Source of the DNA: Chloroflexota bacterium
GTDB taxonomy: Bacteria; Chloroflexota; Limnocylindria; Limnocylindrales; CSP1-4
NCBI GenBank assembly: GCA_021802585.1
Contig: JAJZRQ010000005.1
Location: 761 to 64,760, forward strand
Reading direction: 5' to 3'
DNA: 64,000 bases
A program made the translations under genes and the position numbers. Every line of letters starts with the position of its first letter. The first letter of the stretch is position 1. Positions 1-64,000 of the stretch are shown here, piece by piece. The notes under the pieces are model-generated. The model worked only from the letters and a program-made list of their open reading frames with translations. It was not told the origin of the DNA and made no database searches.

Positions 1-131
1 GACGACCACGGCTCGTCCTGGCACTGAGCCGCCCGTGAGCTGGAGTTCCCCTGATGGCCGGGCCAATCGGCCCATTCGCAAAGGACGGTCGGCCGTCGAA
101 CGGCGGCCGACCGTCCGATACGGTGGCCACC

Positions 132-845
132 ATGGAGGCGAGCGTCCTCGTCGCCGACGACGAACCGCACATCGTCGACGTCGTCCGAGCCTATCTCGAG
201 CGCGACGGCTATCGTGTCGCGACCGCCCTCGATGGGGCGGCGACGCTCGATGCCGCCCGCGCCGCGAAGCCTGACCTGCTCGTCCTCGACGTCATGATGC
301 CCGGCGCCTCGGGGTTCGACGTCCTGCGCACCCTTCGTGCCGAGGGCGCGACCTGTCCGGTCATCTTCCTCACCGCCCGCGACCACGTCATCGACCGCGT
401 GGCCGGTCTCGAGCTCGGCGCCGACGACTACGTGACCAAGCCCTTCGAGCCGCGCGAGCTCGTCGCCCGGGTCGGCGCGGTGCTGCGGCGGGTGAGGGGC
501 GCCGCCGAGGCGCCCGCCGTTGAACCGACGGCATCGCTGACGCTCGACGATCTCGTGATCGATCGGCTCGCCCGCAGCGTCACCCGCGACGGCCAACCGC
601 TCGAGCTCACCCGAACCGAGTTCGACCTGCTCGCCCGCCTCGCTGAGCGCCCGAGCCAGGTCTGGACCCGGGAGCAGCTCGGCGAGGCCGTCTTCGGCCA
701 GGCCTTTGACGCCTTCGACCGGACGATCGATAGCCACGTCAAGAACCTGCGGCGCAAACTCGACCCGGCCCCTGGCGGCGGCAGCTACGTCGAGACGGTG
801 CGCGGCGTCGGCTATCGGGCCTGGCGGGAGGCACCTGCGCCATGA
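132..845 (+). CDS. OmpR-family response regulator
   Basis: ORF 54..845. The conserved receiver begins at internal ATG 132 (MEASVLVADDEPH, LVLDVMMPG). C-terminal winged helix is present (ELTRTEFDLLARL, VETVRGVGYR). Its stop overlaps the kinase start (ATGA at 842-845). Confidence 0.9.
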   Translation: MEASVLVADDEPHIVDVVRAYLERDGYRVATALDGAATLDAARAAKPDLLVLDVMMPGASGFDVLRTLRAEGATCPVIFLTARDHVIDRVAGLELGADDYVTKPFEPRELVARVGAVLRRVRGAAEAPAVEPTASLTLDDLVIDRLARSVTRDGQPLELTRTEFDLLARLAERPSQVWTREQLGEAVFGQAFDAFDRTIDSHVKNLRRKLDPAPGGGSYVETVRGVGYRAWREAPAP

Positions 846-2266
846 TGCTCCGGACGCGCCTCGCCGTGAGCTTCGCCGTCATCGCCCTCGGCACGTCGGC
901 AGCCGTGGCGCTGGCAGTGCCGATCGTGGTCGGCCAGGGCTTCCAGCAGCTCGAGACGCAGATCCGCAACGAGAGCCCAAGCCCAGGCCCGAGCGCGCAG
1001 CCGACTCCGGCCGCTCAGCCGAGCACGACGCCGCTTCCGACGGCCAGCCCAGCAGCCAACCCGACACCACCGCCGACTCCGCGACCGTCGAAGCGACCCT
1101 CGCCGACGCCGAGCCACGACTGGAATGACCCGTGGGATCACTGGAACGACGGTGGCTGGTCCGGCAGCGTCGACATGTCGGTCGCTGATGCCCTGACCGC
1201 GGAACGGGCCCAGCCAGCCACCGCGGTCCTCGCGGTGGCGCATGTCCCGGTTTCTGACGCGACCAGGTCATCCAGCGGCGGATCGGTGACGGCCGATGCT
1301 GGCCCGGCGAGCAGCGCCAGTCCGGCGGGCGCGACGACCGCTGCGTACACCGACATCGCCACCGACACGATCCTGAAGGTCATCCTCATCGCCGTCGGCG
1401 CGGCGTTCATCGCCTCGCTGCTCGGGCTCGTCGTCGCCGACCGGCTCGTGCGACCGTTGCGCAAGCTCCAGGAGGCCGCCAAGTCGGTGGCCACGGGCGA
1501 GCTCGACGCGCGCTCGGGCCTCGCGGCTCGCACCGACGAGATCGGCGAGCTGGCCCGCTCGTTCGACGCCATGGCCGGCGCCCTCCAGGCCTCCGAGGTC
1601 GGCCGGCGCCGGTTCCTCCAGGATGCCGTCCATGAGCTGCGCACCCCGCTGACGGTGATCGAGGCCACCGCTTCGGCAGTTATCGACGGCGTGTACGCCC
1701 TCGAACCGCGGCACCTCGAGACGATTCGCGCCCAGGGAAGGCTGCTGGCGCGAGTGGTCGACGACCTGCGGACGATCAGCCTGGCCGAGTCGCACGCCCT
1801 CGAGCTGCGACCCGAACCGATCGATGCCGGCGCCGCCCTGCGCGACGCCGCCAGCGGGTTCGGTGCGCGCGCCGAGCGCGATGGCATCCAGATCGACCTC
1901 GACGCCCCGGAGACCCTGGTCGCGGAGGCCGACCCCGAGCGCCTGCGCCAGATGCTCGGCGCGCTCGTAGACAACGCGATCCGCCATACGCCGGCCGGCG
2001 GCTCGATCATCCTCGCTGGGACCGCCACCGACGGGGTCGTCCGGTTCGACGTCCGGGACAGCGGCCCGGGGGTCGCGCCCGAGGACCTGCCGCACGTCTT
2101 CGAGCGCTTCTACCAGGCCGACCCCTCGCGCGACCGGGCGCGCGGCTCGAGCGGTCTCGGACTCGCGATCGTCAAGGCGCTGGCCGAGGCCCACGGCGGC
2201 GCTGTCGGCGTGGCGAACGCCGCGTCGGGCGGGGCCGACTTCTGGATCGAGATCCCGGCGGCCTGA
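842..2266 (+). CDS. Sensor histidine kinase (HAMP-HisKA-HATPase)
   Basis: N-terminal TM segment, Pro/Thr-rich extracytoplasmic stretch and second TM segment. H-box VHELRTPLT. ATPase boxes DNAIRHTP, DSGPGV, GLGLAIV. Confidence 0.9.
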   Translation: MMLRTRLAVSFAVIALGTSAAVALAVPIVVGQGFQQLETQIRNESPSPGPSAQPTPAAQPSTTPLPTASPAANPTPPPTPRPSKRPSPTPSHDWNDPWDHWNDGGWSGSVDMSVADALTAERAQPATAVLAVAHVPVSDATRSSSGGSVTADAGPASSASPAGATTAAYTDIATDTILKVILIAVGAAFIASLLGLVVADRLVRPLRKLQEAAKSVATGELDARSGLAARTDEIGELARSFDAMAGALQASEVGRRRFLQDAVHELRTPLTVIEATASAVIDGVYALEPRHLETIRAQGRLLARVVDDLRTISLAESHALELRPEPIDAGAALRDAASGFGARAERDGIQIDLDAPETLVAEADPERLRQMLGALVDNAIRHTPAGGSIILAGTATDGVVRFDVRDSGPGVAPEDLPHVFERFYQADPSRDRARGSSGLGLAIVKALAEAHGGAVGVANAASGGADFWIEIPAA

Positions 2267-2317
2267 GCCCGGCGCGAGGACAATGACCGAAGACTCGACG
2301 AACCGGAGGCACGCACG

Positions 2318-2551
2318 ATGATGTACGGCTGGGACATGGGCGGCGCGGGCTGGCTGTGGGGGATCGGGGGCCTCATCGTCCTCGTCGCCCTCGTGGTCCT
2401 CGTCGTCTGGGCGGTGACCTCGATGAGCCGCGCTGGCCGGGCTCCCGAGGAGCGCCGCCCGCAGCCACTCGACATCCTGCGCGAGCGTTACGCCCGGGGC
2501 GAGATCACCAAGGAGCAGTTCGAGGAGGCCAAGCGCACGCTCGGCCTCTGA
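2318..2551 (+). CDS. SHOCT-domain small membrane protein
   Basis: One TM segment (LIVLVALVVLVVWAV) followed by RERYARGEITKEQFEEAKRTL, typical of the SHOCT short C-terminal domain. Confidence 0.7.
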   Translation: MMYGWDMGGAGWLWGIGGLIVLVALVVLVVWAVTSMSRAGRAPEERRPQPLDILRERYARGEITKEQFEEAKRTLGL

Positions 2552-2694
2552 GCAAACCTGGCCCGGCCGCGGGCGCGGATCGCGAGGGACCGTGGAGGTG
2601 GGCCAACTGGCCCGGCGTCAAGGAGCCCTGAGTCACGACATCAGGTTCCCTTGATCCCTTGGGACGCTGTCTTCTCGTTTGGTTCACTCGGAGC

Positions 2695-3975
2695 ATGACG
2701 ATCAGCGGGCTGCGAGTGACCGCCGGGAGTCTCGCCCCGGCCTGGCCCGCCACCCGCGTCCGGCGTCTTCTGCGAGTGATTGGCCCGGCCTGGATCGTAA
2801 TGCTCGCCGACGTCGATGCGGCGAGCGTGCTGACGGCGGCCAAGGCCGGCACCGACTTCGGCTACGCGATGCTGCTGCCGATCTTCGCGCTCGTGCCGAT
2901 CCTCTATCTCGTCCAGGAGATGACCGCGCGGCTCGCGATCGGGACCGGGCTCGGCCATGCCGAGCTCATCCGAGAGCGCTTCGGGTTGCGCTGGGGCGTG
3001 GTCTCAGTCACCTCGATGGTCATCGTCGACATGCTCGCCTACGTCGCCGAGTTCGCCGGCATCGTCCTCGGCGCTAGCCTGATCGGCATTCCGGCGGCAC
3101 CGGCAGTTCTCGCGGCGCTCGTCCTGCACACCGTCATCGTCCTCACCGGCAGCTACCGCCGGTTCGAAGTCGCGACCCTCGCCCTCTCGCTCGCCCTGTT
3201 CGCGTTCGTGGCGCTCGCCTTCACGGCCGGACCTGACCCATCGGCCATCATCGGGGGCTTCTCACCGGCTCAGCCGTTCGACAGGCCCGGCTACCTTGAC
3301 CTCGTAGTGGCCACCGTCGGCGCGGTGATCATGCCCTGGATGCTCTTCTATCAGCAGGCGGCGACCGTCGAGAAGGGGCTCGGCCCCGAGGACCTTCGGG
3401 GCGCCCGATGGGAAACATTGATCGGCGCAATCGGCAGCGAAGTCCTCATGGCGGCGATCGTCATCGCGGCGGCCGCGGCCGTCGCCTCGGGGGCGGCTGG
3501 CGAGGCGATCGCCGGTGGGGTCGAGCTGCCGGCTGGTCTTGCGGCGCTCGCCCAGGGCGTTCCGGGCGTGCTGATCGCCATCGGGATGATCGGCGCGGGC
3601 CTGCTGGCGGCGGTTGTGATCTCGCTCTCGTCAGCGTGGGCCTGGTCCGAACTGCTCCATTGGCCGCATAGCCTGAATCTGTCGATCCGGCGAGCGCCCG
3701 GCTTCTACATCCTCTATCTCGTCGAGGTTGTGCCGGCGGCGATCATTGCCCTGGTCGCGGAGGATCTCGTCTCGGTCGTCATCGACGCGATGATCCTCAA
3801 CGTCCTCGTGCTCGTGATCCCGCTCACGTTCCTCGTCCGGCTCTCGGGCGACCGGGCGCTGCTGGGGCCGCTGGCCGCCTCGCGCCGCTACTCGGCCATC
3901 CTTTGGGCGATGACCGCCGGATTGCTGGCGCTCGGGCTGACAAGTGTGGCGGGCGTGGTCGGCCGGGCGGTCTGA
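2695..3975 (+). CDS. mntH: Nramp-family divalent metal transporter
   Basis: GPAWIVMLADVDA, TDFGYAMLL and LVQEMTARLAIGTG are typical Nramp motifs; many TM segments. Start uncertain (TTG 2659 or ATG 2695). Confidence 0.85.
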   Translation: MTISGLRVTAGSLAPAWPATRVRRLLRVIGPAWIVMLADVDAASVLTAAKAGTDFGYAMLLPIFALVPILYLVQEMTARLAIGTGLGHAELIRERFGLRWGVVSVTSMVIVDMLAYVAEFAGIVLGASLIGIPAAPAVLAALVLHTVIVLTGSYRRFEVATLALSLALFAFVALAFTAGPDPSAIIGGFSPAQPFDRPGYLDLVVATVGAVIMPWMLFYQQAATVEKGLGPEDLRGARWETLIGAIGSEVLMAAIVIAAAAAVASGAAGEAIAGGVELPAGLAALAQGVPGVLIAIGMIGAGLLAAVVISLSSAWAWSELLHWPHSLNLSIRRAPGFYILYLVEVVPAAIIALVAEDLVSVVIDAMILNVLVLVIPLTFLVRLSGDRALLGPLAASRRYSAILWAMTAGLLALGLTSVAGVVGRAV

Positions 3976-4007
3976 GGGCCGGGCCGAGGGCGGTCGAGGG
4001 TATTTGG

Positions 4008-4415
4008 TCAGCGATCCGCTTCGAGAGCCGCGATTGCCCGCTCGAGCCGCGCCTTGGCTTCCTCGGCGATCGGCTTGATCGCCGGCTCCTCCACGAGGCC
4101 AAGCACGGCCAACGGGTCCAGGGCCTCGACGATCGTCTCCGGCCCGTCCTCGCGCAGCACGACGTTGCAGGGCAGGAGCGCGCCCACCGAGGGGTCGGCC
4201 TCGAGGGCCCGATGGGCGAGCGGCGGGTTGCAGGCCCCCAGGATCAGCAACGGCGGCCGATCGATGCCGATCCTCGCCTTCATGGTCGCCTGGACGTCGA
4301 TCACGGTGAGGACGCCGAAGCCCTCGGCGGCCAGGGCGGCCTCGACGCGAGGGCGGATCTCCCCGATCGAGCCCGCGAGATGGGTGCCGAACGTATAGCG
4401 GGTGGTGGTGGTCAT
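4008..4415 (-). CDS. DUF302-domain protein
   Basis: Only the C-terminal 135 aa of ORF 4008..4733 look coding (MTTTTRYTF...GFGVLTVIDVQATMKARIG...LGACNP). ATG confirmed at 4413-4415. Confidence 0.75.
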   Translation of the reverse strand: MTTTTRYTFGTHLAGSIGEIRPRVEAALAAEGFGVLTVIDVQATMKARIGIDRPPLLILGACNPPLAHRALEADPSVGALLPCNVVLREDGPETIVEALDPLAVLGLVEEPAIKPIAEEAKARLERAIAALEADR

Positions 4416-4560
4416 GGTTACCCTTTCCCTACTTGTTTGACGGCTCTGGCCAGTTGTCGGTGGTCGCCCCAGACAGGAACCCCATCCGGCGCGCCCGATG
4501 AGCATGAGGGCCTTGGGCTCCGTCGGGGCCCTGTACACCTCAGCGTGGAGTAGGTAGCGC

Positions 4561-6078
4561 TCAAGAGTAGCCCTGCTGATGCCGGTTCCCGGCCGTACGG
4601 CCGGGGTTGCCCCGGCCCAGTTGGGCGTTGTTCCGGAGCGGAGAGGGAGTCCTGCTACGAGTCCCGCTGCCTTCTCGTCTCCCCCTGCGCAGCGCGTCCG
4701 CAACCCCGCCCGCATCGACCATCGTCGCGTCAAACCCGGCGCCCGCGAGAAGGCTCGCTCCGATCGCCGCCCGATGCCCGCTCCGACAGATCACCCAGAC
4801 GGGCCGATCGGCCGGTAGCCAGGTCGCCGGGTCGCCCAGGTCGGCGACGAACCGCAGCACGGAACCCGGGATCACGCCGTCCTCCCATTCGGCCGGCTGC
4901 CGGACGTCGAGCACGAGCGGCGGGTGCGCACCGCCGAGCTCACGCCGAAGCTCCGCTACCGACGCCCGGCCGATCGACTGGAGCGGTCGCGCGTCGCTCG
5001 CCCAGCCGTCGAGACCGCGCAGCACGCCGCGGACCCGATCGAACCCGATCCGGGCAAGCTGTCGGACGGCCTCGCGTGCGTCCTGGCTGGGATCGAGCAC
5101 GAGCGCGAGCGGGCTGTTGAAGGGCAGCAGCCAGCCGATGTAGCTCGCGAATGCTTCGTCGAGCTCCACGTTAAGGGCACCCGGAACGTGTGCTTCGGCG
5201 AATGCGGCGCGGGGCCGCCCGTCGATGACGGGGATGCCGGCGGCCGTGAGCGAGGCGAGCTCGTCCGGCTCGAGTTCCTGCGGCGACACGATGGCACCGA
5301 GGGGCCGGGGGCCCGAGCGGTTGATCGGCGCCATGTGCGCGTAGTAGGCGGGGAAGCGGAGGAGGCCACGGAGCTGGCGCCGGGCGAACGCGAGCGGGTC
5401 GTCGTCGAGAAGCGCCGAGTTCGTCTCACGCTCGCCCGCGATGGTCCCGACCCCGTCCCCGGGCCGGGAGGCCGCCGTGCAGAACGAGCCAGGCCCGTGC
5501 GTTGGGTGGAGCACGGTGTCGCCGGGCAGGGTGGCGAGGCGGCGGACGGACCCGAATTGGGCAGCCGTGAGGCGATCCGTCCAGCTCGGACCGGCGAGAT
5601 CGGTCCGCCCGGCGGATCCGGCGAGGAGCGAACCACCGCTGAACAGGAGGGCGGGCTCGCCGTCGCCCCGTTCCACCAGGTAGCTCGTGTGTTCCGGCGT
5701 GTGGCCAGGCGTGTGGAGGGCGTGGATCCGGAGACTCCCGCTCTCGAGCAGGTCGCCATCGCGCATCGGGTGATGCGGGTACCGCGCGCCGCTTCCGTCG
5801 GGCAAGGCGAGGGTCGCGCCCGACCGGCGGGCAAGCTCGAGGCCGCCCGAGACGTAGTCGTTATGGACGTGGGTCTCGAGCACGTGGGTCAGGCGCACGC
5901 CGTGTGCCTCGGCCGCCACGAGATACGACTCGACGTCACGTTGGGGGTCGACCATGAGCGCCCGGTCGCCGGCCGCCACGAGGTACGAACGGTTGCCGAG
6001 TCCCCGGGCGAGGAAGTCCACGACCTGCAGTCTCCCGGGTGGGGCGGTCGCCGGCGCCTGGCCCGGCTCCCGCAGCAC
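4561..6078 (-). CDS. MBL-fold persulfide dioxygenase-like protein fused to rhodanese domains
   Basis: HVLETHVHNDYVSG and HTPGHTPEH are the metallo-beta-lactamase metal motifs. Two rhodanese-like modules follow; the last has the active-site loop CRSGHRA. Start uncertain: GTG 6078 abuts the upstream stop, alternatives are 6090 and 6168. Confidence 0.8.
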   Translation of the reverse strand: MLREPGQAPATAPPGRLQVVDFLARGLGNRSYLVAAGDRALMVDPQRDVESYLVAAEAHGVRLTHVLETHVHNDYVSGGLELARRSGATLALPDGSGARYPHHPMRDGDLLESGSLRIHALHTPGHTPEHTSYLVERGDGEPALLFSGGSLLAGSAGRTDLAGPSWTDRLTAAQFGSVRRLATLPGDTVLHPTHGPGSFCTAASRPGDGVGTIAGERETNSALLDDDPLAFARRQLRGLLRFPAYYAHMAPINRSGPRPLGAIVSPQELEPDELASLTAAGIPVIDGRPRAAFAEAHVPGALNVELDEAFASYIGWLLPFNSPLALVLDPSQDAREAVRQLARIGFDRVRGVLRGLDGWASDARPLQSIGRASVAELRRELGGAHPPLVLDVRQPAEWEDGVIPGSVLRFVADLGDPATWLPADRPVWVICRSGHRAAIGASLLAGAGFDATMVDAGGVADALRRGRREGSGTRSRTPSPLRNNAQLGRGNPGRTAGNRHQQGYS

Positions 6079-6079
6079 G

Positions 6080-6430
6080 TCAGGCGGCACGCGCCGGTCC
6101 CTCCTCCAGTCGGCGGCCCGACCGGGCCCACGCGCTCGTGCCCCCGGCCACGGAGGCCGCACCCTCAAAGCCCTGGGCGCGCAGGAAGTCGGTGGCGCTC
6201 AGGCTCCGGTTCCCGAACTGGCAGATGACGACGATCCGCTGGCCGCGCGGCAGCTGGCCGACGCGACCCCGGAGCTGACCGAGCGGGATGTGGATCGCGC
6301 CGGGTACGTGCCCCCGGCGGTACTCCCAGTCCTCGCGGACGTCCAGGACACGGGCCGCGGGGTCGTGCAGGAGCCGATTGAGCTCCTCGACCGAGATCTC
6401 GGGCGTGGTGCGGCGCAGGAACGAGAACAT
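6080..6430 (-). CDS. Single-domain rhodanese sulfurtransferase
   Basis: MFSFLRR...VLDVREDWEYRRGHVPGAIHIP...VVICQFGNRS (Cys active-site loop). ATG at 6428-6430. Confidence 0.85.
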   Translation of the reverse strand: MFSFLRRTTPEISVEELNRLLHDPAARVLDVREDWEYRRGHVPGAIHIPLGQLRGRVGQLPRGQRIVVICQFGNRSLSATDFLRAQGFEGAASVAGGTSAWARSGRRLEEGPARAA

Positions 6431-6497
6431 GCGGGCGGGGACCTCCGAGCAGGGAGCCTGTGGACGCTTCGGGCGCACACGCTGGATGCTCTGATGG

Positions 6498-7220
6498 ATG
6501 CGATCCGCGGCGAAAGGTGACAGGCCGTCCGGCCCGAAACGGCGAGACCCGTCGCACAATGTCCCGGTGACTTCCAGACCCGTTGGCGCAACGATCGCCG
6601 CCAGACCGCGAACGCGCGAGGATCCGCTCGTGGAACGGCTCAGGGCCGGCGATCCCGACGCCTGTCGGGAGATGATCGAGCGTCACGCGGCACGGATGTT
6701 GCGGATCCTGCTCCGCCTCCGTGGCGACCGCTTCGAGGCTGAGGACCTCCTCCAGGAGACCTGGATCCGGGCCTGCCAGGCTGCCCGCGAGTTTCGCGGC
6801 GAGGCGTCGCTGCGGACCTGGCTCGACCGGATCGCTCTCAACGCCGCGGCGATGGCGGAGCGGCACCGGCTCACCATTTCGCGTGGGTCCGGCGTGGGCG
6901 AGCTCCGCCTCGGGCGCCCGCTGCCCGGTGACGAGCCGGGTGGGGTCGAACTGGTGGAGCCCGCCGCGTCGACCGACACCGAATCGGCCGTCGTCTGGCG
7001 GGAAACATTCGCCGAGCTCGGCGCGGCCGTTGCAGCCCTGCCGGCCGGCCTCCGCGACGTGCTCATCCTGCGCGACATCCAGGGCGCCTCCACCCGAGAG
7101 GCCGCCGAGGAGCTCGGGATCAGCGAGGTCGCCGTGAAGCAGCGGCTCCACCGCGCTCGAGGCCGCCTTCGACGGGCGCTGCACCAACTGGCTGCCGAAC
7201 CTGAGCTCCACCGAGGCTGA
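6498..7220 (+). CDS. ECF-type sigma-70 family factor
   Basis: Region 2 (AEDLLQETWIRA, RTWLDRIALN) and region 4 HTH (ILRDIQGASTREAAEELGISEVAVKQRLHRAR). Start uncertain (6498 or GTG 6630). Confidence 0.85.
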   Translation: MRSAAKGDRPSGPKRRDPSHNVPVTSRPVGATIAARPRTREDPLVERLRAGDPDACREMIERHAARMLRILLRLRGDRFEAEDLLQETWIRACQAAREFRGEASLRTWLDRIALNAAAMAERHRLTISRGSGVGELRLGRPLPGDEPGGVELVEPAASTDTESAVVWRETFAELGAAVAALPAGLRDVLILRDIQGASTREAAEELGISEVAVKQRLHRARGRLRRALHQLAAEPELHRG

Positions 7221-7345
7221 TCCGCCATCGGGGAGCGGTCCTGCGCTTAGCGCCTCGGACCCCGTATGCCGCCATGTGGTGGTATCGTTTCAGTGATGAA
7301 TGAACCGATGTCGACCCCCACCGGTCGCCTCACCGGCCGGTTCGG

Positions 7346-7864
7346 TTGGCTCGACCTACCCACTCCGTGGCCCCGAGAGACGCCGTCCACATGCGACACG
7401 GCGCCGAGGCCGACGAGCGGTCGTCCATGAGGCCTCCGGCCGATAGGGCATGGCTTCGCCCGGAGCGAGTCGGATCCGTCGCCGATCGGTCGCTAGCAGT
7501 GACTGAGGCAGACGCGCTGGCGTCAGCGGTCGCCCTGCTGGTCGATCCCACGCGCCTACGAATGCTCCATGCCCTCGCCTGGGCTGACGAGCTGTGCGTC
7601 TTCGACCTGAGTCTCCTCCTGGATCTCGCTCAGTCGACCGTGAGTCGCCAGCTCCGTCTGCTCCGAGAACGTGGCGTGGTGACTCGACGGAAGGATGGGC
7701 GCCTGACCTACTACCGACTCACGGAGCCGTCGCTCCGAAGGTTCCTGCGCGCCTTCGACGAGCGCCTGCGCTCGCCAGGCGTCAACTTCGAAGCCTCACC
7801 CTGGTCCCTCCTGTGTCCGGAGGCAAGCGGTCCGGTCAGCCTCTCACCCGAACCCGGCTGGTGA
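7346..7864 (+). CDS. ArsR/SmtB-family transcriptional regulator
   Basis: LLVDPTRLRMLHAL...ELCVFDLSLLLDLAQSTVSRQLRLLRERGVV...RLTYYRL. Start uncertain. Confidence 0.75.
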   Translation: MARPTHSVAPRDAVHMRHGAEADERSSMRPPADRAWLRPERVGSVADRSLAVTEADALASAVALLVDPTRLRMLHALAWADELCVFDLSLLLDLAQSTVSRQLRLLRERGVVTRRKDGRLTYYRLTEPSLRRFLRAFDERLRSPGVNFEASPWSLLCPEASGPVSLSPEPGW

Positions 7865-8153
7865 CAGAGCGGCTCCGAGGCAGGGGCGGGAGCGAGGAGC
7901 GATCGATCCGCAGGTCTTGCGCCGGCACATCGTAGTCAAGCGCGCCGGAGAGGAAGCTCAGGGCCACCTTCATCAGCCGCGTCCCTCTGGATCGGGACCT
8001 TGCCGATGTCCGGGTCGAGCGTGCTGACCAGGCTCCCGCGCCTTCGCCGGGCGGCAAGTACCGCGAGATCATCCCGCTACAGTCGTCGGCTCGGCCGTAG
8101 CGGCCGTTGGCCATACGGGCAGAGCGGACGGCGACGGCAGAAGGGGGAGCGGT

Positions 8154-8465
8154 TCAGTCGCCGAAGTCGAGCAGATCTCCGAGGAACCCGCCGCGTCGTC
8201 CCCGCCGCTGCCCAGGCCGTCCCTGACCGCGGTCATCCGCCCGGTCGTCCCAATCGACGCGATCGTCGCGGGGCCCTCGACCCGCGTCGGGTTGCCCGGC
8301 TCCGTAGTAGGCGCCCTCGGCGTCGATCAGGCGTTCGAGCTCGCCGCGGTCGAGGAACACGCCCCGGCAGCCAGTGCATACGTCGATGACCACGCCGCTC
8401 CGTTCGAGCGGTCGCATGGCGCTGGCGCACTTGGGGCAGTCGAGGCTGGCGGCGTCACTGGTCAC
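8154..8465 (-). CDS. TFIIB-type zinc-ribbon protein
   Basis: CPKC...x17...CTGCRGVFLDRGELERLI is the pattern of the bacterial zf-TFIIB family. Asp/Arg/Gly-rich tail. Confidence 0.7.
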   Translation of the reverse strand: MTSDAASLDCPKCASAMRPLERSGVVIDVCTGCRGVFLDRGELERLIDAEGAYYGAGQPDAGRGPRDDRVDWDDRADDRGQGRPGQRRGRRGGFLGDLLDFGD

Positions 8466-8696
8466 GGCGGAAGAACCTCGTCCTTGGATTGGATATCGCG
8501 GGCCATCCGGGCTGGAGGGCGTCGCGACCCTGTTTCTGGAAGTCTACGTGCATTCAGGTAAACGTGAAACGACGGCGGTCGCGCGGCCCTACCGTGCATG
8601 GGCACGCCATCCTGAGCGGGTTCCCGTTCGTCACTGGACCGACAGGCGCCGGGACGGGCGATCCGGTCGTCGGGGCGTGCTTGGTGGGAGCGGCGC

Positions 8697-9203
8697 TCAC
8701 CGGGACGATGGGCGAGTGCGCCGATCGCGCCAGACCGATCCCGCGATGAGGAGGAGGATCGCGATCGAGATGGCGATGTCCCCGACATTGAATGTCGGCC
8801 ACCGCAGGTCGCCCAGACCCATGTCGACGTAGTCGAGGACCGCTCCGCGCGTCAGGCGCTCGATGAGGTTGGCGAGCGCCCCGCCCAGGAGCAGCCCGAG
8901 GGCGAGGCTGATCGCCCCGTCCGCGCGGTGGCGGTGGGCGTACGCGACGATCGCGACCATCGCACCGACGGAGAGGACGACCGGCACCGGACCGGTCCCC
9001 TGCAGGAGGCCGAACGCGACTCCGTCGTTGGTCGATGGCGCAAGCCGAACGACGCCGCCGAGGAGATCGCGGGGCGCGTCAATGGCGCGAACGCCGGCGT
9101 CGACCAACTGGTCGGCGAGGGTGGCCGCCAGGGCGCCGATGACGAAGGCGGCAGAGACGAATCCAGGGCCTGCCACCCGCTCATGGGCCGGTCGGGCGGT
9201 CAT
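8697..9203 (-). CDS. lspA: Lipoprotein signal peptidase II
   Basis: NDGVAFGLL, GGALANLIERL and VLDYVD...FNVGDIAISIA are signal peptidase II motifs; four TM segments. Confidence 0.85.
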   Translation of the reverse strand: MTARPAHERVAGPGFVSAAFVIGALAATLADQLVDAGVRAIDAPRDLLGGVVRLAPSTNDGVAFGLLQGTGPVPVVLSVGAMVAIVAYAHRHRADGAISLALGLLLGGALANLIERLTRGAVLDYVDMGLGDLRWPTFNVGDIAISIAILLLIAGSVWRDRRTRPSSR

Positions 9204-9910
9204 GCGTCACCGCCAGGCACGAGCACACGCCTTTCGCTCGGCGCGGTGCCGCCCCGCACCGACGTAAGGCCGGTGGGCACATCCGCCCGCGGCGTGTGGG
9301 CCACTGGCGCGACCGCAATGCCGACCCCGATCACGAAATCGCCGAAGAAGCGCTCGACGACCCGGCCGTCGACCGCGATCTCGTGGCGCTCGAGCTCGGC
9401 CACGAACTGGCCCGTGCTGAACCGGTCCCGACGGGGATGGTCGAGGAACGTCCGGTACGACCAGCGCGCGAGCGCATGACTCGTGACCTCCTCGAAGAAG
9501 AACCGGCCGCCGGGCCGCAGCACGCGCCGGACCTCGCCGACCGCGGCGCGCCAGTTGGGCACGTGGTGGATGATCCCGAAGTCGAAGACCGCATCGAGCG
9601 AGGCGTCCGGAGCCGGGACAGATGTCGCGCTGGCGACGAGCGAGGTCACCCGATCGGGCCCGTAGCGGGCGAGGCGACGGCGTGCTAGGGCGACCATCGC
9701 CGGGTCGAGGTCGATCGCCGTGACGTGCCGGGCGCCGAACCGCCGGAGCAGGATCTCGACCCCGACGCCGCGGCCGCAGCCGATCTCGAGCACCCGCAGC
9801 CCGTCGACCCGCCCGCCGAGCCGCTCCAGGAGCGGCGCCTCGTAGCGCCGCTGGAGCAGCTCGCGGAGCGGGTTGTTCATGAGCGCCTTCTCGACCCGAT
9901 TGAGCTTCAC
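9200..9910 (-). CDS. Class I SAM-dependent methyltransferase
   Basis: VLEIGCGRGVG motif I, AIDLDPAMV, LRPGGRFFFEE. GTG 9910 is preceded by GGGAGAGGA. The stop overlaps the lspA start (ATGA). Confidence 0.85.
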   Translation of the reverse strand: MKLNRVEKALMNNPLRELLQRRYEAPLLERLGGRVDGLRVLEIGCGRGVGVEILLRRFGARHVTAIDLDPAMVALARRRLARYGPDRVTSLVASATSVPAPDASLDAVFDFGIIHHVPNWRAAVGEVRRVLRPGGRFFFEEVTSHALARWSYRTFLDHPRRDRFSTGQFVAELERHEIAVDGRVVERFFGDFVIGVGIAVAPVAHTPRADVPTGLTSVRGGTAPSERRVLVPGGDA

Positions 9911-9926
9911 CGTTCCTCTCCCGTCA

Positions 9927-11003
9927 TCATGCGAGGAGCGCCGAGGCCTGGGCCACGAGTCGCAGCCGGTCGGTCTGGGGCAGCCAGCCGTTGCGCGCGA
10001 TCCGCAGGGTGCTCGATGCCCGGTGGAAGCGGAAGCGTTCGGCGAAGGGCTCGTCGACCCGCCCGGCGCCCGCGGCGGCGCCGTACGCTGTGAGGATCCG
10101 ACCGACCGTCGCCTCAGCCTCCTCGGCCGGCCCGCCGTGGCTCCGGATACCGGCCGCGACCTCCGCCGCGAGCCGTCCGAGATCGTCGGCGGGATCGCCG
10201 AGGGCAAGGCGCTCCCAGTCGATCGCCACCACACCAGCGGCCGACGGGAAGACGAAGTTGGTCGTCGTTGCGTCACCGTGAATGAGCGTCGGCCCAAAGT
10301 CCGTGAGCGAGCTCCGCTCCGACCACGCGTCGAGCCGGCGTCGGAGGCCGGCCGCGATCACCGCCTCACCGGACAGGACGCTCGAGTGGGCGAGATCGTC
10401 GACGAACCCGCGCGCCTCGTCGAGGGCGACCCGAGTCGGGGGCTCCCACCCGTCGATGACCGGACGCTGGCCGCGCGCGGTGACGTGCAGCCGGGCGAGC
10501 AGGCCGGCCGCGGCCTCGAGCGCCGGCCCGAGGGTGCCCGGCCGGTCGCGGCGGATCGCGATCAGGTCGTCGAGCGTCAGCCCGTCGATGTACTCCAGGA
10601 AGAGCACGCCCCGCCAGGCGTCGAACACCCGGCAGGCTCGAATCGGACCGCCGGCGAGGCCAGCCGCGAGCGCGGCGCGGTTTGCGGCCAGCTCGCGCTC
10701 CCCGTGGCGCTCCGGGCTTGCGGGCGTCTTGGCAGCGTAGAACTTCGCGAGGTAGCGCCGCCCCGAGGCCGTCTCCCGATAGACGAACGCTGCCTTCGAC
10801 AGGCGGGCACACTCCCACGTTGCTGGCGGGTCTTCGCCGTCCCAGAGCGTGGCCGCGATCCGGCCGAGGGCGAGATCGGCGGCGACCGCCGGCCACCAGT
10901 CGTACAGGTACTCCGGCCCGGGTGGGATCGGGGGCTGGACGGCGGCCGTGGCGCCAGCGCGCTCACCGCCGGCCGGAACGGCCTCGATTTTCGACCCGCC
11001 CAT
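9927..11003 (-). CDS. Aminoglycoside-phosphotransferase/kinase-like family protein
   Basis: Catalytic loop LIHGDATTTNFVF and AIDWERLALGDPADDL. The start ATG overlaps the SDR stop (TGATG at 11001-11005). Confidence 0.75.
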   Translation of the reverse strand: MGGSKIEAVPAGGERAGATAAVQPPIPPGPEYLYDWWPAVAADLALGRIAATLWDGEDPPATWECARLSKAAFVYRETASGRRYLAKFYAAKTPASPERHGERELAANRAALAAGLAGGPIRACRVFDAWRGVLFLEYIDGLTLDDLIAIRRDRPGTLGPALEAAAGLLARLHVTARGQRPVIDGWEPPTRVALDEARGFVDDLAHSSVLSGEAVIAAGLRRRLDAWSERSSLTDFGPTLIHGDATTTNFVFPSAAGVVAIDWERLALGDPADDLGRLAAEVAAGIRSHGGPAEEAEATVGRILTAYGAAAGAGRVDEPFAERFRFHRASSTLRIARNGWLPQTDRLRLVAQASALLA

Positions 11004-11770
11004 CAGCCCGCGCTCCAGCCGGCGTCGACCGGGATGACCGCGCCGTTCACGTTCGAGGCCTCGTCCGAGGCGAGCCAAGAGATGAGCGTCGCCACCTCAT
11101 CGGGCTCGGCCATCCGGCGACCGGCGGCGTGGATCGGGCCAAGACGTTCGAGATGGACCGGCTCGCGAGGGGCCGAGGTTGTGCCGATGTTCGTCTGGAC
11201 GCCGCCCGGGCAGACCGCGTTGCAGCGGATGCCGTCGGTCGCGTAGTACCAGGCGATCGAGCGCGAAAGGCCGACGAGCGCGTGCTTGGAGCTCGTGTAG
11301 GCGACGCCCGAGGTGCCGCCCCGAAGACCGCCGACCGAGGCGACGTTGATGATCGCACCGGCTCGACGCTCGACCATCCCCGGCAGCACCAGCCGGCACA
11401 GCATCAGCGGTCCGCGGACGTTGACCGTCATCACCCGGTCCCAGGTCACATCGTCGACCGCGTGAGCCGGCAGGAAACTGTCGTTGATGCCGGCGTTGTT
11501 GACGAGGATGTCGACCCGGCCATGGAGTCGCACTGCCTCGTCGACCAGCCGATCGACGTCGGCCTGGAGGCCGATGTCAGCCAGGACGCCGGTCGCCTCG
11601 GCTCCGGCGGCCGCGATGAGGCGCTGCGCCTCGTCGAGTCCGGCCGCGTTGATGTCACTGGCCACGATCGTGGCGCCCTCGCGGGCCAGTCGGACCGCGG
11701 TCGCGAGCCCGATGCCCGAACCCGCGCCGGTCACGATGGCGACCTTCGTGGCGTGTCGTTGCGTGTCCAC
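11003..11770 (-). CDS. Short-chain dehydrogenase/reductase (SDR)
   Basis: TGAGSGIGLA cofactor motif, NNAG, catalytic YTSSKHA. Confidence 0.9.
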   Translation of the reverse strand: MDTQRHATKVAIVTGAGSGIGLATAVRLAREGATIVASDINAAGLDEAQRLIAAAGAEATGVLADIGLQADVDRLVDEAVRLHGRVDILVNNAGINDSFLPAHAVDDVTWDRVMTVNVRGPLMLCRLVLPGMVERRAGAIINVASVGGLRGGTSGVAYTSSKHALVGLSRSIAWYYATDGIRCNAVCPGGVQTNIGTTSAPREPVHLERLGPIHAAGRRMAEPDEVATLISWLASDEASNVNGAVIPVDAGWSAG

Positions 11771-11866
11771 GGTTCACCTCAGCGTCGCGATTGGATCGGG
11801 GTTGGTCGGCGCCGTGCCACCACCCCCTCGGTGCCTTGTTTTCGGGGGAACTCGCGCTGCCTTCGA

Positions 11867-12156
<290 letters not shown>

Positions 12157-12160
<4 letters not shown>

Positions 12161-13614
12161 GGTTTCCCTCCAGTTGGGCTTGCGGGGACATCGGGGCGGT
12201 GGCGCGCATCCCAGACGGACCGGAACTTCTGCGACCGCCGATCGCGGGCCGGCGGCGCCTCGTCGCGAACGACGCCAACGCCGGCGATCCCCTGGCTCGC
12301 GAGATAGCCGTCCACTCGGTCGGCCACCCGTGCCCAGGTCGCCTCGCGATCCGCCTCGTCGTCGGGTTCGATGCGGACCCGCAGCTCGCCGTCGCCGGTC
12401 TGGTAGGCCTGGAAGCGCCGCACGCCCGGCGTCTTCTCGACGACCGTGCCGAGCGCGAGGGGCAGGACCCGGATCTCGCGCCCGTCCACGCCGCGAAAGC
12501 GGAGCACGTCGCCCCGCCGGCCGCCGACCTCGATGACCGGGAACGGACTGCCGCAGGCGCATGATGCCGAGCTCACCGTGAGGCTGTCGCCGAGGTCGTA
12601 GCGAACGATCGGCTGGACGCGGTTGGCGAGGTTCGTGAGGAGGACGGTGTGGCTCGCTCGATCCGGTGGGGTTGGCGAGACGTCGCGCTCGACAGGCTCG
12701 AGGATGACCCAGTCGCTATTGGCATGGAGCCGGCCAAACCGGCAGCTGAACGCGATGCCGGGGAACTCGCCGGCCGCGTACAGGTCGAGGAGGTGGGCGC
12801 CCAGTGCGCGTTCGATGGTGCCCCTCGCGTCGGCGGTAAGGACCTCGCCGCCGACCACGACGAGGGCGGGCCGGCCGCGGAGATGGCCCCGGCCGGCCTC
12901 CTGGGCGAGCAGGTCGAGCGCGGTCGGATAGCCGATCAGGATGGCCGGATCGAAGGCGTTGAGCTCCGCGACGAGCCGCGGCAGGGGGGTCAGGACGCTG
13001 AAGATCCGGATGCGCCGGGCCAGCGCCGGGAAGCGGCGTCGGTTGACGTTGACCAGGCTCGTGCTTACGTGGTGGCCGCCGGTGGCGACGACCGTCGCGA
13101 TCCGCAGGCCCTTGCCGAGCGCGCGGAGGAAGGCCCCCTCGGTCAGAGCGTGCGTCCGGGTCACCATCAGCGCGTCGTAGACGCCGCGCGCGACCCGATC
13201 GTGGACGAACACGCCAGGCTGGCCGGTCGTGCCGCTGGTCGTCCAAGCGGAGAACTCGCCGGCGAAGAGTTCGCCCACCCGGCCCGGGTCCGAGATGAAC
13301 GCCTCGACGTCCCGGAGCCTCACCCGCGGATCGGTCAGCCAGTCGTCGAAGCGGGCCATGAGCTCCGGCTTCGATACCGGTGGGAGCTCGTCGAGGTGCG
13401 GGGCATCCGGCAGGCTGGCCCACCGGGCGCGGTAGAAGGGGCTATGCGCGCGAGCATGCTCGATGATGCCGCGGAGACGTGCGTCCTGGCGCGCGGCGAT
13501 GGCGGCTGGCCTTTCCCGCGCCGCACGCCGCGTGTCGAGGGCCAGCCGCAGCCAGCTCCGAAGCGGGCGCCGGCGGTACGTTTCCGGGTCGGGCTGGAGC
13601 GGCCGATCGCTCAT
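12157..13614 (-). CDS. Adenylate-forming ligase (phenylacetate-CoA ligase / F390 synthetase-like)
   Basis: WTTSGTTGQPGVFVHD AMP-binding-like motif. ATG 13614 overlaps the MgtC stop (ATGA). The stop overlaps the ferredoxin start (GTGA). Confidence 0.7.
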
Positions 13615-14057
13615 GCCGCCGAGCCGGTCCGTTCGCCGGTCGACTTGCGGTGACCGATCCGCCGCAGGCCGGGGACCTCCTCCCACGCGAGGATGAGCAG
13701 GACCAGCCCGGCCAGCGCGATGGCCAGCGCCGGTCGCCCCAGACCGGCGACGACGCCGACCGCCGCGGTCGCCCACATCCCAGCCGCGGTCGTGAGCCCG
13801 CGGACCTCGCCGGCGGCGCCGCGCAGGATGATCCCGGCGCCGAGGAACCCGATGCCCGTCACGACACCGGCGATCAGCCGGGCCGTCTCCGCCGGGTAGA
13901 GCTCGACGCCAAGCCCGGCGAGCGTCGCCGCGCCGAGACCGACGAGCGCGTAGGTTCGGTCCCCGGCCGGCGACCCGCAGCGCTCCCGCTCCCAGCCCAG
14001 CACGAAACCGAGCCCGGCGGCGAGGGCGGCTCGGAGAAGCAGGTCGAGCTCGGACAT
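13611..14057 (-). CDS. MgtC/SapB-family membrane protein
   Basis: LGFVLGWERE, TGIGFLGAGIILR, GLTTAAGMWATAAVGVVAGLG. Confidence 0.8.
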   Translation of the reverse strand: MSELDLLLRAALAAGLGFVLGWERERCGSPAGDRTYALVGLGAATLAGLGVELYPAETARLIAGVVTGIGFLGAGIILRGAAGEVRGLTTAAGMWATAAVGVVAGLGRPALAIALAGLVLLILAWEEVPGLRRIGHRKSTGERTGSAA

Positions 14058-14072
14058 CGGTCGTCCCGCCCG

Positions 14073-16043
14073 CTACGCCCGTGCGGCCCGCAGGCCGTTG
14101 GCGACCGCAAGCAACTCAGCCCCCTCGTGGACGATGACCACCAGCGCGATCGTGAAGAAGCCGCCGGCGGCGCCCAAGATGAGGAGCGGCAGGATGACCA
14201 GCGAGAACGCCAGGTTCTGGCGTGACACGAGGCGCGCTTTGCGTCCGATCCGGAGGGCATAGCCGGCCTTCTCGAGGTCGTCGGCCATGAGCGCGACGTC
14301 GGCCGCCTCGATCGCGGCGTCGGAGCCGGCGGTCCCCATCGCCATCCCAACCGTCGCTGCCGCGAGCGCCGGCGCGTCGTTCACCCCGTCCCCGATCATC
14401 GCCACCGCACCGTGCTCGCGCTCGAGCTCGCGGATGGCAGCGACCTTGTCGGCGGGCTTCAGGCCCGCCCGGACGTCGTCGATCCCGAGCTCGCGGGCGA
14501 TCGCCCGCGCCGTCCTCGGGTGGTCGCCGCTCAGCATGGCGACCCGGCGGACGCCGAGGCGGTGGAGCTCGCGGACCGCGGCGGCGGCGTTCGGGCGGAC
14601 CTGGTCGCGGATCGCGAGCAGGCCGAGGATGCGCACGCCGGCCGTGGAGTCGGCGGGACGCTCGCCGACGAGGACGACCGTCTTGCCCTCCTCGCGCATC
14701 TCCTCGAGCAGGGCAGCGCTCGCGGCCGACGTTGCAGCGCCGAGTTCAGCGAACAGGTCGGGGCTGCCGACGTGGACGAGGCGGCCGTCGACATGCGCCG
14801 CGGCGCCGGCTCCGGTGAGCGCCGTGAACTCGGTCGCGTCGGATGGCAGCACGCCGCGCTCGCTGGCGGCGGCCACGATCGCCCGCGCGAGCGGGTGCTC
14901 CGACAGGCGCTCCACGCCCGCCGCGGCCGCCAGGAGGCCGGCCTCGTCGGTGCCGTCGAGCGGAACGACGTCGGTCACGACCGGCCGGCCGTGGGTGAGC
15001 GTCCCGGTCTTGTCGACCGCGACGACCCGGACCGTGCCCAGGTTCTCGAGGTGGATGCCGCCCTTGATGAGGACGCCGTGCCGGCCGGCCGATCCGATCC
15101 CGGCGGCCATCGCGACCGGCGTCGACATGACGAGCGCACACGGCGCCCCCGCGACCACGACAGTGATCGCCCGGGTGATCCATTCGGTCGGATCGCCGCC
15201 GAGCGCGATCGGGACGATCGCGAGGACCGCCGCGCCGACGAGGACGAGCGGGCTGTAGATCCGGCTGAAGCGGTCGATGAAGCGCTGGGCGCGGCCCTTC
15301 TGGCCCTGCGCCTCCTCGACGAGGTGGATGATCGCCGAGAGAGTGTTGTCGGCGAACGCCTTCGTCGCCTCGATCGTCAGCGCACCCTGGCGGTTGATCG
15401 TGCCGGCGAAGACCTGGTCCCCCTGCCCCTTGTCGACCGGGACGCTCTCGCCCGTGACCGGCGACTCGTCGAGGCTCGACCGGCCGGCCCGGATGACGCC
15501 GTCGGTCGCGAGGCTCTCGCCCGGCCGGACGAGGAAGACATCGCCGGGCACGAGCTCGGTGGCCGGGATCGTCAGCTCGGCGCCGTCGCGCAGGACGTGC
15601 GCCTCCTTCGGGGCGAGGTCGAGCAGCGAGCGGATGGCGGAGCGGGTCCGGGCGAACGTGAGCGACTCGACGGCCTCGGCCGAGCCGTACAGGAAGACGA
15701 GGAACGCCGCTTCCTCCCAGAAGCCGAGCGCCGCGGCCCCGACGGTCGCGACAGCCATCAGGGCCTCGATGCCGACCTCGTGCTCGTGGATCAGCTCCTC
15801 GAGCCCCTCGCGCATCCACCAATAGCCGCCGAACGGGATCGAGGCGAGGTAGAAGACGATCGGCAGGGGTTCGGGCAGGACGCCGCTGACCGAGCCCAGC
15901 CAGCCGGCAGCCAGCAGGACACCAGAGACGATCGCGCCAAGGATCGGCGGATAGGTCCACCACGGACCCGTGTGGGCGCCCTCGTGCTCCTCCTCGTCGT
16001 TCCCCTCGTGCTCCTCGCGCTCTCGCTCGGCATCCGGTTGCAT
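14073..16043 (-). CDS. Heavy-metal translocating P1B-type ATPase
   Basis: DKTGTLT phosphorylation site, MIGDGVNDAPAL hinge and TGES actuator motif. The TM metal motif reads APCALVMSTP. His/Glu-rich N-terminus (EREREEHEGNDEEEHEGAH). ATG 16043 follows GGGAAAGGA. Confidence 0.9.
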   Translation of the reverse strand: MQPDAEREREEHEGNDEEEHEGAHTGPWWTYPPILGAIVSGVLLAAGWLGSVSGVLPEPLPIVFYLASIPFGGYWWMREGLEELIHEHEVGIEALMAVATVGAAALGFWEEAAFLVFLYGSAEAVESLTFARTRSAIRSLLDLAPKEAHVLRDGAELTIPATELVPGDVFLVRPGESLATDGVIRAGRSSLDESPVTGESVPVDKGQGDQVFAGTINRQGALTIEATKAFADNTLSAIIHLVEEAQGQKGRAQRFIDRFSRIYSPLVLVGAAVLAIVPIALGGDPTEWITRAITVVVAGAPCALVMSTPVAMAAGIGSAGRHGVLIKGGIHLENLGTVRVVAVDKTGTLTHGRPVVTDVVPLDGTDEAGLLAAAAGVERLSEHPLARAIVAAASERGVLPSDATEFTALTGAGAAAHVDGRLVHVGSPDLFAELGAATSAASAALLEEMREEGKTVVLVGERPADSTAGVRILGLLAIRDQVRPNAAAAVRELHRLGVRRVAMLSGDHPRTARAIARELGIDDVRAGLKPADKVAAIRELEREHGAVAMIGDGVNDAPALAAATVGMAMGTAGSDAAIEAADVALMADDLEKAGYALRIGRKARLVSRQNLAFSLVILPLLILGAAGGFFTIALVVIVHEGAELLAVANGLRAARA

Positions 16044-16269
16044 CGATCGTCCTTTCCCTCGCGGCGGCATTTCACGCGCTGCTGAAACGATACCGCACTT
16101 GAGCCTCGAGCGTGATGGGCCTCCATGGACCGAAAGGTCGGGCCACATTTCACTTGTGGATGAAACGTCGTGAGCCGACCATATGGGCGACCGGCGGCGA
16201 AGCGGCCCACCGAATTGGGACCGGCCGTCGCGCCGGGCCGGCATTCGGAATCGGAGGTGCTCCGTGGAT

Positions 16270-16557
16270 ATGTTGGGAATCGCCATCCTTGTCGTGGGCG
16301 CACTGGTCGTCGGCTGGCTCTACCGCTACGTGGGCGAGAACCAGGAGGGCTGGGGCTGGCTGATCACCGCGATCGGTGCCGGCGTCGGCGGCTTCATCGG
16401 CAGCGAGTCGCTCGGTGGCGCGAGCACGTGGGGGCCGGAGACCGGTGGGATGTTCGTGCTGCCCGCCCTGATCGGCGCGGTCGTCGTCGGCGGTGTCGTC
16501 GAGTGGGTCGTTCGGCAGGTGACGCCAAAGGGTCAGGCTCGCGGGATGCATGCGTGA
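16270..16557 (+). CDS. GlsB/YeaQ/YmgE-like small membrane protein
   Basis: MLGIAILVVGALVVGWL...ITAIGAGVGGFIG...PALIGAVVVGGVV; Gly-rich TM segments. Internal ATG 16270 of ORF 16183..16557. Confidence 0.55.
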   Translation: MLGIAILVVGALVVGWLYRYVGENQEGWGWLITAIGAGVGGFIGSESLGGASTWGPETGGMFVLPALIGAVVVGGVVEWVVRQVTPKGQARGMHA

Positions 16558-16798
16558 CGATCGCGTCGGGGCGTGCCCCTCGTCGCGCCGACTGAGAGGC
16601 GCTCCCCGGTCTCGCTTGACGGCCCGGCGGCTTCGTCCGCCGGGTCGTCCACGCTGGCGCGTCGTGAAGAGCGCGGACCGCGAGGCCTTGGCCGCGAGCC
16701 CGAATGGCACGCGGCGACAGGCCAGTGTTCACTGGTCCATGAACCGTCGTCAGGCGTAGGGTCGAGGTCGTCAGCAGCGCTCAGGAGGATCGCGGACG

Positions 16799-17038
16799 AT
16801 GGGCTACGGCTCGTGCCATGGATGGGACGGCGCTCTCGGTGGCGGCTGGATGGCGGGCGGCTGGCTTGGGCTGCTGCTCTTCGCCGCGGTCGTCGCGCTC
16901 GTCGTCGGGATCGTGCTCGCGATGCGTCCACGAGGAGGATCGCCGGGCGACCCACTCGAGATCCTCCGGGCGCGCTTCGCCCGCGGCGAGATCAGCGCCG
17001 AGGAGTTCCAACAGGCCCGCCGAGCACTCGGCGTGTGA
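16799..17038 (+). CDS. SHOCT-domain small membrane protein (paralog of 2318..2551)
   Basis: TM segment LLLFAAVVALVVGIVLA followed by LEILRARFARGEISAEEFQQARRAL. AGGAGG lies 10 nt upstream. Confidence 0.7.
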   Translation: MGYGSCHGWDGALGGGWMAGGWLGLLLFAAVVALVVGIVLAMRPRGGSPGDPLEILRARFARGEISAEEFQQARRALGV

Positions 17039-17071
17039 ACCACGACCGCGTTTGAGGGTTACTATTCAGCC

Positions 17072-17536
17072 ATGGTAGAACCGATCGCGCTCGACAGGCG
17101 GACGCCGCTCGAGATCGAGACGAAGCTCCACCGCGGTCTCGCCGATCCCTCGCGCCTGGCGATCCTGCGGGAGCTGCGCCGGGGGCCGCTGACCGCCGGC
17201 CAGCTGGCGAGCCTCGTCGGCCTGAGCGCGCCGCGTGCCTCGAACCACCTGCGCTGCCTGCTCGAGTGCGGGCTCGTCGCGATCGAGCCGCGCGGCCGGT
17301 ACAACGTCTACCGCCTCGCCGATCCGGCGGTCGGGCGGTTACTTGACGCCTCGGCGCGCCTGCTGGCCGAGGTCGCGCCGCTCATCGAGGCCTGTCTCAA
17401 CTATGGTCCGCCGAACCGGCGCGGCCTCCGTCCAGGAGCCGCGGTGGTCGAGTTCGCCGCCGGGGGTGACGGCCCGGCCTGGGAGCGCCAGGTCCGGCGT
17501 CTCGCGGACTCGCCCGCGCTGAGAACGCGTCGTTAG
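17072..17536 (+). CDS. ArsR-family transcriptional regulator
   Basis: LADPSRLAILRELRRGPLTAGQLASLVGLSAPRASNHLRCLLECGLV...RYNVYRL. Confidence 0.8.
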   Translation: MVEPIALDRRTPLEIETKLHRGLADPSRLAILRELRRGPLTAGQLASLVGLSAPRASNHLRCLLECGLVAIEPRGRYNVYRLADPAVGRLLDASARLLAEVAPLIEACLNYGPPNRRGLRPGAAVVEFAAGGDGPAWERQVRRLADSPALRTRR

Positions 17537-17699
17537 GATTCGACGGCCTAAGCGAGCGTCGATGAGCGCGGCCGCCCGGCGCTCGGAGACGCCGTCGCCC
17601 GAGACGAGCTGACCCGGGCGTTCAGGCTGGTGGCAGCGTGCCCTCGGACAGTAGTGCGAGGCCGCGACCGCGTCCCGACGTAGGATTCGGGGAGCGGCA

Positions 17700-17900
17700 C
17701 CCGCCGAGCCACAGACCGCGCGCGTCGAGGATCGGCGGGCCACGTTCGACGTCGATCCGGGCGCGTTGAACGCCGTGCTCGGCCACCTGACCCGGTTCGA
17801 CGTGCGCGGCCTCACCGCCTCGCCGCCGACCCTCGAGGAGCTGTTCCTGCGCCACTACGGCGCCGACGACGGCCCGGCCGAGGTGGACGCGGCGCGGTGA
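17700..17900 (+). pseudogene. 3-prime remnant of an ABC-transporter ATP-binding gene
   Basis: The frame ending at TGA 17898-17900 reads ...RVEDRRATFDVDPGALNAVLGHLTRFDVRGLTASPPTLEELFLRHYG. This is the typical C-terminal domain of ABC-2-type exporter ATPases. No Walker A/B or signature region lies upstream; the frame is closed by TAG at 17652. Confidence 0.6.
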
Positions 17901-19531
17901 GCGGCTTCGCCGGCACCGGGCGCCTCGTCCGCCTCGCGCTGCGCCGCGACCGGATCCAGCTGCCCGTGTGGCTAGTCGTACTCGCCGGACTGCTCGCGGC
18001 TAGCGCCGCGGTGACGGCGGGCGAATAGGCCACCGCCGAGGATCGCCTGCTCGCCGCCCAGCTCATCGCCAGCAGCCCGGCGCTGCTGTTGCTGCGCGGT
18101 CCGGCCGCCGACGCCAGCCTCGCCTCGCTGATGATGGCCGACGTGGCCCCGATCGTCACCGCATTGGGCGCGCTGATGAGCGCGCTGGCCGTCGTCCGCC
18201 ACACCCGCCAGAACGAGGAGACGGGGCGCGCGGAGCTGGTGGGCTCGGCGGCCGTCGGCCGCTCGGCAATGCTGGCCGCGGCCCTGGTGGTGGCCGTCGG
18301 CGCGAGCGTGATGCTGGGAATCCTGTTCGCCACGTTGCTGTTCGCCAACGGCCTGCCGCTGGATGGCGTGCTGGCCGCCGGCGCCACGATGGCGGCGCTC
18401 GGCGCGGTCTTCGGCGGCGTCGCCGCGGTGACCGTCCAGCTGGCGGCGACGGCGCGCGCGGCGAGCGGGCTGGCGATCTCGCTCCTTGTCACCGCCTATC
18501 TGCTGCGCGGGATCGGCGATCTGGCCGGCACGCCGTCCGTCGACGGCACCACCGTGACGCCGGCCTGGCCGGTGTGGCTGTCACCGTTCGGCTGGGCAGA
18601 GCAGGTGCGCCCGTTCGCCGGCCCCGACTGGTGGCCGCTCGCGCCGGCGGTGGTGCTCTTCCTGATCGCCGTCGCGGTCGCCCTGGTCCTGGCGGCGGGC
18701 CGCGACGTGGGCTTCGGGCTCATCCCCGCCTCGCGGGGCCCGGCTTCTGCCGCCCGCGGGCTGCTGAGTCCCCTCGGCCTTGCGTGGCGCCAGCAGCGCG
18801 GCCTGTTCGCAGCGTGGGCACTTGGCCTGGCGATCACCAGCGCGGTCTTCGGCTCGCTCGGCCAGCAGGTCGGGGCGATGGCCGGCAACGAGCAGTTCCG
18901 GGCGATCCTCGAACAGCTGACCCGAGGCCGGGGCGGCGACCTCGCCGATCTGTTCTTTGGGTTCGCGATGGGCATCATCGGCCTGGCGGCCAGCGGGTAC
19001 GCGGTCCAGGCGCTCCTAGAGCTGCATACCGAGGAGGCGGACGGACGCCTGGAGCCGATCCTCGGCACGGCGGTCAGCCGCCTGGCCTGGAGCGGGAGCC
19101 ACATCGCTTGTGCGGTGCTCGGCACGTCAGCGATCCTCGTTATCGGAGGGACGAGCGCCGGCCTGGTCTATGGCCTCGTGGCCGCCGATCCCGGGGCGCG
19201 GCTGGCGGAGCTCGTGCCGGCCGCCCTGATCCAGGCGCCGGCGGTGCTGGTCCTGGCCGGGATCGCGGTGGCGGCCTTCGGGCTCCTGCCCACCCGGGCG
19301 CCGGCCGTCTCCTGGGCAGCGGTCGGCGCCGCATCGTTCGTCACGTTCTTCGGCGATCCGCTCGACCTGCCCGACGCGGTGCGCAACCTCTCGCCGTTCA
19401 GCCATCTGCCGGCGCTGCCCGCCGAGGGCATCAGCGCCGGTCCGATCCTCGCCCTGCTGGTCATCAGCGTGGCGCTCGCCGGGATCGGGCTGGTCAGCTT
19501 CCACTTTCGCGATCTCGCGGTTCATCCATAG
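17897..19531 (+). pseudogene. ABC-2-type exporter permease interrupted by an in-frame TAG
   Basis: GTG 17897 overlaps the ATPase-remnant stop (GTGA). The reading VSGFAGTGRLVRLALRRDRIQLPVWLVVLAGLLAASAAVTAGE stops at TAG 18026-18028, then continues in the same frame (ATAEDRLLAAQLIASSPALLLLRGP...) into ORF 18089..19531 (polytopic). Confidence 0.65.
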
Positions 19532-19772
19532 GTCAGGACTGTGGAGGCACAGGCATCAGTCGTCGCCCTTCGCCGCGCATCAGTACATGGCGGGCTTGGG
19601 CCGGCGCCGAGGACCCTACGGTCATCCATGAACAGCCACCTTAGGGCGCGCCACCGCAGCTCGCTGGTCGGCGTGTCGAGATACCGCCCCCCTGGGGGTG
19701 CGAAGTCGGCTGCTTCCCGGTGATCCCAGTTGACGCAGGCCTGACTCGATCCAGCGGACGATGCGACTTCCG

Positions 19773-20504
19773 TCAGCTCGCGGACGTCGACGCCGGCTCG
19801 ACCCAGATGAGCCGGCCGATCGCCGTCCCGATTGGTCGGATCGTCCCGCCGACATCGACCGGGATCGCCTGAAGGCTCGCGTCCGCGATGGCCACGGCGA
19901 CGGCGGCGCCTGTCACCAGCCCATAGGCGTCGAGCTGGCGCAGCAGGTCGGGCGCGTCGTGCTCGGCCACCTCGCTGACGCGCCGCACCCGCGCCGGCGT
20001 GTCGGGCGCCAGGTCGGCGAGGGCGACCAGCTGGCCGTACGGCGCTTCGCGGCCGGGGATGAGGTTGCCGTGCGGGCAGGTCGCAGGACGATTGAGCGAC
20101 TCGTCGAGCCGGTCGGCGACCAGCTCCGAGACGCCCGGCGCGAGGCGCTGCGCCTCTGCATCGGCGCTCGCCCAGTCGAACCCGAGCACGTCGGTGAGCC
20201 AGCGCTCGAGCAGCCGATGCACCCGCACGACGCGCTCGGCGAGGTCCTCCCCGCGAGGGGTGAGCGAGACGCTGCGGTCGGTGTCGATGGCGACCCAGCC
20301 GTCCCGCGCGAGGCGCTGCAGCGTGGCCGTCACGGTCGGGGGGCGGACGCCGAGCCAGTCGGCCAGCCGCCCGGGTCGGACCCGACCCTCCTCGAAGCGA
20401 ATGTAGAAGATCGTCTCGGCGTAGTGGCGCGCCGTGTCGGACGCAGCGTGATCGTCCTGAGCGTCGTGGCTGGGATGCGCGGCGGGCGGGGCCATCGAAC
20501 GCAT
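19773..20504 (-). CDS. DtxR/IdeR/MntR-family metal-dependent regulator with FeoA-like C-terminal domain
   Basis: ETIFYI...RLADWLGVRPPTVTATLQRLARDGWV...HRLLERWLTDVLG...CPHGNLIP. ATG 20504 or 20495. Confidence 0.85.
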   Translation of the reverse strand: MRSMAPPAAHPSHDAQDDHAASDTARHYAETIFYIRFEEGRVRPGRLADWLGVRPPTVTATLQRLARDGWVAIDTDRSVSLTPRGEDLAERVVRVHRLLERWLTDVLGFDWASADAEAQRLAPGVSELVADRLDESLNRPATCPHGNLIPGREAPYGQLVALADLAPDTPARVRRVSEVAEHDAPDLLRQLDAYGLVTGAAVAVAIADASLQAIPVDVGGTIRPIGTAIGRLIWVEPASTSAS

Positions 20505-20566
20505 CGTACCGGGCTGCGCCGGCCGGGTATCGACGGTTGACGCTTCGACACGTCTAACTCTACGAT

Positions 20567-20587
20567 TTCCGAGCGCTAAGCTCGGAA
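20567..20587. promoter_or_regulatory. Perfect 8-5-8 inverted repeat, candidate DtxR-family operator
   Basis: TTCCGAGC-GCTAA-GCTCGGAA sits in the divergent region between the DtxR-like gene and the FTR1 permease, just upstream of the AGGAGG SD. Confidence 0.45.
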
Positions 20588-20610
20588 TTCGGAACAGGAG
20601 GATGCGTCCC

Positions 20611-21453
20611 ATGCTGCCCACGTTCGTCATCGGCCTGCGCGAGGGCCTCGAGGCCTCGCTCATCGTGGGGATCATCGCCGCCTTCCTCGTCCAACGCGGC
20701 GAACGCGGGGCCCTGCGGCCGATGTGGGCGGGCGTGCTGCTGGCGGTCGCCCTCTGCGGCGCGGCGGCCGTAGGCCTGTACGCGGTCGGCCAGTCGCTGC
20801 CGTTCCGACAGCGGGAGGCACTCGAGGGCAGCCTCGCGCTCGTGGCAGTCTTCGGCGTCAGCTACATGGTCGTCTGGATGCGCCGCCACGCGCGCGAGCT
20901 CAAGCGCGCCCTCGAGACCGAGGCCGCGCACGCTCTGCTGACCGGGTCGGTGCTGGCCCTGGTGGCGATGGCCTTCCTGGCCGTCCTCCGCGAGGGGCTG
21001 GAGACCGCGATCTTCATGCTGGCCGCCTTCCAGAGCTCGCTCGATCCAGCGGCCACCGGGGCGGGTGCGCTGCTCGGAGTTGCCGTCGCGATCTTCTTGG
21101 GCTACCTGCTCTACCGCGGCGGGGTGCGGATCAACCTCGCTCGGTTCTTCGGCGTGACCGGCTTCGTCCTCGTGCTCGTCGCCGCGGGACTCCTGGCGAC
21201 CAGCGTCCACGAGTTCGCTGAGGCCGGGGTCATCACCGCCGGGCAGGGTCGGGCGCTCGACCTATCTTGGCTCGTCGCCCCGGGGACGGTCCAGGGTGCG
21301 CTCCTGACCGGGATGTTCGGCTTCCAACCGACCCCGACGCTCGCCGAACTTGGCGTCTGGCTCGCCTACGGGCTGCCGATGGCCCTCTACGTGTTGTGGC
21401 CGCAGCGGCCACAGCCACGACGGCCGGCCCCAAGCCAGGCCGGGATCGCCTGA
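20611..21453 (+). CDS. FTR1/EfeU-family iron permease
   Basis: Two REGLE motifs (IGLREGLEASL, VLREGLETAIF); seven TM segments. ATG 20611 is 10 nt after AGGAGG; the alternative is ATG 20602. Confidence 0.85.
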   Translation: MLPTFVIGLREGLEASLIVGIIAAFLVQRGERGALRPMWAGVLLAVALCGAAAVGLYAVGQSLPFRQREALEGSLALVAVFGVSYMVVWMRRHARELKRALETEAAHALLTGSVLALVAMAFLAVLREGLETAIFMLAAFQSSLDPAATGAGALLGVAVAIFLGYLLYRGGVRINLARFFGVTGFVLVLVAAGLLATSVHEFAEAGVITAGQGRALDLSWLVAPGTVQGALLTGMFGFQPTPTLAELGVWLAYGLPMALYVLWPQRPQPRRPAPSQAGIA

Positions 21454-21508
21454 CCGGCGCCGCGCCCGTTTCCGATTCCCACATTCGACGTAGAGGAAGG
21501 GAGTTCTG

Positions 21509-21940
21509 ATGCTGTCCGTCGCTCGCAGCGCCGTGCTCGCGCCATTGGTTGTTCTGGGCCTGTTCGTCTCGGCCTGTGGAGGCGGTCAACAGCCCGCTGG
21601 CGACATCCAGGTCACCCTCAAAGACTTCGCGATCGAGTCCTCGACGACGACGGTGTCGGCCGGACAGATCCGCCTCGCGATCAGCAACCAGGGCCCCTCC
21701 ATCCACGAGATCGAGGTCTTCTCACTGCCGACCGGCGTTGAGCCGGCAGCCCTCCCGGTGAAGGACAACGTGGCGGACACGGACAGCGTCGGGTTGACGG
21801 CGCTCGACGAGGTCGAGGACATCGCGCCCCAGACGGCGGCGACCCTGACCGTCAGTCTTCAGCCGGGCCGGTACGCGCTGATCTGCAATCTGCCCGCCCA
21901 TTACGGGCAGGGGATGTACGCCCTCCTGACCGTCCAGTGA
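21509..21940 (+). CDS. Cupredoxin-like secreted/lipoprotein (type-1 Cu site)
   Basis: Signal peptide with SAC lipobox. His in GPSIHEIEV and CNLPAHYGQGM (Cys-x4-His-x4-Met). Confidence 0.7.
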   Translation: MLSVARSAVLAPLVVLGLFVSACGGGQQPAGDIQVTLKDFAIESSTTTVSAGQIRLAISNQGPSIHEIEVFSLPTGVEPAALPVKDNVADTDSVGLTALDEVEDIAPQTAATLTVSLQPGRYALICNLPAHYGQGMYALLTVQ

Positions 21941-21965
21941 CGCGCGGGTTGCCCACAGCGGTCAG

Positions 21966-21990
21966 GCGGGCGCACGATGCCAGCGCCCGC
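21966..21990. terminator. GC stem-loop after the cupredoxin gene
   Basis: GCGGGCGC-9 nt-GCGCCCGC; no U-tract. Confidence 0.3.
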
Positions 21991-22015
21991 ACGCATCGCA
22001 GCTGAGGAGTAGGAC

Positions 22016-22546
22016 ATGTCCCAGTTCACCGACCAGCTGAACGAGCAGGTCGCGAACGAGTTCGCGGCCAGCCAGCAGTACGTCGCGATCGCCGTCTGGT
22101 ACGACGGCCAGACGCTGCCGCAGCTGGCCCGGCACTTCTACCGCCAGGCGGTCGAGGAGCGGAACCACGCGATGATCATCGTCCAGTACCTGCTCGATGC
22201 CCGGAAGCCGGTCACAATCGCGGCCGTCAGCGAGCCGCGGAACGACTTCGGCGACGCGGTCGAGCCGGTCCGCCTCGCCCTCGGTCAGGAGGAGCAAGTC
22301 ACCGAGCAGATCCAGGAACTCGCCAAGCTGGCCCGAGGCGAGGGCGATCTCGTCGGCGAACAGTTCCTGGCCTGGTTCCTCAAGGAGCAGCTCGAGGAGA
22401 TGTCGTCGATGGCCGACCTGCTCCGGACGGTCGAGCGGGCGGCCGAAACGAACATCCTCCTTGCCGAGGACTACCTCGCGCGGACGACGATCGGCGACCG
22501 GGGCGAGTCGCCGAGCGCCCCGCTGGCCGCAGGCGGCGAGTTGTAG
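22016..22546 (+). CDS. Ferritin
   Basis: LNEQVANEFAASQQYVAIAVWY...AVEERNHAMIIVQYL ferroxidase-centre pattern. GAGGAG SD. Confidence 0.9.
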   Translation: MSQFTDQLNEQVANEFAASQQYVAIAVWYDGQTLPQLARHFYRQAVEERNHAMIIVQYLLDARKPVTIAAVSEPRNDFGDAVEPVRLALGQEEQVTEQIQELAKLARGEGDLVGEQFLAWFLKEQLEEMSSMADLLRTVERAAETNILLAEDYLARTTIGDRGESPSAPLAAGGEL

Positions 22547-22592
22547 CGACGATTCTCGTGAGTCTTCCGGCGCAGCTGGCGTAGTTCGGGTT

Positions 22593-23264
22593 TCAGGTCA
22601 GCTCGGCAGCCGGAATGCGAGGCAGGGTTTCGGCTATGTCGGCGCTGGCCCAGCGCGGGAGCCACCTCGGCACCCGCTCGCGGTACGCCTTCCATTCGGC
22701 CCCGAACTCGTCGGCGAGCGTCGCCTCCTCGCGCCTGGCACGGACGGCGACCACGCGTAGCGACACGACGAATGCCAGCGTCGCCCACGTCCGGTAGAGG
22801 AGGAGCCCGCCGACGGCCGCGACCGCCAGCCCGGCGTACATCGGGTGACGGACGACCGCGAATGGCCCCGACGTCACGAGGCGCTGACCTTGATGGAGCC
22901 GGGCCCCGAACGTCGACGAGACGTCGTACGCCGGTCCGAGTGCGGACATCCCCGCGAGATACAGCCCGAGGCCGGCGAGCAGCGCGGTGGCTCCCGCTCC
23001 CGCAGCGAACACCCGCGCACGCGGCCCGGGGGCGATCGGAAGGTCGCGCCACAGGAGCGCGCTCGCGCCGAGGAAGCCGGCCGTGGCCGCGGCGAGCGGA
23101 ACGGGTCCGCCCAAGTCCGGCTGCCCAGCCGATCCACGGCGAGGACGCCGGCGACCACGCGCGATGCCGGCGACGGCCGCGACGAGGGCCGCGAGCGCCG
23201 CCAACGCGCCCACCAACCGGAGGACGCGCTCGGCCCTGTCGAGCGCTGAGCCCGTCGCGCTCAC
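22593..23264 (-). CDS. Isoprenylcysteine carboxyl methyltransferase (ICMT)-family membrane methyltransferase
   Basis: LVTSGPFAVVRHPMYAG...RREEATLADEFGAEWKAYRERVPRW. GTG 23264 overlaps the upstream stop (GTGA). Confidence 0.75.
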   Translation of the reverse strand: MSATGSALDRAERVLRLVGALAALAALVAAVAGIARGRRRPRRGSAGQPDLGGPVPLAAATAGFLGASALLWRDLPIAPGPRARVFAAGAGATALLAGLGLYLAGMSALGPAYDVSSTFGARLHQGQRLVTSGPFAVVRHPMYAGLAVAAVGGLLLYRTWATLAFVVSLRVVAVRARREEATLADEFGAEWKAYRERVPRWLPRWASADIAETLPRIPAAELT

Positions 23265-24157
23265 GGCCCCGGCCAGCTCGATCCCTGGTCGGCCGAGCGG
23301 AAGAACTCGGTCTCCTGGCTCACGACCGCCACCGTAGCGCCTTCCGGCGTCGTCGCGACCGCGAACGCGGACCCGCGGTAGCCGGTCGGCGACCAGGTCC
23401 GGCCGCCGTCGTCGCTCCGGAACAGGCCGTCGGGGGCACCCGCGTAGACCGTCCGGCCGTCGGGCGTGGCGGCGAGGCCGGTCATCGGATAGGCCGGCGG
23501 CGCCCCAAGCGTTGTCCACGTCCGGCCGCCGTCGGCGCTCATCACGAGCCCCGTCGCATCGACGCCGAGGAGCCGGGTCGTCGACCCGTCGCGCACGGCC
23601 AGCGGGTAGGCGACGTTGTCGGCGCGGACCTCGGTCCAGTGGGTGCCGAAGTCGGTGCTCTCCCACAGCCCGCCGATGGCCAGATACGCCCACATCCGGG
23701 CCGGGTCGGCCGGGTCGCGGGTGAAGCCGTGGATGTCGAGGCTCGGCAGGTCGGCCGGAATGGAAGACCACGTCGCCCCGCCGTCGCGACTCGCGGTGAA
23801 GACCTCGTGCCCGGCGATGACGATTGAGCCGTCGTCGGCCGGCGCCATGCTCATCGCGTCGTCACGGACCGGCAATGACGACCAGGACCGCCCGCCATCG
23901 GACGACTCGAGGAGCCCGCCGTGATGACCGAAAAGGACGTGGTTCGGGTCGCCGCCGACGAAGACGAGCGAGTGGACATCGGCCGTGTCGAAGCGTGCCC
24001 AGGCGGTCTGCCCGTCCCGGGGCAGCGAATTGACGACCAGGACCGCGCCGACACCCACGACGACGACCGCGGTAACGGCCGGCAGCAGCCAGCGCGGCAT
24101 CGTGCGCCGGGCCGGCGCCGGCCGCCGCTCCTGCCGTGTTCGCCGTCGCTTCGCCAT
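23261..24157 (-). CDS. BNR/Asp-box repeat beta-propeller protein with N-terminal TM anchor
   Basis: Six SxDxGxTW-like boxes (SSDGGRSWSS, SRDGGATWSS, STDFGTHWTE, SADGGRTWTT, RSDDGGRTWS, SADQGSSW). Confidence 0.75.
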   Translation of the reverse strand: MAKRRRTRQERRPAPARRTMPRWLLPAVTAVVVVGVGAVLVVNSLPRDGQTAWARFDTADVHSLVFVGGDPNHVLFGHHGGLLESSDGGRSWSSLPVRDDAMSMAPADDGSIVIAGHEVFTASRDGGATWSSIPADLPSLDIHGFTRDPADPARMWAYLAIGGLWESTDFGTHWTEVRADNVAYPLAVRDGSTTRLLGVDATGLVMSADGGRTWTTLGAPPAYPMTGLAATPDGRTVYAGAPDGLFRSDDGGRTWSPTGYRGSAFAVATTPEGATVAVVSQETEFFRSADQGSSWPGP

Positions 24158-24173
24158 CGGATTCGCGAGGCTA

Positions 24174-24801
24174 TCAGTCGTGGTCCTCCTCGCCCGCCCA
24201 GGCCTCACGGGCTTCGCGGACGAGGAAGACGGCGATCACCAGCGCGGCAGCGGGATCGGCCCACCACAGGCCGACCACCGCGTTGAGCGAGAGGCCTGCG
24301 AGCGTCGTGACCGACAGGTACCAGCACGCGTACGTCTGTTGGCTGTCGGCGATGAGGGCGCCGCTCCCGAGCGCCTCTCCGGTCTCGCGCTTCGCCCGCG
24401 CCAGCCAGAGCATGACCCCGATCGAGACCGCCGTGAGTACGATGCCGATCGGACTCGCGTCGGGCCGGTCCCCGGCGGCGAGCGTCCGGATCGCCTCGAA
24501 GGCGACGTAGGCGGCGAGGATTGCGAACGAGACCCCGACCAGGCGCTCTGCCCGGCGTTCGACCTGCTCGATCCGCTCCTCGTCCGCGCCGCCTTCTGAC
24601 TCCGCTCGGAGGCGCCATAGAAGGATCGCGCCGGAGATCGTCTCGACAGAGCTGTCGACGCCAAAACCGATCAGCGCGATGCTCCCGGCGGCGACGCCAG
24701 CGCCGACGGCCGATGACTCCTTCGGCGACGTTCCAGCCCACGGTCAGGTACTCGAGCCGGATGCCACGCATGAGGAGCTGGGGGCGCGTCGCGGCGGTCA
24801 C
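24174..24801 (-). pseudogene. Frameshifted cation-efflux-like (TMD-only CDF-type) transporter
   Basis: The N-terminal part (VTAATRPQLLMRGIRLEYLTVGWNVAEGVIG) is in the frame of ORF 24205..24897. The remainder (VGAGVAAGSIALIGFGVDSSVETISGAILLWRLR...MLWLARAKRETGEALGSGALIADSQQTYACWYLS...) is in the frame of ORF 24174..24413. One extra nt lies near 24706-24709. Confidence 0.7.
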
Positions 24802-25697
24802 AGCTGGGCCTGCTCCGCCCGTGCTTCCCATTGGACGTGTTCTGGCGTCTCGAGCTGGAAGGTCGAATGCCTCACATCGAAATCGTCGGACAGACACATG
24901 CCGAGGTGGTCGAGGATGTCACCCGACTTGGCATCCTCGGCGAGGACGACATGGGCGCTGACGACGTTCATACCGCTCGTGATCGTCCACGCATGCAGGT
25001 CGTGGACACCGACCACCCCCGGGGCCTCGAGGATGTGCTCCCGCACGACATCGAGGTCGATTCCCTTCGGGGTGGCCTCGAGCAGCACATCGAGCGCCTC
25101 GCGCAGCAAGGCCCACGTCCGAGGAATGATGAGCAGGCCGATGGCGACGGAGGCCAGCGCGTCAGCCTGAGTCCAGCCGGTGACGGCGATCACGATGGCG
25201 GCGACGATCACAGCAACGGATCCAAGTAGGTCGCCCATGACCTCTAGGTAGGCGCCTCGCATGTTCAGGCTGTGCCCCTGCGCATCGCGCAGCAGGTACA
25301 GCGAGACGCCGTTCGCGGCGAGGCCAAGGACCGCAACGGCGAGCATCAGGCCGGACGCCACCTCGGGCGGCTCGGCGAGCCGCCGCCACGCCTCGTACAG
25401 GACGAAGGCCGACACCCCGAACAGGAGCAAGGCGTTTCCGACCGCGGCCAGGATCTCGAGGCGCAGGTAGCCGAAGGTGCGCTCGCTCGTCGCGGGTCGA
25501 CCGGCGAGCCAGATCGCGGTGAGGGCGAAGCCGATCCCGAACACGTCGGTGAAGACGTGCCCGGCGTCGGCCAGGAGTGCGAGGCTGTTCGACAGCAGGC
25601 CGCCGACGAGTTCGAAGGCGAAGATCGACAGGGTCAGGCCGAAGACGGCGATGAGACGCTTCCGGTGGCCCGCCGCGGCTGAGTGGACGTGCGGCAT
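24798..25697 (-). CDS. Cation diffusion facilitator (CzcD/ZitB-like) exporter
   Basis: SNSLALLADAGHVFTDV, MRGAYLEVMGDLLGS, HDLHAWTITSG. ATG 25697 overlaps the ArsR stop (TGATG). Confidence 0.9.
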   Translation of the reverse strand: MPHVHSAAAGHRKRLIAVFGLTLSIFAFELVGGLLSNSLALLADAGHVFTDVFGIGFALTAIWLAGRPATSERTFGYLRLEILAAVGNALLLFGVSAFVLYEAWRRLAEPPEVASGLMLAVAVLGLAANGVSLYLLRDAQGHSLNMRGAYLEVMGDLLGSVAVIVAAIVIAVTGWTQADALASVAIGLLIIPRTWALLREALDVLLEATPKGIDLDVVREHILEAPGVVGVHDLHAWTITSGMNVVSAHVVLAEDAKSGDILDHLGMCLSDDFDVRHSTFQLETPEHVQWEARAEQAQL

Positions 25698-26086
25698 CAG
25701 CCGACGCCCTCCGCGACGTGGACTGCCGCGTCGAGGACGAGCCGCCGGAGGTGGTCGTCGACGAGCCGGTAGTAGGCGATCCGGCCGGCCTTGCGGCGGC
25801 TGACAGCGTCGCGCTCGCGGAGCGCGCGGAGCTGGTGGGAGAGGGCCGACACGCTCATGCCCAGGACGAGCGCCATGTCGCAGACGCAGAGCTCGCGCTC
25901 GCTGATCGCGAGGAGATGGAGGATCCGGGCCCGCGACGGATCGGCCAGGACGGCGAAGAGGTCGGCGACCGCGCGCGATCCGTCGCCGCCGAGGCTCCGC
26001 CCGAGGACCGGGCGGATGACGTCGGGATGGAGGCAATCGATCTCGCAGCGGTCGGCGTCAATCGCCGAGGCGAATACTTGAGCCAC
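25697..26086 (-). CDS. ArsR/SmtB-family metalloregulator
   Basis: LADPSRARILHLLAISERELCVCDMALVLGMSVSALSHQLRALRERDAV...IAYYRL. GTG start. Confidence 0.85.
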   Translation of the reverse strand: MAQVFASAIDADRCEIDCLHPDVIRPVLGRSLGGDGSRAVADLFAVLADPSRARILHLLAISERELCVCDMALVLGMSVSALSHQLRALRERDAVSRRKAGRIAYYRLVDDHLRRLVLDAAVHVAEGVG

Positions 26087-26099
26087 CGCTCAAGTATTC
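26072..26099. promoter_or_regulatory. Perfect 12-4-12 inverted repeat, candidate ArsR/SmtB operator
   Basis: GAATACTTGAGC-CACC-GCTCAAGTATTC, centred on the predicted GTG start of the ArsR gene. Confidence 0.55.
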
Positions 26100-26117
26100 C
26101 ATGCCCAAGTCTCGTTG

Positions 26118-26390
26118 TCATCCGTGCGTCCTCCGCGTGAGCCTCACGTACAGGGCGGTGGCGACCGCCGATCCGAGCCCGATTGCGAGCACGACGAGAA
26201 TCGCCGTCGCCGGATCCCCGACGAAGCCCGGGCCCTCACCGCTACTCCGTGGGTCACCGCCGGGTGGCGCCGCCGCCGACGGAGAGGCGGCGCGGAGCAC
26301 GGTGGGGAGAACGAGATCGAGGGTCGTCGCGACGACCGTCACGGCGGCGAGGCTGAGCACCCGGAGCCGGACAGGAGCTCGTCTCAACAT
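26118..26390 (-). CDS. Hypothetical small secreted/membrane-anchored protein
   Basis: N-terminal signal-like segment and C-terminal TM segment plus RRTHG. The start overlaps the upstream DUF3105 gene end by 7 nt. No recognisable motif. Confidence 0.35.
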   Translation of the reverse strand: MLRRAPVRLRVLSLAAVTVVATTLDLVLPTVLRAASPSAAAPPGGDPRSSGEGPGFVGDPATAILVVLAIGLGSAVATALYVRLTRRTHG

Positions 26391-27091
26391 GCGTTCGGCT
26401 CAGGCGCTGTCGCCTCGATGGAGCGGCTCGCGAAGTCGCGGGCAGCGGTCTCGTCGAAGGCGTCGAGGAGCAGCGCCCGGTCCCAGGCGAGCAGGGCGTA
26501 CGGCGACGAGAGCTCGTCGAACCGGGCGACGAGTACCTTCGAGCGATAGCCGCAGGCGGCAGCAGACTGGGTCGGCGGCCCATTCGCCGCGAACGCGCGC
26601 AGGGCCGAGAGTTCGGCGTCGGACGGGCACGCGCCGCCGGCGCAGCGGTAGAGGGCGACGACGTAGCCGTGCTCGAGGTTGTGGACCCAGCCGCCGGGGC
26701 CGGCGTCGGCGTCGGGACCGTAGAAGCCGGGCCGGAGCGGCCCCGCGCCGGCGGCGTTGTAGTGGCCGCCCGACGTCGGCGGGCAGAAGTCGTAGCTGAT
26801 CCTGGTACCGACCCCGACGTGCTGGCTGCCGAGCGATTCGGTCGCGAAGCCGTCGGTGCCTGAGGCGTCGGGCGGGGCGGTCAGCTGTTCGGCGCACGAG
26901 TAGTCGCGAGCGGTCGCGCCGCTGAAGAAGGAGAGAGCCACAAATCCGGTCACGCCGACGACGGCGATCCCGATGATGACGACCCGCAGCGACGGCAACC
27001 GGCGACGCTGGGGCTCGGGCGCCGGGCGTCTCGGGCGGGCGGCGGCCGGCGCCACCGAAGCCGCGCGCGAGGCGCGGCGGCGCTTAGCCAT
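26384..27091 (-). CDS. DUF3105-domain membrane-anchored protein
   Basis: MAKRRR... TM anchor, then GGHYNAAG and GGWVHNLEHGYVVALY. GGAGG SD before ATG 27091. Confidence 0.75.
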   Translation of the reverse strand: MAKRRRASRAASVAPAAARPRRPAPEPQRRRLPSLRVVIIGIAVVGVTGFVALSFFSGATARDYSCAEQLTAPPDASGTDGFATESLGSQHVGVGTRISYDFCPPTSGGHYNAAGAGPLRPGFYGPDADAGPGGWVHNLEHGYVVALYRCAGGACPSDAELSALRAFAANGPPTQSAAACGYRSKVLVARFDELSSPYALLAWDRALLLDAFDETAARDFASRSIEATAPEPNAC

Positions 27092-28469
27092 CGGAGGCCT
27101 CCCCCATGATCGCCGCCGGTGGCGTCTCGGTCGGCTCCTTGACGACCGTCTGGCCGAGCGACCAGAGGGTCGTCGCGGTGAGCCCGACCATGAGCGCCGC
27201 GAGCGGCAGCTGGCGGAGCCGGACGTCGGATCGCGCCGGGGCGTCGCGGACGGCGACGACGTGGCCCGACCAGGCGCCCAGGACATGCCCGCCGACCACG
27301 GCGGCGAGCATGACCGTCCAGAGCAGCGCCGGCGGGATCCAGGCCGTGCCGGGCTCGTAGAAGGCGGTCCCGAACAGGTCCCAGCCGAGCTGGAGCGGGT
27401 CGGAGAGCGCCACGACGATCCGCTGCCCGTCGCCGAGCAGATACGTCAGATAGTGGGCGACGAGGTAGCCGACCGCGATCGGCACGAGCCCCGCCCCGAC
27501 CGCAGCGAGCCCGACGAGCCGGCCGACCGCGAGGGCGAGCCCGACGACGAGCCCGAGAAAGCCCAGGAGCAGCAGCGTCGCCAGCGGCAGACCGGGCAGC
27601 CCGAACAGGTCGAACCAGACCTGCGTCTGGGACAGGCCGTCATAGAGGATCGAGGCCGCACCGATCGTGACGAGGACGACGTGGGCCCGCGTCCAGCCGG
27701 GCGCGAGGAGCCCGGACGCGAACGGACGCCGCTCGACGGTCCGACGCTCGGGCCCGCTTGGGGCGCCGAACGGGGCCAGCCGGTTGAGCGCCCCGAACCA
27801 GACCGAGAACGTCTCGCCGCGCTCGCGCCAGGCATCGCGCCCGAAGTTGGCCATGGCCAGGAGGGTCAGGGCCGTGTAGCCGAGCAGGACGACGCCGAGC
27901 CCGCCGCCGCGGTAGACGAGCTCGAGCCACACGACGAAGACGAGGCCCGCGACGGCCGGCCAGGCGCCGAGTCGGGCCGGGTACGGTACGGGGTCCCAGC
28001 CTTTGACGTTGAGCCGACGGAGGGCCGCGGCACCGAGGTCGAACAGTGTCGTGAACGGATCGAGCCAGGTCCAGATCGGGCCGACGAAGGCGGACACTGC
28101 CGCCACGCCGACCCAGCCGTAGACCCACAGGAACAGCGACGAGACGTCGGCGTCGGACGAGCCGCCGACGATCGTCTGGGCGACGATCCAGGTCCACGCG
28201 ACGAGCCCGATCGCCCGCAGGCCGAGGGCGAGCGGCAGGGGTACGTCGACCGTGCGGGCGGGCGGGTCGGCCGGCGCGCGGACATCGCGGAGGATGACGA
28301 ACGCGAACGAGAGCGCGACCGCCATCGCCGCGCCGGCGAGGTAGACCGCCAGCGGCAGCGGCGACTCGAGCCGGCCGACGAGGCCGTGGGCGAGCGCTGG
28401 CGTCGGGACCGCCAGGAGCGTCACGAGCGCTGCGAGCGCGACCGACGCGCGCCTCATGGCTGCAGCCAT
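27084..28469 (-). CDS. Polytopic membrane protein of unknown function
   Basis: Signal peptide ending ALAHG, then at least 10 hydrophobic segments. Start ATG 28469 or 28457 (ATGA with the upstream stop). No family recognised. Confidence 0.6.
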   Translation of the reverse strand: MAAAMRRASVALAALVTLLAVPTPALAHGLVGRLESPLPLAVYLAGAAMAVALSFAFVILRDVRAPADPPARTVDVPLPLALGLRAIGLVAWTWIVAQTIVGGSSDADVSSLFLWVYGWVGVAAVSAFVGPIWTWLDPFTTLFDLGAAALRRLNVKGWDPVPYPARLGAWPAVAGLVFVVWLELVYRGGGLGVVLLGYTALTLLAMANFGRDAWRERGETFSVWFGALNRLAPFGAPSGPERRTVERRPFASGLLAPGWTRAHVVLVTIGAASILYDGLSQTQVWFDLFGLPGLPLATLLLLGFLGLVVGLALAVGRLVGLAAVGAGLVPIAVGYLVAHYLTYLLGDGQRIVVALSDPLQLGWDLFGTAFYEPGTAWIPPALLWTVMLAAVVGGHVLGAWSGHVVAVRDAPARSDVRLRQLPLAALMVGLTATTLWSLGQTVVKEPTETPPAAIMGEASDG

Positions 28470-28774
28470 GTCGCGTCGACGAGCCGGTACGCCACCCGCT
28501 CGCCGCTCTCCTCGCGGTATGCCACCGCGACCGGCTGGCTGAGGGCCATGTGCTCGCGCAGGTGGCCCGCCGGGAAGGCGCCTCCGTCGAGCTCGAGCGG
28601 ACCTACCCGGAAGACGAGCTCCTGGCCGTCCTGGGTCCGCAGCGTGAAGCTCTGGATCTCGGTCAGGCTCGTGCTCTTCACGTCGATCACGAACCCCGCC
28701 ACCGTCTGCGGCGCCGGGCCGCAGGCCGCGAGCGCGATCGCGATCAAAAGGAGGAGCGAACGGATCGGGCTCAC
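28454..28774 (-). CDS. Hypothetical lipoprotein
   Basis: MSPIRSLLLLIAIALAACG lipobox. Operonic (4-nt overlaps on both sides). Confidence 0.55.
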   Translation of the reverse strand: MSPIRSLLLLIAIALAACGPAPQTVAGFVIDVKSTSLTEIQSFTLRTQDGQELVFRVGPLELDGGAFPAGHLREHMALSQPVAVAYREESGERVAYRLVDATWLQP

Positions 28775-29703
28775 AGCGCATCGAGCGTGCCCCGCAGCTC
28801 GTCCTCACCGAGCACGCCCTCGAACTTCGCAGCAACCGTCCCGTCGGCCGCCACGACGAACGTGTACGGCTCGGACTGGAGCCCCCAGGCGTTTGTCCAG
28901 TCCGTCGGCTGGAGCTGGTTGTTGGCGTCGAGCTCGGGCTGGAGGCTGCCGTCGCTGAACGCCATCTTGTAGGGCTCGACGTTGATGAACGTGACATCGG
29001 TGTAGTCCCTGGCCACGCGCTTGACGGTCTCGAGCGTCGGCCCGCACAGCCGGGTCTGGCAGAAAGCCGGGGTGGCGAACGTCACGACGAACGCGTCGCC
29101 GGCGGCGAGCGCGTCGGCGATCGAGGTCTCGTAGAACCGCGGATCGGGCGACTGGTCCGTCGAGAGCTTGGCCAGATCGCCGCCGACGTCGGCCGCGGTC
29201 GGCGTGTCGATCGACGGCGCCTTCGCCCCGATCGGTGGCGTGGTGCCCGACTCGGCGACGTCGTAGTCGGCCCGGACGTTCTTGACCGCCCCGTCGGGAA
29301 ACGTCGCCTCGAACTTCGTGCCCCAGCGACCGGCGTCGGGGAACGTGACATCTGTGACGTACAGACCCTGCTCGCCCTCGATCGCCCACAGAAAGCGGGC
29401 GTCGCCCTCGAAGACGACCGTGTTCTCGGCCGTGTCGACGTCGTAGTAGAGGAGATGGACCTTGACGTCGGGCGCCGCGACGAGCTTGTTCGCCCGGTCG
29501 GTCAGCGAGAACACGAAACGGTTCGGGCCCTTGAGGATCTCGGAGTTGACGAGGATCGGAATGATCTCCGGTCCGCCGGATCCGGCGGCTGACGGACTCG
29601 CCACGGCGGGCCCGCTGGCGGCTGGGGGCGGCGACCCGCCGCCCGAGCCGCAGGCGGCCACGAGCAGGGCGCCCGAGACGAACAGGACCGACAGGACGCG
29701 CAT
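28771..29703 (-). CDS. Lipoprotein with C-terminal thioredoxin-like (SCO/TlpA-like) domain
   Basis: LLVAACGSGGG lipobox. C-terminal FVVTFATPAFCQTRLCGP (Cys pair in the position of redoxin/SCO active sites). Confidence 0.6.
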   Translation of the reverse strand: MRVLSVLFVSGALLVAACGSGGGSPPPAASGPAVASPSAAGSGGPEIIPILVNSEILKGPNRFVFSLTDRANKLVAAPDVKVHLLYYDVDTAENTVVFEGDARFLWAIEGEQGLYVTDVTFPDAGRWGTKFEATFPDGAVKNVRADYDVAESGTTPPIGAKAPSIDTPTAADVGGDLAKLSTDQSPDPRFYETSIADALAAGDAFVVTFATPAFCQTRLCGPTLETVKRVARDYTDVTFINVEPYKMAFSDGSLQPELDANNQLQPTDWTNAWGLQSEPYTFVVAADGTVAAKFEGVLGEDELRGTLDAL

Positions 29704-29706
29704 GGG

Positions 29707-30672
29707 TCAGGACTCCTTTCGGGACAGGGCTTGGCGCTCGCGGTCGAGCCGGGCGTCGACCCGCTTCGCCTCGGCCTCCTCGTGGCGCACCAGCGCGAGG
29801 AGGAGCGCAGCACCCGGGATGAGGAGGGCGAGATCGCCGGTCAGCCACATGAGCGAGCCGGCGATCCGCTGGTCGGACAGGGCGTCGATGCCGAACGCGT
29901 CGGTCCGTCCGAGGTAGGCGGCGTAGAGGGGAGCGGCCGCGCCGATGATCGTGACGGCGAGGAAGCTCATCGGCGGCATCTGGGCCAGCAGCGCGATGAG
30001 CTTCGCGCCTGGGTGGAAGCGCCAGCGGAGCGGGTCAGGACTGAGGAGCGGCCACCAGAACAGGCAGGCCGCGCCGAGGTAGAGCAGGTGCTCTACCGCG
30101 TGGACCCCGTCGTCGAGGAGCGCTGCGTTGTACAGCGTCGTGAAGTGCGAGCCCCACATGACGCCGGCGAAGGCGACCCAGCCGACGACCGGGAACGTCA
30201 GCGAACTCACGACGCGGCTGTGGAGGAACGGCAGCAGGTACCGGTTCCGGACATCGGCCGACGCCGCCCGGAGGGCGAGCGTCCCGATGCCGCTCAGCGC
30301 GAACAGGGGCGCGGCGACCGACACGAGCAGGAGGTGCTGGACCATGTGGACACTGAGGAGGTCGTCGGACAGGGTGTCGACTGGCGAGAGCAAGGCCAGC
30401 CCGACGGCCGCCACGGCGGTGAGATAGGCAACCGTCCGTCGCGTGGGCCAGGGGTTCGCCCGATGGGCGAAGCTGACCGAGCGGGCAGCGGACACGTACG
30501 CGGTGACCGCCACGGCGAGCGCCAGAATCAGCGGAAGGTCGAGGTGCCAGGCCAGCGCGATGCCGAGCGGATCGGTCGGTGGCGGTCCCTGGGCAGCCCC
30601 GTGGGCGAGTGCGGTCGCTGGCGCCACGAGAGGGACGACGAGCGCGGCAAGGACCGCACGTGCGCGTCTCAC
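29707..30672 (-). CDS. Cytochrome c oxidase assembly factor CtaG-like / CopD-like membrane protein
   Basis: Signal peptide ending ALAHG and 7-8 TM segments. SVHMVQHLLL and AVEHLLYLG His motifs resemble the Caa3-CtaG family. Confidence 0.6.
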   Translation of the reverse strand: MRRARAVLAALVVPLVAPATALAHGAAQGPPPTDPLGIALAWHLDLPLILALAVAVTAYVSAARSVSFAHRANPWPTRRTVAYLTAVAAVGLALLSPVDTLSDDLLSVHMVQHLLLVSVAAPLFALSGIGTLALRAASADVRNRYLLPFLHSRVVSSLTFPVVGWVAFAGVMWGSHFTTLYNAALLDDGVHAVEHLLYLGAACLFWWPLLSPDPLRWRFHPGAKLIALLAQMPPMSFLAVTIIGAAAPLYAAYLGRTDAFGIDALSDQRIAGSLMWLTGDLALLIPGAALLLALVRHEEAEAKRVDARLDRERQALSRKES

Positions 30673-31250
30673 GTCGCCCGCCGCCGGAGCAGCCAGACGC
30701 CGATCGCCCCGATGACAAGGCTCGCGGCCAGGATCGGAAGGAGGACAACCCCGTCGCCGGCTGCCACGGTGTCACCCGGGACCGGCGTCGCGCTCGCGAG
30801 TGGCGACGGCGTGGTTGGGGCCGGGGTTGGTGAGGGCGATGCTGGTGTGGATGGCGCCGGTGACGGCGATGGCGACGGGCTCGGGGCCGCGACGACCGTG
30901 AACGTGTACGAATCGCGGGCGAGCTCGCCGTCCTCGGCCGAGAACGACGTCCAACGGACTTCGTACCCGCCGGGTGGTAGCTCGGGCAGGGCGAGGCGGA
31001 ACTCCCGAGGCCCATCGCCGAGCTCGCCGCCGCGCGCAACGGTCGTGCCGGATGCGTCGCGGACCTCGAGTGACGTCCGCGACGGGTCGAGGTCCTGGTT
31101 GAAGGTCGCGACGAGCTCGGTTGGTGAGCCCTCGACCTCCTCGCCTGGGCCCGGCAGGGCGGAGACGAGTTCAGCGTGGGCGAAGACGGGAGCGGCGACG
31201 AGCGACAGGAATGCCGCGGCAACGACCGCGCAAAGAAAGGGGCGCGCCAA
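30669..31250 (-). CDS. CopC-domain copper-binding protein with C-terminal TM anchor
   Basis: The mature N-terminus HAELVSALPG... and GGYEVRWTSFSAEDGELARDSYTFTV are typical CopC/YobA. TTG start after GGAGGTG. Confidence 0.8.
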   Translation of the reverse strand: MARPFLCAVVAAAFLSLVAAPVFAHAELVSALPGPGEEVEGSPTELVATFNQDLDPSRTSLEVRDASGTTVARGGELGDGPREFRLALPELPPGGYEVRWTSFSAEDGELARDSYTFTVVAAPSPSPSPSPAPSTPASPSPTPAPTTPSPLASATPVPGDTVAAGDGVVLLPILAASLVIGAIGVWLLRRRAT

Positions 31251-31305
31251 TGAGGCACCTCCGGAAGGTGATCACACCCTCCGGCAGCGAGGCTGGTGGG
31301 TGGGA

Positions 31306-32040
31306 TCAGGCTGGCTGAATCAGCCCGAGCGGTGGCGCCCGGACGCCGTTGCGGCGTCCCTCACGGCGACTGGCGGGCCGGTCGACGGCCAGCGCCGGGC
31401 GCAGGACCGCGACGACCGCCCGGAACCGGCGCCGCGCGGCCGCGCGGATGCGGGCGAGCAGAACCTCGCGACGCCAACCGACGAGTGCACCTACAGCCGC
31501 GACGGCAAGGCTGACCGCGAACAGGACCGGCAACGCGATCATGTGCTCACCGCCGAGGACGCCGAGGCCAGGCAACGGGGCCCCGATGCTCGCTGTCTCG
31601 ATGTTCTCCTGGATCAGATAGGCGGCAATCGTGCCGGCGGATACCCGGAGCCAGAGCGGGCCGAGGAGCTCGAGGAATCGGTCGAGGCCGCCGCCTTGGA
31701 GGCGCACCGTCCCCGCCTGGACGTCGGCCGCGAGTCGCCGAAGTCGCCGCCACTGCGCCGCCGCGACGACGCCCAGGCAGCCGGTCACGACCAGAACGAT
31801 GAGGACGAAGCTCGTCCAGTAGCGGTCGTGCCCGCTCTCCTGCATGGCCCTCGCATAGCCCTCGCCGAAGCCGTGGGCGAGCAGGTAGATCAGCTCGTGG
31901 CCGAGAGCCAAGGCCGCGAGGACCAGGGCGCCGGTGATCGTGAAGGCCCGGAGGCCATGACCGCTCACCGCATCAATGTACCGCGACGGCCGGATGAAGC
32001 CTCGCCGAGGGGCAGCGGAGCCTGACGACGGCGTTGGCAT
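31306..32040 (-). CDS. Hypothetical membrane protein
   Basis: Four hydrophobic segments; HELIYLLAHGFGEGY. No family recognised. Confidence 0.4.
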   Translation of the reverse strand: MPTPSSGSAAPRRGFIRPSRYIDAVSGHGLRAFTITGALVLAALALGHELIYLLAHGFGEGYARAMQESGHDRYWTSFVLIVLVVTGCLGVVAAAQWRRLRRLAADVQAGTVRLQGGGLDRFLELLGPLWLRVSAGTIAAYLIQENIETASIGAPLPGLGVLGGEHMIALPVLFAVSLAVAAVGALVGWRREVLLARIRAAARRRFRAVVAVLRPALAVDRPASRREGRRNGVRAPPLGLIQPA

Positions 32041-32091
32041 GTCGCGAACATCCAGCGGGGCGTCCTGTCAGCGCAGTAGATCGCCGCCCAT

Positions 32092-32409
32092 TCAGCGGAG
32101 TGCCGCCTCGATCCACTCGCGTAGCGGGATCCGCGCGAGTCCCCGGTCGGTCGGGTAGACGCGGCAGCGGGGCGTGTAGTCTCCCGGATCCTCGAATCCG
32201 GGCTGGACGTCGCGGCCGTCGATCCGAATCGACGGCGAGCCAGCGAAGCGGAGCCTCTCGGCGACGGCTGGGTCGGTCGCCTCGATGTCGCGGATTTCGG
32301 AGCCCGGTGACAACTCCGCGACGACCTCCGCGAGAAGTTTCCTGGCCGCCGGATGGTTGGGGCAGTCCGCGAACCACAGCAACTCGATGTCGTGTCGTCC
32401 TGTCACCAC
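32092..32409 (-). CDS. Small thioredoxin/glutaredoxin-fold protein (MerB-associated type)
   Basis: IELLWFADCPNH...LRFAGSPSIRIDGRDV resembles the small thioredoxin-fold proteins often found next to alkylmercury lyase genes. Confidence 0.5.
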   Translation of the reverse strand: MVTGRHDIELLWFADCPNHPAARKLLAEVVAELSPGSEIRDIEATDPAVAERLRFAGSPSIRIDGRDVQPGFEDPGDYTPRCRVYPTDRGLARIPLREWIEAALR

Positions 32410-32510
32410 TCGCCTCCAGCGCGGTTCAGTCGGCGGTATCGTACGCTCGTATACGGCATCGCGTATGAGAACCTGTCAGCTGCGATGCGATCGATTCGGA
32501 GGAGCCACCG

Positions 32511-33146
32511 GTGGCAGAAGCACTCGACACGGGCAGGCCGAACCTGGTAGCCGCGGATCTGCACGCGCGCGTCCGCGAGACCGCCTTCGCTCTGCTGATG
32601 AGGTCCGGGCGGCCGGTCCCGGCCGAGGAGATCGGCACCATAGCCGGCGTCCCGCTGAGCGGAATCACGCCGATGTTGGACGAGCTCGCCGGTGCCGGCT
32701 GGATCGACCGCGATCGTGAGGGTCGCGTCACGGGCTCGGGCGGCCTGAGCCTGACCGAAGGCCCGCACCGGCTCGCGATCGGCGGCCAGGCATTTCGCAA
32801 CTGGTGTGCCTACGACTCGTTGGGGATCGCGGCCGCGCTCGACGCGGACGCCGTTATCGAGACAACCTGCCCGGTCTGCGGCGGGCCGGTGCGGGTCGCA
32901 ACGGTCGGAGGAGAGCCACCCACCGAGCGACCCGAGCGACTCTGGCTCGCCGACGGCGGCACGGATCTCCGAGCGGACTTCTGCGCCCCGACGGTCATCC
33001 TCTGCTCACCCGAGCACGCCGACGTCTGGGCCGGGCGACAGGGTGGCCGCGGCCGCGTCATCGACCTCGCCGAGGGGGCGTCACTCGGACGGGAGGCCTG
33101 GGCAGGCTGCGCTCGGGCGGTCGCCCGCGTGGCCGGAGCGGCGTGA
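32511..33146 (+). CDS. merB: Organomercurial (alkylmercury) lyase-family protein
   Basis: N-terminal wHTH-like part, then FRNWCAYDSLGIAAAL (Cys/Asp catalytic pair pattern) and a later Cys-containing segment CPVCGGPV...FCAPTVILCSPEH. GTG after GGAGGAG. Confidence 0.7.
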   Translation: MAEALDTGRPNLVAADLHARVRETAFALLMRSGRPVPAEEIGTIAGVPLSGITPMLDELAGAGWIDRDREGRVTGSGGLSLTEGPHRLAIGGQAFRNWCAYDSLGIAAALDADAVIETTCPVCGGPVRVATVGGEPPTERPERLWLADGGTDLRADFCAPTVILCSPEHADVWAGRQGGRGRVIDLAEGASLGREAWAGCARAVARVAGAA

Positions 33147-33523
33147 TGACGAGCAACCTGCCCGTCGCGGCGGGCCGGCCGACCCTCGAGCGGTCCGCGG
33201 CGTTGGCCGCGTTCTTCCAGGGCATGTCGGATCCAACCCGGATGCGGATCCTCGAGCTTCTCGCGGAGCGGCCGCGAACCGTGACCGAGCTCGTCGACGA
33301 CCTCGGCCTCGTCCAGGGTCGGATCTCGTCGCACCTCACCTGCCTCCGCTGGTGCGGCTTCGTCCGGGCGGACGTCGAGGGTCGCTTCAACCGCTACCGC
33401 TTGGTCGACGATCGGATCCGCGACATCCTCCGCCTCGGCGAGGCGATCATCCGCGACAACGCCGATCGGCTCACCTCGTGTCTCGTCCTTGCCGCGGAGC
33501 ACGCTGGCGGAGAGGGTGACTAG
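33146..33523 (+). CDS. ArsR-family metalloregulator
   Basis: FFQGMSDPTRMRILELLAERPRTVTELVDDLGLVQGRISSHLTCLRWCGFV. The ATG overlaps the merB stop (TGATG). Confidence 0.85.
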   Translation: MTSNLPVAAGRPTLERSAALAAFFQGMSDPTRMRILELLAERPRTVTELVDDLGLVQGRISSHLTCLRWCGFVRADVEGRFNRYRLVDDRIRDILRLGEAIIRDNADRLTSCLVLAAEHAGGEGD

Positions 33524-33632
33524 AGGCCAGCGGTTGGATGCTGCCGCTGAGGCGAGCCTGGCGGGCCGCCGCGAGCGGGTGGCCTACCACCCTCCCCGGT
33601 GTGTCGGGCGGCTAGTCCGCTCGTTCGCTGGC

Positions 33633-33664
33633 TTGACATTGAACCCGACTTCAACGTGTAGGGT
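33633..33664 (+). promoter_or_regulatory. MerR-type promoter with long spacer and dyad
   Basis: TTGACA (33633-33638), 20-nt spacer containing ACATTGAA/TTCAACGT, then TAGGGT (33659-33664). ATG is 6 nt after the -10. Confidence 0.45.
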
Positions 33665-33670
33665 CCGGCC

Positions 33671-34426
33671 ATGAGCCTCTCGATCACGGAGATCTCCCGC
33701 CGGGCGGGCGTCTCGACCTCGACTCTTCGCTACTACGACCGCCTCGGTCTGCTCCCAAGCGCCGGCCGCGGCCAGAACGGCTATCGGCACTACGACGATC
33801 GGGCGCTCGATCGCCTCCGGTTCATCGCGCGGGCCAAGGAGCTCGGCTGCTCACTCGACGAGATCGCCACGCTCCTCACGGCGTTCGACGAAGACTGCGG
33901 CGAGGTTCAGACGCCGCTCCGTGAGCTGGTCGAAGGCAAGATCGCGACCGCCCAGCGTCGGGTGGCGGCGCTGGTCGGGCTGACCGCCCAACTCCAGGAG
34001 GCGCGCCACGCCCTCAGCGCGGAGACCTCGGCCGGGCCGTATGGTCCTGGCTGTGCGTGCGTCGACGCCGCCCCGCGGACTCAGCCCCCGCTGACCGGCC
34101 GGCCGCTGACCGTTGTCCAGCTTGCCGAGTCGGATCCGGCGATCGCCTGCACGCTCAGCCACGACGAGATGGGCGACCGGATCGCCGAGTGGCAGGCCGC
34201 TCTCACCCACGTCCGCGACCGGACGCCCGTCGACGGCGGGATTCGCCTGGCGCTCGGGCCGGATGCCGACCTTGCCGAAGTGACCCGGCTCGCCCGGGCC
34301 GAGTGGGCGTGCTGCTCGTTCTTCGCCTTCACGCTCACCGTCGACGGCCGTGGGTCCGCGCTCGAGGTGCGCGCGCCCGAGGCCGCCAAGGACCTGGTGG
34401 CGTCGGTCTTTGGAGTCGCCGCGTGA
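33671..34426 (+). CDS. MerR-family transcriptional regulator with extra C-terminal domain
   Basis: ITEISRRAGVSTSTLRYYDRLGLL...GYRHYDDRALDRLRFIARAKELGCSLDEI. Confidence 0.85.
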   Translation: MSLSITEISRRAGVSTSTLRYYDRLGLLPSAGRGQNGYRHYDDRALDRLRFIARAKELGCSLDEIATLLTAFDEDCGEVQTPLRELVEGKIATAQRRVAALVGLTAQLQEARHALSAETSAGPYGPGCACVDAAPRTQPPLTGRPLTVVQLAESDPAIACTLSHDEMGDRIAEWQAALTHVRDRTPVDGGIRLALGPDADLAEVTRLARAEWACCSFFAFTLTVDGRGSALEVRAPEAAKDLVASVFGVAA

Positions 34427-34462
34427 GGCTCAAGGCCGAGGTGGCCGTCATCGCTTCCGCGT

Positions 34463-34673
34463 GTGCCGCCTGCTGTGTTCCGCATCCCGACGCTCCAGCC
34501 ATCGAAGTTCGGCCGCACCTATGCGGCGTACGGCGGCTTCTTCATCGTGTTCAGCCTGCTGTGGGGTTGGTGGATCGACAAGCAGCAGCCTGACCGCTGG
34601 GACCTGATCGGCGCCGCCGTTTGCCCTGGTCGGAGTACTCCTGATCTTCTACGCGCCGCGATCTGCCTCGTAG
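34463..34673 (+). pseudogene. YnfA/UPF0060-family remnant (5-prime truncated, frameshifted)
   Basis: [39 protein letters not shown], then after one extra C (about 34625) [15 protein letters not shown]-stop (TAG 34671-34673). The roughly 40 N-terminal residues expected for this family are absent. Confidence 0.5.
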
Positions 34674-35523
34674 TCCAAGGTCGCCGCGGGCCGGCGAATC
34701 CTCGGACTCCTTCCGTTCCGGGGTTCTTCGTGACTGGGTTCGAGCTCGACGCCGTCTCCTTTGTCAAGGGGACACCATGACGAAGGCAGCGGCGAGGGGT
34801 GGCTTGGGTCGTGCACGGGCCAAGTCGACTACACAACATCATACACCGAAAAGTACTTCACAAACGCCGGAGCGGGCGCTAGGGTCTTCGTAGGCGGCCT
34901 GGGCCAGAGACGAGCGTCGTACCTCGCACGGACCCGGCCGCCGCCATCGCCCAGGTCGGGCATGGAGGAGCCCTCCGGCACGGGCTCCCGCGGCGACAGC
35001 CGCGATCTGGCCATAGCCGGCGCCGGGATCCATAGCGGTCCGTGGCGACAGCCGCACCTTTCCAACCACACATAGACGCTGCTAATCGCGCTTCTCTCGA
35101 TGCGCGATCGATGGCGAGGCGCGCCGACCGCTCAACCGAGCGGGCGGAGCTCCGGCCGGGCCTGAGACGACCGTTTCCGAGGACACCTCCTCGAACGATC
35201 CGAACGCCGGTCGGCGCTCCGCTCCTCGTGGGCGGTGGCGTGACCGGCTCGGACTCGTTCGGGCTCCTCGTCGACGGCCAGTCCTCGTCCCACCGGGCTT
35301 CGCTCGTTCGGGTGGCGGACCTACGTCCGCGCCGGAACGGAGGTGATGTCCAGGAAGGACGACTCTGAGCCGGCGGCGAGCGCGCCCGCCGGTGCTCAAC
35401 CGCAGTTGCGCGTCGGACCCGGGCCGATCCTCACCGATCGATTCAGAGGCAGCGTGCCGCGACTGCCTTGCCTGCCCGGTTCCGCCTTTGTGAGCGGCAC
35501 CCCGAACACGGAGGCACCAAGCC

Positions 35524-35766
35524 ATGCAGGCAATGGAAGCAACGACACCAGCGACGAAGGTCATCTACGGCGTGAACGAGCTCGATCTCGATCTCGCTGG
35601 GAAGTCCATCCGCGGGATCTGGAAGGTCCTCGAGCAGGTCCTGAACATCCCGCGCGACGCCGCGGTGTCGGTCAACGGCGACCGGGTCCAGGACGACTAC
35701 GTCGTCCGCCCGGGCGACGAGATCGAGTTCCAGAAGCAGGCGGGCGTGAAGGGCCTGGAGGCCTAG
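35524..35766 (+). CDS. ThiS/MoaD-like ubiquitin-like (beta-grasp) protein, Ubl-1
   Basis: 80 aa. ...AAVSVNGDRVQDDYVVRPGDEIEFQKQAGVKGLEA resembles sulfur-carrier/Ubl C-termini. ACGGAGG SD. First gene of the cassette. Confidence 0.6.
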   Translation: MQAMEATTPATKVIYGVNELDLDLAGKSIRGIWKVLEQVLNIPRDAAVSVNGDRVQDDYVVRPGDEIEFQKQAGVKGLEA

Positions 35767-35846
35767 ACGCCAGCCAGCGCGGATGCCCGGAGCCGGTGGA
35801 CCCTCCCACCCGGTTCCGGGCTCCCGCAGAGAGGAGCCCGAACGCC

Positions 35847-36617
35847 ATGCAATCGCGCACGTTCCTGCGCATCGAGGGCGACCTCGTGAGCCTGATCACG
35901 GAGGTCATCGACCGGGAGGTGACTCTTCCGGACCTCATGACCGAACTCACGACAGCTCAGGTCGCCATGACCCCTCGGCTGCCGACCGGCTGCCGCTTCT
36001 GGCTTCGCTCGGGGACGACCGACCGATCGGTCTTCGTCGTCGAGCAGCCCCCGTCGCGGCGGACGATCGAATACCACGCCAGCCGACGTCACGACAGCGA
36101 GCCGACCACCTATCGGCTCGCTGTGCCGTACGTGGTCTTCGTCGTCTGGACGATCGGCGAACAGGTCGAGGGACTAGCCACGTACTTCCGGGCGCAGCCG
36201 ATCGCGTCGCTCGACGCGACGCTGCTCTGCTCGACCCTGCCGAACACGAACGACGACGGCGTCGTCTGTCTCGGGTCGGTCCGGGTCAGCGGGGCGAGCG
36301 TCGGCGAACGGGTCGACGCACTGATCGGCGCGTTCTGGGCGAGCCGCTTCAACCAGGATCTCCGCCGGCACCCGCTGCCCTTCAACGGCGGCTTCCGGGC
36401 CTGGGCATCCCGCTCCCGGCGCGATCCGCTCGCGGCCCTGTCCCTGCAATACGACCCGTACTGGCGGACCCTCCGCCAGGTCGTGGCGCAGCTGGCCGGA
36501 CTCGCGATCACGGATCTGCCGGCCGGGGCACCCTTGCCGGAGGAACCGGCGGAGGCCGAGGTCCTGACCCCGGAACCTATGGCGGACGGAGGTGAGCCCG
36601 ATGCCCTCGCTTCGTGA
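35847..36617 (+). CDS. E2-like protein (putative Ubl-conjugating enzyme, candidate PRTRC protein-B-like)
   Basis: LPNTNDDGVVCLGSV mimics the UBC HPN-x5-G-x-(I/V)-C-L active-site motif. AGAGGAG SD before ATG 35847. Only the last 256 aa of ORF 35343..36617 look coding. Confidence 0.5.
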   Translation: MQSRTFLRIEGDLVSLITEVIDREVTLPDLMTELTTAQVAMTPRLPTGCRFWLRSGTTDRSVFVVEQPPSRRTIEYHASRRHDSEPTTYRLAVPYVVFVVWTIGEQVEGLATYFRAQPIASLDATLLCSTLPNTNDDGVVCLGSVRVSGASVGERVDALIGAFWASRFNQDLRRHPLPFNGGFRAWASRSRRDPLAALSLQYDPYWRTLRQVVAQLAGLAITDLPAGAPLPEEPAEAEVLTPEPMADGGEPDALAS

Positions 36618-36858
36618 CCACCTCATCCGGACGCCGGAGGTCCGCTCTCGGAATCTCAGCGCCTGGATGGCTCCCGCTCTCGGCGAACGAGCGACACCGC
36701 TGCCCGATCGATTCTTCGAGGAGGCCGCACTGACGGTGCTCGCCCACGTCTTCCGGGATGCGGGTCCCATCCGGGAGCAGCTCGTCTACGAGCGACGCCG
36801 CTTCGAGCGGTTGGTCCAACTCATCCACCGCCTGCCCGAACGGGCCGGAGGTGCGTGA
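36601..36858 (+). CDS. Small hypothetical protein of cassette 1
   Basis: ATG 36601 is 8 nt after GGAGGTG. It overlaps the previous gene by 17 nt and the next one by TGATG. No motif recognised. Confidence 0.4.
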   Translation: MPSLRDHLIRTPEVRSRNLSAWMAPALGERATPLPDRFFEEAALTVLAHVFRDAGPIREQLVYERRRFERLVQLIHRLPERAGGA

Positions 36859-37685
36859 TGTTTCCGATCCTCGAAGCCGGTCCATCGCTCGAGGGGGCGA
36901 CCCTGCCGGCCTTCGTCGTCGCTCGCGACGGGCTCTACCTGCGGAAGCGAAGCCTCCTCGGGCTGAGCCAGACGAAGGTCGGCCGGATCGCCCACCTGCC
37001 GGAGGGCAGGGAGTTCGTCGACTACGCGCTGCCCAAGGTCCCAGCCGACCTGATGGCGCGCGCGGTCGGCTTCTTCCGCGCCGTCTACCGGCTGCATAAG
37101 ACCGAGGCGGCCGTTCTCCTGGTCTGGCGTGACGCAGGCTTCGACCTCGTCGTGCCGGCCCAGAAGGTGTCCAGTGTCTCGGTCAAGTTCGACCTGGCGG
37201 ACGGCGACGTGCCGTCCGGCGGTCGACTCGTGGGGACGATCCACTCGCATGGGGGCTTCGGCGCCTATGCGAGCTCGATCGACGAGGACGACGAGGCGGA
37301 GCTCGATGGGCTCCACGTCGTCGTCGGCGACTTCGATCAACGACGGCTCGGCTACTCGGCCGCGATCGTCGTCGACGGCATCCGCTTCTCTCTGAAGACC
37401 GGTCAGCTCATCGAGCGGCCTCGGCGCCTCGCCGAGCCACCCGACGACTGGCTCCGGAAGGTGAAGCTGGCGCCGCCGCCCCGCCTCAAGGGCAAGCCGT
37501 CGATCAAGGAGTACCTCGCCCGGGGCTTCAAGCCCTCGGACGAGATCTCGAAGCCAAGTCGACGGGAGCTCGACGACGCGATCGAGAAGGCGAGCAAGCT
37601 CGCCACCGCCCTCGGCTACCGCCTCAGCTACTGGCTCGTGCCGGTCTCCGGCTCGAGCGAGAAGGGAGGCACGGCCGATGGCTGA
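36858..37685 (+). CDS. JAB/MPN (JAMM) metalloprotease, cassette 1
   Basis: Exact JAMM motif HSHGGFGAYASSID (H-x-H-x7-S-x2-D) with upstream Glu (HKTEAAVLL). About 110-aa C-terminal extension. Confidence 0.8.
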   Translation: MFPILEAGPSLEGATLPAFVVARDGLYLRKRSLLGLSQTKVGRIAHLPEGREFVDYALPKVPADLMARAVGFFRAVYRLHKTEAAVLLVWRDAGFDLVVPAQKVSSVSVKFDLADGDVPSGGRLVGTIHSHGGFGAYASSIDEDDEAELDGLHVVVGDFDQRRLGYSAAIVVDGIRFSLKTGQLIERPRRLAEPPDDWLRKVKLAPPPRLKGKPSIKEYLARGFKPSDEISKPSRRELDDAIEKASKLATALGYRLSYWLVPVSGSSEKGGTADG

Positions 37686-38376
37686 CCGGATCGTCCTCGT
37701 CGGCTGCGGCGGGATCGGGAGCCAGTTGCTCCCGCCGCTCGTCCGCTACCTCGCGAACCGGCCCGAACCGCGCTCGCTCCTGGTCCTCGTCGACGGCGAC
37801 GTCTTCGAGCCCGGGAACCGATCGCGACAGGCCTGCTCGACCAGCGATCTGGGCTCGAACAAGGCCGAGGCCCTGGCCCGGGTCGCACGAGACGATGGGC
37901 TCGCCGTCCAGGCCATCCCCGAGTTCCTCGACGAGACCAACGTCCGGTCGATCGTCCGCGAGGGAGACATCGTCCTCCTCGCGGTCGACAACCACCGGGC
38001 GCGGGCCCTCGTCGATCGACATCTCGGATCGCTCGACGACGCGACGCTCATCAGCGGCGGCAACGACGAGACGGACGGCAACGTCCAGCTCGTCCGCCGC
38101 CGTGACGGCTGGTCCGTGGACGGCCATCTGACCGAGATCCACCCGGAGATCGGCATGGCCACTGTAGAGGAACCGCGCGGCGACGGCTGCCAGGCAATGG
38201 CGGCCGAACATCCGCAGCTCCTCGTGACGAACCTGATGGTCGCCAGCGCGATGCTCAGCTGCCTCTGGCAGATCAGTGAGCGCGGCAGCGTCCCCTACAG
38301 CGAGGTCTACCTCGACGCCATCCAGAACGCGGCCCGCAGCCGCTCCTGGTTCCGCGTCCCGGCCGGCGCGCAGTAG
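37678..38376 (+). CDS. ThiF/MoeB-type E1-like adenylyltransferase, cassette 1
   Basis: VGCGGIGS nucleotide loop, DGDVFEPGNRSRQ, GSNKAEA and AVDNHRAR are the canonical E1 adenylation-site residues. Confidence 0.85.
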   Translation: MADRIVLVGCGGIGSQLLPPLVRYLANRPEPRSLLVLVDGDVFEPGNRSRQACSTSDLGSNKAEALARVARDDGLAVQAIPEFLDETNVRSIVREGDIVLLAVDNHRARALVDRHLGSLDDATLISGGNDETDGNVQLVRRRDGWSVDGHLTEIHPEIGMATVEEPRGDGCQAMAAEHPQLLVTNLMVASAMLSCLWQISERGSVPYSEVYLDAIQNAARSRSWFRVPAGAQ

Positions 38377-38454
38377 GGAGTGTGGACCCACAGGTGCACA
38401 ACCCGGCCGAGGCGGCGCCCACCGGCGTCCCTCGGCCGAACGATCTCAGGCGGC

Positions 38455-38486
38455 TTTGTTACAGGACTTGAAACAATTGTCACAAA
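38455..38486. promoter_or_regulatory. AT-rich inverted repeat ahead of the ATPase gene
   Basis: TTTGTTACA-14 nt-TGTCACAAA (8/9 complementary), in a locally AT-rich patch. Confidence 0.3.
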
Positions 38487-39619
38487 CGCGATCGACGAAC
38501 CCGTTCCGACCTGGTAGCGGGATCCTCCCGCCGCTCTTGGCTGGGCGCGAGCGCGAGACGGCTGCCTTCGAGGCGCGCGTTGCGCGGACCCGCGAGGGCC
38601 AGCCGCAGCACACGGCGCTGCTCGGCGAATGGGCGATCGGCAAGACGACGCTCCTGATGCACTGGCGACGCCTGCGACAGCAGGCTGGCGACGCCGTCGT
38701 CCTTTCGATGGCATACCCGCAGTCGGCGGACGAGTTCCTCGCCGGTCTCGTCACGGCGATCGATGCCGAACTTGGGACGGACTGGCCGCGGCGTCTCGAC
38801 GTGGAGCTGGGCGTCGATATCGGAATCGCCGACGCTCGGTTCCGCCGGACCGCCCCGAACTCCGAGAGGGAGTTGCGCGCGGCATTGCGACGACTCGTCG
38901 AGCACCGCGCGGACGAGGACCGGTCCGTGGTCGTCTTGCTCGATGACGTCGACCTGCTGCGTGAGACCGGGGACGTGCTCCTGCGCCTGCGCGCCTGTGC
39001 CCTCGAGCTCTACGCGGCCGACCTGCCGCTCGCATTCATCGTGGCGGCGTCCCCAGGCCTGTTCACGGAGGTGCGATCGGCTCACGAGCCGCTGGTCCGG
39101 TTCTTCGAGCCGCTGACTGTCGGTCCGCTCGATGACTCGGACGCCGCGCGAGCCCTGGCCGAACCGCTCGCGGAAACAACCGTTCGATTCGACCCCGACG
39201 TGGTCGCCGAGATCGTGGACCTCGCCGGCGGACGACCCTACTACCTTCAGAAGCTCGGCTACTACACGTTTGACGCCGCGGGCAACGGGCGGGTCACACA
39301 GGCCGAGTTCGCGGTCGCCTTCGAGCGAGCGTTTGCCTCCGTAAGCCAGGAGATCTTCGCCGCTCGCTGGGCCGGTATGTCCCCGATCGACCGCCAGGTT
39401 GTGGCCGTCGTCGCCCGCAGCACCGAGCCGCGCCCCTCGGGCGACATCGAAGCCGAGGCGGCGCGACGCGGAGTGAGGCCGGGAGCCGCCCGGCAATCGC
39501 TGCGCCGTCTTGCGTCGAAGGGCCAGATCGACCGGCTCGCCAACGGGCACCGCGGCCGTTACGAGGTTCGGGATCGGCTCTTCAAGCGGTACCTGGAACT
39601 GCAGACATGCGAGCCGTAG
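38468..39619 (+). CDS. AAA/ORC-like (archaeal-ATPase-type) ATP-binding protein with C-terminal wHTH
   Basis: NPFRPGSGILPPLLAGRERE, Walker A GEWAIGKTT, Walker B VVVLLDDVD, C-terminal LRRLASKGQIDRL. Start TTG 38468 or 38477 (uncertain). Confidence 0.75.
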   Translation: MKQLSQTRSTNPFRPGSGILPPLLAGRERETAAFEARVARTREGQPQHTALLGEWAIGKTTLLMHWRRLRQQAGDAVVLSMAYPQSADEFLAGLVTAIDAELGTDWPRRLDVELGVDIGIADARFRRTAPNSERELRAALRRLVEHRADEDRSVVVLLDDVDLLRETGDVLLRLRACALELYAADLPLAFIVAASPGLFTEVRSAHEPLVRFFEPLTVGPLDDSDAARALAEPLAETTVRFDPDVVAEIVDLAGGRPYYLQKLGYYTFDAAGNGRVTQAEFAVAFERAFASVSQEIFAARWAGMSPIDRQVVAVVARSTEPRPSGDIEAEAARRGVRPGAARQSLRRLASKGQIDRLANGHRGRYEVRDRLFKRYLELQTCEP

Positions 39620-40557
39620 CCGTCGCAAGCGCTGTTCCCAGACTCGACGAGTTCGCGCTTGCCGACGTCATCTCCGAGTACCTCTCCGCCTTGAAGGTCG
39701 CCGGCAGGAGCCCGAAGACGATCAGTTGGTATGCCGACATGCTCTGGGAGTTCGTCCGGTTCATCGAGCGTGAGGGGGTTCGGGCGACGGTCGCGGACGT
39801 CGCCCCCGTCGAGGTGCGGCGCTGGCTGCTGGCAATCCAATCACGACGAACGCGAAGCCTTGCCCCAAGCAGCATGGCCGCCCGCGTCCGGACCGTGAAG
39901 GCGTTTGGGACCTGGATCGCGAACGAGCTTGATCTGCCGGCGAACCCGGTTCGGGGTGTGCCGGTTCCTCGTGTCCCCGAACTTCTCGTTCCTAGCCTTC
40001 GGGAACCCGACATCCTTGCCCTTCTAAGAACCCTCGATGCAGGTTCTCAGCAGCCCGAGCGCGACCGGGCGATCGTCCTGCTGCTGCTCGATACGGGTCT
40101 GCGCCTGAGTGAGGCCGCCAACCTTCGAATTCGCGACGTCGACCTCATCGAGGGTCGGTGCCGCGTGATGGGAAAGGGCGGACGAGAGCGCGTAGTGCCA
40201 GTTGGCCGAAAGACCCGTCGCGCTCTCCGTCATTGTCTCGCGCGCCGGGGAAGGCTCCTGCCCGACGAGGCTCTGTTCATCGGCCGCGGTGGTCGGGCGC
40301 TCGCTCCCCGCGGCATTCAGCAGCTCGTCCGCCGACTGAGCCGCCGCACCACGCTCGCGTCGCGATGCTCACCTCACGTCCTTCGCCATACCTTTGCCCG
40401 ATCGTTTCTTGCGAACGGTGGCGACGTGTTCTCGCTTCAGCGAATCCTCGGCCACAGCCCATCGTCCCTTCAGGTCACTCGTCGGTACGTCGACCTGCTC
40501 GATGACGACCTCCGCGCGGTACACCGTGAGGCCTCACCGGTCGACCGTCTGGGCTAG
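39607..40557 (+). CDS. Tyrosine recombinase/integrase (XerC/D-like), Int-1
   Basis: LLLLDTGLRLSEA (Arg), HVLRHTFA (H-x-x-R), LGHS...TRRY (His, Tyr). The ATG overlaps the ATPase gene end by 13 nt. Confidence 0.9.
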   Translation: MRAVAVASAVPRLDEFALADVISEYLSALKVAGRSPKTISWYADMLWEFVRFIEREGVRATVADVAPVEVRRWLLAIQSRRTRSLAPSSMAARVRTVKAFGTWIANELDLPANPVRGVPVPRVPELLVPSLREPDILALLRTLDAGSQQPERDRAIVLLLLDTGLRLSEAANLRIRDVDLIEGRCRVMGKGGRERVVPVGRKTRRALRHCLARRGRLLPDEALFIGRGGRALAPRGIQQLVRRLSRRTTLASRCSPHVLRHTFARSFLANGGDVFSLQRILGHSPSSLQVTRRYVDLLDDDLRAVHREASPVDRLG

Positions 40558-40561
40558 CTCC

Positions 40562-40579
40562 AGGCGGATTGGCCCGCGA
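40562..40579. repeat. Degenerate copy of the tRNA-Gln 3-prime end plus flank (att-like)
   Basis: AGGCGGA-TTGGCCCGCGA compared with AGGCGGAGTTGGCTGGCGA at 46532-46550; same orientation, 16 identical positions. Confidence 0.4.
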
Positions 40580-40600
40580 CGCTCGCGCTGAGCCACCGTG

Positions 40601-41464
40601 TCAGCCGCTTGGGTCCCAGAACAAGATCAGAACCTGGTAGGTCGTATTCACCAGTTCATATTTCACAACGCGGCGCTTGCCCGCTAGATCGATACGAAGT
40701 TCCTCGCCACCGACGACCACTGCGGGTTTGGTCAGATCGGCGGCTGAACGAAGCCAGGTCTCGGGCGGGTCGGCAATCACCACAGGCACCTTCGGCGGCC
40801 CGAATCGCTCAATCCATGACGGCGACGCGGTGACCTCATTGCGGCGGTAACGAAGGGGTTCGCGACTCAGCGGCGATGGTTCCAGCGCGATCGCAAGCAC
40901 GGGGCGATGATGAGTCCGTGCAAATGCCCGCAATGTTGCACGGATTGACGCCCCAAAGAGACCCGCGATGGTCACGACCGAGGCCATCTCCAATCGGTGC
41001 TGCGCGGCGATGCGACGGATGAAGTCGTGTTGGAACAGCAGAAGCGAGGCGCCCTCATTGGCCTCCCGTTCAAACAAACGCCGGGTCGCCGGCGAGAGAT
41101 CGACGTCGTCGTCGACTACGACGAGATCCGTCTGCCATGGCGCGATGTGATGGACGACTTCATGAAGTCGATTGAAATTTCGTCGCCCGTGGATCGCGAT
41201 GGCGGGGTCGAGGTGAATCTCGCGTTCGCGGCGATCGAGCAACGCACGGATCTTGAAGCGAAAGGGAGCGATCGCCGCGCGAAGGTACTGCGGTGCGCGC
41301 GAGAGGACGGAATCGGAGAGGACTGACTCGCTGGCCTCCCGCAGGTTGCCGGCGGCCACGATGTCGTCGATAGGGGTCGGCAATCGTCCGAGCGCGCCAG
41401 CATCCAGGAGGAGCCGGTGGGTCAACCGGCTAATCTCGTCGGGATGCTCGGCATCGCCGGTCAT
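40601..41464 (-). CDS. ImmA/IrrE-family zinc metallopeptidase
   Basis: HEVVHH (HExxH) followed by FEREANEGASLLLF, as in ImmA/IrrE/CapP peptidases. Starts 2 nt after the stop of the XRE gene. Confidence 0.7.
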   Translation of the reverse strand: MTGDAEHPDEISRLTHRLLLDAGALGRLPTPIDDIVAAGNLREASESVLSDSVLSRAPQYLRAAIAPFRFKIRALLDRREREIHLDPAIAIHGRRNFNRLHEVVHHIAPWQTDLVVVDDDVDLSPATRRLFEREANEGASLLLFQHDFIRRIAAQHRLEMASVVTIAGLFGASIRATLRAFARTHHRPVLAIALEPSPLSREPLRYRRNEVTASPSWIERFGPPKVPVVIADPPETWLRSAADLTKPAVVVGGEELRIDLAGKRRVVKYELVNTTYQVLILFWDPSG

Positions 41465-41466
41465 CC

Positions 41467-41817
41467 TCAGCCCTCGCGGCTGCGCTCGTGCCGATACCAG
41501 GACAGGTATCGGGCCAGCTCTTCCACCTCTGCCGCCGAGAGATCCTCTGCATTCAGGGCATGAGCAAGGATATTCACGGAGGCGTCGCCTCGACCCGCTC
41601 GAGGGACGACATGGCCGGCAAGCTCCATTAGGTCTCGATACGGAATGGCCAGTGCTGCCGCCAGGCGATGTAGGACCGCCGGCGACGGTTGCTTGACCTC
41701 GCCTCGTTCGATCTTCTGAAGATATGGCGGACTGATGCCCGCCTTCGCAGCCGTGCCGCGGAGGGAAAACTCCTTCAGTTCACGGACTTCGCGCAGGCGT
41801 CGTCCGAGATCACCCAT
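41467..41817 (-). CDS. XRE-family HTH transcriptional regulator
   Basis: LRGTAAKAGISPPYLQKIERGEVKQPSPAVLHRLAAAL. ATG 41817 follows AAGGAGGA. Only the last 116 aa of ORF 41467..42198 are real. Confidence 0.85.
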   Translation of the reverse strand: MGDLGRRLREVRELKEFSLRGTAAKAGISPPYLQKIERGEVKQPSPAVLHRLAAALAIPYRDLMELAGHVVPRAGRGDASVNILAHALNAEDLSAAEVEELARYLSWYRHERSREG

Positions 41818-41862
41818 CGAATCCTCCTTCTCGTTCACCGACGGCGTGACTGTACACTCCAG

Positions 41863-41892
41863 TTGACATCTTCGCAACCTCTCAGCTAGCAT
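41863..41892 (+). promoter_or_regulatory. Sigma-70-like promoter of the Ubl-2 operon
   Basis: TTGACA (41863-41868), 18 nt, then TAGCAT (41887-41892), in the 108-bp divergent region between the XRE gene and Ubl-2. Confidence 0.4.
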
Positions 41893-41925
41893 GGGCCGCG
41901 TAACCCGTAGTGAACGGAGGATCCA

Positions 41926-42207
41926 GTGGTGAACGAACAGGACAAGGTCAGGGACAGCATCAAGGTAACGGTCACTTTCCCCCTCGGCGAGGGGCCCTAC
42001 CACGATGACGTGCCACCGGACACGACGGTCGGCGATGTCCGATCGGCAGCCATGCGCGGCTTCGGCGTGACTGAGGATCCGGCATTGCTCTTCTACCTCA
42101 TTCACGCCGGCGACAGGATCGACGACGGTCGGACGATCGGCGACGTGGCCGGCCACGCGGCAGCCGTCAAGTTCACCCTCGCCCGCGAGATCATTCAAGG
42201 GGCCTGA
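41926..42207 (+). CDS. Ubiquitin-like beta-grasp protein, Ubl-2
   Basis: 93 aa. IKVTVTFPLG...TTVGDVRSAAMRGFGV...YLIHAGDRIDDGRTIGDV...VKFTLAREIIQGA fits the alternating beta/alpha pattern of prokaryotic Ubl domains. GTG follows GGAGGA. Confidence 0.55.
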   Translation: MVNEQDKVRDSIKVTVTFPLGEGPYHDDVPPDTTVGDVRSAAMRGFGVTEDPALLFYLIHAGDRIDDGRTIGDVAGHAAAVKFTLAREIIQGA

Positions 42208-42644
42208 TGGATATCGAGAGCCAGCTGCGCCTCGACGAGGACGTTGAGGCGGTCGCCTTCTACCTTGACGAGAATGGCGGTCGCCTCGACGCCGATCCGG
42301 CTGGCGAGGCCGGCGTTTGGTGGGCCACGATGCGGCCCCGCACTATCCCCGAGGAGCAGTACTACGTTCGGATCGGCTGGCTCCGATACCCGGACGCGCC
42401 TCCCTCGGTCAAGTTCGGAACCGCCGTCGGCGGTTCACTTGGCATCACGGCCGCGTGGCCCGTCGTGCCGAGCTATCGGCCAGGCAATTTCGATATCTGC
42501 GCTCCGTTCACAAAAGAGGGGTTCGAATCGCATCCGGAGTGGGCCGCCCAGTTCCCGTGGCCCACGACCGGCAACCCTTTTCTGTGGATCGTGGACATCG
42601 TCCAGGGGCACCTTGACCGCTCGTACCAGGGGCGATCGGGATGA
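42207..42644 (+). CDS. UBC-like E2 (Ubl-conjugating enzyme)
   Basis: YPDAPPSVKF mirrors the E2 YPxxPPxVxF motif. A candidate catalytic Cys sits in NFDICAPF about 35 aa later. TGATG overlap with Ubl-2. Confidence 0.65.
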   Translation: MDIESQLRLDEDVEAVAFYLDENGGRLDADPAGEAGVWWATMRPRTIPEEQYYVRIGWLRYPDAPPSVKFGTAVGGSLGITAAWPVVPSYRPGNFDICAPFTKEGFESHPEWAAQFPWPTTGNPFLWIVDIVQGHLDRSYQGRSG

Positions 42645-43126
42645 CCGGTCTCGAACTACCGGCGGCTGCGCTGGCGCGCCTGCTCGCCGATGTCGTTCGG
42701 TTTGGTGACAACGGCCTCGAGACGGGTGCGGTGCTGCTCTCGTCCCGTCGTGACAGTCATGCCGATGTCCTAGCACTGTGCGGCGAGCACGGAATTGAGC
42801 GCCGTCCCGACCAGTTCGTAATAAGTGGCGCCGCCCTCGCCCAACTGTTCGACTGGGCAGACGAGGCAGGGGCCCGGGTTATCGCTCAGGTGCATTCGCA
42901 TGGCGGACTCGCGCGGATGTCCCCAACGGACCGACGGTTCGGGCTCACCGTCGAGGGCTTCACGAGCGCCATCGTCCCGCACTTCGGTCGACCGCCAAAT
43001 GATCCGGCGGCATGGGGATGGTGGCGGTTTCAGGACCAGGTCTGGGTGCCCTCCGACCCTGGATCAGCTGTAGCGGCCCCGAGCCGGACGGTCATCTTCG
43101 ACGAGGAGGGAGTTCGTGCCGGCTGA
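42641..43126 (+). CDS. JAB/MPN (JAMM) metalloprotease, cassette 2
   Basis: ETGAVLL Glu and HSHGGLARMSPTD (JAMM with one residue less in the spacer). ATGA overlap with E2. Confidence 0.75.
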   Translation: MTGLELPAAALARLLADVVRFGDNGLETGAVLLSSRRDSHADVLALCGEHGIERRPDQFVISGAALAQLFDWADEAGARVIAQVHSHGGLARMSPTDRRFGLTVEGFTSAIVPHFGRPPNDPAAWGWWRFQDQVWVPSDPGSAVAAPSRTVIFDEEGVRAG

Positions 43127-44630
43127 TCACTCCCGCGCGCTTCTCCTCGGGCAGAACGTGACCGACCAGCCGCAGAGCGAGCTCGCTCAGCGACTCGAGG
43201 GCGCGAGCGTTTCGATCGACATCGACCTCGGCATTCCCGGTGCTGTCTTGACCGCGTCGATCCTCGTTCGGACCCTCCGGCGCCTCCCTGGGCGCATTTC
43301 GATCGACCCCGATGAACTGCCCACCTCGCTGGTCGAGCGGCTCCGCGTCGAGGCCGAGGCCATCGATCCGGATCGACCCATCGCCGTTGGCCGGCCTCGG
43401 GCTGGTGACACGATCATCCGAATCGGCACCACGGGGCCGCCCGGGTCATTGCGCGTCATCCCAGATCTGCACGGCTTCCGCCTCTCGTGGGCGAGCAACT
43501 CCCTTCAACAGGGGAAACCTGCTTCCGCTCTGGGATCGGCCGCGGCTGCTGCTGCTGCCGCCGCCGAGACCTTCAAGGTGGCGGCCCGCGTAATCGGAGT
43601 TCGGGGCCGTCGCCATCGCCGTCTGGCATGGTGCCCGGTCACACTTTCCCATCGGCCCGCTCAAGGCCCGGATCTTCCGCGCGACTGGCAGTTGGACGGC
43701 CTCCTCCTCGGGCTGGGGGCGATCGGGTCGGCAACCGCGCTGATCCTCTCCGAGCTGCCGGTTGAGGGGTCGCTCGACCTCGTCGACCCGCAACGGTTCG
43801 CACCCGAGAACGTCGGGACGTATTCGCTCGGCGGTGCCAAGGAGGCTCTCGATCAGCCGTGGAAGACCTCCGTGGCCGCGAGCGCCCTGAGACGATTCGA
43901 GACGAGGAGCTGGAATGCGGTCGCGGCGTATCTGCCCGAACTCATCGACGCAGGCCGACTCCGGTGGCCCCCGATCGTCCTAACAGGACTCGACTCGCCT
44001 GACGCACGCCGCGACTCCCAACGTCTTTGGCCGGATCACCTAATCGATGGAGCCACAGGCGACACGATGGTCGGCCTTCATGCGATTACCGCTGTCGGCC
44101 GGCCTTGCCTCGCATGCTTCTTCCCGCCGACGGCGACGCCCACGGTCTCGCCCACGCGGGAGCTGGAGCGTGCGACGGGATTGCCGACGGAGTTACTTGT
44201 GCGAGGCGCGGAGATCCTGCTCGAGGCGCATCTCGAAGGTCTCTCGGTGGCGCACCAGGAGCGTCTGCGCCCCTTTGTCGGCAGGGAGATCTGCGGGCTT
44301 GCGAGTGCGCTTGGGCTGACGGAGCTGCCCGACGAGGGATACCGACCATCGGTCGCCTTTGTGTCGCTGACCGCCGCGACTCTCGTCGTCGGGCGGCTGG
44401 TCGCGATCGCTGCGGGCTGGCGGACTGCATCCAACTTCGTGCAGTACGACACGCTCGCCGGCCCGCGCCAGCCGACGCGCGAGTGGCGGACCGCGCGGCC
44501 CGCATGCGATTGCGTGCAGCGCGCAGGCGTCGTCGCGGAAGTGAGACGCCGCCGGGCTGCGTATCGGTTTGTCGACCGACCGCCGTCGATCGGCCATGAT
44601 CGGATGACGCCAGCGTCGAACGAGGCTTGA
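43116..44630 (+). CDS. E1-like Ubl-activating enzyme (long form with N-terminal extra domain)
   Basis: C-terminal half: GLGAIGS loop, PWKTSVAA Lys, GLDSPDARR Asp, Zn pairs CLAC and CDC. About 200-aa N-terminal domain without a nucleotide loop. Confidence 0.75.
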   Translation: MPADHSRALLLGQNVTDQPQSELAQRLEGASVSIDIDLGIPGAVLTASILVRTLRRLPGRISIDPDELPTSLVERLRVEAEAIDPDRPIAVGRPRAGDTIIRIGTTGPPGSLRVIPDLHGFRLSWASNSLQQGKPASALGSAAAAAAAAAETFKVAARVIGVRGRRHRRLAWCPVTLSHRPAQGPDLPRDWQLDGLLLGLGAIGSATALILSELPVEGSLDLVDPQRFAPENVGTYSLGGAKEALDQPWKTSVAASALRRFETRSWNAVAAYLPELIDAGRLRWPPIVLTGLDSPDARRDSQRLWPDHLIDGATGDTMVGLHAITAVGRPCLACFFPPTATPTVSPTRELERATGLPTELLVRGAEILLEAHLEGLSVAHQERLRPFVGREICGLASALGLTELPDEGYRPSVAFVSLTAATLVVGRLVAIAAGWRTASNFVQYDTLAGPRQPTREWRTARPACDCVQRAGVVAEVRRRRAAYRFVDRPPSIGHDRMTPASNEA

Positions 44631-44636
44631 TCGAGG

Positions 44637-45455
44637 ATGACACTCGCCACCGTCATCAAGGGACCTGAGGGGGTCGTGCTGGCCGCCGAGAGTCGGGTCA
44701 CGCTGCGCGTCGCGACTGGCGGTCGTGAGCGCGAGAGCACGTTCGATCATGCAACCAAAGTGCTGAGTTTCGGAGCGCCGAACACCGGCTTCGGCGCAGT
44801 CACGTACGGGGTGGGCGTTCTCGGTCGTGACCGCACCGCGGCGAGCTTCATTCCCGAGTTCGAGGCGACGCTGCCAGATGAAGCGATCCCTGTTGCGGAG
44901 TTCGCAAGCCGACTTGGCGACTTCTTCCGGGTCCAGTGGCAGGCCAACCCGCCGACAGCCAAGCCCGCGGACGCCATGTCATTCCTGGTCGCGGGATTCG
45001 ACGCCGACGATGCCTACGCCCGGGTGTTCCAGTTGGACGTCCCGATCACGGTCACGCCGATCGAGCATTTCCTGGCGCCCCATCAACCTCCATTCGGGGC
45101 GCGCTGGGGCGGTCAGAAGAAGATCGTTGAGCGATTGTTGGCCGGCTTCGATCCGCTCCTTCCCGAGATGGTCCGGCACCGCCTCGGTCTCGATCCGAAA
45201 CAAATGGACGAAATGCGTGAGGCGGTATCAGCGCTCGAGCTCTCGGTGCCGTGGGAGGCTATGGCTCTGCAGGACTGCATCGACCTTGCGATCTTTGGAA
45301 TCCGCTCGACCATCAGCGCTCAGGCCCTGTCCCTGGAAGTCCGTGGCTGCGGTGGGGCGATCGACGTGGCTGTAATAACGCGGCGCGAGGGGTTGCGATT
45401 CGTACAACGCAAAGCGCTCGTCGGCGACCATCCGAGCGGTCGGACGGAGACCTGA
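44637..45455 (+). CDS. Proteasome beta-subunit/HslV-like Ntn threonine protease
   Basis: MTLATVIKGPEGVVLAAESRVT (Thr right after Met, Glu17, Arg19), TKVLSF (Lys33 equivalent). C-terminal GGAIDVAVITRREG closely matches archaeal beta subunits. Confidence 0.8.
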   Translation: MTLATVIKGPEGVVLAAESRVTLRVATGGRERESTFDHATKVLSFGAPNTGFGAVTYGVGVLGRDRTAASFIPEFEATLPDEAIPVAEFASRLGDFFRVQWQANPPTAKPADAMSFLVAGFDADDAYARVFQLDVPITVTPIEHFLAPHQPPFGARWGGQKKIVERLLAGFDPLLPEMVRHRLGLDPKQMDEMREAVSALELSVPWEAMALQDCIDLAIFGIRSTISAQALSLEVRGCGGAIDVAVITRREGLRFVQRKALVGDHPSGRTET

Positions 45456-45485
45456 GGCTCCGGACACGATCCCTCGGACGACTGC

Positions 45486-46439
45486 CTACCGCCCCTTGTT
45501 GCCCATGAGCCGATCGGCCGGCGACGCCCCGCGGTGGCGCTCGACGAGGTCGACGTCGGCGAGGGCGACATATCGCTTGACCATGTCGAGCGTCGTGTGG
45601 CCGAGGATCCGCTGGAGGCTGAACACGTCGCCGCCGTTGACGAGATAGCTCCGAGCGAACGTGTGGCGGAGCGAGTGCGGACTGAGCCGGCCCGTCACCC
45701 CGATCCTCGTCTTCAGCCGACGGATCGCCTGCTGGATGCCGCGGCCGTCGATCGGCCCGCGCCGGCCGAGGAAGAGGGGATCGTCGGCTGCCCCGGGGCC
45801 GCGCTGACCGAGGTAGCGGACGATCGCCTGCCGGGCGGTCCCACCGACCGGCACGATCCGCTCCTTCGATCCCTTGCCGCGGACCTTGAGCGTCCCGTCG
45901 ACCCGCAGGTCGCCGAGGCGCAGCCCACCCGCCTCGGACACCCGCAGGCCGGTGTCGAGCAGTAGGAGGAGGATCGCCCGGTCGCGCAGACCGGCGACCG
46001 CGAGCAGCCTCCGCATCGCGTCGTCCCCGACCGGCTCGATGAGCCTCTCGGGGACGCGCGGCTTGCGCAGTGCCCGCAGCGCCGTGGCCCGTGCGAGCTC
46101 CTCGGCCGCCAGCCAGTTGCCGAGGACCTTGAGGGTCCGGACGTAGCCGGCGACACTGATCGGCGAGAGCGTCGAGCGGAGCTCGAGCAGCCAGGCCCGC
46201 AGGTCGGCCCCGTCAAGGCTGTCGACCGGCCGGCCGTCGCCGAGCGAGGTCACCGCTCGGCGCAAGATCATTCGATACCAGGTGAGGGTCTTCGCGGCGG
46301 CGCCCTCGGCGGCCTTCGCCGCGAGGAACAACTCGACCGCCCGGCCGAGCGTCAGGTGCCCGTCAGAATCAGGTGCCCATAGATTCTGAGTGCCCGAATC
46401 AGGTGCCCAAAGATCAGGGGAGTCAGGTGCCCAAACCAT
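45486..46439 (-). CDS. Tyrosine recombinase/integrase, Int-2 (homolog of Int-1)
   Basis: LLLLDTGLRVSEA, HSLRHTFA, LGHT...VKRY. Start uncertain (ATG 46439 or GTG 46484). The N-terminal WAPDS repeats may be non-coding DNA repeats. Confidence 0.9.
   Translation of the reverse strand: MVWAPDSPDLWAPDSGTQNLWAPDSDGHLTLGRAVELFLAAKAAEGAAAKTLTWYRMILRRAVTSLGDGRPVDSLDGADLRAWLLELRSTLSPISVAGYVRTLKVLGNWLAAEELARATALRALRKPRVPERLIEPVGDDAMRRLLAVAGLRDRAILLLLLDTGLRVSEAGGLRLGDLRVDGTLKVRGKGSKERIVPVGGTARQAIVRYLGQRGPGAADDPLFLGRRGPIDGRGIQQAIRRLKTRIGVTGRLSPHSLRHTFARSYLVNGGDVFSLQRILGHTTLDMVKRYVALADVDLVERHRGASPADRLMGNKGR
46352..46432. repeat. Array of five TCAGGTGCCC decamers
   Basis: Copies at 46352, 46369, 46399 and 46423, plus a degenerate copy (TGAGTGCCC) at 46387. 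The same 9-mer TCAGGTGCC occurs inside both tRNA-Gln genes (46586, 48513). Confidence 0.6.
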
Positions 46440-46510
46440 GTCCGTCGCCTCCTGCGACGGACCACCGTTCGGGGCTCCGACCACGACATCTGGTGCTCCG
46501 GGTCCTCATT

Positions 46511-46529
46511 GACCACAACATCTTGTGGT
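46511..46529 (-). terminator. Short hairpin just downstream of tRNA-Gln-1
   Basis: ACCACAA-CATC-TTGTGGT (7-bp stem); no U-tract. Confidence 0.25.
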
Positions 46530-46540
46530 TTGAGGCGGAG

Positions 46541-46615
46541 TTGGCTGGCGAGGAAGGATTCGAACCTTCAATCCCCTGATCCAGAGTCAGGTGCCTTACC
46601 GTTAGGCCACTCGCC
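46541..46615 (-). tRNA. tRNA-Gln (anticodon CTG), copy 1, CCA encoded
   Basis: Manual fold of the minus strand: acceptor TGGCGAG/CTCGCCA, D arm GCCT..AGGC, anticodon arm CCTGA-CTCTGGA-TCAGG, T arm GAAGG-TTCGAAT-CCTTC, discriminator G, CCA. Confidence 0.9.
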
Positions 46616-46687
46616 AGCGATGCCGCAGCGGCGCCCAGAGTCTACCGCGTCGGCTGCGGCCGCCTCAACCGCGGGTCGCCGGTCGCC

Positions 46688-48400
46688 TCAGCCACGCCCA
46701 CCCTGCGGGGTGTCGTGACGGCCCTGGGCCTGGAGCTTCGCCCACGTGTCCTTGAGGGTGAGCGTCCGGTTGAAGACGAGGCGGCCGGGCCTCGAGTCGG
46801 GGTCGGGGCAGAAGTACCCGAGGCGCTCGAACTGCACGGTCGCCCCGGCGGGCGTCTCCGCGAGGTCCGGCTCGACGCGGCAGCCCCGCAGGACGGTCTC
46901 CGACGCGGGGTTGAGATCGGCGAAGAGGTCGCCGTCGGCTCCCGGGTCGGGCCGCGAGAACAGGTGGTCGTAGAGCCGCACCTCCGCGGGCACGGCGTGG
47001 GCGGCGGAGACCCAGTGGAGCGTCGCCTTCGGCCGGCGGCCGTCGGGGGCGTCGCCGCCGCGGGTCGATGGGTCGTGCGTGCAGCGGAGCTCCACGACGC
47101 GGCCGGCCTCGTCCTTCACGACCTCGCGGCAGGTGATGAAGTACGCCGAGCGGAGGCGGACCTCGCGCCCGGGGGCCAGGCGGAAGAACTTCGCCGGCGG
47201 CTCCTCCAGGAAGTCGTCGCGCTCGATCCACAGCTCGCGCGAGAACGCCACCGTCCGCGTCCCGGCGGCCGGGTCCTCGGGGTTGTTGGCGACCTCCACC
47301 TCTTCGACCTGCCCCTCGGGGTAGTCCTCGACGACGACCCGGAGGGGGTCGAGGACCGCGAACCGCCGGGGCGCCGTCCGATTGAGGACGTCGCGCACGG
47401 CGTGCTCGAGCATCCCGATCTCGACGACGCTGTCGGCCTTCGCCACGCCGATGAGGGCCGCGAAGTCGCGGATCCCCTCGGCGGGAAAGCCGCGCCGACG
47501 GAGGCCGCTGATCGTCGGCATCCGCGGGTCGTCCCAGCCGCGCACGCGGCCCTCGGTCACGAGGCGCAGGAGGACGCGCTTCGAGAGGACCGTGTGGGTG
47601 AGGTTGAGCCGCGCGAACTCGTACTGCCGCGGGCGCGAGGGGACCGGCAGGTTCTCGATGAGCCAGTCATAGAGCGGCCGGTGGGCCTCGAACTCGAGGG
47701 TGCAGATCGAGTGCGTGATCCCCTCGATCGCGTCGGACTGGCCATGGGCGAAGTCGTACGTCGGGTAGACGCACCAGGCGTCGCCCGTCCGCGGGTGCGC
47801 GGCGTGGACGATCCGGTAGAGGACGGGGTCGCGGAGGTTGATGTTCGGGGAGGCCATGTCGATCTTCGCCCGCAGGACCCGGGCCCCGTTCGGGAACTCG
47901 CCGGCGCGCATCCGCTCGAAGAGGTCCAGGCTCTCGGCGGCCGGGCGGTCCCGCCAGGGGCTGTTCTGGCCCGGCTCGGTGAGCGTCCCACGGTGCTCCC
48001 GGATCTCGTCCGCGGTGAGGTCGTCAACGTACGCCTTGCCGGCCTTCACGAGGTGGACGGCCCAGGCGTAGAGCTGCTCGAAGTAGTCGGAGGCGTGGTG
48101 GAGGTGCTCGCCCCAGTCGAAGCCGAGCCACCGGACGTCCGCCTCGATCGCGTCGAGGTACTCCTGCTCCTCCTTCACCGGGTTCGTGTCGTCGAACCGG
48201 AGGTGGCAGCGGCCGCCGAACTCGGCGGCGATCCCGAAGTTCAGGCAGATCGACTTGGCGTGCCCGATGTGAAGGTACCCGTTCGGCTCCGGCGGGAAGC
48301 GGGTGACGATCGTCGTGTGGCGGCCTTCGCGCAGGTCGGCGGCGACGATCTCGCGGATGAAGTCGGACCGCTCGGCGGCGGTCGGGGTCTCGGTGCTCAC
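46688..48400 (-). CDS. glnS: Glutaminyl-tRNA synthetase
   Basis: [18 protein letters not shown] (HIGH), VLSKR (KMSKS-type), extensive class I GlnRS-like sequence. GTG 48400. The longer ORF to 49354 runs through tRNA-Gln-2 and is an artefact. Confidence 0.92.
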
Positions 48401-48467
48401 CTGGCGGCGCCTCTTCGGATGCCGGGGGAGGCGCGGCTCGCGGTGGCGCACCACACTCCGGGGGAGT

Positions 48468-48542
48468 TGGCTGGCGAGCAAGGATTCGAACCTTGAATCC
48501 CCTGATCCAGAGTCAGGTGCCTTACCGTTTGGCCACTCGCCA
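48468..48542 (-). tRNA. tRNA-Gln (anticodon CTG), copy 2, CCA encoded
   Basis: Same fold as copy 1. Differs at 3 positions: one in the D loop and a compensated pair in the T stem (CAAGG/CCTTG versus GAAGG/CCTTC). Confidence 0.9.
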
Positions 48543-48630
48543 GCGACCGCCGCGCATGATACCCGATGTCGGGAGGGGGCCCGGCCTGGTGGGGCGGGCC
48601 GGGCGAGGCGGCCCGCCGGGGCCGCCGGCG

Positions 48631-49146
48631 CTAGCCTCGGTGGTGGTAGCGCTCCATGACGTCCGCGACGGCGGCGCGCGCCTCCGCCCACTCCGGCTCG
48701 TCCCCGAGGACGGACGCCCCCGCGCCCCAGCGCGCGAGCTGGGTCATCGCCGTGACGACGGCGTCGTGGCGGGCAGCCCGGGAGCGGCCGGCGTCGACGA
48801 CCCCGGTGACGAGATAGCGCCGGACGAGGTCGAACGGGGCCCGCCAGCGGCCGATCCGGACCCGGTCGCCCTCGCGGAGCGACTCCAGCCACTCGTCGTC
48901 GCCGACCGGCGCCCGGTCGTGCTCGTGGACGTGGGCGACGACGGGGATCCGCCGGGCCGGGGCGAGGGGCGACGGGATGAGTCCGTCCGGGTCGGCCGTG
49001 CGGTAGCAGACGGGGCAGCTGGGGAGCGGGACGTCGTCGCGGGGCGGCGCCCCGAACGGGAGGCCGCAGCGGCCGCAGACGGCGACGCCCGGCCGGCGGG
49101 CGACGGTGCCGCACTGGAGGCAGGCCGGGAGGTGGGCGACGGCCAC
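48631..49146 (-). CDS. Hypothetical zinc-ribbon protein
   Basis: CLQCG...CGRCG and CPVC Cys pairs at the N-terminus. No family recognised. Confidence 0.45.
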
Positions 49147-49455
49147 GGCTCAGGACGTCGGGTGGCCGAAGGCCGGCCGGACCAGGGCGAGCGGCCCGCG
49201 GGCGGAGGACCCGACATCGTGCGACGCCGCCGCCGCGGCGCGGCCGCGGAACGACGGCGCGCGCATCCCGCGGCGGGCGGGCAGCGTCGGAGGAAGGTGG
49301 CGGGCGCGGTGGAGCACGGGCCCGATGCTCGCGCGCGCCGGTGCGCGGGTGCAATGGCCCGGGGGTCCGGGGGACGAAGGTCCGGGTCGGGCGGCGGCCG
49401 CCCCCGCCGCGCTCGCGGATGCGGCACCATGGGCGGACCGCAGCCGAGGAGCCCG

Positions 49456-50718
49456 ATGCCCGCGTTCGATCCCACCGCCCTCCGCCCCGAGTTCCCCGCC
49501 CTCGCCCTCGCGGAGGGTGATCGGCCGGTCGTCTTCCTCGACGGGCCCGGCGGCACGCAGGTGCCCCGCCGCGTGATCGACGCCGTCGCCGACTACTACC
49601 GCGCGTCGAATGCGAACCACGGCGGCGCCTTCGCGACGAGCGTCCGCTCCGACGCGATGCTCGATGAGGCCCATGCGGCGGTCGCGGACCTCGTCGGCGC
49701 CGCCTCGCCGGCCGAGGTGACGTTCGGCCAGAACATGACCTCGCTCACGTTCGCCCTCTCGCGCTCGATCGCCCGCGTCCTCCGGCCGGGCGACGAGGTC
49801 GTCGTCAGCCGCCTCGACCACGAGGCGAACCGCGCTCCCTGGATCGCGGCCGCCGCCGACGCCGGCGCGACCGTCCGGGAGGTCGCCGTCGACCGGGCGA
49901 CCTGCACCCTCGACCTCGAGTCGCTCGACGCGGCGCTCTCGGCGCGGACCCGCCTCGTCGCGGTCGGCCTGGCGTCGAACGCGACCGGCACGGTGAACCC
50001 GGTGGTCGAGATCGTTCGCCGCGCCCACGCCGCCGGCGCGTGGGCGTTCGTCGACGCCGTCCACTACGCGCCCCACGGCCCGCTCGACGTGGCCGCGCTC
50101 GACGCCGACTTCCTGGCCTGCTCGGCATACAAGTTCTTCGGGCCCCACGTCGGGATCCTGTGGGGCCGCGCCGCGATCCTCGACGCCCTGCCCGCGTACA
50201 AGGTGCGGCCGGCCGAGGATCGCTGGGAGACCGGCACGCAGAACCACGAGGGGATCGCCGGGACCCTTGCCGCGGTCGAGTACCTCGCCGGGGTGGGGGA
50301 GCGCTTCGGCGACGTCCGGGAGGGCGCCGGCCGGCGCGAGCTCCTCGTCGCCGGGATGCGGGCGATCGAGGGCCACGAGCGGACGCTCTCCCTGCGGCTC
50401 CTGGCCGGGCTCCCGTCGATCCCCGGCCTCGTGCTCCACGGCCTCGCCGACCCGGCCCGGGTTGCCGAGCGGACGCCGACGTTCGCGATCACGATCGGCG
50501 GCTGGTCGCCGCGCGCGCTCGCGGAGGCGCTGGCCGGCGAGGGGATCTACGCGTGGGACGGCGACTTCTACGCGACGACGCTCGTCGAGGACCTCGGCCT
50601 CGCCGGGAGCGGCGGCGTCGTCCGCGTCGGGTTCGCCCACTACACGACGGCCGCGGAGGTGGACCGGCTCCTCGTGACGCTCGGCTCGCTGGCGGCGGCG
50701 AGGTCATCCGGGCGCTGA
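49456..50718 (+). CDS. Class V aminotransferase (cysteine desulfurase-family protein)
   Basis: [22 protein letters not shown] and the PLP-Lys context [21 protein letters not shown]. Confidence 0.85.
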
Positions 50719-50770
50719 GCGCGGCGAGGTCATCCGGGCGCTGGCCCGCGGGCGTCCCAGGCGCGCGCGG

Positions 50771-53700
50771 TCAGCCCCCCGTCGGACCCGGCGCGGGCGT
50801 CGTCGGGGCCGGCGTCGTCGTGCCGGGCCCGGGCGTCGCCTCCGGTGCACCGCCCCCGCCGGGCGTCCCGGAGGCGCGGGCCGCCGCGGCCGACATCCGC
50901 TCGAGCTGCGCGGCGAGCGCGAGGAGCGAGCCGCGGATCGCCGACCCGGTCCGGCTCAGCTTCGCCGTCGCCATGACGAGCATCTGGATCGCCGCGAAGT
51001 TCACCTGCTGGCCGCCCATCGCGGCCTGGCGGTTGAGGGTCATGAGGACCCTCTGGGATTCCGCGCGGAACTGGCCGAGGGCCGACGAGACGTCCCGCTC
51101 GACCTCGCCGGCCTCCGTCTGGAGTCGCGAGAGGAGCGTGACGTCGGCCTCGCCCTTCGCCTCGTGGAGGAGCTTCTGGAGCCGCGCGGCGAGGTCGTCC
51201 CAGGCGCTCTCGTCGGGGACGACGACCCCCAGGTCGCGCATGAGCTCCCGGAACCGGTTGCCGTACTTGGCGACCCCCTTGATCGCCCCGACCGCGTCCT
51301 CGGTCGCCACGAAGCCGGTCCGCAGGAGCGACGTGGCCTCGGCGTTCAGCTTCGGGAGCTGGTCGAGGAGCGCCGTGTACACGTGCTCGGGGAGCGCCGT
51401 CGTCTGGCCCGCGAGGAGGCCCTCCGCGAGCGACACGATCTGGCGCGTCGCCCCGCCGGAGAAGTAGCCGCCGCCCTCCGTCGCGTTGATGAGGCCCTGG
51501 CTGTCGCCGATCTGCTGGACGAGCGACTTCTGGGCCGCCTTGTCGCCGCCCTGGATCGCCTGCTCCAGCTGGGTGTGGAGGTCGTCGATCTTCGTGTAGA
51601 GGGCGGCCCGGTCGCCCTCGCTCAGCGGCCGGAACGTCGCCTTCGGGACCCCCAGCTGCTCCATCTGCTGCTCGATCGCCCGGACGAGCTGGTCGTTGCC
51701 CGCCTGCTGCGCGTCGTGGAGGGTCTTGTTGAGGATCGTCGCCTCGGCGACCTTCTCGGCCCGGGCGCTCACCTCGGCGCGGAGGGCCGGGTCCAGCTGG
51801 TCGTAGAGGTGGAGCCGTCGCGGGTCGGTGAAGAAGTCGGCGAGGAGGAGCTCGCCGAGGCGGTCCGGCGTCGTCCCGGCGCGCCCGGCCATGAACGAGC
51901 GCACCGCGGACCGGTTCTTCGACGCGTGCGGCCCGAGGAGGCTGACGTCGAAGTCGTTCGTGAACGCGCCCTGGCTGCCCGTCCGCTTCACCGCGACCTG
52001 GCCGGTCTCCCGGTCGATCCCGCCGGGCAGCTCCCGGACGAAAGCCTCGATGTCCCCGATCATCCCGTCGCGCCACCGCATGATCGCCTTGCCGGCCGCG
52101 GACTCGTTGCCGAGCGTCATCGAGAGGGTCCGCCAGCCGCCGTTCATGTCGAGGACGCGCTTCGGCCCGAATCGCTCGACGGCGAGGGCCGCCACCTGCT
52201 CGGCGACGGCGGGGTCGGCCGCCTTCTCCGCGGCGAGGTTCCCGGCGCGCCGGGCGAACTCCGCGGGGCTCAGCTTCAGGAGGTCCTGCGACGCGCCGGC
52301 GAGGGCCCTGAGGCGGGCCGCGATCGGCGATTCCTCGCCGACGATCTCGAGGAGCTGGGCGGCGTTCCGCCCGGTCCGGGCCGCGACCGTCTCCGCGCCG
52401 AGCTCGGAGACGGCCCGCTCGACGAGTGCCCTGTCCGGCGCCCGGCCGGCGAGCTCGGCGAGCTCCTCGAGGATCCGGCCGCCGGCCTTCGAGCCCGCCG
52501 CGAGGGCCGCGCGGTCCACCGCCCCGCTGAGGGCGCGGCCGAGCGGCTTCGCCGCCGAGAGGGCGTCGACGGCGACCATCGCCGTGGCGAGCGCGGCCTC
52601 GAAGACCGCCATCTCGGCCTGGCCGGAGGCGAGGAGCTCGGTCCCGCCCCCGGTGGTCGCCCGGGCGGCCTGGGTCATCTCCATCGCCTTGTCCCAGGCG
52701 ACGGCCGCCTGGCCGGCCCCGATCCCGACGCCGAAGCCGACGAGGGCCGCCGTCGCCATCCCCGCGGTCGCGAACTCGGCGAGGATGAACGCCGCCGCGG
52801 CGAGGGTCGAGAGGCCCATCGTCTTCCAGAACTCGGCCGTCGACTCGAGGTCGAGGACCTCCTTGGCGAGGGCCTGGGCGGCGGCGTCCTTCCAGTCCAC
52901 GCCGGTCGTCCCGCGGGCCCCGCCGAAGAGCTGGTTGTGGATCGGTGTGAGCTCGTAGGCGAGCGATCCGGCGAGCTTCGGCCGGGTCGAGCGGATCGAA
53001 TCGCGGGTCGAGGTCAGCATCCCGAGGATCGCAGCCCGGGCGGCGCGCGGGTCCTCCGTCGCGCTGGCCGCCTCCATCGGGCGGTCGCCGCCCATCATCC
53101 CGATCCCGACGACGGGATAGGCGATCGAGAGGCCCTGCATGATCGCCTCGAGGACGTCCCACTGGGCCTTCACGTCGCGGTACGGCACGGGAGCGAGCGT
53201 CTCCGGCGACGCGCCGGCGGCCCGCGCCTTCTCGATGCGGTCGGCCGGCGGGTTCGCGTCCGTGGGGTCCGGCGGACGGGCGGGGTCGAACGTGACCGGG
53301 AAGTAGACCGTCCGGTCGGTGAGCATGTAGTACGCGCGCCGGATCCCGACGACGATCGACCTGAGCGACAGCTGGGTCTTCTTGGCGTCCTTCGTGAGCC
53401 GCATCGCGACCGAGAGCTCCGTGAGGCGCTGGGCCTGCTCCTCGGCCGACGGCGCCGCCCCGGGCGCCGCGCCGGGGGCGCCGCCCCCGCCCTCGCCGCC
53501 ACCCTCCTCCGGCACCCCGAGCCGCTTCAGCTCCTCGCCGATGTACTTCTCGTTCGCGTCGAGGTAGCCGCCGGCGATCGAGCGGACGTCGACGAGGAAC
53601 TTGTCGGCCTGGGCCCTGACGATCGGCAGCGTGTAGAGCTCGGCACCGCCCTCGAGGGAGAGCCGCCACAGCTCGGAGTTCGCCCGCGCCTGGTCGAGGA

Positions 53701-54181
53701 CGCCCCCGCCGAAGGAGCCCCACAGCGTCTCGAGCGCCGTCTCGTCGCCCGGGCCGATCCAGCCCTGGTGGACGAGGATCGAGATGAGGTCGATCTTCTC
53801 TGGGCCCTTCGCCTCGCCGAGGTTCCGGATCGCCTTGACGTCGCCGGCGTCCCGCGAGCGGAGGGCGATGTCGATGAGCTCGCGGTTCGTCTTCTCGGGG
53901 CCGAAGACCGGGAGCTCCGCCCCCGGGGGGATCCGCTGGAGGACCGCGGCGACCGCCCGGTTGCCGGCGAGCGCGCTAAGCTGGACGACGACGTCCGGCG
54001 CCAGCGGCGTCGCCGACCGGGAGAGGTAGGGCTCGAGCCGGTCGTCGCCGGGGAGGAGCGGCGACACGTCGAGCGCCGCCGCGGTGGCCCCCGGGGCGCC
54101 GGACCGCGCGACGCGCCCGGCGGACGCCGCCTCCTCGGGCGCCGCCAGGGGTCCCCGGCGGACGGGGGCCGGGTCGGTCAC
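50771..54181 (-). CDS. Large (1136 aa) protein of unknown function
   Basis: GTG 54181 follows GAGGAG. N-terminal LSALAGNRAVAAVLQR motif, long helical body, central hydrophobic segment, Pro/Thr/Gly-rich tail. The ORF part upstream of 54181 overlaps the MBL gene region and is not coding. Confidence 0.6.
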   Translation of the reverse strand: MTDPAPVRRGPLAAPEEAASAGRVARSGAPGATAAALDVSPLLPGDDRLEPYLSRSATPLAPDVVVQLSALAGNRAVAAVLQRIPPGAELPVFGPEKTNRELIDIALRSRDAGDVKAIRNLGEAKGPEKIDLISILVHQGWIGPGDETALETLWGSFGGGVLDQARANSELWRLSLEGGAELYTLPIVRAQADKFLVDVRSIAGGYLDANEKYIGEELKRLGVPEEGGGEGGGGAPGAAPGAAPSAEEQAQRLTELSVAMRLTKDAKKTQLSLRSIVVGIRRAYYMLTDRTVYFPVTFDPARPPDPTDANPPADRIEKARAAGASPETLAPVPYRDVKAQWDVLEAIMQGLSIAYPVVGIGMMGGDRPMEAASATEDPRAARAAILGMLTSTRDSIRSTRPKLAGSLAYELTPIHNQLFGGARGTTGVDWKDAAAQALAKEVLDLESTAEFWKTMGLSTLAAAAFILAEFATAGMATAALVGFGVGIGAGQAAVAWDKAMEMTQAARATTGGGTELLASGQAEMAVFEAALATAMVAVDALSAAKPLGRALSGAVDRAALAAGSKAGGRILEELAELAGRAPDRALVERAVSELGAETVAARTGRNAAQLLEIVGEESPIAARLRALAGASQDLLKLSPAEFARRAGNLAAEKAADPAVAEQVAALAVERFGPKRVLDMNGGWRTLSMTLGNESAAGKAIMRWRDGMIGDIEAFVRELPGGIDRETGQVAVKRTGSQGAFTNDFDVSLLGPHASKNRSAVRSFMAGRAGTTPDRLGELLLADFFTDPRRLHLYDQLDPALRAEVSARAEKVAEATILNKTLHDAQQAGNDQLVRAIEQQMEQLGVPKATFRPLSEGDRAALYTKIDDLHTQLEQAIQGGDKAAQKSLVQQIGDSQGLINATEGGGYFSGGATRQIVSLAEGLLAGQTTALPEHVYTALLDQLPKLNAEATSLLRTGFVATEDAVGAIKGVAKYGNRFRELMRDLGVVVPDESAWDDLAARLQKLLHEAKGEADVTLLSRLQTEAGEVERDVSSALGQFRAESQRVLMTLNRQAAMGGQQVNFAAIQMLVMATAKLSRTGSAIRGSLLALAAQLERMSAAAARASGTPGGGGAPEATPGPGTTTPAPTTPAPGPTGG

Positions 54182-54333
54182 GCGAACTCCTCGTGGGCCG
54201 CGGGGGCCGCGGCGGGGCCCGGGACGACGCCCTGATCGTGGCGCGGCCCGTCGCGACGGGGGAGCCCGGACCGGGCGGACGATCGGGCGGGATCGGCTGC
54301 CCGATCGGGCAGGGGCCCAGGTGCCGGGCGGGG

Positions 54334-55176
54334 TCAGACGAGGCGCCCCGAGGCCTGGGCAAGGCCGCGGCCGAGGGCGGCGTGGACCGGCTCGGTCGGC
54401 CAGCCGAGGTGTCGCGCGGCCGCGTCCACGAGGTCGTGCGGGGCGTGGCCGCGCGGGTCGTGGCCGGCGGCGCGCAGCTCGGGCCACGTGCGCCGGGCGG
54501 TCTCCGCGAGGTACGCGATGTCGGCCAGCTGCGCCTCGACGAACTCGCGGCCCACCGGGTCGCCGTGGCCCGGCACGATGACGGAACCGACGATGTCGAG
54601 GAGGAGCCCAAGGGTCCCCGGCCACTCGAGGAGGAACGAGTCCTCGAATCCGGGCGGGGCGCCCTGCTCCACGAGGTCCCCGGCGAAGACGACGCCGCTG
54701 TCCGGGACCCGGACGACGACGTCGTGGTCCGTGTGCCCCCGGCCGAGGTGGCGGAGCTCCACGACGCGGCCCCCGAGGTCGAGGTCCGCGGCGGTCGCGA
54801 ACGTCCGGTCGGGCGGATCGAGCGGCGTCTCGCCGAGCTCGTCGCGGAGGTCGGGGACCCAGCGCACGACGTTCTCGCGCTGGGCCGGCCCGTGGATCTG
54901 GAGGGTGTCCGCGCACCCCTCGTGGGCCCAGATCTCGCAGGGGCGGAACGCCGCGTTCCCGAAGGCGTGGTCGAAGTGGACGTGGGTGTTCGTCACGACC
55001 CACGGGAGGCGGGTCAGCTGGCGGAGGTCCTCGATGAGCTCGCGGGCCTGGACGGTCGTCGCGCGCGTGTCGACGACGAGGACGCGCTCCCGGCCCACGA
55101 CCGCCCCGATCGTCTGGTCCAGGAACGGATATCGGCGCACGAACGCGCGGTCGGCGACCTCGCGCCAGGGGTGCAT
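54334..55176 (-). CDS. MBL-fold metallo-hydrolase
   Basis: VVTNTHVHFDHAFGN, GRGHTDHD, VIVPGHG. Confidence 0.85.
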   Translation of the reverse strand: MHPWREVADRAFVRRYPFLDQTIGAVVGRERVLVVDTRATTVQARELIEDLRQLTRLPWVVTNTHVHFDHAFGNAAFRPCEIWAHEGCADTLQIHGPAQRENVVRWVPDLRDELGETPLDPPDRTFATAADLDLGGRVVELRHLGRGHTDHDVVVRVPDSGVVFAGDLVEQGAPPGFEDSFLLEWPGTLGLLLDIVGSVIVPGHGDPVGREFVEAQLADIAYLAETARRTWPELRAAGHDPRGHAPHDLVDAAARHLGWPTEPVHAALGRGLAQASGRLV

Positions 55177-55196
55177 CGGTGACCAGGCAACCTTCG

Positions 55197-55601
55197 TCAG
55201 CCGGCGTGGATCGAGCTCAGCCCCTCGAGCGCCTTGCGGGCGGCCCCGACGTCGCTGACGACGAAGCTGAACTGCGCCTGGTCCCCCCAGCGCCCGATGA
55301 ACAGGTGGCCGTAGATGTTCACCCCGGCGTCGGCGAGGCGGCGCGCGACCCGGGCCATCCCGCCCGGCTGGTCGTCCACCTCGACGAGGAGGGACTCGCC
55401 CTCGATGAACTCGTAGCCGCCGCGCTCCAAGATCGAGCGCGTCGTGTCGTCGTCGGCCGTCTTGAAGATGACGTGGCCCATCTCGCCGATCCCGCCGCCC
55501 CCGATCGCGCGCAGGTCAACCCCCGCCGCGGCGAGGTGCTCGGACAGGTCGGCCAGCGCGCCCGGGACGTTCGGGAGCTGGACGACGAACTGGTTCGCCA
55601 T
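55197..55601 (-). CDS. Tandem ACT-domain protein
   Basis: FVVQLPNVPGALADLSEHLAAAGVDL and VEVDDQPGGMARVARRLADAGVNI. ATG 55601. Confidence 0.75.
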   Translation of the reverse strand: MANQFVVQLPNVPGALADLSEHLAAAGVDLRAIGGGGIGEMGHVIFKTADDDTTRSILERGGYEFIEGESLLVEVDDQPGGMARVARRLADAGVNIYGHLFIGRWGDQAQFSFVVSDVGAARKALEGLSSIHAG

Positions 55602-55807
55602 GGGCGGGCTACCCTCCGATGCGCGCCGCCGACGGGCCGCGGCCGGACTCGTGCCGATTGTACGCACCCGGGGGGAAGGCGCGGCGGCCCTCGTGCGCCG
55701 ACCTCCGCCCCGGCCCGCGGTCCCGCCCGACGGGCCTTCCATCCCGCGGGGCCCGGGCGGCGGGCACAATGGCACCACGCGCAAGCCCGCACCCGAGGAG
55801 CCCTCCC

Positions 55808-57247
55808 GTGGTCGACACGTACCAGCAGTTCATCGGCGGCCAGTTCGTGGACAGCGCGAGCGGCCGGACGCTCGACGTCGTGAACCCGGCCCGCGACGAG
55901 GTCATCGCCCGCGTCCCCGCGAGCGACCGGGAGGACGTGGACCGCGCCGCGAGCGCCGCCGCCGCCGCGTTCGCGAGCTGGCGGAACACGACCCCCCAGG
56001 AGCGGTCGCTCCTGCTCCTCCGGATCGCCGACGCGATCGAGGCCCGGGCCGACGAGCTGGGCCGCCTCGAGAGCCGGAACACGGGCAAGCCGGTCGCCGG
56101 CGCCATCGAGGAGATGGGCGTCGCCGCCGACCTGTTCCGCTTCTTCGCCGGTGCCTGCCGCCAGATGGAGGGCAAGGCGGTCACCGAGTACCTCGCCGGG
56201 CACACGTCGCTGTTCCGGCGCGACCCGGTCGGCGTCGTCGCCTCGATCGCGCCGTGGAACTACCCCCTGTACATGGCCGCCTGGAAGCTCGGGCCGGCGC
56301 TCGCGACGGGCAACACCGTCGTCCTCAAGCCGTCCGCCCGGACGCCGCTCACGGCCCTGACGTTCGCCGGAATCGCGGCCGAGCACCTGCCGCCGGGCGT
56401 CGTCAACGTCCTCTCCGGGAGCGGGGCGGAGATGGGCGACTTCCTCGTGACCCACCCCAAGATCCGGATGATCTCGATCACCGGGGACACGGTCACCGGC
56501 AAGCACGTCGCCCGCCTCGCGTCGGACGGGGTGAAGCGCCTCCACCTCGAGCTCGGCGGGAAAGCCCCGGTCGTCGTCTTCGACGACGCCGACGTCGACC
56601 TCGCGGCCGAGAACATCCGGCTCTACGGCTACGCGAACTCGGGCCAGGACTGCACCGCGGCCTGCCGGGTGATCGCCGGGCCAACGGTCTACGAGGCGCT
56701 CGTCGACCGGCTCGCCGGCCAGGTCCGGACGATCGCCTGGGGCGACCCGGCCGAGCACGAGTCGCTGGACATGGGCTCGCTCATCGCCCAGGCCCAGGTC
56801 GACAAGGTCGCGGGGATGGTGGAGCGCGCGATCGAGGCCCCCGGCGTCCAGCTCGTCGTCGGCGGGCACCGCCCGGCGCGCGCCGGCGCCTACTACGAGC
56901 CGACGCTCATCGCGGGGCCCGACCAGGCGAGCGAGATCGTCCAGGAGGAGGTCTTCGGGCCGGTCGTCACGGTCCAGCGCTTCGCCGACGAGGAGCAGGC
57001 CGTGGCCTGGGCGAACGACGTGAAGTACGGCCTCTCGTCGTCGATCTTCACCGCCAGCATCGGCCGGGCGATGCGCGTCTCAAAGGCGCTCGAGTTCGGC
57101 ACGGTCTGGATCAACGAGCATTTCACCCTCACCTCCGAGACGCCGCACGGCGGGGTCAAGGAATCCGGCTGGGGCAAGGACGGCTCGATGTACGCGCTCG
57201 AGGACTACACGTTCGTCAAGAACGTCATGGTCAACTGGGGCGCCTGA
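55808..57247 (+). CDS. NAD(P)-dependent aldehyde dehydrogenase
   Basis: FASWRNTTPQERS, SIAPWNYPL, LELGGKAP, catalytic Cys in GQDCTAA, EEVFGPV. GTG 55808 follows GAGGAG. Confidence 0.9.
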   Translation: MVDTYQQFIGGQFVDSASGRTLDVVNPARDEVIARVPASDREDVDRAASAAAAAFASWRNTTPQERSLLLLRIADAIEARADELGRLESRNTGKPVAGAIEEMGVAADLFRFFAGACRQMEGKAVTEYLAGHTSLFRRDPVGVVASIAPWNYPLYMAAWKLGPALATGNTVVLKPSARTPLTALTFAGIAAEHLPPGVVNVLSGSGAEMGDFLVTHPKIRMISITGDTVTGKHVARLASDGVKRLHLELGGKAPVVVFDDADVDLAAENIRLYGYANSGQDCTAACRVIAGPTVYEALVDRLAGQVRTIAWGDPAEHESLDMGSLIAQAQVDKVAGMVERAIEAPGVQLVVGGHRPARAGAYYEPTLIAGPDQASEIVQEEVFGPVVTVQRFADEEQAVAWANDVKYGLSSSIFTASIGRAMRVSKALEFGTVWINEHFTLTSETPHGGVKESGWGKDGSMYALEDYTFVKNVMVNWGA

Positions 57248-57257
57248 CCGGGGCGCA

Positions 57258-58001
57258 GTGGACGAGGCGCGGATCCCGATCGGCGAGGGCACCCGGGTCC
57301 TCGTCCTGACCGGCGCCGGCATCTCCGCGGAGAGCGGCCTCGCCACGTTCCGCGGCGGGGGCGGCCTCTGGGAGGGCTACCCCGTCGAGCAGGTGGCGTC
57401 GCCGGAGGGCTTCGCGGCCGACCCCGAGCTCGTCTGGCGCTTCTATTCGATGCGTCGCCGCGCCGCGGCGGAGGCCGAGCCGAACGCCGCCCACCGGGCC
57501 CTCGCGACGCTCGAGGAGGGCCTCGGCGACCGGCTCCTCCTCGTGACCCAGAACGTCGACGGGCTCCACGCCCGGGCCGGGAGCCGGCGCGTCGTCGAGG
57601 TCCACGGGACGCTCTGGCGGACCCGCTGCAGCCGCTGCCTGCGCCCTCCGTTCGACGACGCGACCGAGCCGCTGGGGCCGCCCCTCCCGCGCTGCACCTG
57701 CGGCGCGCTCCTGCGGCCGGACATCGTCTGGTTCGGGGAGATGCTCGACCCGGCGGCGACGGGCCGCGTCGAAGGCTTCCTCCGCGCCGCGCGGCGCTCC
57801 GGCGCTCCGCTCGTGTTCGTCGCCGTCGGGACCTCGGGCAACGTCTACCCGGCGGCGGGCTATGTGCACGCGGCGCGGGCCCATGGGGCCGAGACGTGGC
57901 TCGTGAACCTCGACCCGGCCCTGAATGCCACGTCGTTCGACCACATCGTGACGGGGCCGGCCGGCGAGGTCCTCCCACGGCTCCTCGGACTCGACGGCTG
58001 A
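57258..58001 (+). CDS. cobB: Sir2-family NAD-dependent protein deacylase
   Basis: TGAGISAESGLATFRG, QNVDGLH, Zn Cys pairs CSRC...CTCG, GTSGNVYPAA. Confidence 0.9.
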   Translation: MDEARIPIGEGTRVLVLTGAGISAESGLATFRGGGGLWEGYPVEQVASPEGFAADPELVWRFYSMRRRAAAEAEPNAAHRALATLEEGLGDRLLLVTQNVDGLHARAGSRRVVEVHGTLWRTRCSRCLRPPFDDATEPLGPPLPRCTCGALLRPDIVWFGEMLDPAATGRVEGFLRAARRSGAPLVFVAVGTSGNVYPAAGYVHAARAHGAETWLVNLDPALNATSFDHIVTGPAGEVLPRLLGLDG

Positions 58002-58143
58002 CGCCGGGCGCGAGCGCGGGGCGCCGGCGCCCGCGCCCCGGTCACACGCGGGTCGGCCGGTTCGTCGTAGGCTGCAGGCGAGCGCCGGGCGGGAAGCCGC
58101 CCGGCCGTCCGGAGGGGCCTCGGTGAGGTCGGGAGGAGACGAG

Positions 58144-58476
58144 ATGCGCCGGCGGTTCGCGATCCTGCTCGTCACGCTCGGGCTCGTCGCCGCGTGCGGC
58201 GGCGGGACCCCGACCCCCACGCCCGCCCCGGTCGCGACCCCGGCCCCCACGGACATCTTCGGGGGCTCGCCGGCTCCCACGGAGGAGGCGACGCCGCCCG
58301 CGGTCGAGACGGCATCCCCGGTCGCCGGCAAGCGCTACACCGTGAAGAAGGGCGACACGATGTGGGCGATTGCCCAGCGCTATGGGGTGAGCCTGGCGGA
58401 CCTGAAGGCCGCGAACCCCGACGTCGACCCGCGGGCGATGCGGATCGGGACGGTCCTCGTCATCCCGGGGCAGTAG
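58144..58476 (+). CDS. LysM-domain lipoprotein
   Basis: LVAACGGG lipobox. YTVKKGDTMWAIAQRYGVSLADLKAANP LysM. Confidence 0.8.
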   Translation: MRRRFAILLVTLGLVAACGGGTPTPTPAPVATPAPTDIFGGSPAPTEEATPPAVETASPVAGKRYTVKKGDTMWAIAQRYGVSLADLKAANPDVDPRAMRIGTVLVIPGQ

Positions 58477-58483
58477 CCGCTCC

Positions 58484-59503
58484 GTGCCGCCGCGCCCGCC
58501 CCGCGTCCTCGGCGATCCCGGCCGGCCCGCCCTCCGCGCGCTCGATCGCCGGGCCCTCCGCACCGCCGTCCTCGGCTGGTTCGCCGCCCACGGCCGGGAG
58601 CTCGCGTTCCGGACGGGGGGCCGCCCGGACCCCTGGGGCATCCTCGTCGCGGAGGTCATGGCGCAGCAGACGCAGATCGCCCGGGTCGAGGAGCGCTGGC
58701 CGGCATTCGTCGCCGCCTTCCCGACGCCGGAGGCGATGGCGGCCGCCTCCCCCGCCGACGTCATCCGGGCCTGGCGCGGCCTCGGCTACAACCGGCGGGC
58801 GCTCGCCCTCCACCGCGCCGCGACCGCGATCGTCGCCAGCGGAGGCGCCGTCCCGCGCGACCTCGCAGGGCTCGGGGCGCTGCCGGGCGTCGGGCCGTAC
58901 ACCGCCCGGGCGGTCGCGTCGGTCGCCTTCGGGCAGCCCGTCGGGGCCGTGGACGTGAACGTGCGGCGCGTGCTCGGTCGGATCGTCGTCGGCGACCCGG
59001 CCCGCATCTCCCCGGCGGCCCTCCAGGCGGAGGCGGACGCCGTCGTCGATCCGCGGCGGCCGGGGACCTGGACGCATGCGCTCATGGACCTCGGGGCGAC
59101 GCTCTGCCGGCCCGTGCGACCGGCCTGCGGCTCCTGCCCGGCCCGGCCGTGGTGCACGTTCGCGGCGCGCGGGGTCGACGCCGCAGGCCTGGGGGGGCCT
59201 GCGCCGCGGCCCCGGCGAGCGACCCCGTTCGAAGGGACGAGCCGCTGGCTCCGCGGAAGGCTCGTGGACCGGCTGCGCGAGGCGCCGGCCGACGCCGCCG
59301 TCGACCTCGCCGGGCCGCACGGGGGGCACTCGGCCGAGGCCGTGGAGCGGGCGCTCTCGGCGCTCGCCCGGGAGGGCCTCATCGAGCTCGACGCTCGCGG
59401 CGGGGCCCGCCTGGCGGGCTCGGGCGCCGTTCCGGCCGTGCCGGGGTCGCCGGTCGGGCACCGGGCGACGACCGCGCCCGGCGCGCCCGCCGAGCTCCGC
59501 TGA
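58484..59503 (+). CDS. mutY: A/G-specific adenine DNA glycosylase
   Basis: PWGILVAEVMAQQTQ, GLGYNRRA, LPGVGPYTA HhH-GPD and the 4Fe-4S loop CRPVRPACGSCPARPWC. Confidence 0.85.
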   Translation: MPPRPPRVLGDPGRPALRALDRRALRTAVLGWFAAHGRELAFRTGGRPDPWGILVAEVMAQQTQIARVEERWPAFVAAFPTPEAMAAASPADVIRAWRGLGYNRRALALHRAATAIVASGGAVPRDLAGLGALPGVGPYTARAVASVAFGQPVGAVDVNVRRVLGRIVVGDPARISPAALQAEADAVVDPRRPGTWTHALMDLGATLCRPVRPACGSCPARPWCTFAARGVDAAGLGGPAPRPRRATPFEGTSRWLRGRLVDRLREAPADAAVDLAGPHGGHSAEAVERALSALAREGLIELDARGGARLAGSGAVPAVPGSPVGHRATTAPGAPAELR

Positions 59504-59514
59504 GGCGCGCCGGC

Positions 59515-62415
59515 ATGGCGCGGTCGGAAGCCCGCAACCAGGCGATCCGCGCCGAGCCTCGCTCGGTCGGCTCGGCCCGCGCGCGCGACCCCCTCGCCCG
59601 CGAGGTCCGCCTCCTCGGGGCGCTCCTCGGCGAGGTCATCGCCGAGCAGGAGGGTCCCGCCGCCCTCGACCTCGTGGAGCGCGTCCGGCGCCGCGCGATC
59701 GCGCGGCGCCGGGGAGGGGCGGCTCCCGGGGCGTTCGCGCCTGCCGCGCAGCCCGATCCCGAGCTCGCGGACCTCGACACGCCCCGGCTCGAGGTCCTTG
59801 CGCGTGCCTTCAGCACGTTCTTCCAGCTCGCCAACCTCGCGGAGGAGAAGGAGCGCGTCCGGGCGCTCCGGCGCCGCGCCCGGGCGGCCGGCAGGGCTCC
59901 CGCGGGCGGCTCGGTGGCCGCCGCCGTCGAGCGGCTCGTGGCGGCCGGCGACGGCGCCGGGGCCGTGGCCGCCCGGGTCGCCGGGCTCCACCTCGCGCCG
60001 GTCCTCACGGCCCACCCGACCGAGGCGCGGAGACGGACGGTCCTCCTCGCCCTCCGTCGCGTCTACGCGCTCCTCGACGCGTTCGACGACGCCCGCCTCA
60101 CGCCGGCCGAGGACGCCGACCTGCGGCGCCGCCTCCGCGAGGAGGTCACCGTCCTCTGGCGGACGGCGGACCTGCGGCTCGAGCGCCCGACGCCCCTCGA
60201 CGAGGTGCGCTCGGCGATGGTCTTCTTCGACGCCACCCTGTTCGCCGTGACGCCGCGCCTCTACCGGGCCGTCGACGCCGCCCTCGACCGGATGTCGCCC
60301 GGCCTCGGGCCGGACGCCGCCGCGCCGGACGCCGGACGGACGGGGACCCGGGCGCCGCGGACTCCCGCGTTCCTCCGCTGGGGGTCGTGGATCGGCGGCG
60401 ATCGCGACGGCCACCCCCTCGTGACGGCCGAGACGACGCTGGAGGCCCTCCGGATCCAGGCCGATCATGTCCTCCACGGGCACGCCGAGGTCGCGGCCCG
60501 GCTCATGGTCGACGTCGCCGCGCGGCCGCGGGGCGGGGCGACGCCGCCCCCGATCTCGCGGCGCCTCCTGGCGGACGCCGACGACCTCCCCGACGCGATG
60601 CGGGACCTCGAGGCGCGCTTCCCCCGCGAGCCGTACCGGCGGCGGCTGGGCGCGATCGCGGAGCGCCTCCGCCGGACCCGCGCGCACCTCGCCGGGCTGC
60701 CCGGCCCGCGCGGCGGGCGCTACGCGGCGCCCGAGGAGCTCCTTGTCGAGCTGGCCGAGATGGAGGCCGCGCTCGAGGCCGACGGGCTCGGGCGCGTCGC
60801 GCACGGCGCGCTGCGGGACTTCCGCTGGCAGGTCGAGACGTTCGGATTCCACCTCGCCTCGCTCGAGGTCCGCCAGCACGCGGCGGTCCACCGGGCCGCG
60901 CTCGCGGCCCTCCGCGAGACGCCCGCGGCGCTCGGCCGCGAGGTCGCCCCCGGGGTCCCGGCCGGCGAGGTTCTCGCCACGTTCCGGGCGATCGCGGCGG
61001 CCCAGCGCCGCTTCGGCGAGGAGGCGTGCCGCCGCTGCGTCGTGAGCTTCACGGAGCGCGTCGCCGACGTCCTCGACGTCCTCGACCTCGCGGACCTCGC
61101 CGCCGACCCCGCGATCCCCGCCGGGGCGACCGGGGGGCTCGCCCCGGGTCGCCCGGCCCTCGACGTCGTGCCGCTCTTCGAGTCGGCCGAGGCGCTCGCC
61201 GCGGGTGGGGCGATCCTCGCCGCCCTCGTCGCGGAGCCCCGGTACCGCGCCCACCTGCGCGCCCGGGACGACCGCCAGGAGGTGATGCTGGGGTACTCCG
61301 ACTCGAACAAGGAGTCGGGGTACGTCGCCTCGCACTGGCTCCTCTACCGGGCCCAGGAGCGGCTCGCCGCGGCGGCCCGGGAGGCGGGCCTGGAGCTCAC
61401 CGTGTTCCACGGGCGCGGGGGGGCGCTCGGGCGGGGCGGCGGCCCGACCCACCGGGCCGTCCTCGCGGCGCCGCCGGCGGCGCTCGCCGGGCGTCTCAAG
61501 CTCACCGAGCAAGGGGAGGTGATCGCCGCCCGCTACGCGAACCCGACGCTCGCCCTCCGCTCGCTCGAGCAGGCGGTCTCGGCGACGCTCCTCGCGTCGA
61601 CCGCGGAGCACGCGGCGGCCGCCGCCGCGGCCGAGCGCGACGGCTCGGCGGCGATGGACGAGCTGGCCGCCGATGCGTGCGCCGCGTATCGCGCCCTCGT
61701 CTGGGACGACGCGGAGCTCGAGGCCGCCTTCGTCGCGGCGACCCCGATCGAGCAGATCGCCGGGCTCGCGCTCGGCTCGCGCCCGGCGGCCCGCGGCGGC
61801 CCCCTCGTCGGCGGGCGCCCGCCGACGACGCTCGCGGCCCTTCGGGCGATCCCGTGGGTCTTCGCCTGGACCCAGGCCCGCGCGAACCTCCCCGCCTGGT
61901 ACGGCCTCGGGGCCGCCGTGGCCGCGTTCGAACGACGCCACGGCTCGGCAGGGATGGCCCGCCTCCGGCGGCTCCACGCCGGGTGGCCGTTCCTGCGCCA
62001 TCTCGTCGAGAACGCCGAGGTCGCCCTCGCCCGCACGGACCTCCGCTCGGCGGCGGAGCACCTCGCGCTCGCCGGCGCGGCGGGGGAGCGGATCGCCGCG
62101 GTGATCGCCGACGAGCACGCCCGCAGCGCCCGGGCGGTCCTGGCGATCGGCGGCCGGGCGGCGCTCCTCGACGGCCTGCCGTCGCTCCAGCGCTCGATCG
62201 ACCTGCGGGCGCCATACCTCGACCTGCTCGGGGACCTCCAGGTCGAGGCGCTCGCGCGCCTCCGCGCCGCGCCGGCGCGCGGGGCTGCCAACGGAGCGGT
62301 GGACGCCGGCCGGCCGGCCGGGCGGGCCGCGGGGGACAGCGCGAGGACCGAGCTCGAGCGGCTCATCGGGCTCACGATCAGCGGGATCGCGGCGGGCGTC
62401 CAGGGCACGGGATAG
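59515..62415 (+). CDS. ppc: Phosphoenolpyruvate carboxylase
   Basis: LTAHPTEARRRT, VMLGYSDSNKESG, FHGRGGALGRGGGP, terminal ...AAGVQGTG. Confidence 0.92.
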   Translation: MARSEARNQAIRAEPRSVGSARARDPLAREVRLLGALLGEVIAEQEGPAALDLVERVRRRAIARRRGGAAPGAFAPAAQPDPELADLDTPRLEVLARAFSTFFQLANLAEEKERVRALRRRARAAGRAPAGGSVAAAVERLVAAGDGAGAVAARVAGLHLAPVLTAHPTEARRRTVLLALRRVYALLDAFDDARLTPAEDADLRRRLREEVTVLWRTADLRLERPTPLDEVRSAMVFFDATLFAVTPRLYRAVDAALDRMSPGLGPDAAAPDAGRTGTRAPRTPAFLRWGSWIGGDRDGHPLVTAETTLEALRIQADHVLHGHAEVAARLMVDVAARPRGGATPPPISRRLLADADDLPDAMRDLEARFPREPYRRRLGAIAERLRRTRAHLAGLPGPRGGRYAAPEELLVELAEMEAALEADGLGRVAHGALRDFRWQVETFGFHLASLEVRQHAAVHRAALAALRETPAALGREVAPGVPAGEVLATFRAIAAAQRRFGEEACRRCVVSFTERVADVLDVLDLADLAADPAIPAGATGGLAPGRPALDVVPLFESAEALAAGGAILAALVAEPRYRAHLRARDDRQEVMLGYSDSNKESGYVASHWLLYRAQERLAAAAREAGLELTVFHGRGGALGRGGGPTHRAVLAAPPAALAGRLKLTEQGEVIAARYANPTLALRSLEQAVSATLLASTAEHAAAAAAAERDGSAAMDELAADACAAYRALVWDDAELEAAFVAATPIEQIAGLALGSRPAARGGPLVGGRPPTTLAALRAIPWVFAWTQARANLPAWYGLGAAVAAFERRHGSAGMARLRRLHAGWPFLRHLVENAEVALARTDLRSAAEHLALAGAAGERIAAVIADEHARSARAVLAIGGRAALLDGLPSLQRSIDLRAPYLDLLGDLQVEALARLRAAPARGAANGAVDAGRPAGRAAGDSARTELERLIGLTISGIAAGVQGTG

Positions 62416-62567
62416 GCGCGCCGGGGATCGTCGGGCGGCCCGGGCGGCGCATCGGCGCCCCGGGGCGCGGCGCGCGGGGCGCCACGACCGACGCGGACAC
62501 ACGGCCGGCGCGGACACACGGGGGCGCGGCGCGGGCCCCGCCGACGCGCTACGCTTCCGACCCGCCG

Positions 62568-63383
62568 ATGCCGACCTCCCCCGACCGTCCCGCGCGTCCC
62601 ACCGCGGGCTCCGCGCCGCTCCCCGCCGACGACCGGCAGCTCTTCGAGCTCGACCTCGACGGGCTGGCCGCCCGCTGGTCGGATGCGATGGCACGCGCCC
62701 CGATGACCGCCGAGGAGATGACCGGCGCCGATGCCCGCGCCCAGCGCCTCGGCGTTCCCGGGATCCGGCTCATGGAGCAGGCGGGCACGGGCGTCGCCGC
62801 GGCGGCCCGAGCGCTCGCCGTCGCGACCGGCCGCTGGGGGGAGGGCCCGATCCTCGTCCTCTGCGGAGCCGGCAACAACGGCGGCGACGGGATGGTCGCC
62901 GCGCGCCGCCTCGCCGCGCACGGGGCGCGCGTGGCGGTCGCGCTCGTCGCGTCGGGGGCGCGACCCCAGACGCCGGACGCGGCCCGGAACTGGGACCGCC
63001 TCGCGCGGCTCGCCGGCGTGGAGCGCGTCCACGCCCCCGTCGCGCGGGACGTGGCGCTCCTCGGGCACGGGGTGGAGCGGGCGGCGATCGTCGTCGACGC
63101 GCTCCTCGGCACGGGGGTCCGGGGGCTCCTCCGGGAGCCCGTTCGCTCCGCGGTGGACCTTGCGAACCGGGCCCGCGCGGCCGGCGTCCCCGTCGTCGCG
63201 GTGGACTGCCCGACGGCGGTCGACCTCACCTCAGGAGAGCTGTCCGACCCGGTGGTCCGGGCCGACGTCACCGTGACGTTCCACCGCCCGAAGGCCGGGC
63301 TCCTCACGCGGCGGGGCGCCGCGGTCGCCGGCCGGGTCCTCGTCGCCCCGATCGGGATCCCCGCAGAGGCGGACCGTGCCTGA
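62568..63383 (+). CDS. NAD(P)H-hydrate epimerase (YjeF N-terminal domain)
   Basis: LMEQAG, VLCGAGNNGGDG, VDALLGTGVRG. Start uncertain. Confidence 0.8.
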   Translation: MPTSPDRPARPTAGSAPLPADDRQLFELDLDGLAARWSDAMARAPMTAEEMTGADARAQRLGVPGIRLMEQAGTGVAAAARALAVATGRWGEGPILVLCGAGNNGGDGMVAARRLAAHGARVAVALVASGARPQTPDAARNWDRLARLAGVERVHAPVARDVALLGHGVERAAIVVDALLGTGVRGLLREPVRSAVDLANRARAAGVPVVAVDCPTAVDLTSGELSDPVVRADVTVTFHRPKAGLLTRRGAAVAGRVLVAPIGIPAEADRA

Positions 63384-63597
63384 GGCGCCGCCGCGGGGCG
63401 GCCGCGCACCGGGTTGGCGCGAGGCGCTGCTCGTCGCGGCGCTCGTCCTCGCCGTCGTCTTCGGGATCGAGATGCTCAGTGCGCTCCTGCCCCCCGTGCG
63501 GGAGGCCTTCCGGGACTTCCCGGTGACGATCGTCACCCTCGTCGTGGGGACGGCCGGGCTCCTCGTCCTCCTCGCGGTGCGCCGGCCCGGCCGCTGA
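63376..63597 (+). CDS. Hypothetical two-TM small protein
   Basis: Two hydrophobic segments; 8-nt overlap with the upstream gene. No motif. Confidence 0.35.
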   Translation: MPEAPPRGGRAPGWREALLVAALVLAVVFGIEMLSALLPPVREAFRDFPVTIVTLVVGTAGLLVLLAVRRPGR

Positions 63598-63640
63598 GCT
63601 CCGGCCGCGGGCGCCGCCTGCGCGTCCCTGCCCACGGGAA

Positions 63641-63676
63641 CGCGACGGCCCGGGCGTTGCCGCCCGGGCCGTCGCG
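63641..63676. terminator. 16-bp GC hairpin between convergent genes
   Basis: CGCGACGGCCCGGGCG-TTGC-CGCCCGGGCCGTCGCG, perfect stem. Confidence 0.5.
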
Positions 63677-63717
63677 CGTGCCGTGCGCCGCCGCCGGCGG
63701 CACCGATCGTCGCGGGG

Positions 63718-64000
63718 CTACGCGCCGCCCTTGAGCGCGGCGAGACGCGCCTCGACCTCGAGGTCGTCGGCCGCGTCGTCGAGGCTCGCGAACTGCGCGT
63801 CGAGCGAGCTCGAGGCGACCTCGGCCATCCCCCGCGCCTTCGCCTCCTCGTGGCGGACCTTCTCCTCGAAGCGCGAGACCTCGGACGTCGGGTCCATGAC
63901 GTTCACGCTCTTCATCGTCTCGGTGACCTGCGCCTGGGCGCGGGCCATCTTCGAGCGCGCGATGAGTTCGTCCTTCTTCTGGACCAGCTCCTCGCGCTTC
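63718..64000 (-). CDS. pspA: PspA/IM30-family protein (C-terminal part; N-terminus beyond window end)
   Basis: The coiled-coil sequence ...KKDELIARSKMARAQAQVTETMKSVNVMDPTSEVSRFEEKVRHEEAKARGMAE... continues to the window edge. Confidence 0.75.
   Translation of the reverse strand, partial: KREELVQKKDELIARSKMARAQAQVTETMKSVNVMDPTSEVSRFEEKVRHEEAKARGMAEVASSSLDAQFASLDDAADDLEVEARLAALKGGA

What the first reader, a model, noticed from the sequence alone, without database searches (positions are those of the whole stretch)
34830..46540. Composite island at tRNA-Gln with two homologous integrases in opposite orientation
Seen: Int-1 (39607-40557, plus strand) and Int-2 (45486-46439, minus strand) share long identical stretches (LLLLDTGLR.SEA, GGDVFSLQRILGH, ASP.DRL). 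Int-2 starts about 100 bp from the 3-prime end of tRNA-Gln-1. Int-1 ends 4 bp before a degenerate copy of that tRNA end. The 40.6-41.9 kb and 34.8-34.9 kb stretches are visibly AT-richer than the rest. Pseudogene debris (YnfA remnant) lies at the left edge. Inference: two elements inserted successively at the same tRNA-Gln att site, each bringing its own Ubl system. The opposite integrase orientation suggests a later inversion or a different element organisation.
Basis: partly seen in the sequence, partly recalled or inferred. Interest (0 to 1): 0.6.

Follow-up and report, generated by a model that had tools for sequence, protein, structure and literature searches.

The report
Dual-integrase tRNA-Gln island with cargo slot
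The stretch is the tRNA-proximal part of a large, probably immobilised genomic island from a Chloroflexota-specific family that always carries two related integrase genes facing each other, with a swappable cargo bay between them (here an anti-phage ubiquitin-like system), so it is one element type and not two elements stacked by chance.

Summary
There are two Xer-like tyrosine integrases, 44% identical and convergent. Int-2 starts 102 nt from tRNA-Gln(CTG). The GC content is in the lowest 1-2.5% of the genome. A YnfA remnant lies at the left edge. The "degenerate tRNA end" next to Int-1 is a chance-level match and is absent from orthologous loci.

"Two successive insertions plus an inversion" is not the best reading. 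In 13 loci, spread over at least two families of the same Chloroflexota class, an Int-2-type gene next to a tRNA (Gln or Arg) faces an Int-1-type gene. The gap between them ranges from about 53 nt to 27.6 kb. The two proteins co-diverge (Mantel r=0.69, p~0.002). Int-1-type genes never occur without an Int-2-type gene. One 10.5-kb element bounded by perfect 48-bp tRNA repeats holds both.

Int-2 is the tRNA anticodon-loop integrase. Its P' arm is an array of core half-sites (GGGCACCTGAYTC) inside its own first 90 coding bases. The slot between the integrases holds a CapH/CapP-controlled type II BilABCD-like operon. Int-1 is co-transcribed with a conserved Ubl/E2/JAB/E1/STAND operon.

No distal att copy or P arm exists in the assembly. 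The non-syntenic, lower-GC DNA continues at least 46 kb to the contig end. This is a new variant of a known kind, of moderate interest.

The parts
46542..46616 (-). tRNA-Gln(CTG) copy 1. It is the attachment target, and the crossover region is its anticodon stem-loop (CCTGA-CTCTGGA-TCAGG).
   Evidence: ARAGORN and Rfam. Relatives carry 45-56-nt partial copies running from the 3' end to the anticodon loop. attP-like junctions in G307 and G199 start at the anticodon stem.
46440..46541 (-). Spacer between the tRNA and Int-2. It holds two conserved hairpins (ACCACAAGATGTTGTGGT, CACCAGATGTCGTGG) and an AGGAGG Shine-Dalgarno sequence.
   Evidence: Sequence. The same layout appears in all 13 homologous loci printed.
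46352..46432 (-). P' arm: four to five direct copies of GGGCACCTGAYTC, which equals tRNA-Gln nt 22-34. They lie inside the first ~90 nt of the Int-2 ORF and are translated as WAPDS repeats.
   Evidence: the repeat finder family D9. It is the only such cluster in the 2.65-Mb assembly. PWM scores are 16-23, against below 13.5 elsewhere in the window apart from the two tRNAs. The array is conserved in all homologues, and the same motif occurs in distal P arms.
45486..46439 (-). Int-2: Xer-like tyrosine integrase, tRNA-proximal and transcribed away from the tRNA.
   Evidence: PF00589 at 3.7e-33 and PF02899. Homologues of 58-75% identity lie next to tRNA-Gln, tRNA-Arg or tRNA-Thr in many genomes.
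40558..45485 (.). Variable cargo slot between the stop codons of the two integrase genes.
   Evidence: Homology with G388 and G317 stops at 40545-40552 and resumes at 45502-45510. Slot length is 53 nt to 27.6 kb in other loci.
40601..41464 (-). capP-like M78 (IrrE/ImmA-type) peptidase.
   Evidence: PADLOC capP at 8.5e-12. PF06114 at 1e-3.
41467..41817 (-). capH-like XRE helix-turn-helix repressor, divergent from the Bil-like operon.
   Evidence: PF13560 and PF01381 at 1e-12. The arrangement is as published for type II BilABCD (PMC10557695).
41926..45455 (+). Type II BilABCD-like operon: Ubl 41926-42207, putative E2 42207-42644, JAB/BilC 42641-43126, E1/BilD 43116-44630, plus an unassigned 272-aa gene at 44637-45455.
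   Evidence: PADLOC BilC at 1.6e-12 and BilD at 1.7e-14. Prok-JAB and ThiF. The E2 and the 272-aa protein have no significant family or PDB match. The E1 has only one other homologue in 401 class genomes.
39607..40557 (+). Int-1: Xer-like tyrosine recombinase, convergent with Int-2. Its start overlaps the STAND gene by 13 nt.
   Evidence: PF00589 at 5.9e-34. TIGR02224 XerC scores 201 bits, below the 335 cut-off. Int-1-type genes are found only in genomes that also hold an Int-2-type gene.
34830..39619 (+). Conserved Ubl-1 block: GTACAC repeats plus promoter at 34830-34910; a ~600-nt conserved leader; ThiS-like Ubl 35524-35766; Prok-E2_D-like about 35760-36617; an 88-aa ORF 36592-36858; JAB 36855-37685; ThiF E1 37678-38376; STAND NTPase about 38380-39619.
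   Evidence: Pfam and weak PRTRC_A/B/ThiF similarity in NCBIfam. The block is 74% nt-identical and collinear in G388 and G317, and is also present in G054 and G199.
34427..34673 (+). YnfA/UPF0060 pseudogene: the N-terminal 47 profile positions are missing and there is one frameshift. It lies just outside the conserved block.
1..34426 (.). Further accessory DNA (metal and sulfide resistance genes), probably part of the same island or island array.
   Evidence: GC is 71.5%. Relatives give only scattered paralogue-level matches. Nine segments are 73-89% identical to cargo lying between the two integrases of G403.

Best explanation
Window 34830-46616 is the tRNA-proximal end of a genomic island at least 46 kb long. 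The island belongs to a family, seen so far only in one high-GC Chloroflexota class, whose constant feature is a convergent pair of homologous Xer-like tyrosine recombinases.

Int-2 is the integrase proper. It recombines an attP made of [P arm with 2-3 half-sites] - [anticodon-stem core plus the 3' half of the tRNA] - [P' arm of 4-5 half-sites inside its own 5' coding region] with the anticodon stem-loop of tRNA-Gln. This rebuilds the tRNA and normally leaves a ~48-bp direct repeat at the far end.

Int-1 is an obligate companion recombinase, inherited together with Int-2. Its role is inferred, not shown. The candidates are a second subunit or directionality partner of the Int-2 synaptic complex, or the enzyme that serves the cargo slot.

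The DNA between the two stop codons is an exchangeable cargo bay. Here it holds a CapH/CapP-regulated type II BilABCD-like ubiquitin-like defence operon of foreign composition. A second module, a Ubl/E2/JAB/E1/STAND operon, is co-transcribed with Int-1.

In this genome the distal repeat and P arm are missing from the assembly, and neighbouring genes are decayed. The island is therefore most likely fixed in place, or else its far end is unassembled.

Shown: the anatomy, its conservation, the co-divergence, the att structure in relatives, and the absence of attR here. Inferred: which protein binds which site, the role of Int-1, and how cargo is exchanged.
For: 1. Recurrent architecture. tRNA, then an Int-2-like gene, then a gap, then an Int-1-like gene pointing back, is seen in WIN, G388, G317-C3, G054, G403, G074, G307-C34, G226, G398, G011, G317-C4, L088 and L128. 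The gaps are 53 nt to 27.6 kb.
2. All 11 other genomes with an Int-1-type gene in a 400-genome class sample also hold an Int-2-type gene. In 10 of them the two lie on the same contig and converge.
3. Pairwise identities of the two proteins over 10 paired loci correlate: Mantel r=0.69, p~0.002.
4. G317-C4 has perfect 48-bp direct repeats (L081 1218-1265 and 11718-11765). They enclose both integrases and an RHS toxin gene, with no internal att.
5. attP-like junctions (P arm, then a partial tRNA starting at the anticodon stem, then the Int-2-like gene) occur in G307 C10/C36 and G199 C3.
6. The half-site array is unique in the genome, conserved in all homologues, and repeated in distal P arms.
7. 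Homology with G388 and G317 covers 34917-40552 and 45502-46619 but not the DNA between them.
8. Synteny breaks at the tRNA 3' end, and the site is hypervariable in the genus.
9. Composition is in the lowest 1-2.5% of the genome.
10. The cargo matches the published capH/capP-bilABCD layout.
Against: - No biochemical or read-level evidence for recombination could be obtained.
- No attR or P arm is present in this assembly, so present-day mobility of this copy is unsupported.
- Many Int-2-type genes are seen without an Int-1-type partner. Most of these are on short contigs or are fragments, so Int-1 may be dispensable for integration.
- One locus (G199) has an Int-2 fragment in the same orientation as Int-1.
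- The Mantel test uses only 10 loci that are themselves phylogenetically related.
- All genomes are MAGs, so some linkage could be affected by misassembly.
Confidence: 0.68

Rival explanations
1. First reader's model. Two independent integrase-bearing elements entered the same tRNA-Gln att site one after the other in this lineage. Int-1 with Ubl-1 came first, then Int-2 with the Bil-like system. The inner one later inverted or lost its att.
For: tRNA-Gln is a true tandem-insertion hotspot. G005 and G121 have two to three partial tRNA copies 6-20 kb apart. L087 has two Int-2-like genes in the same orientation. The two halves differ in GC, 68.5% against 66.3%. The 34830-40557 block has sharp edges on both sides in three genomes.
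Against: Tandem arrays in relatives keep 45-56-nt tRNA repeats between units, and none is present here. The 40562 match is at chance level. The same convergent pair recurs in 13 loci, five of them with no cargo at all between the genes. The pair co-diverges. Both genes sit inside one repeat-bounded element in G317-C4.
Confidence: 0.08
2. Ancient composite. A tandem insertion of two related elements happened once in an ancestor, the internal att decayed, and the fused unit has since spread as one element. Int-1 would then be a relic, or only loosely functional.
For: The two integrases are paralogues (44% identity) with the same domain layout. Several Int-1-type copies are truncated or carry stops: G307-C34, L128, and possibly G403 and G295.
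Against: Int-1-type ORFs are full-length and keep the catalytic motifs in at least 9 loci separated by up to ~55% protein divergence. This argues for selection. The convergent orientation is kept throughout.
Confidence: 0.14
3. Nested element. The Ubl-1 operon plus Int-1 (34830-40557) is a separate small element mobilised by Int-1. It specifically inserts inside Int-2-type islands, so the two are found together without Int-1 taking part in tRNA integration.
For: The block is collinear and sharply bounded in WIN, G388 and G317, with different DNA on both sides. Int-1 divergence does not track the switch of target tRNA from Gln to Arg, whereas Int-2 divergence does.
Against: There are no direct or inverted repeats between the two edges of the block in any of the three genomes. 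In G011, G226, G398, G403 and G317-C4 the Int-1-type gene is not linked to the Ubl-1 operon at all. The common unit is therefore Int-1 next to Int-2, not Int-1 plus Ubl-1.
Confidence: 0.1

Closest known systems
Classical tRNA-integrating genomic islands and prophages that use the anticodon loop as crossover site (tyrosine integrases; sublocation classes described by K. P. Williams 2002, from my own knowledge)
   Same: The integrase gene abuts the tRNA 3' end. attP carries the 3' part of the tRNA from the anticodon stem onward. Relatives have 45-56-bp direct repeats. The site is a hotspot with tandem arrays. Composition is deviant.
   Different: The integrase is a short Xer-like two-domain protein with no recognised arm-binding domain. 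Its arm sites are copies of the core half-site, and the P' array lies inside the int ORF. A second homologous recombinase gene is a constant partner. The distal repeat is missing in this copy.
Pipolins of Gammaproteobacteria (tRNA-integrated defence islands, some with two integrases; bioRxiv 10.1101/2024.05.22.595293)
   Same: These are tRNA-integrated, repeat-flanked islands that act as reservoirs of exchangeable defence systems. A subgroup carries two tyrosine integrases.
   Different: The pipolin integrases belong to different families (Int_SXT and Int_P2) and are not described as a convergent homologous pair flanking the cargo. Pipolins are defined by a piPolB gene, which was not seen in the annotated part here. 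I did not scan all ORFs.
XerC/XerD
   Same: Int-1 and Int-2 have the same size and domain layout. The best NCBIfam hits are XerC, XerD and XerA. They are two paralogous recombinases that could act as a heteromeric pair on a site with two different half-sites.
   Different: Scores are well below the family cut-offs (201 against 335 bits). The genome has other Xer-like genes on C118 and C101. These genes are island-borne, next to a tRNA, and patchily distributed: 30 of 401 genomes have an Int-2-type match.
Type II BilABCD (CEHH/6C) ubiquitination-like antiviral operons with CapH/CapP (PMC10557695)
   Same: The gene order is Ubl-E2-DUB(JAB)-E1. capH and capP lie upstream and divergent. The single-domain Ubl has a residue after the last Gly. 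PADLOC gives BilC and BilD hits.
   Different: An extra 272-aa gene follows the E1. The E2 and Ubl give no significant family hit. No function was tested.
PRTRC (ParB-related, ThiF-related cassette) and other Prok-E2/JAB/E1 cassettes of mobile elements (Iyer, Burroughs, Aravind)
   Same: The Ubl-1 block has weak similarity to PRTRC_A (JAB), PRTRC_B (E2) and PRTRC_ThiF, and it sits on a mobile element.
   Different: All scores are far below the cut-offs. No ParB is present. A STAND NTPase and a tyrosine recombinase are appended.

Membership tests
tRNA-integrated genomic island (tyrosine-integrase type) | Integrase gene directly next to the 3' end of a tRNA gene | tested here: met
   The Int-2 ATG is 102 nt from the tRNA-Gln 3' end.
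tRNA-integrated genomic island (tyrosine-integrase type) | Direct repeat of the tRNA 3' part at the distal end (attR) | tested here: not met
   None is found in the window or the whole assembly. It is present in related elements.
tRNA-integrated genomic island (tyrosine-integrase type) | Absent from relatives, with the synteny break at the tRNA | tested here: met
   12 genus relatives share glnS, the tRNA and the right flank, but none shares the left flank. The break lies at 46531-46541.
tRNA-integrated genomic island (tyrosine-integrase type) | Deviant base composition | tested here: met
   67.3% against 74.7% GC, in the lowest 1-2.5% of 5-kb windows.
Tyrosine recombinase (PF00589) | Catalytic domain with the R...K...HxxR...H...Y residues | tested here: met
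   PF00589 at 6e-34 and 4e-33. DTGLR, GKGxxER, H(V/S)LRH, LGH and RYV are readable in both proteins. The assignment of the catalytic residues rests on my own knowledge of the family.
XerC/XerD chromosome-dimer resolvases | Score above the NCBIfam equivalog cut-off | tested here: not met
   TIGR02224 scores 201.2 against 335.15, and TIGR02225 scores 160.3 against 329.6.
Type II BilABCD | E1 (BilD) and JAB deubiquitinase (BilC) homologues | tested here: met
   PADLOC BilD at 1.7e-14 and BilC at 1.6e-12.
Type II BilABCD | bilA-bilB-bilC-bilD order with an E2 (CEHH) and a beta-grasp Ubl | tested here: inconclusive
   The order and sizes fit (93 aa, 145 aa). Neither protein gives a significant Pfam, PADLOC or PDB sequence hit. 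No structure was predicted.
Type II BilABCD | Optional divergent capH/capP regulators | tested here: met
   capP in PADLOC at 8.5e-12, an XRE HTH at 1e-12, divergent orientation.
PRTRC cassette | PRTRC_A/B/C/E, ThiF and ParB above the curated cut-offs | tested here: not met
   The best scores are 33.5, 19.2 and 68.1 bits, against cut-offs of 101.8, 131.45 and 144.75. No ParB was seen.
Integron | IntI-type integrase with attI and attC-flanked cassettes | tested here: not met
   Integron-integrase models score 77 and 47 bits, against cut-offs of 265 and 435. No repeats were found at the cargo edges. attC structure itself was not searched.

The most novel reading that the evidence does not exclude
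The convergent pair is a two-enzyme platform. Int-2 moves the whole island in and out of tRNA genes. The dedicated second recombinase, Int-1, loads and swaps cargo in the bay between the two stop codons. This would be an integron-like capture device for defence and resistance modules in Chloroflexota, with recombinase half-sites doubling as codons (the WAPDS repeats) in the int gene.
Probability: 0.15. Interest if true: 0.7.

Novelty: new variant of a known kind. Interest (0 to 1): 0.5.

Why it matters
tRNA-integrating islands are textbook objects. A family in which two paralogous Xer-like recombinases are inherited as a convergent pair around a hypervariable cargo bay is not, to my knowledge, described. 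In this family the arm sites are copies of the core half-site written into the integrase's own coding sequence.

- It gives a concrete handle on how poorly studied soil and freshwater Chloroflexota exchange defence systems (Bil-type ubiquitin-like systems, an RHS toxin) and metal-resistance genes.
- It offers a compact integrase/attP/attB set: a 48-bp attB in tRNA-Gln and a ~320-aa enzyme. This could become a genetic tool for a phylum that lacks such tools.
- It corrects the annotation logic that two integrases mean two elements.

Tried and rejected
1. I searched for a distal att in four ways: a 26-mer with up to 3 mismatches, BLAST-short of 90 nt against the whole assembly, a regex cluster search, and a PWM scan. 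Nothing was found.
2. It is at chance level and is not conserved in orthologous junctions.
3. I looked for an empty site, meaning YnfA or any left-flank gene next to tRNA-Gln, in 12 genus relatives over 18-20 kb each. None was found, and every relative carries different DNA there.
4. I first thought the half-site motif co-varies with the target tRNA (Gln against Arg). On counting, this does not hold cleanly. Arg-type arms read GCATCTGA, one base from both tRNAs, and several Gln loci are mismatched. I dropped the claim. What stands is that the motif equals the anticodon-stem 5' strand.
5. I tested whether tRNA-Gln copy 1 is a hybrid with an element-derived 3' half. It is not. Copy 1 is identical in most genus relatives.
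6. I looked for direct or inverted repeats at the two edges of the Ubl-1/Int-1 block in three genomes. None exceeds shuffled controls.
7. A CCTGA-N7-TCAGG site lies just after Int-1. It is present in G054, G199 and G307a only, and not here or in G388 or G317.
8. This does not exclude the idea, because no fold was predicted.

Full report
**What is in the sequence.**
The window is contig C116:761-64760 of a 2.65-Mb, 74.7% GC assembly of 141 contigs. Its closest public relatives are titled Chloroflexi or Chloroflexia MAGs and 'Ca. Limnocylindrales'.

Two tRNA-Gln(CTG) genes, at 46542-46616 and 48468-48542 on the minus strand, flank glnS. Reading leftwards from tRNA-Gln copy 1, the genes are:
- Int-2 (45486-46439, -).
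- An unassigned 272-aa gene.
- A BilD-like E1, a BilC-like JAB, a 145-aa putative E2 and a 93-aa Ubl, all on the plus strand.
- Divergent capH-like and capP-like regulators.
- Int-1 (39607-40557, +).
- Upstream of Int-1 and co-directional with it: a STAND NTPase, a ThiF-type E1, a JAB protein, an 88-aa ORF, a Prok-E2_D-like protein and a ThiS-like Ubl.

The Int-1 start overlaps the STAND ORF by 13 nt. A frameshifted YnfA remnant that lacks its N-terminal half lies at 34427-34673.

**Checking the observation.**
- The two integrases are 44% identical (E=5e-63) and share the quoted motifs.
- Composition deviates clearly. The stretch 34830-46540 is 67.3% GC, and the capP/capH stretch is 60-64%. 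The 5-kb windows rank in the lowest 1-2.5% of the genome.
- The 'degenerate tRNA end' 4 nt after Int-1 is real as a string match (17 of 19 with one gap). Its alignment score of 21 is beaten by five other places in the left 46.5 kb. BLAST-short does not report it. The same junction in the two orthologous loci shows nothing like it.
- No other copy of the tRNA 3' part exists in the assembly.

**The site is a hotspot, and the island is larger than 12 kb.**
In 12 relatives of the same genus, glnS, the tRNA and the right-hand flank are conserved at 77-86% DNA identity. Similarity stops at window 46531-46541, the tRNA 3' end. Each relative carries different DNA for at least 18 kb beyond it.

G005 has two extra 46-56-nt copies of the tRNA 3' part, running from the 3' end to the anticodon loop, at 8.4 and 19 kb from the tRNA. 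So the site accepts tandem insertions.

In our window the whole left part (1-46.5 kb) is lower in GC (71.5%). Relatives give only scattered matches of 65-78% to it, apart from a ferredoxin paralogue. Nine of its segments are 73-89% identical to DNA that lies between the two integrases of another genome, G403. The accessory region therefore runs at least to the contig end, where the assembly breaks in a repeat.

**The key result: the integrase pair is a conserved unit.**
I searched 400 genomes of the class with Int-2 and with Int-1, fetched the loci and added a scan of species-representative genomes. These gave 13 loci in which an Int-2-type gene faces an Int-1-type gene. In the 12 loci where the contig reaches that far, the Int-2-type gene lies next to a tRNA.
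- Nine of those 12 loci are at tRNA-Gln and three at tRNA-Arg(TCG). A lone Int-2-type gene lies at tRNA-Thr.
- The gap between the two genes is 53-104 nt in five loci (G317-C4, G011, G226, G398, L088).
- In the other loci the gap is 1.2 kb (G074), 3.0 kb (L128), 3.7 kb (G388), 4.9 kb (here), 11.5 kb (G307), 13.4 kb (G403), 17 kb (G054) and 27.6 kb (G317-C3).
- Every other genome with an Int-1-type gene also has an Int-2-type gene (11 of 11). The reverse is not true.
- Over 10 complete pairs, the pairwise identities of the two proteins correlate (Mantel r=0.69, p~0.002). The partners have therefore travelled together.
- In G317-C4, perfect 48-bp direct repeats of the tRNA-Gln 3' part enclose a 10.5-kb element. 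It holds both integrases and an RHS-repeat toxin gene, with no internal att.

Against G388 and G317-C3, our sequence is collinear at 74% identity from 34917-34934 to the Int-1 stop (40545-40552), and again from the Int-2 stop (45502-45510) through the tRNA. The DNA between is unrelated. A three-way alignment places the left edge of conservation at about 34830, at GTACAC repeats and a promoter-like TTCACA-17-TAGGGT.

**How Int-2 works: the att anatomy.**
Two contigs of G307 and one of G199 show attP-like junctions. The order is: unrelated DNA, then a partial tRNA-Gln that begins at the anticodon stem (CACCTGACTCTGGATCAGG...CCA), then the conserved hairpin spacer, then the Int-2-type gene. Together with the 45-56-nt repeats in many genomes, this places strand exchange in the anticodon stem-loop, an inverted repeat CCTGA-N7-TCAGG.

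In every homologue the first ~90 nt of the Int-2-type ORF lie after a good AGGAGG-N5-9-ATG. They hold three to five direct copies of GGGCACCTGAYTC or a close variant. This is the 5' strand of the anticodon stem plus the first loop bases. The copies are translated as WAPDS-like repeats using codons (GCA, CCT, GAT) that I would expect to be rare at 75% GC; codon usage was not tabulated. Distal att copies are preceded by two or three of the same motifs about 70-130 nt away.

In our genome the only cluster of this motif is at 46352-46432. A PWM scan gives scores of 16-23 there and at the two tRNA cores, and below 13.5 elsewhere in the window.

I infer that these are recombinase-binding arm sites with core-type specificity. 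This fits a short two-domain integrase with no recognised arm-binding domain. It has not been shown by experiment.

**What Int-1 does is not settled.**
Int-1 keeps the catalytic motifs, is full length in at least nine loci, and is always convergent with Int-2. Its divergence does not follow the Gln-to-Arg switch of target, whereas that of Int-2 does. This argues that Int-2 reads the tRNA.

The candidate roles are a second subunit or directionality partner, a cargo-slot recombinase, or a long-lived relic. I found no repeats at the cargo edges or at the edges of the Ubl-1/Int-1 block. A CCTGA-GAAGGAA-TCAGG site just after Int-1 exists in only three related loci.

**The cargo.**
The slot holds the published type II BilABCD layout with divergent capH/capP (PMC10557695; PADLOC hits), plus an extra 272-aa gene that has no detectable relatives by sequence. 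Its E1 has one other homologue among 401 class genomes, so it is a rare acquisition.

The Ubl-1/E2/JAB/E1/STAND operon is linked to Int-1 in five genomes and resembles PRTRC components only weakly. Other loci carry an RHS toxin, metal-resistance genes or unknown genes in the corresponding places.

**Verdict.**
The interpretation of two successive insertions plus an inversion is not the best one. The stretch is one end of a dual-integrase island of a conserved, apparently undescribed architecture. This copy has most likely lost its distal end.

The closest known things are ordinary anticodon-loop tRNA islands and the two-integrase pipolins. This is a new variant of a known kind.

**Limits.** All genomes are MAGs. 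No protein function was tested.

Noticed in passing
window 46352-46432: The integrase half-site array is also coding sequence (MVWAPDSPDLWAPDS...WAPDS). It uses GCA, CCT and GAT codons, which I would expect to be rare at 75% GC (codon usage not tabulated). The same dual use is seen in all Int-2-type genes; tRNA-Arg loci read R/W-A-S-D-S/P.
   Followed up: yes
window 46452-46530: Two short hairpins (ACCACAAGATGTTGTGGT and CACCAGATGTCGTGG) lie between the tRNA and the Int-2 start. They are conserved in position and form in all homologous loci. They could be a tRNA terminator or a binding site for an accessory factor.
   Followed up: partly
genome contig C120:1-12500 (not in the window): A second, frameshifted Int-2-type pseudogene with a single half-site sits at the very start of a low-GC (65-68%) stretch. 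The first 127 nt of C120 are identical to the starts or ends of C92 and C45, which suggests an assembly-graph branch (strain variation or a repeat).
   Followed up: partly
L063 (G403:C17) 7200-18460, compared with window 84-32285: Metal and sulfide resistance genes of the window's left part lie between the two integrases in G403, at up to 89% DNA identity. That is higher than glnS identity within the genus (84-86%), which suggests recent exchange of this cargo between genera.
   Followed up: partly
L058 4794, L072 8690, L066 4753: An anticodon-stem-like inverted repeat CCTGA-GAAGGAA-TCAGG lies about 20 nt after the Int-1-type stop codon in three related loci. It may be a second recombination site. 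It is absent in this window.
   Followed up: partly
window 34830-35523: GTACAC direct repeats and a promoter-like TTCACA-17-TAGGGT are followed by a ~600-nt stretch that is conserved at ~74% across genera without a convincing ORF. It includes a conserved GGAGCCC...GGGCTCC hairpin. It may be a leader RNA or a small unannotated gene of the Ubl-1 operon.
   Followed up: no
L018 9480-9680 and L022 9770-9970 (G005, G010): Islands at the same tRNA-Gln in genus relatives have P arms with a different repeated motif (TCCCCTGATCC / GGATCAGGGGAGA), which is the other strand of the anticodon stem. They have no Int-1 or Int-2 homologue. A second integrase family seems to use the same crossover site.
   Followed up: partly
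L061 (G398:C19) 2292-7414: Three partial copies of the 5' 38 nt of tRNA-Arg lie upstream of the intact gene, on the side opposite the island.
   Followed up: no
window 11926-12159 (-): A 7Fe-type ferredoxin gene is the only part of the left 34 kb with 81-89% DNA identity to all relatives, and it has a paralogue on C18. It is a cargo copy of a core gene.
   Followed up: partly
L081 (G317:C4) 5668-11247: An 1859-aa RHS-repeat / YD-shell toxin gene is the main cargo of the intact 10.5-kb dual-integrase element.
   Followed up: partly

What the first reader, a model, noticed from the sequence alone, without database searches (positions are those of the whole stretch)
35524..38376. Second, non-orthologous Ubl / E2-like / JAB / E1 cassette about 4 kb upstream of the first
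Seen: the cassette has five parts. (1) An 80-aa ThiS/MoaD-like protein (VSVNGDRVQDDYVVRPGDEIEFQKQAGVKGLEA). (2) A 256-aa protein whose LPNTNDDGVVCLG mimics the E2 HPN...G.ICL active site. (3) An 85-aa unknown protein. (4) A JAMM protease with the exact H-x-H-x7-S-x2-D motif. (5) A short 232-aa ThiF-type E1 with all adenylation residues. All five are overlapping or tightly spaced. Sequences are not recognisably similar to their counterparts in cassette 2 (short versus long E1, different E2 type). Known: the composition of short ThiF, JAB and small partners resembles the TIGRFAM-defined PRTRC (ParB-related, ThiF-related cassette) found on plasmids and ICEs. The function of that cassette is, to my knowledge, still unknown. 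Inference: two independent Ubl-conjugation systems have accumulated at one locus, arguing for a defence or MGE-competition role rather than cofactor biosynthesis.
Basis: partly seen in the sequence, partly recalled or inferred. Interest (0 to 1): 0.7.

Follow-up and report, generated by a model that had tools for sequence, protein, structure and literature searches.

The report
Mobile-island ubiquitin-like cassette with RNA leader
The five genes are real and form a diverged ubiquitin-like tagging kit of a type predicted in 2006 but never tested; here it is the conserved core of a multi-copy genomic island in Chloroflexota bacteria and follows a previously undescribed ~640-base structured RNA.

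Summary
Five tightly coupled + strand genes sit at 35524-38376: Ubl, E2-like, 85-aa protein, JAMM peptidase and short ThiF-type E1.

The composition matches the uncharacterised "6d" operon class of Iyer et al. 2006 (Pfam Prok-E2_D). The best NCBIfam hits are PRTRC A, B and ThiF, but all score far below their cut-offs. There is no ParB and no PRTRC C-F, so this is a sister lineage, not PRTRC proper.

The Ubl ends in an invariant AGVKG followed by a variable 1-3 residue tail. The E2-like protein keeps Asn133-x7-Cys141 even in relatives at 24-37% identity. The E1 has an invariant Cys171. However, a confident AlphaFold model of the E2-like protein matches no solved structure, E2s included.

Sixty-plus related loci, nearly all Chloroflexota, show a 3.6-kb module (34826-38441). 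It usually precedes an AAA_16 ATPase, and in some loci a tyrosine recombinase follows. Single metagenome-assembled genomes (MAGs) hold 2-3 diverged copies.

The neighbouring Bil-like cassette lies in a variable cargo slot, so "two defence systems accumulated" is only partly right.

New here: a covariation-supported ~640-nt leader RNA, absent from Rfam, precedes the Ubl gene.

The biological function remains untested.

The parts
34830..34846 (+). Direct repeat TACAC-N7-TACAC. It marks the exact left edge of the conserved module and is a possible operator or recombinase-arm site.
   Evidence: Homology among loci begins here. It is the only match to TACAC-N5-8-TACAC in 64 kb, against 0.02 expected. 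Variants of the repeat sit at the same place in other loci. Its function is inferred.
34857..34885 (+). Putative promoter: TTCACA, 17 nt, TAGGGT (a TAnnnT-type -10 box).
   Evidence: Read directly from the sequence. The position is conserved in the alignment, as TTCACA/TTGA.. and TAGGGT/TAGCGT. The strict sigma-70 scan did not call it. Inferred.
34892..35523 (+). About 640 nt of structured leader RNA, or an RNA gene. The conserved structured core is 34937-35498.
   Evidence: There is no period-3 substitution pattern, and indels are not multiples of three. RNAalifold gives 132 pairs, 27 of them compensatory. In the shuffle test, pairs with double changes are 27 vs 12.0+-2.1 (0/500), with slid controls of 3-10. 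G-U:A-C cells are 266:27. MFE is -354 kcal/mol, z = -8.95. In 30 independent leaders, 90.8% of cells are paired vs 32-43% when slid. There is no Rfam match.
35524..35766 (+). Ubl precursor, 80 aa. Invariant ...AGVKG (Gly77) is followed by a 3-residue tail, LEA.
   Evidence: Pfam ThiS scores 19.8 bits, below the cut-off of 22.5. The conserved AGVKG with variable tails (LGA, R, RSA, INA, HAR and others) is seen in 17 loci. Distant relatives end in KG or KGQII.
35847..36617 (+). E2-like protein, 256 aa, with LPN133-x7-C141.
   Evidence: Pfam Prok-E2_D scores 23.3 bits (cut-off 25) and PRTRC_B 20.7 bits. N133 and C141 are at least 90% conserved among relatives at 24-37% identity. The AF2 model has pLDDT 87.5. 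There is no PDB fold match. Five matches are to uncharacterised phage proteins.
36601..36858 (+). 85-aa fast-evolving protein. It may be the counterpart of the 'novel alpha-helical protein' of class 6d, but its helicity was not tested here.
   Evidence: No family hit. Present in 24 of 25 loci at 38-95% identity, with conserved charged residues. A protein of 86-209 aa occupies the same position in distant relatives.
36858..37685 (+). JAMM/MPN+ metallopeptidase, 275 aa, with extra N- and C-terminal regions.
   Evidence: Prok-JAB scores 23.1 bits and PRTRC_A 33.5 bits. The HSH...S..D motif is invariant and a candidate upstream Glu (E83, TEAAVLL) is conserved in 19 sequences. The closest solved relative is Rpn11, aligned over the motif.
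37678..38376 (+). Minimal ThiF-type E1, 232 aa, with invariant Cys171.
   Evidence: Pfam ThiF scores 68.9 bits. PRTRC_ThiF, at 68.1 bits, is the best NCBIfam hit. The GC at 170-171 is invariant inside a variable loop.
38477..39619 (+). AAA_16/ATPase_2-type NTPase, 380 aa, with a C-terminal winged-helix-like region. It is a frequent but more variable downstream partner.
   Evidence: Pfam AAA_16 scores 58.1 bits. It follows the E1 in most loci, with the motif NPFRPGxGxxPPxLAGR, at 25-76% identity. Whether it belongs to the system is unresolved.
39607..40557 (+). XerC/D-like tyrosine recombinase (Int1), overlapping the ATPase stop by 13 nt.
   Evidence: Phage_integrase scores 117.7 bits and TIGR02224 201 bits. 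It is found downstream of the cassette, usually just after the ATPase, in L001, L010, L011, L023, L025 and L026-L031.

Best explanation
Window 34826-38441 is one 3.6-kb module. It consists of an operator-like repeat, a promoter, a ~640-nt structured leader RNA and five translationally coupled genes. Together the genes encode a diverged ubiquitin-like conjugation system of the '6d / Prok-E2_D / PRTRC-like' kind.

Proposed mechanism (every step is inferred):
1. The JAMM peptidase removes the 1-3 residue tail of the Ubl and exposes Gly77.
2. The minimal ThiF-type E1 adenylates that glycine and probably takes it onto Cys171.
3. The Ubl passes to Cys141 of the E2-like protein and from there to lysines of target proteins.
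4. The 85-aa protein acts as an adaptor or specificity factor.
5. The JAMM peptidase can also reverse the conjugation.
6. Expression is gated by the leader RNA.

Shown here:
- The module is the conserved unit of a family of chromosomal islands in Chloroflexota.
- It is usually followed by an AAA_16 ATPase, and in several loci by a tyrosine recombinase.
- It is flanked by variable cargo, such as metal-resistance genes and a Bil-like defence operon.

Its most likely role is therefore a function of the element itself. That could be control of its maintenance or excision, or of host factors that act on it. It is less likely to be one more cargo defence gene set.
For: Composition and order are conserved in 25 genome loci and in a further set of metagenome loci. 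They are also conserved in relatives with about 30% E2 identity from CPR bacteria and phage-like contigs.

Protein-level evidence:
- The Ubl has an invariant Gly followed by a variable tail. Type II BilA has the same feature, and there the JAB enzyme BilC was shown to cleave after that Gly (PMC10557695).
- The JAMM motif is invariant.
- The E1 passes the Pfam ThiF cut-off and has an invariant Cys171.
- The E2-like protein keeps Asn-x7-Cys with canonical UBC spacing across 31 diverse sequences. hhalign places this segment on HPN...C of canonical E2s.
- The architecture equals row 6d of Iyer et al. 2006.

Island-core evidence:
- Module boundaries are sharp.
- Single MAGs hold 2-3 diverged, mosaic copies.
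- An ATPase follows in most loci, with the recombinase overlapping its stop codon.
- The Bil-like cassette is absent from the same slot in L010, L023 and L025.

The leader is supported.
Against: - No biochemical step has been shown for this family or for PRTRC/6d.
- The confident model of the E2-like protein has no Foldseek match to any solved E2. The profile match to UBC is weak (probability 14.7%). The thioester-carrier role of Cys141 is therefore unproven.
- The Ubl's beta-grasp identity rests on a sub-threshold Pfam hit.
- The element's ends and att sites were not found.
- Multiple copies per genome rest on MAG binning.
- The upstream flanks often carry metal-resistance genes. The module may therefore lie inside larger islands rather than at their core.
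- Nothing here identifies the targets.
Confidence: 0.55

Rival explanations
1. It is an anti-phage, or anti-MGE, defence system. It would work like Bil: on infection the Ubl is conjugated to phage proteins. It would simply be carried as cargo next to another defence operon.
For: The E1/E2/JAB/Ubl systems characterised so far (Bil, CBASS Cap2/Cap3) are defence systems. The cassette sits 3.5 kb from a Bil-like operon with CapH/CapP-like regulators. A STAND-like AAA_16 ATPase follows it. One distant relative lies next to AbiEii. Iyer et al. proposed protection against invasive replicons as one option.
Against: No PADLOC model matches any component except the generic E1 domain, in the window or in ten distant relatives. 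The module is the constant part of the loci while the neighbouring Bil operon is variable. Two or three diverged copies in one MAG is unusual for a defence system. Related cassettes occur on phage-like contigs. The E2-like fold is found in uncharacterised phage proteins. Both of these fit an element-side function at least as well.
Confidence: 0.25
2. It is E2-independent Ubl chemistry. The E1 alone activates and transfers the Ubl, as in archaeal SAMP/UbaA or TtuB/TtuC. The 256-aa protein is then not a thioester carrier. It would be a substrate, scaffold or target-recognition subunit with a fold of its own.
For: The high-confidence model (pLDDT 87.5, pTM 0.75) has no significant match among 350,542 PDB chains, which include many E2s. 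The PDB sequence-profile search is empty. The Pfam hit is below the gathering score.
Against: Asn133 and Cys141 are near-invariant, with exact UBC spacing, across very distant relatives. A non-catalytic scaffold would not be expected to keep them. hhalign aligns just this segment to the UBC active site. The order of secondary-structure elements is compatible with a UBC core plus extra strands: helix, beta-meander, Cys loop, helices.
Confidence: 0.15
3. It is a sulfur-carrier or cofactor/metabolite pathway. The model would be ThiS/ThiF, MoaD/MoeB or CysO/Mec+, with the Ubl ending as a thiocarboxylate.
For: The Ubl's only family hit is ThiS, and it is weak. The E1's nearest solved relatives are MoeB and MccB. 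JAMM proteins do act in the CysO pathway (own knowledge).
Against: No thiG, thiH, moaE, cysM or sulfurtransferase/rhodanese gene lies in the cassette or its 10-kb flanks, in the window or in related loci. The E1 has no rhodanese domain and no CxxC motifs (sequence). The module is mobile, multi-copy and followed in many loci by an ATPase and a recombinase. The Ubl has a tail that must be removed, which is typical of conjugation systems.
Confidence: 0.05

Closest known systems
Operon class '6d' of Iyer, Burroughs & Aravind 2006 (PMC1779556); Pfam Prok-E2_D (PF14460)
   Same: The same five parts are present: Ubl, an E2-like protein lacking the His of HPN, a rapidly diverging small protein, a JAB with an extra N-terminal domain, and an E1-like protein. 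It is associated with mobile DNA. Close homologues carry precomputed PF14460 hits.
   Different: The window protein scores 23.3 bits, below the cut-off of 25. The 'absolutely conserved His after the Cys' is invariant only in the close family (His175) and not in the wider one. The host is Chloroflexota. A dedicated ~640-nt structured leader is present. ATPase and recombinase genes lie downstream. Class 6d has never been tested experimentally in the literature I could search.
[quoted passage not shown]
   Same: The best NCBIfam hits of the JAB, E2-like protein and E1 are PRTRC_A, PRTRC_B and PRTRC_ThiF. Both sit on mobile elements. The function of both is unknown.
   Different: All scores are 2-6 times below the cut-offs. 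There is no ParB-family gene and no hits to PRTRC C, D, E or F. Seventeen of 31 family members hit PRTRC_B only weakly, best 8.5e-8. No relative is found in 72,556 plasmids by tblastn.
BilABCD (Type I/II Bil; Chambers et al., PMC10557695), represented by the neighbouring cassette at 41926-44630
   Same: Both have four enzymatic roles: Ubl, E2, JAB and E1. In both, the Ubl has a conserved Gly followed by a variable tail that the JAB is expected to remove.
   Different: There is no sequence similarity beyond the JAMM motif. PADLOC Bil models hit cassette 2 but not the Ubl, E2-like protein or JAB of cassette 1. The E1 here is 232 aa, against about 450-500 aa with an inactive adenylation domain in Bil. 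This cassette has an extra 85-aa protein. Its E2 type is different.
Archaeal/bacterial E2-less Ubl systems (SAMP/UbaA/HvJAMM1; TtuB/TtuC)
   Same: Both have a small ThiS/MoaD-like Ubl, a single-domain ThiF-type E1 and a JAMM peptidase.
   Different: Those systems lack an E2-like component and also serve in sulfur transfer. This one has a dedicated Cys-bearing partner and no sulfur-transfer genes nearby.

Membership tests
PRTRC system (TIGRFAM/NCBIfam) | ThiF, protein A and protein B score above the curated cut-offs of TIGR03736, TIGR03735 and TIGR03737. | tested here: not met
   68.1 vs 144.75; 33.5 vs 101.8; 20.7 vs 131.45 bits. Among 31 family members the best PRTRC_B E-value is 8.5e-8.
PRTRC system (TIGRFAM/NCBIfam) | A ParB-family protein and PRTRC proteins C, D, E and F are in the same cluster. 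| tested here: not met
   The Ubl and the small protein have no PRTRC hit. No ParB domain is found among the genes within about 10 kb, in the window or in related loci. The rest of the 64-kb window was not scanned for ParB.
Operon class 6d (Iyer et al. 2006) / Pfam Prok-E2_D | Five-part composition: Ubl, E2-like, fast-evolving helical protein, JAB with an N-terminal extension, and E1-like. | tested here: met
   The same order holds in distant relatives. The helical nature of the small protein was not tested by a structure prediction.
Operon class 6d (Iyer et al. 2006) / Pfam Prok-E2_D | [quoted passage not shown] PF14460 scores above the gathering score. | tested here: inconclusive
   LPN133...C141 is conserved. 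His175 is invariant in the close family but not in the wider alignment. PF14460 scores 23.3 vs 25 for the window protein, but 29.2 for relative P0149, and it is precomputed for many close homologues.
UBC/E2 fold superfamily | A UBC-like three-dimensional fold with the Cys on the loop after the beta-meander. | tested here: inconclusive
   The AF2 model has pLDDT 87.5. Its element order is helix, beta-meander, Cys loop, helices. Foldseek against the PDB gives no hit with E<=1e-3 and no E2 in the top 50. hhalign against 7 UBCs gives probability 14.7%, P = 0.0018, with the active sites aligned.
JAMM/MPN+ metallopeptidases | The E...H-x-H-x7-S-x2-D metal-binding motif. | tested here: met
   HSH-x7-S-x2-D is in the sequence and a candidate upstream Glu (E83 in TEAAVLL) is conserved; the motif is invariant in 19 homologues. 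It aligns to the Rpn11 motif. Prok-JAB scores 23.1 bits, below the cut-off of 25.
E1/ThiF/MoeB adenylating enzymes | A Rossmann-type adenylation domain with GxGxxG, the Arg/Gln/Lys/Asp ATP-Mg residues, and the Pfam ThiF score. | tested here: met
   PF00899 scores 68.9 vs 28.1.
BilABCD defence system | Matches to the BilA, BilB, BilC and BilD profiles. | tested here: not met
   PADLOC gives no BilA, BilB or BilC hit for cassette 1. There is only a weak BilD hit (9.5e-7) through the shared E1 domain. Cassette 2 hits all four.
Any Rfam RNA family (for the leader) | A covariance-model match. | tested here: not met
   No match with E<=1 in 33000-47500 except tRNA-Gln. There is none at the gathering threshold in five related loci.

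The most novel reading that the evidence does not exclude
The ~640-nt structured RNA may be more than a passive 5' UTR. It could be a functional partner of the ubiquitin-like system. It might be a large sensor RNA that gates the operon in response to a signal from the element or host. Alternatively, it might be an RNA that scaffolds or directs Ubl conjugation. Either would define a new class of large non-coding RNA tied to mobile-element Ubl cassettes. Distant CPR relatives carry a different conserved non-coding block with a terminator between the Ubl and E2 genes. This hints that RNA control is a recurrent feature of the whole family.
Probability: 0.15. Interest if true: 0.85.

Novelty: new variant of a known kind. 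Interest (0 to 1): 0.6.

Why it matters
Class 6d/PRTRC-type cassettes were predicted in 2006. They are widespread on mobile DNA, yet none has been tested, and no solved structure matches the modelled E2-like component.

This lineage offers a compact, well-delimited five-gene version with clear mutational targets: Gly77, Cys141, Cys171 and the JAMM site. It also has a natural comparison set of 60-plus loci.

If the module serves the island rather than defending the host, it would be a new use of ubiquitin-like tagging in bacteria. A dedicated ~640-nt structured leader would add a large, undescribed RNA element to a field in which regulation is hardly known.

Tried and rejected
1. The first AlphaFold run, on 19 close homologues, failed (pLDDT 39). 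A second run with 30 distant representatives worked.
2. A profile search of A3 against PDB sequences found nothing.
3. The second homologue search, made with the alignment, returned only the close family again and cost one of three searches.
4. Searches for relatives in plasmids, phage genomes and IMG/VR all came back empty. The alignment A3 was too diverse for a locus scan.
5. A search for att repeats or a tRNA-Gln fragment at the left end found none. The island ends remain undefined.
6. The strict sigma-70 scan did not call the promoter that I infer.
7. Comparing RNAalifold energies of the two strands was not decisive (-402.8 vs -382.7). The strand assignment rests on the G-U versus A-C asymmetry.
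8. I considered a protein-coding reading of 34830-35523, including the 424-aa ORF from 35343. I rejected it because indels are not multiples of three, there is no period-3 pattern, and stop codons appear in other loci.
9. Pfam and PADLOC gave nothing for the N-terminal regions of the large fusion relatives.
10. Literature searches for PRTRC, Prok-E2 and 6A-MBL found no functional study of this class.


Full report
**1. Observation.** The window is high-GC DNA, about 70%.

| Part | Coordinates | Size |
|---|---|---|
| Ubl | 35524-35766 | 80 aa |
| E2-like | 35847-36617 | 256 aa |
| Small protein | 36601-36858 | 85 aa (88 from the GTG at 36592) |
| JAMM peptidase | 36858-37685 | 275 aa (276 from the GTG at 36855) |
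| ThiF-type E1 | 37678-38376 | 232 aa |

The last three junctions overlap, which suggests translational coupling. The second cassette begins 3.5 kb after the E1 stop. BLASTP between the counterparts of the two cassettes finds only a 24-residue JAMM-motif match.

**2. Family assignments.**
- Pfam gives ThiS 19.8 bits for the Ubl (cut-off 22.5). It gives Prok-E2_D 23.3 (cut-off 25), Prok-JAB 23.1 (cut-off 25) and ThiF 68.9 (cut-off 28.1). It gives nothing for the small protein.
- NCBIfam's best hits are PRTRC_A (33.5 vs 101.8), PRTRC_B (20.7 vs 131.45) and PRTRC_ThiF (68.1 vs 144.75).
- PADLOC recognises only the generic E1 domain. By contrast it labels the neighbouring cassette BilA, BilB, BilC and BilD.
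- PHROGs adds nothing.
- Table 1, row 6d of Iyer et al. 2006 describes this architecture. It lists a Ubl, a JAB with an extra N-terminal domain, an E1-like protein, an E2-like protein lacking the His of HPN, and a rapidly diverging helical protein.
[quoted passage not shown] I found no functional study of either class.

**3. Comparative genomics.**
- The E2-like protein has 241 close homologues at 68-94% identity. It has 25 loci in species-representative genomes. Twenty-four are Chloroflexota MAGs (Limnocylindria-like) and one is an Acidimicrobiia MAG.
- All 25 loci carry the cassette genes in the same order.
- Nucleotide homology starts sharply at 34824-34935. It ends at about 38441, or continues through an ATPase to about 39620, or through a recombinase to about 40551.
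- Three MAGs hold two or three copies. These are 78-96% identical and mosaic. For example, L010 and L012 share 78% identity in the E2-like protein but 93% in the JAB.
- Many copies sit at contig ends. The window's own sequence is fragmented in metagenome assemblies. Both observations are as expected for repeated DNA.
- In L010, L023 and L025 the recombinase Int1 is followed by 3-4 kb of other DNA. Next comes an inverted second recombinase, with tRNA-Gln beyond it in L010 and L025. The window's XRE/M78/Bil region (40601-45455) is absent there. The Bil-like operon is therefore variable cargo, while cassette 1 is a constant part.
- Upstream flanks often carry metal-resistance genes.
- No relative was found in 72,556 plasmids, 50,697 phage genomes or IMG/VR.

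**4. The proteins.**
- *Ubl.* Seventeen homologues end in an invariant AGVKG followed by 1-3 variable residues. Distant relatives end in KG or KGQII. Type II BilA shows the same pattern, and there the JAB enzyme was shown to cleave after that glycine.
- *E2-like protein.* A profile search of 1.84 billion representatives finds 1516 relatives (E<=1e-3). They include 370-860 aa fusion proteins. In 31 sequences at 24-77% identity, Asn133, Cys141 and an FWxSxFNxDL...W block are near-invariant. The Asn-to-Cys spacing of 8 equals that of HPN...C in UbcH5. hhalign places LPNTNDDGVVCLG on HPNINSNGSICLD, but with only 14.7% probability.
- *E2-like fold.* AlphaFold on the diverse alignment gives pLDDT 87.5 and pTM 0.75. 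The model has an N-terminal hairpin, a helix, a six-stranded meander, the Cys loop and then helices. Foldseek finds no solved structure at E<=1e-3 and no E2 in the top 50. It does find five uncharacterised phage proteins at E 4e-9 to 8e-4. E2 status is therefore plausible from the motif and topology but is not confirmed by fold comparison.
- *JAB.* The HSH...S..D motif is invariant and a candidate upstream Glu is conserved. Rpn11 is the nearest solved relative.
- *E1.* It aligns with MoeB over the adenylation residues. It has an invariant Cys171 in an otherwise variable loop.
- *Small protein.* It evolves fastest (38-95% identity) but keeps a set of charged residues.

**5. The wider family.** Relatives with about 30% E2 identity were examined from a Moranbacteria MAG and from other metagenome contigs. 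Two of those contigs look phage-like: they have many small co-directional ORFs, tRNAs, Endonuclease_7 and a weak Acb1 hit. These relatives keep the order E2 (214-232 aa), X (86-209 aa), JAB (290-348 aa), ThiF (231-240 aa), with a 68-72 aa Ubl gene just upstream in all but L038/L039, where none was found. Only 17 of 31 members hit PRTRC_B, and all weakly. This is a sister lineage of PRTRC inside the Prok-E2_D-like group.

**6. The leader RNA (not in the finding).**
- The 640 nt between the promoter-like site and the Ubl start are as conserved as the genes. However, they show no period-3 pattern and they have indels that are not multiples of three.
- On 21 sequences RNAalifold predicts 132 pairs, 27 of them with compensatory changes.
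- In the counting test, 95.8% of cells pair. Pairs with double changes number 27 against 12.0+-2.1 in shuffles (0/500) and 3-10 in slid controls.
- G-U cells outnumber A-C cells 266 to 27, which points to the + strand as the folded strand.
- The window copy folds at -354 kcal/mol, z = -8.95.
- A 22-base leader motif fetched 53 metagenome loci. Of the 43 with enough downstream sequence, 38 have the Ubl gene 190-256 nt further on. Three are deletion variants that join the leader to an E1 remnant.
- Thirty of these new leaders are non-redundant and 54-92% identical to the window. They fit the structure derived from the first set: 90.8% of cells pair, against 32-43% when slid.
- Rfam has no match.
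- Very conserved unpaired blocks include GGAGGTGAT, a perfect complement of the 16S rRNA 3' tail (my own knowledge).
- At the left edge lie a TACAC-N7-TACAC repeat and TTCACA-17-TAGGGT. Their promoter and operator roles are inferred.

**7. Interpretation.** The most economical reading is a Ubl activation and conjugation system. The JAB matures the Ubl. The E1 adenylates it. Cys171 and then Cys141 carry it. Targets are modified, and the JAB reverses the modification.
- *Biological role.* The role is open. I favour a function for the island itself, because of three observations: the module's constancy, its multi-copy mosaic distribution, and the ATPase and recombinase genes that often follow it. 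A defence role remains a serious rival. The E2-like protein may not be a thioester carrier at all.
- *Rejected reading.* A sulfur-carrier role is unlikely, because no partner genes are present.

**8. Novelty.** The gene set belongs to a class that has been known computationally since 2006. Four things are new:
- the Chloroflexota lineage and its island context;
- the demonstration that it fails PRTRC membership;
- the absence of any solved structural relative for the E2-like component;
- the dedicated large structured leader.

Noticed in passing
window 40601-45455: The neighbouring cassette matches the PADLOC Bil profiles: BilA 1.7e-8, BilB 0.02, BilC 1.6e-12, BilD 1.7e-14. It is transcribed divergently from an XRE HTH gene and an M78/IrrE-like peptidase gene, which resemble the CapH/CapP regulators. 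It is followed by a 272-aa protein with a faint proteasome-subunit hit (E 0.047). A Ubl system next to a possible Ntn/proteasome-like protein deserves its own look.
   Followed up: partly
L038:7535-8003, L040:6312-7035, L044:897-1746: In CPR-type relatives of the cassette, a 290-850 nt non-coding spacer lies between the Ubl and E2 genes. It has strongly conserved blocks, for example ACGGCGGGGGTGGTTCGTCCTCGCAAA. A terminator-like hairpin with a T-run sits just before the E2 Shine-Dalgarno sequence. There is no Rfam hit. It has no obvious similarity to the Chloroflexota leader.
   Followed up: partly
L036 and L045 (whole loci): Related five-gene cassettes sit on contigs that look like phage genomes. 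These have many small co-directional ORFs, tRNA genes, Endonuclease_7 and a weak Acb1 hit. BFVD holds five uncharacterised Caudovirales proteins with the same predicted fold as the E2-like protein.
   Followed up: partly
L052, L081, L082: In these loci the leader motif is followed after about 100-170 nt by the 3' part of the E1 gene and then the ATPase. They look like deletion variants that have lost Ubl, E2-like, the small protein, the JAB and most of the E1.
   Followed up: no
L060, L083: The leader motif is present, but no cassette protein was detected downstream. These could carry different downstream genes or be decayed copies.
   Followed up: no
window 46542-46616 and 48468-48542: Two tRNA-Gln(CTG) genes, 95% identical, flank a glutaminyl-tRNA synthetase gene. 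The second recombinase (45486-46484, - strand) abuts the 3' end of the first tRNA, as is usual for tRNA-targeted islands. No att repeat was found at the far side.
   Followed up: partly
window 29707-34426: This is a metal-resistance cluster: Caa3_CtaG/CopD-like, CopC, MerB, ArsR-type HTH and MerR. Other copies of the module also have metal-resistance genes upstream, including ChrA, a CDF transporter and a P-type ATPase in L026. The module may therefore sit inside larger resistance islands.
   Followed up: partly
window 34463-34672: This looks like a YnfA-like small membrane protein gene, judged by eye and not tested. It reads through only with a frameshift near 34620, so it is either a pseudogene or a sequencing error.
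   Followed up: no
proteins P0155-P0259: Many relatives of the E2-like domain are fused into proteins of 370-860 aa. Their N-terminal regions match nothing in Pfam or PADLOC.
   Followed up: partly
window 38441-38476: An AT-richer stretch, TTGTTACAGGACTTGAAACAATTGTCACAAA, lies between the E1 and ATPase genes. It coincides with the point where homology among loci breaks. It may be a separate promoter or a recombination joint for the ATPase module.
   Followed up: no

What the first reader, a model, noticed from the sequence alone, without database searches (positions are those of the whole stretch)
41926..45455. Ubl-E2-JAB-E1 operon extended by a proteasome-beta-type protease: a compact ubiquitin/proteasome-like cassette on a mobile island
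Seen: five co-directional genes with essentially no spacing (TGATG at 42205-42209, ATGA at 42641-44, 11-nt overlap at 43116-26, 6-nt gap before 44637). They sit behind a TTGACA-18-TAGCAT element. Products are: a 93-aa beta-grasp-like protein ending EIIQGA; a 145-aa protein with YPDAPPSVKF plus Cys in NFDICAPF (UBC-like); a JAMM protease (HSHGGLARMSPTD); a 504-aa E1 (GLGAIGS, Lys, Asp, CLAC/CDC); and a 272-aa proteasome-beta homolog. Known: Ubl-E2-JAB-E1 operons were predicted by comparative genomics of prokaryotic ubiquitin-like systems. They were shown in 2024 to be antiphage Bil (bacterial ISG15-like) systems that conjugate the Ubl to phage proteins. As far as I recall, the described operons have four genes and no proteasome-type protease. 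Inference: tagging may here be coupled to Thr-protease-mediated degradation or processing of the tagged target, or of the Ubl precursor. That would be a minimal, horizontally mobile ubiquitin-proteasome-like module, probably defensive.
Basis: partly seen in the sequence, partly recalled or inferred. Interest (0 to 1): 0.92.

Follow-up and report, generated by a model that had tools for sequence, protein, structure and literature searches.

The report
Bil ubiquitination operon with proteasome-like gene
A bacterial ubiquitin-like tagging operon of a known antiviral kind (Bil) carries a proteasome-family peptidase as a tightly coupled fifth gene, a rare combination found in three diverged lineages and not described in the papers searched, which makes testable whether bacterial ubiquitin-like tags can be read by a protease.

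Summary
Window 41926-45455 holds five co-directional, overlapping or nearly abutting genes. The first four are a Bil operon: a ubiquitin-like protein, an E2 (confirmed by structure), a JAB peptidase and an E1. The peptidase and E1 match solved Type II Bil proteins. Divergent CapH/CapP regulators lie upstream. The block sits on a recombinase-flanked, low-GC island next to tRNA-Gln in a Chloroflexota MAG.

The fifth protein has a proteasome-beta/Anbu fold, with the Thr1/Glu17 register intact. It belongs to a large, uncharacterised family that is normally stand-alone: 0 of 80 genome loci are next to Bil genes.

The five-gene form is rare. None of 80 related E1 loci has it. It still recurs in three diverged lineages (fifth protein 50-58% identical), always abutting the E1 gene. 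All Bil-linked copies form one clade (196/200), are under purifying selection, and lack the small partner gene that usually follows stand-alone members.

Functional coupling to the Bil pathway is therefore likely. Tag-dependent degradation is only one unproven possibility, and no unfoldase is present. No paper I could search describes this. Verdict: a new variant of a known kind, of real but moderate interest.

The parts
39607..40557 (+). Tyrosine recombinase on the left flank. It lies outside the block shared with L001.
   Evidence: Pfam Phage_integrase 5.9e-34. Homology with L001 starts only at 40611.
40601..41464 (-). CapP-like M78/IrrE-type metallopeptidase, a regulator partner.
   Evidence: PADLOC capP 8.5e-12. 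Pfam Peptidase_M78 is weak at 1e-3, below its cut-off. It is conserved upstream of related Bil operons.
41467..41826 (-). CapH-like XRE-family HTH repressor, divergent from bilA.
   Evidence: Pfam HTH_31 1.7e-12; PADLOC capH 1.1e-9. The arrangement matches that reported for 15% of Type II Bil operons.
41863..41892 (+). Promoter-like TTGACA-18-TAGCAT element in the CapH/bilA intergenic region.
   Evidence: 10 of 12 matches; one site found against 0.4 expected. A consensus match only. Short inverted repeats lie nearby.
41926..42207 (+). BilA, a single beta-grasp ubiquitin-like protein ending QGA.
   Evidence: PADLOC BilA 1.7e-8. Sequence hits to ubiquitin, single-Ub chain E = 1.3e-3. Homologs in this clade end at ...QG.
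42207..42644 (+). BilB, an E2-like enzyme with invariant Cys98, Glu104 and His109.
   Evidence: AF2 pLDDT 95.8. Foldseek matches UBC E2s at probability 1.0 and TM about 0.6, and bacterial BilB 8TZ0 at TM 0.59-0.63. Invariant residues. PADLOC BilB is only 0.021.
42641..43126 (+). BilC, a JAB/JAMM peptidase (deubiquitinase-like).
   Evidence: PDB 8TYX DUB(BilC) 4e-7. PADLOC BilC 1.6e-12. HSHxxxxxxxSxxD motif present. Pfam Prok-JAB scores 23.6 bits, just under its cut-off of 25.
43116..44630 (+). BilD, an E1 adenylating enzyme.
   Evidence: The clade profile hits PDB 8TYZ E1(BilD) at 8.2e-20. Pfam ThiF 1.4e-7 and PADLOC BilD 1.7e-14. Invariant cysteines C331/C334, C464/C466 and C393.
44637..45455 (+). 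Proteasome-beta-like Ntn hydrolase; Thr2 becomes the N-terminal nucleophile after Met removal.
   Evidence: AF2 pLDDT 84.4. Foldseek matches 20S beta subunits and Anbu at probability 1.0, E about 1e-7. Register with the T. acidophilum beta subunit. dN/dS 0.18. The Bil-linked copies form one clade at 196/200.
45486..46484 (-). Tyrosine recombinase convergent with gene 5. Its 3' end is part of the block shared with L001.
   Evidence: Pfam Phage_integrase 3.7e-33. L001 homology runs to 45702.
46542..46616 (-). tRNA-Gln(CTG) adjacent to the integrase, the likely integration target.
   Evidence: ARAGORN. No att repeat was found.

Best explanation
This is a CapH/CapP-regulated Bil ubiquitin-like conjugation operon, closest to Type II. 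It sits on an integrative island in a Chloroflexota genome. It has captured, as a co-transcribed and probably translationally coupled fifth gene, a member of a widespread, normally stand-alone family of proteasome-beta-like N-terminal-nucleophile hydrolases.

Shown here:
- the identities of all five products;
- the tight gene junctions;
- recurrence of the five-gene form in three diverged lineages;
- monophyly of the Bil-linked copies;
- purifying selection on the fifth gene;
- retention of the catalytic-type residues.

Inferred: the E1 adenylates BilA at its C-terminal Gly after BilC removes the terminal Ala. The E1 passes BilA through a Cys thioester to the E2, which conjugates it to target lysines, as shown for other Bil systems. 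The fifth protein then works inside this pathway as a dedicated peptidase acting on BilA or BilA-linked proteins. That could be limited cleavage, processing or deconjugation, comparable to the extra protease BubE in Bub operons. It probably does not act as a general, chambered degradation machine.
For: - Bil identity.
- Fold and register of gene 5. It retains 75 of the 91 family columns that are at least 90% conserved, including E18, R20 and K41.
- Coupling to the E1 gene: a 6-nt gap in the window, a 1-nt gap in L171 and an ATGA overlap in L180. No terminator lies between the two genes and no internal promoter was found.
- Three lineages carry the whole cassette at matched divergence. L171: BilB 62%, BilC 58%, BilD 47%, gene 5 58%. 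L180: 64%, 51%, 50% and 50%.
- Bil-linked copies form one clade, 196/200. The E1 of the window instead groups with four-gene operons at 69/100, and never with L171 (0/100). The association has therefore been kept or re-formed across Bil backgrounds.
- dN/dS is 0.18, like BilA-D.
- Stand-alone members have a tightly coupled small downstream partner ORF in 69 of 84 loci. Neither Bil-linked copy whose downstream flank I examined (the window and L171) has one.
- In four-gene relatives the slot after the E1 gene holds unrelated, non-recurrent genes.
- Precedent for an extra protease in a bacterial ubiquitination operon: BubE.
- Insertions between helices H3 and H4 were argued to prevent double-ring assembly in such homologs.
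Against: - No biochemical or genetic data exist.
- The five-gene form is rare: 0 of 80 related E1 loci, 58 of them with at least 800 nt downstream. Four further four-gene operons were found. The gene is therefore dispensable for Bil function.
- BilC already supplies processing and deconjugating activity in known Bil systems.
- The family's own substrate and oligomeric state are unknown.
- The NJ trees are simple distance trees. The Bil-linked copies are all long branches, so long-branch attraction could inflate support for their clade.
Confidence: 0.42

Rival explanations
1. Tag-dependent degradation. BilA conjugation marks phage or host proteins, and the proteasome-like protein assembles into a proteolytic particle that degrades the tagged protein. 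This would be a minimal bacterial ubiquitin-proteasome analogue used in defence.
For: A Ubl-conjugation set and a proteasome-fold hydrolase with an intact Thr1/Glu17-type site sit in one operon. The arrangement recurs in three lineages. Two of the three Bil-linked lineages use Thr, the canonical proteasome nucleophile, where 107 of the 115 stand-alone sequences in the alignment have Ser.
Against: The module has no AAA+ unfoldase and no Ubl receptor; the only ATPase nearby is a STAND/AAA_16 protein outside the shared block. The helical insertion I place between H3 and H4 is of the kind argued to block double-ring assembly. The one Bil system with a known mechanism works by steric interference with phage tail assembly, not degradation. 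Most relatives do without the gene.
Confidence: 0.2
2. Independent passenger or separate accessory gene. The hydrolase is co-transcribed but works independently of BilABCD. It could be a second, unrelated defence or stress effector, or a captured housekeeping gene, lodged in a slot where island genes often land.
For: The family is overwhelmingly stand-alone in ordinary chromosomal contexts. The slot after the E1 gene holds many unrelated genes in relatives: a DEAD helicase, ApeA-HEPN, UbiA and LuxR. The five-gene form is rare.
Against: The same clade of the family is found at the same position, abutting or overlapping the E1 stop, in three lineages with 50-58% identity. No other post-E1 gene recurs across lineages in this way. 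The usual partner ORF is lost. Its dS and dN/dS are in step with the Bil genes.
Confidence: 0.25
3. Transpeptidase or ligase role. [quoted passage not shown] It would act as an E3-like or chain-editing transferase for BilA.
For: Connectase shows that this fold can support ligation (abstract; discussion). Bil operons encode no E3.
Against: There is no specific similarity to connectase. The helices H1/H2 that connectase lacks are present here. The top fold matches are 20S beta subunits and Anbu. This is pure analogy.
Confidence: 0.06
4. Decaying or inactive remnant: the fifth gene is a non-functional relic.
For: One related contig (L170) carries a JAB-hydrolase fusion ORF lacking the E1 gene and the hydrolase N-terminus.
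Against: The ORF is intact in all three lineages. dN/dS is 0.18. Catalytic-type residues are conserved. L170 may be an assembly chimera.
Confidence: 0.03

Closest known systems
Type II BilABCD operons (Ensifer aridi; Chambers et al., preprint PMC10557695; PDB 8TYX, 8TYZ, 8TZ0)
   Same: Gene order Ubl-E2-JAB-E1. A single beta-grasp Ubl with residue(s) after the reactive Gly. The E1 and JAB match the solved proteins by sequence, and the E2 model matches the BilB chain by fold. Divergent CapH/CapP are upstream, as in 15% of those operons.
   Different: A fifth, proteasome-like gene is present. The E2 has the Cys-x5-Glu and one His of the CEHH signature, but Phe where His146 would lie. Sequences are distant: there is no single-sequence PDB hit for the E1 or E2. 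The host is Chloroflexota rather than Rhizobiaceae.
Type I Bil (ISG15-like) antiphage system (Hör et al., bioRxiv 10.1101/2023.09.04.556158)
   Same: Four homologous components; the PADLOC Bil models hit BilA, BilC and BilD. [quoted passage not shown]
   Different: Type I BilA has two ubiquitin-like domains; here there is one, and it aligns to positions 79-158 of the 162-position BilA model. That paper mentions no protease beyond the DUB.
Bub operons with the BubE serine protease (PMC11601596)
   Same: A bacterial ubiquitination-like operon with an additional dedicated peptidase beyond the JAB. BubE cleaves peptide and isopeptide bonds and is proposed to trim conjugates.
   Different: BubE has an unrelated beta-sandwich DUF6527 fold with a Ser-His dyad and is present in all Bub operons. 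Here the extra peptidase has a proteasome fold and is present in only a minority of the operons.
Uncharacterised proteasome homologs of Fuchs, Alva and Lupas 2021 (PMC8665760), probably a PMI-type group
   Same: Proteasome-like fold. The nucleophile (Ser or Thr) comes directly after Met with no propeptide. There is a helical insertion that I place between H3 and H4. Distribution is broad across bacteria and archaea, with distant phage relatives.
   Different: Which named group it belongs to was not tested, because their sequences are not on hand. That survey found no informative genomic context for any group, whereas this clade has one.
Pup-proteasome system of Actinobacteria and the Anbu operon (from my own knowledge of the literature; Anbu structures matched)
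   Same: Bacterial gene clusters that put a protein- or peptide-tagging enzyme next to a proteasome-family protease.
   Different: Pup is not a beta-grasp protein and is ligated by PafA, a glutamine-synthetase-like enzyme; that system includes a true 20S core and the Mpa unfoldase. Anbu operons carry ATP-grasp and transglutaminase genes. Neither has an E1, E2 or JAB.

Membership tests
Bil (BilABCD) ubiquitin-like conjugation operon | Gene order Ubl - E2 - JAB peptidase - E1 in one operon | tested here: met
   ORF order and overlaps. The same order is found in 80 related loci wherever there is room.
Bil (BilABCD) ubiquitin-like conjugation operon | E1 (BilD) homologous to characterised BilD | tested here: met
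   Clade profile against PDB 8TYZ E1(BilD), 8.2e-20. PADLOC BilD 1.7e-14 and Pfam ThiF above its cut-off.
Bil (BilABCD) ubiquitin-like conjugation operon | JAB/JAMM peptidase (BilC) with a metal-binding motif | tested here: met
   PDB 8TYX DUB(BilC) 4e-7. PADLOC BilC 1.6e-12. HSH...S..D motif present.
Bil (BilABCD) ubiquitin-like conjugation operon | E2-fold protein (BilB) with a conserved catalytic Cys and adjacent His | tested here: met
   AF2 pLDDT 95.8. Foldseek matches UBC E2s and 8TZ0 BilB. C98 and H109 are invariant in 43 sequences. Sequence-only support is weak: PADLOC 0.021, and PDB profile hits only at E = 0.2.
Bil (BilABCD) ubiquitin-like conjugation operon | Beta-grasp Ubl (BilA) with a reactive C-terminal Gly | tested here: met
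   PADLOC BilA 1.7e-8. Hits to ubiquitin. Ends QGA, where homologs end QG. The fold itself was not modelled.
Bil (BilABCD) ubiquitin-like conjugation operon | Conjugation activity and protection against phage | not testable with these tools
   Requires experiments.
Type II Bil subtype (CEHH E2) | E2 with Cys, Glu, His, His spaced C-x5-E-x-H-x4-H | tested here: not met
   C98, E104 (C-x5-E) and H109 are invariant, but the position equivalent to His146 is Phe106, and the His spacing differs. So it is related to Type II but is not a strict CEHH member.
Proteasome-like Ntn hydrolase superfamily (20S beta, HslV, Anbu, BPH and homologs) | Proteasome beta-type alpha-beta-beta-alpha fold | tested here: met
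   Foldseek against the PDB: 280 matches at E <= 1e-3. The top matches are 20S beta subunits and Anbu at probability 1.0, with TM 0.6-0.7 when normalised to the target.
Proteasome-like Ntn hydrolase superfamily (20S beta, HslV, Anbu, BPH and homologs) | N-terminal Thr or Ser nucleophile exposed at residue 1, with Glu/Asp17 and Lys33 | tested here: met
   Thr2 follows Met directly; most of the family has Ser. E18 and R20 align in register with Glu17 and Arg19 of the T. acidophilum beta subunit. K41 is invariant, but its equivalence to Lys33 is inferred from position, not from a printed alignment.
Proteasome-like Ntn hydrolase superfamily (20S beta, HslV, Anbu, BPH and homologs) | Passes Pfam PF00227 (Proteasome) gathering score | tested here: not met
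   13.8 bits against a cut-off of 22.4. The PDB profile search gives only E = 0.02-0.03. Membership is at superfamily (fold) level only.
Proteasome-like Ntn hydrolase superfamily (20S beta, HslV, Anbu, BPH and homologs) | Ring or double-ring self-compartmentalising assembly and proteolytic activity | not testable with these tools
   Only a monomer model could be made. Published reasoning says insertions between H3 and H4 may prevent double rings.
Ubiquitin-proteasome-type pathway (functional) | An unfoldase or tag receptor that delivers tagged substrates to the protease | tested here: not met
   No AAA+ unfoldase lies in the module or in the block shared with L001. The neighbouring ATPase is a STAND/AAA_16 type outside the block.
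CapH/CapP-regulated defence operon | Divergent XRE-type HTH plus M78 peptidase pair upstream | tested here: met
   PADLOC capH 1.1e-9 and capP 8.5e-12. The same layout was reported for Bil operons and is seen in L001, L177, L179 and L180.

The most novel reading that the evidence does not exclude
A clade of proteasome-family hydrolases has been recruited into bacterial ubiquitin-like conjugation operons to read the tag. On this reading, BilA-modified phage or host proteins are cleaved or degraded by the fifth protein. This would be the first bacterial system in which a beta-grasp ubiquitin-like tag, attached by an E1/E2 cascade, is coupled to a proteasome-fold protease. It would be an immune-context analogue, and possibly a relative, of the ubiquitin-proteasome link.
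Probability: 0.2. Interest if true: 0.9.

Novelty: new variant of a known kind. Interest (0 to 1): 0.66.

Why it matters
There are two open questions in this area. First, what is the consequence of Ubl conjugation in bacteria? [quoted passage not shown] Second, what do the many orphan proteasome homologs do? The 2021 survey found no informative genomic context for any of them.

This operon addresses both. It gives one clade of an orphan proteasome-like family a defined set of partners. It also supplies a compact, seven-gene construct in which tag-dependent proteolysis can be tested directly, with point mutants for each step.

If the protease acts on tagged proteins, that bears on how the ubiquitin-proteasome link could arise. 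If it only trims or processes BilA, it is a second, convergent case, after BubE, of an extra peptidase governing a bacterial ubiquitination pathway.

Tried and rejected
- **Pfam and NCBIfam on gene 5.** Nothing reached threshold. PADLOC also had no match.
- **Single-sequence PDB searches.** Nothing significant for gene 5, the E2 or the E1. An E2 profile against the PDB gave only sub-threshold UEV/E2 hits. Structure prediction was therefore needed.
- **First E2 structure job.** I rebuilt the alignment from a homolog search.
- **Viral contigs.** No relative of the E1.
- **Plasmids.** No relative of gene 5, and only two distant ThiF hits for the E1.
- **Phages.** Only relatives of gene 5 at about 25% identity, in hypothetical-gene contexts.
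- **att repeat.** A search for a direct repeat of the tRNA-Gln 3' end to mark the island's other boundary found nothing convincing.
- **tRNAs in related loci.** None found.
- **L170 as an extra example.** Rejected as evidence: its 341-aa ORF fuses JAB residues to hydrolase residues 67-265 and may be a deletion or an assembly chimera.
- **The STAND/AAA_16 ATPase at 38276-39619 as an unfoldase partner.** Rejected: it is the wrong ATPase class and lies outside the block shared with L001.
- **Assignment to a named group of the 2021 survey (PHI or PMI-x).** Could not be tested without their sequences.

Full report
**1. Observation**

The junctions are TGATG, ATGA, an 11-nt overlap and a 6-nt gap. 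A TTGACA-18-TAGCAT element lies at 41863-41892. It is the only promoter-like site in the region, against 0.4 expected by chance. No terminator-like site separates gene 4 from gene 5.

The window corresponds to a public Chloroflexota MAG, in which these proteins are annotated 'hypothetical protein' (MDA8204015.1, MDA8204016.1).

**2. Genes 1-4 are a Bil operon**

- PADLOC models hit BilA (1.7e-8), BilC (1.6e-12) and BilD (1.7e-14), and BilB only weakly (0.021).
- BilC matches the solved Type II deubiquitinase 8TYX (4e-7).
- A profile of the E1 clade matches the solved Type II E1 8TYZ (8.2e-20).
- BilA matches ubiquitin itself.
- The E2 call could not be made from sequence. I modelled it from 43 homologs (pLDDT 95.8). 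The model matches eukaryotic UBC E2s at probability 1.0 and TM about 0.6, and the bacterial BilB chain of 8TZ0 at TM 0.59-0.63.
- Cys98, Glu104 and His109 are invariant in the E2 clade. This reproduces the Cys-x5-Glu and one His of the Type II 'CEHH' signature but not the other His. The operon is therefore Bil, nearest to Type II, but not a strict CEHH member.
- Nearly all BilA homologs in this clade end at ...QG, while the window's ends QGA. BilC is known to trim such tails in Type II systems.

**3. Regulators and island**

Divergently upstream are a CapH-like HTH (41467-41826) and a CapP-like M78 peptidase (40601-41464). This arrangement was reported for 15% of Type II Bil operons.

The block is flanked by two tyrosine recombinase genes, and tRNA-Gln lies just beyond the right-hand one. 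GC falls from about 0.70-0.73 to 0.63-0.68 across it.

A metagenome contig, L001, is 91% identical from 40611 to 45702 only. That span runs from CapP through gene 5 into the 3' end of the right-hand recombinase gene; its left flank is different. The 'mobile island' reading is supported. I could not find att repeats.

**4. Gene 5**

Pfam gives only a 16-residue sub-threshold match to Proteasome. The protein belongs to a large family with no Pfam model: at least 741 clusters at 90% identity and 1,109 representatives at 50% identity.

An AlphaFold model from 42 members is confident (pLDDT 84.4, pTM 0.82). It matches 20S beta subunits and Anbu at probability 1.0.

A family profile aligns to the Thermoplasma beta subunit in exact register. 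Once Met1 is removed, Thr/Ser1, Glu17 and Arg19 coincide, and GCGGxIDVAxITR aligns with SASGGMIDVAVITR. K41 is invariant and is the likely Lys33 equivalent; that is an inference.

The model has three helices at residues 162-200. I read 175-200 as an insertion between H3 and H4. The 2021 survey of proteasome homologs ascribes this feature to its 'PMI' groups and argues it may prevent double-ring assembly. Which named group this is I could not test.

**5. Is the linkage recurrent?**

*Starting from the hydrolase.* In 80 species-representative genomes that encode a family member, none has a relative of any window Bil or Cap gene nearby. Long contigs from a sediment bacterium, a Zixibacterium and Methanothermobacter show ordinary chromosomal contexts.

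*Starting from the E1.* There are 125 clusters at 40% identity or more. The 80 metagenome loci keep the BilA-B-C-D order, and about 30 of them have CapH/CapP. None contains a family member; 58 of them have at least 800 nt downstream of the E1 gene. Four further relatives from MAGs or assemblies are also four-gene. The slot after their E1 gene holds unrelated genes: a DEAD helicase, ApeA-HEPN, UbiA, LuxR and unknowns.

*The five-gene form is nevertheless not unique to this genome.*
- L171 carries BilB (62% identical), BilC (58%), BilD (47%) and the hydrolase (58%), which starts 1 nt after the E1 stop.
- L180-L182, from three samples, carry CapP, CapH, BilA-D and a hydrolase 50% identical to the window's. 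Its ATG overlaps the E1 stop, and its N-terminus is again Met-Thr.

All Bil-linked hydrolases form one clade within the family, with NJ bootstrap 196/200. They are further from the bulk of the family (about 50% identity) than bulk members are from each other (about 59%).

On the E1 tree, by contrast, the window groups with four-gene operons (69/100) and never with L171 (0/100). Either the gene was ancestral and lost repeatedly, or it moved between Bil operons. Both fit selection for the association in some settings and dispensability in others.

**6. Is gene 5 functional here?**

- Between the window and L001 its dN/dS is 0.18, against 0.17-0.27 for BilA-D, and its dS is similar to theirs.
- It keeps 75 of the 91 family columns that are at least 90% conserved.
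- Stand-alone members are followed in 69 of 84 loci by a small, fast-evolving, tightly coupled ORF. The two Bil-linked copies whose downstream flank I examined, the window and L171, have no such ORF.

**7. Literature**

The Bil and Bub papers describe four-gene Bil operons and never mention a proteasome-like component. Targeted searches for such a link found nothing.

Bub operons do contain an extra protease, BubE, proposed to cleave conjugates.

The proteasome-homolog survey reports no informative genomic context for any group. A recent paper calls the consequence of bacterial Ubl conjugation an open question and considers a degradation signal unlikely.

**8. Interpretation**

*Shown.* A Bil operon variant with a co-inherited, selected, proteasome-fold fifth gene, present in three lineages.

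*Inferred.* The protein works within the Bil pathway. I consider a dedicated peptidase acting on BilA or BilA-linked proteins the most likely role (0.42). Tag-dependent degradation comes next among pathway roles (0.20). An independent passenger or accessory gene is at 0.25, a connectase-like transferase at 0.06 and a dead remnant at 0.03.

Against a true mini ubiquitin-proteasome system: there is no unfoldase, the helical insertion may block double-ring assembly, and most relatives lack the gene.

*Caveats.* The trees are distance-based and the Bil-linked copies are long branches. The censuses sample only part of public data, and the third lineage surfaced only in my last look-ups, so the true frequency is uncertain and probably higher than my counts suggest.

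**9. Verdict**

A new variant of a known kind. It is interesting because it gives an orphan proteasome-like clade defined partners and offers a direct test of whether a bacterial ubiquitin-like tag is read by a protease. The mechanistic claim remains unproven.

Noticed in passing
window 35524-38376 (+): A second, separate ubiquitination-like gene set lies just upstream. It comprises a ThiS-like 80-aa ORF (35524-35766), an E2-like protein (about 35844-36617; Prok-E2_D 5.8e-5, PRTRC_B 2e-4), a JAB-like protein (36855-37685; PRTRC_A 3e-8) and a ThiF protein (37678-38376; PRTRC_ThiF 7e-19). All hits are below curated cut-offs, so this is a distant PRTRC-like cassette. A STAND/AAA_16 ATPase follows at 38276-39619.
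   Followed up: partly
loci L010-L089, L003, L005, L007, L172 (downstream of the stand-alone hydrolase genes): [quoted passage not shown] These ORFs evolve fast and share only a short N-terminal motif, for example '...ELTA.Y.ASDWA.LS..W.I.MY'. They have no Pfam match. This looks like a conserved two-gene module that the 2021 survey did not report.
   Followed up: partly
window 46366-46438 (inside the integrase ORF 45486-46484, - strand) and 46584-46598: There are three tandem units of GA(A/G)TCAGGTGCCCA, which encode a repeated LWAPDS in the integrase N-terminus. They resemble the anticodon-arm segment GAGTCAGGTGCCTTA of the adjacent tRNA-Gln. They may be recombinase-binding or att-related sites.
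   Followed up: no
window 46542-46616 and 48468-48542: Two tRNA-Gln(CTG) genes flank the glutaminyl-tRNA synthetase-like ORF (46688-49354, - strand). The island abuts the first of them.
   Followed up: no
window 40601-41826 compared with L001 1352-2571: Between the window and L001, CapP (dS 0.83) and CapH (dS 0.46) are several-fold more diverged at synonymous sites than BilA-D and gene 5 (dS 0.10-0.19). This suggests the regulator pair was exchanged by recombination.
   Followed up: no
L170 249-1274: A 341-aa ORF fuses BilC residues 17-161 to residues 67-265 of the proteasome-like protein; the E1 gene and the hydrolase N-terminus are missing. It is either a deletion derivative of the five-gene operon or a chimeric assembly.
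   Followed up: partly
L178 3468-4328 (Pseudomonas phage LPPA33, OR188720.1) and 15 other P. aeruginosa phages: Distant relatives of the fifth protein, about 25% identical over 85% of its length, are encoded by P. aeruginosa phages among hypothetical genes.
   Followed up: partly
L174 11019-12167; L175 10815-11975: In the window's closest E1 relatives, the CapH and CapP functions appear as a single fused HTH_3-Peptidase_M78 gene located downstream of bilD rather than as a divergent upstream pair. Both operons lie next to serine recombinases, and L175 is next to Type I restriction-modification genes.
   Followed up: no
window 32511-34426: MerB (alkylmercury lyase, 2.2e-20) and a MerR-family regulator (1.4e-18) lie on the same stretch to the left of the PRTRC-like cassette.
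   Followed up: no
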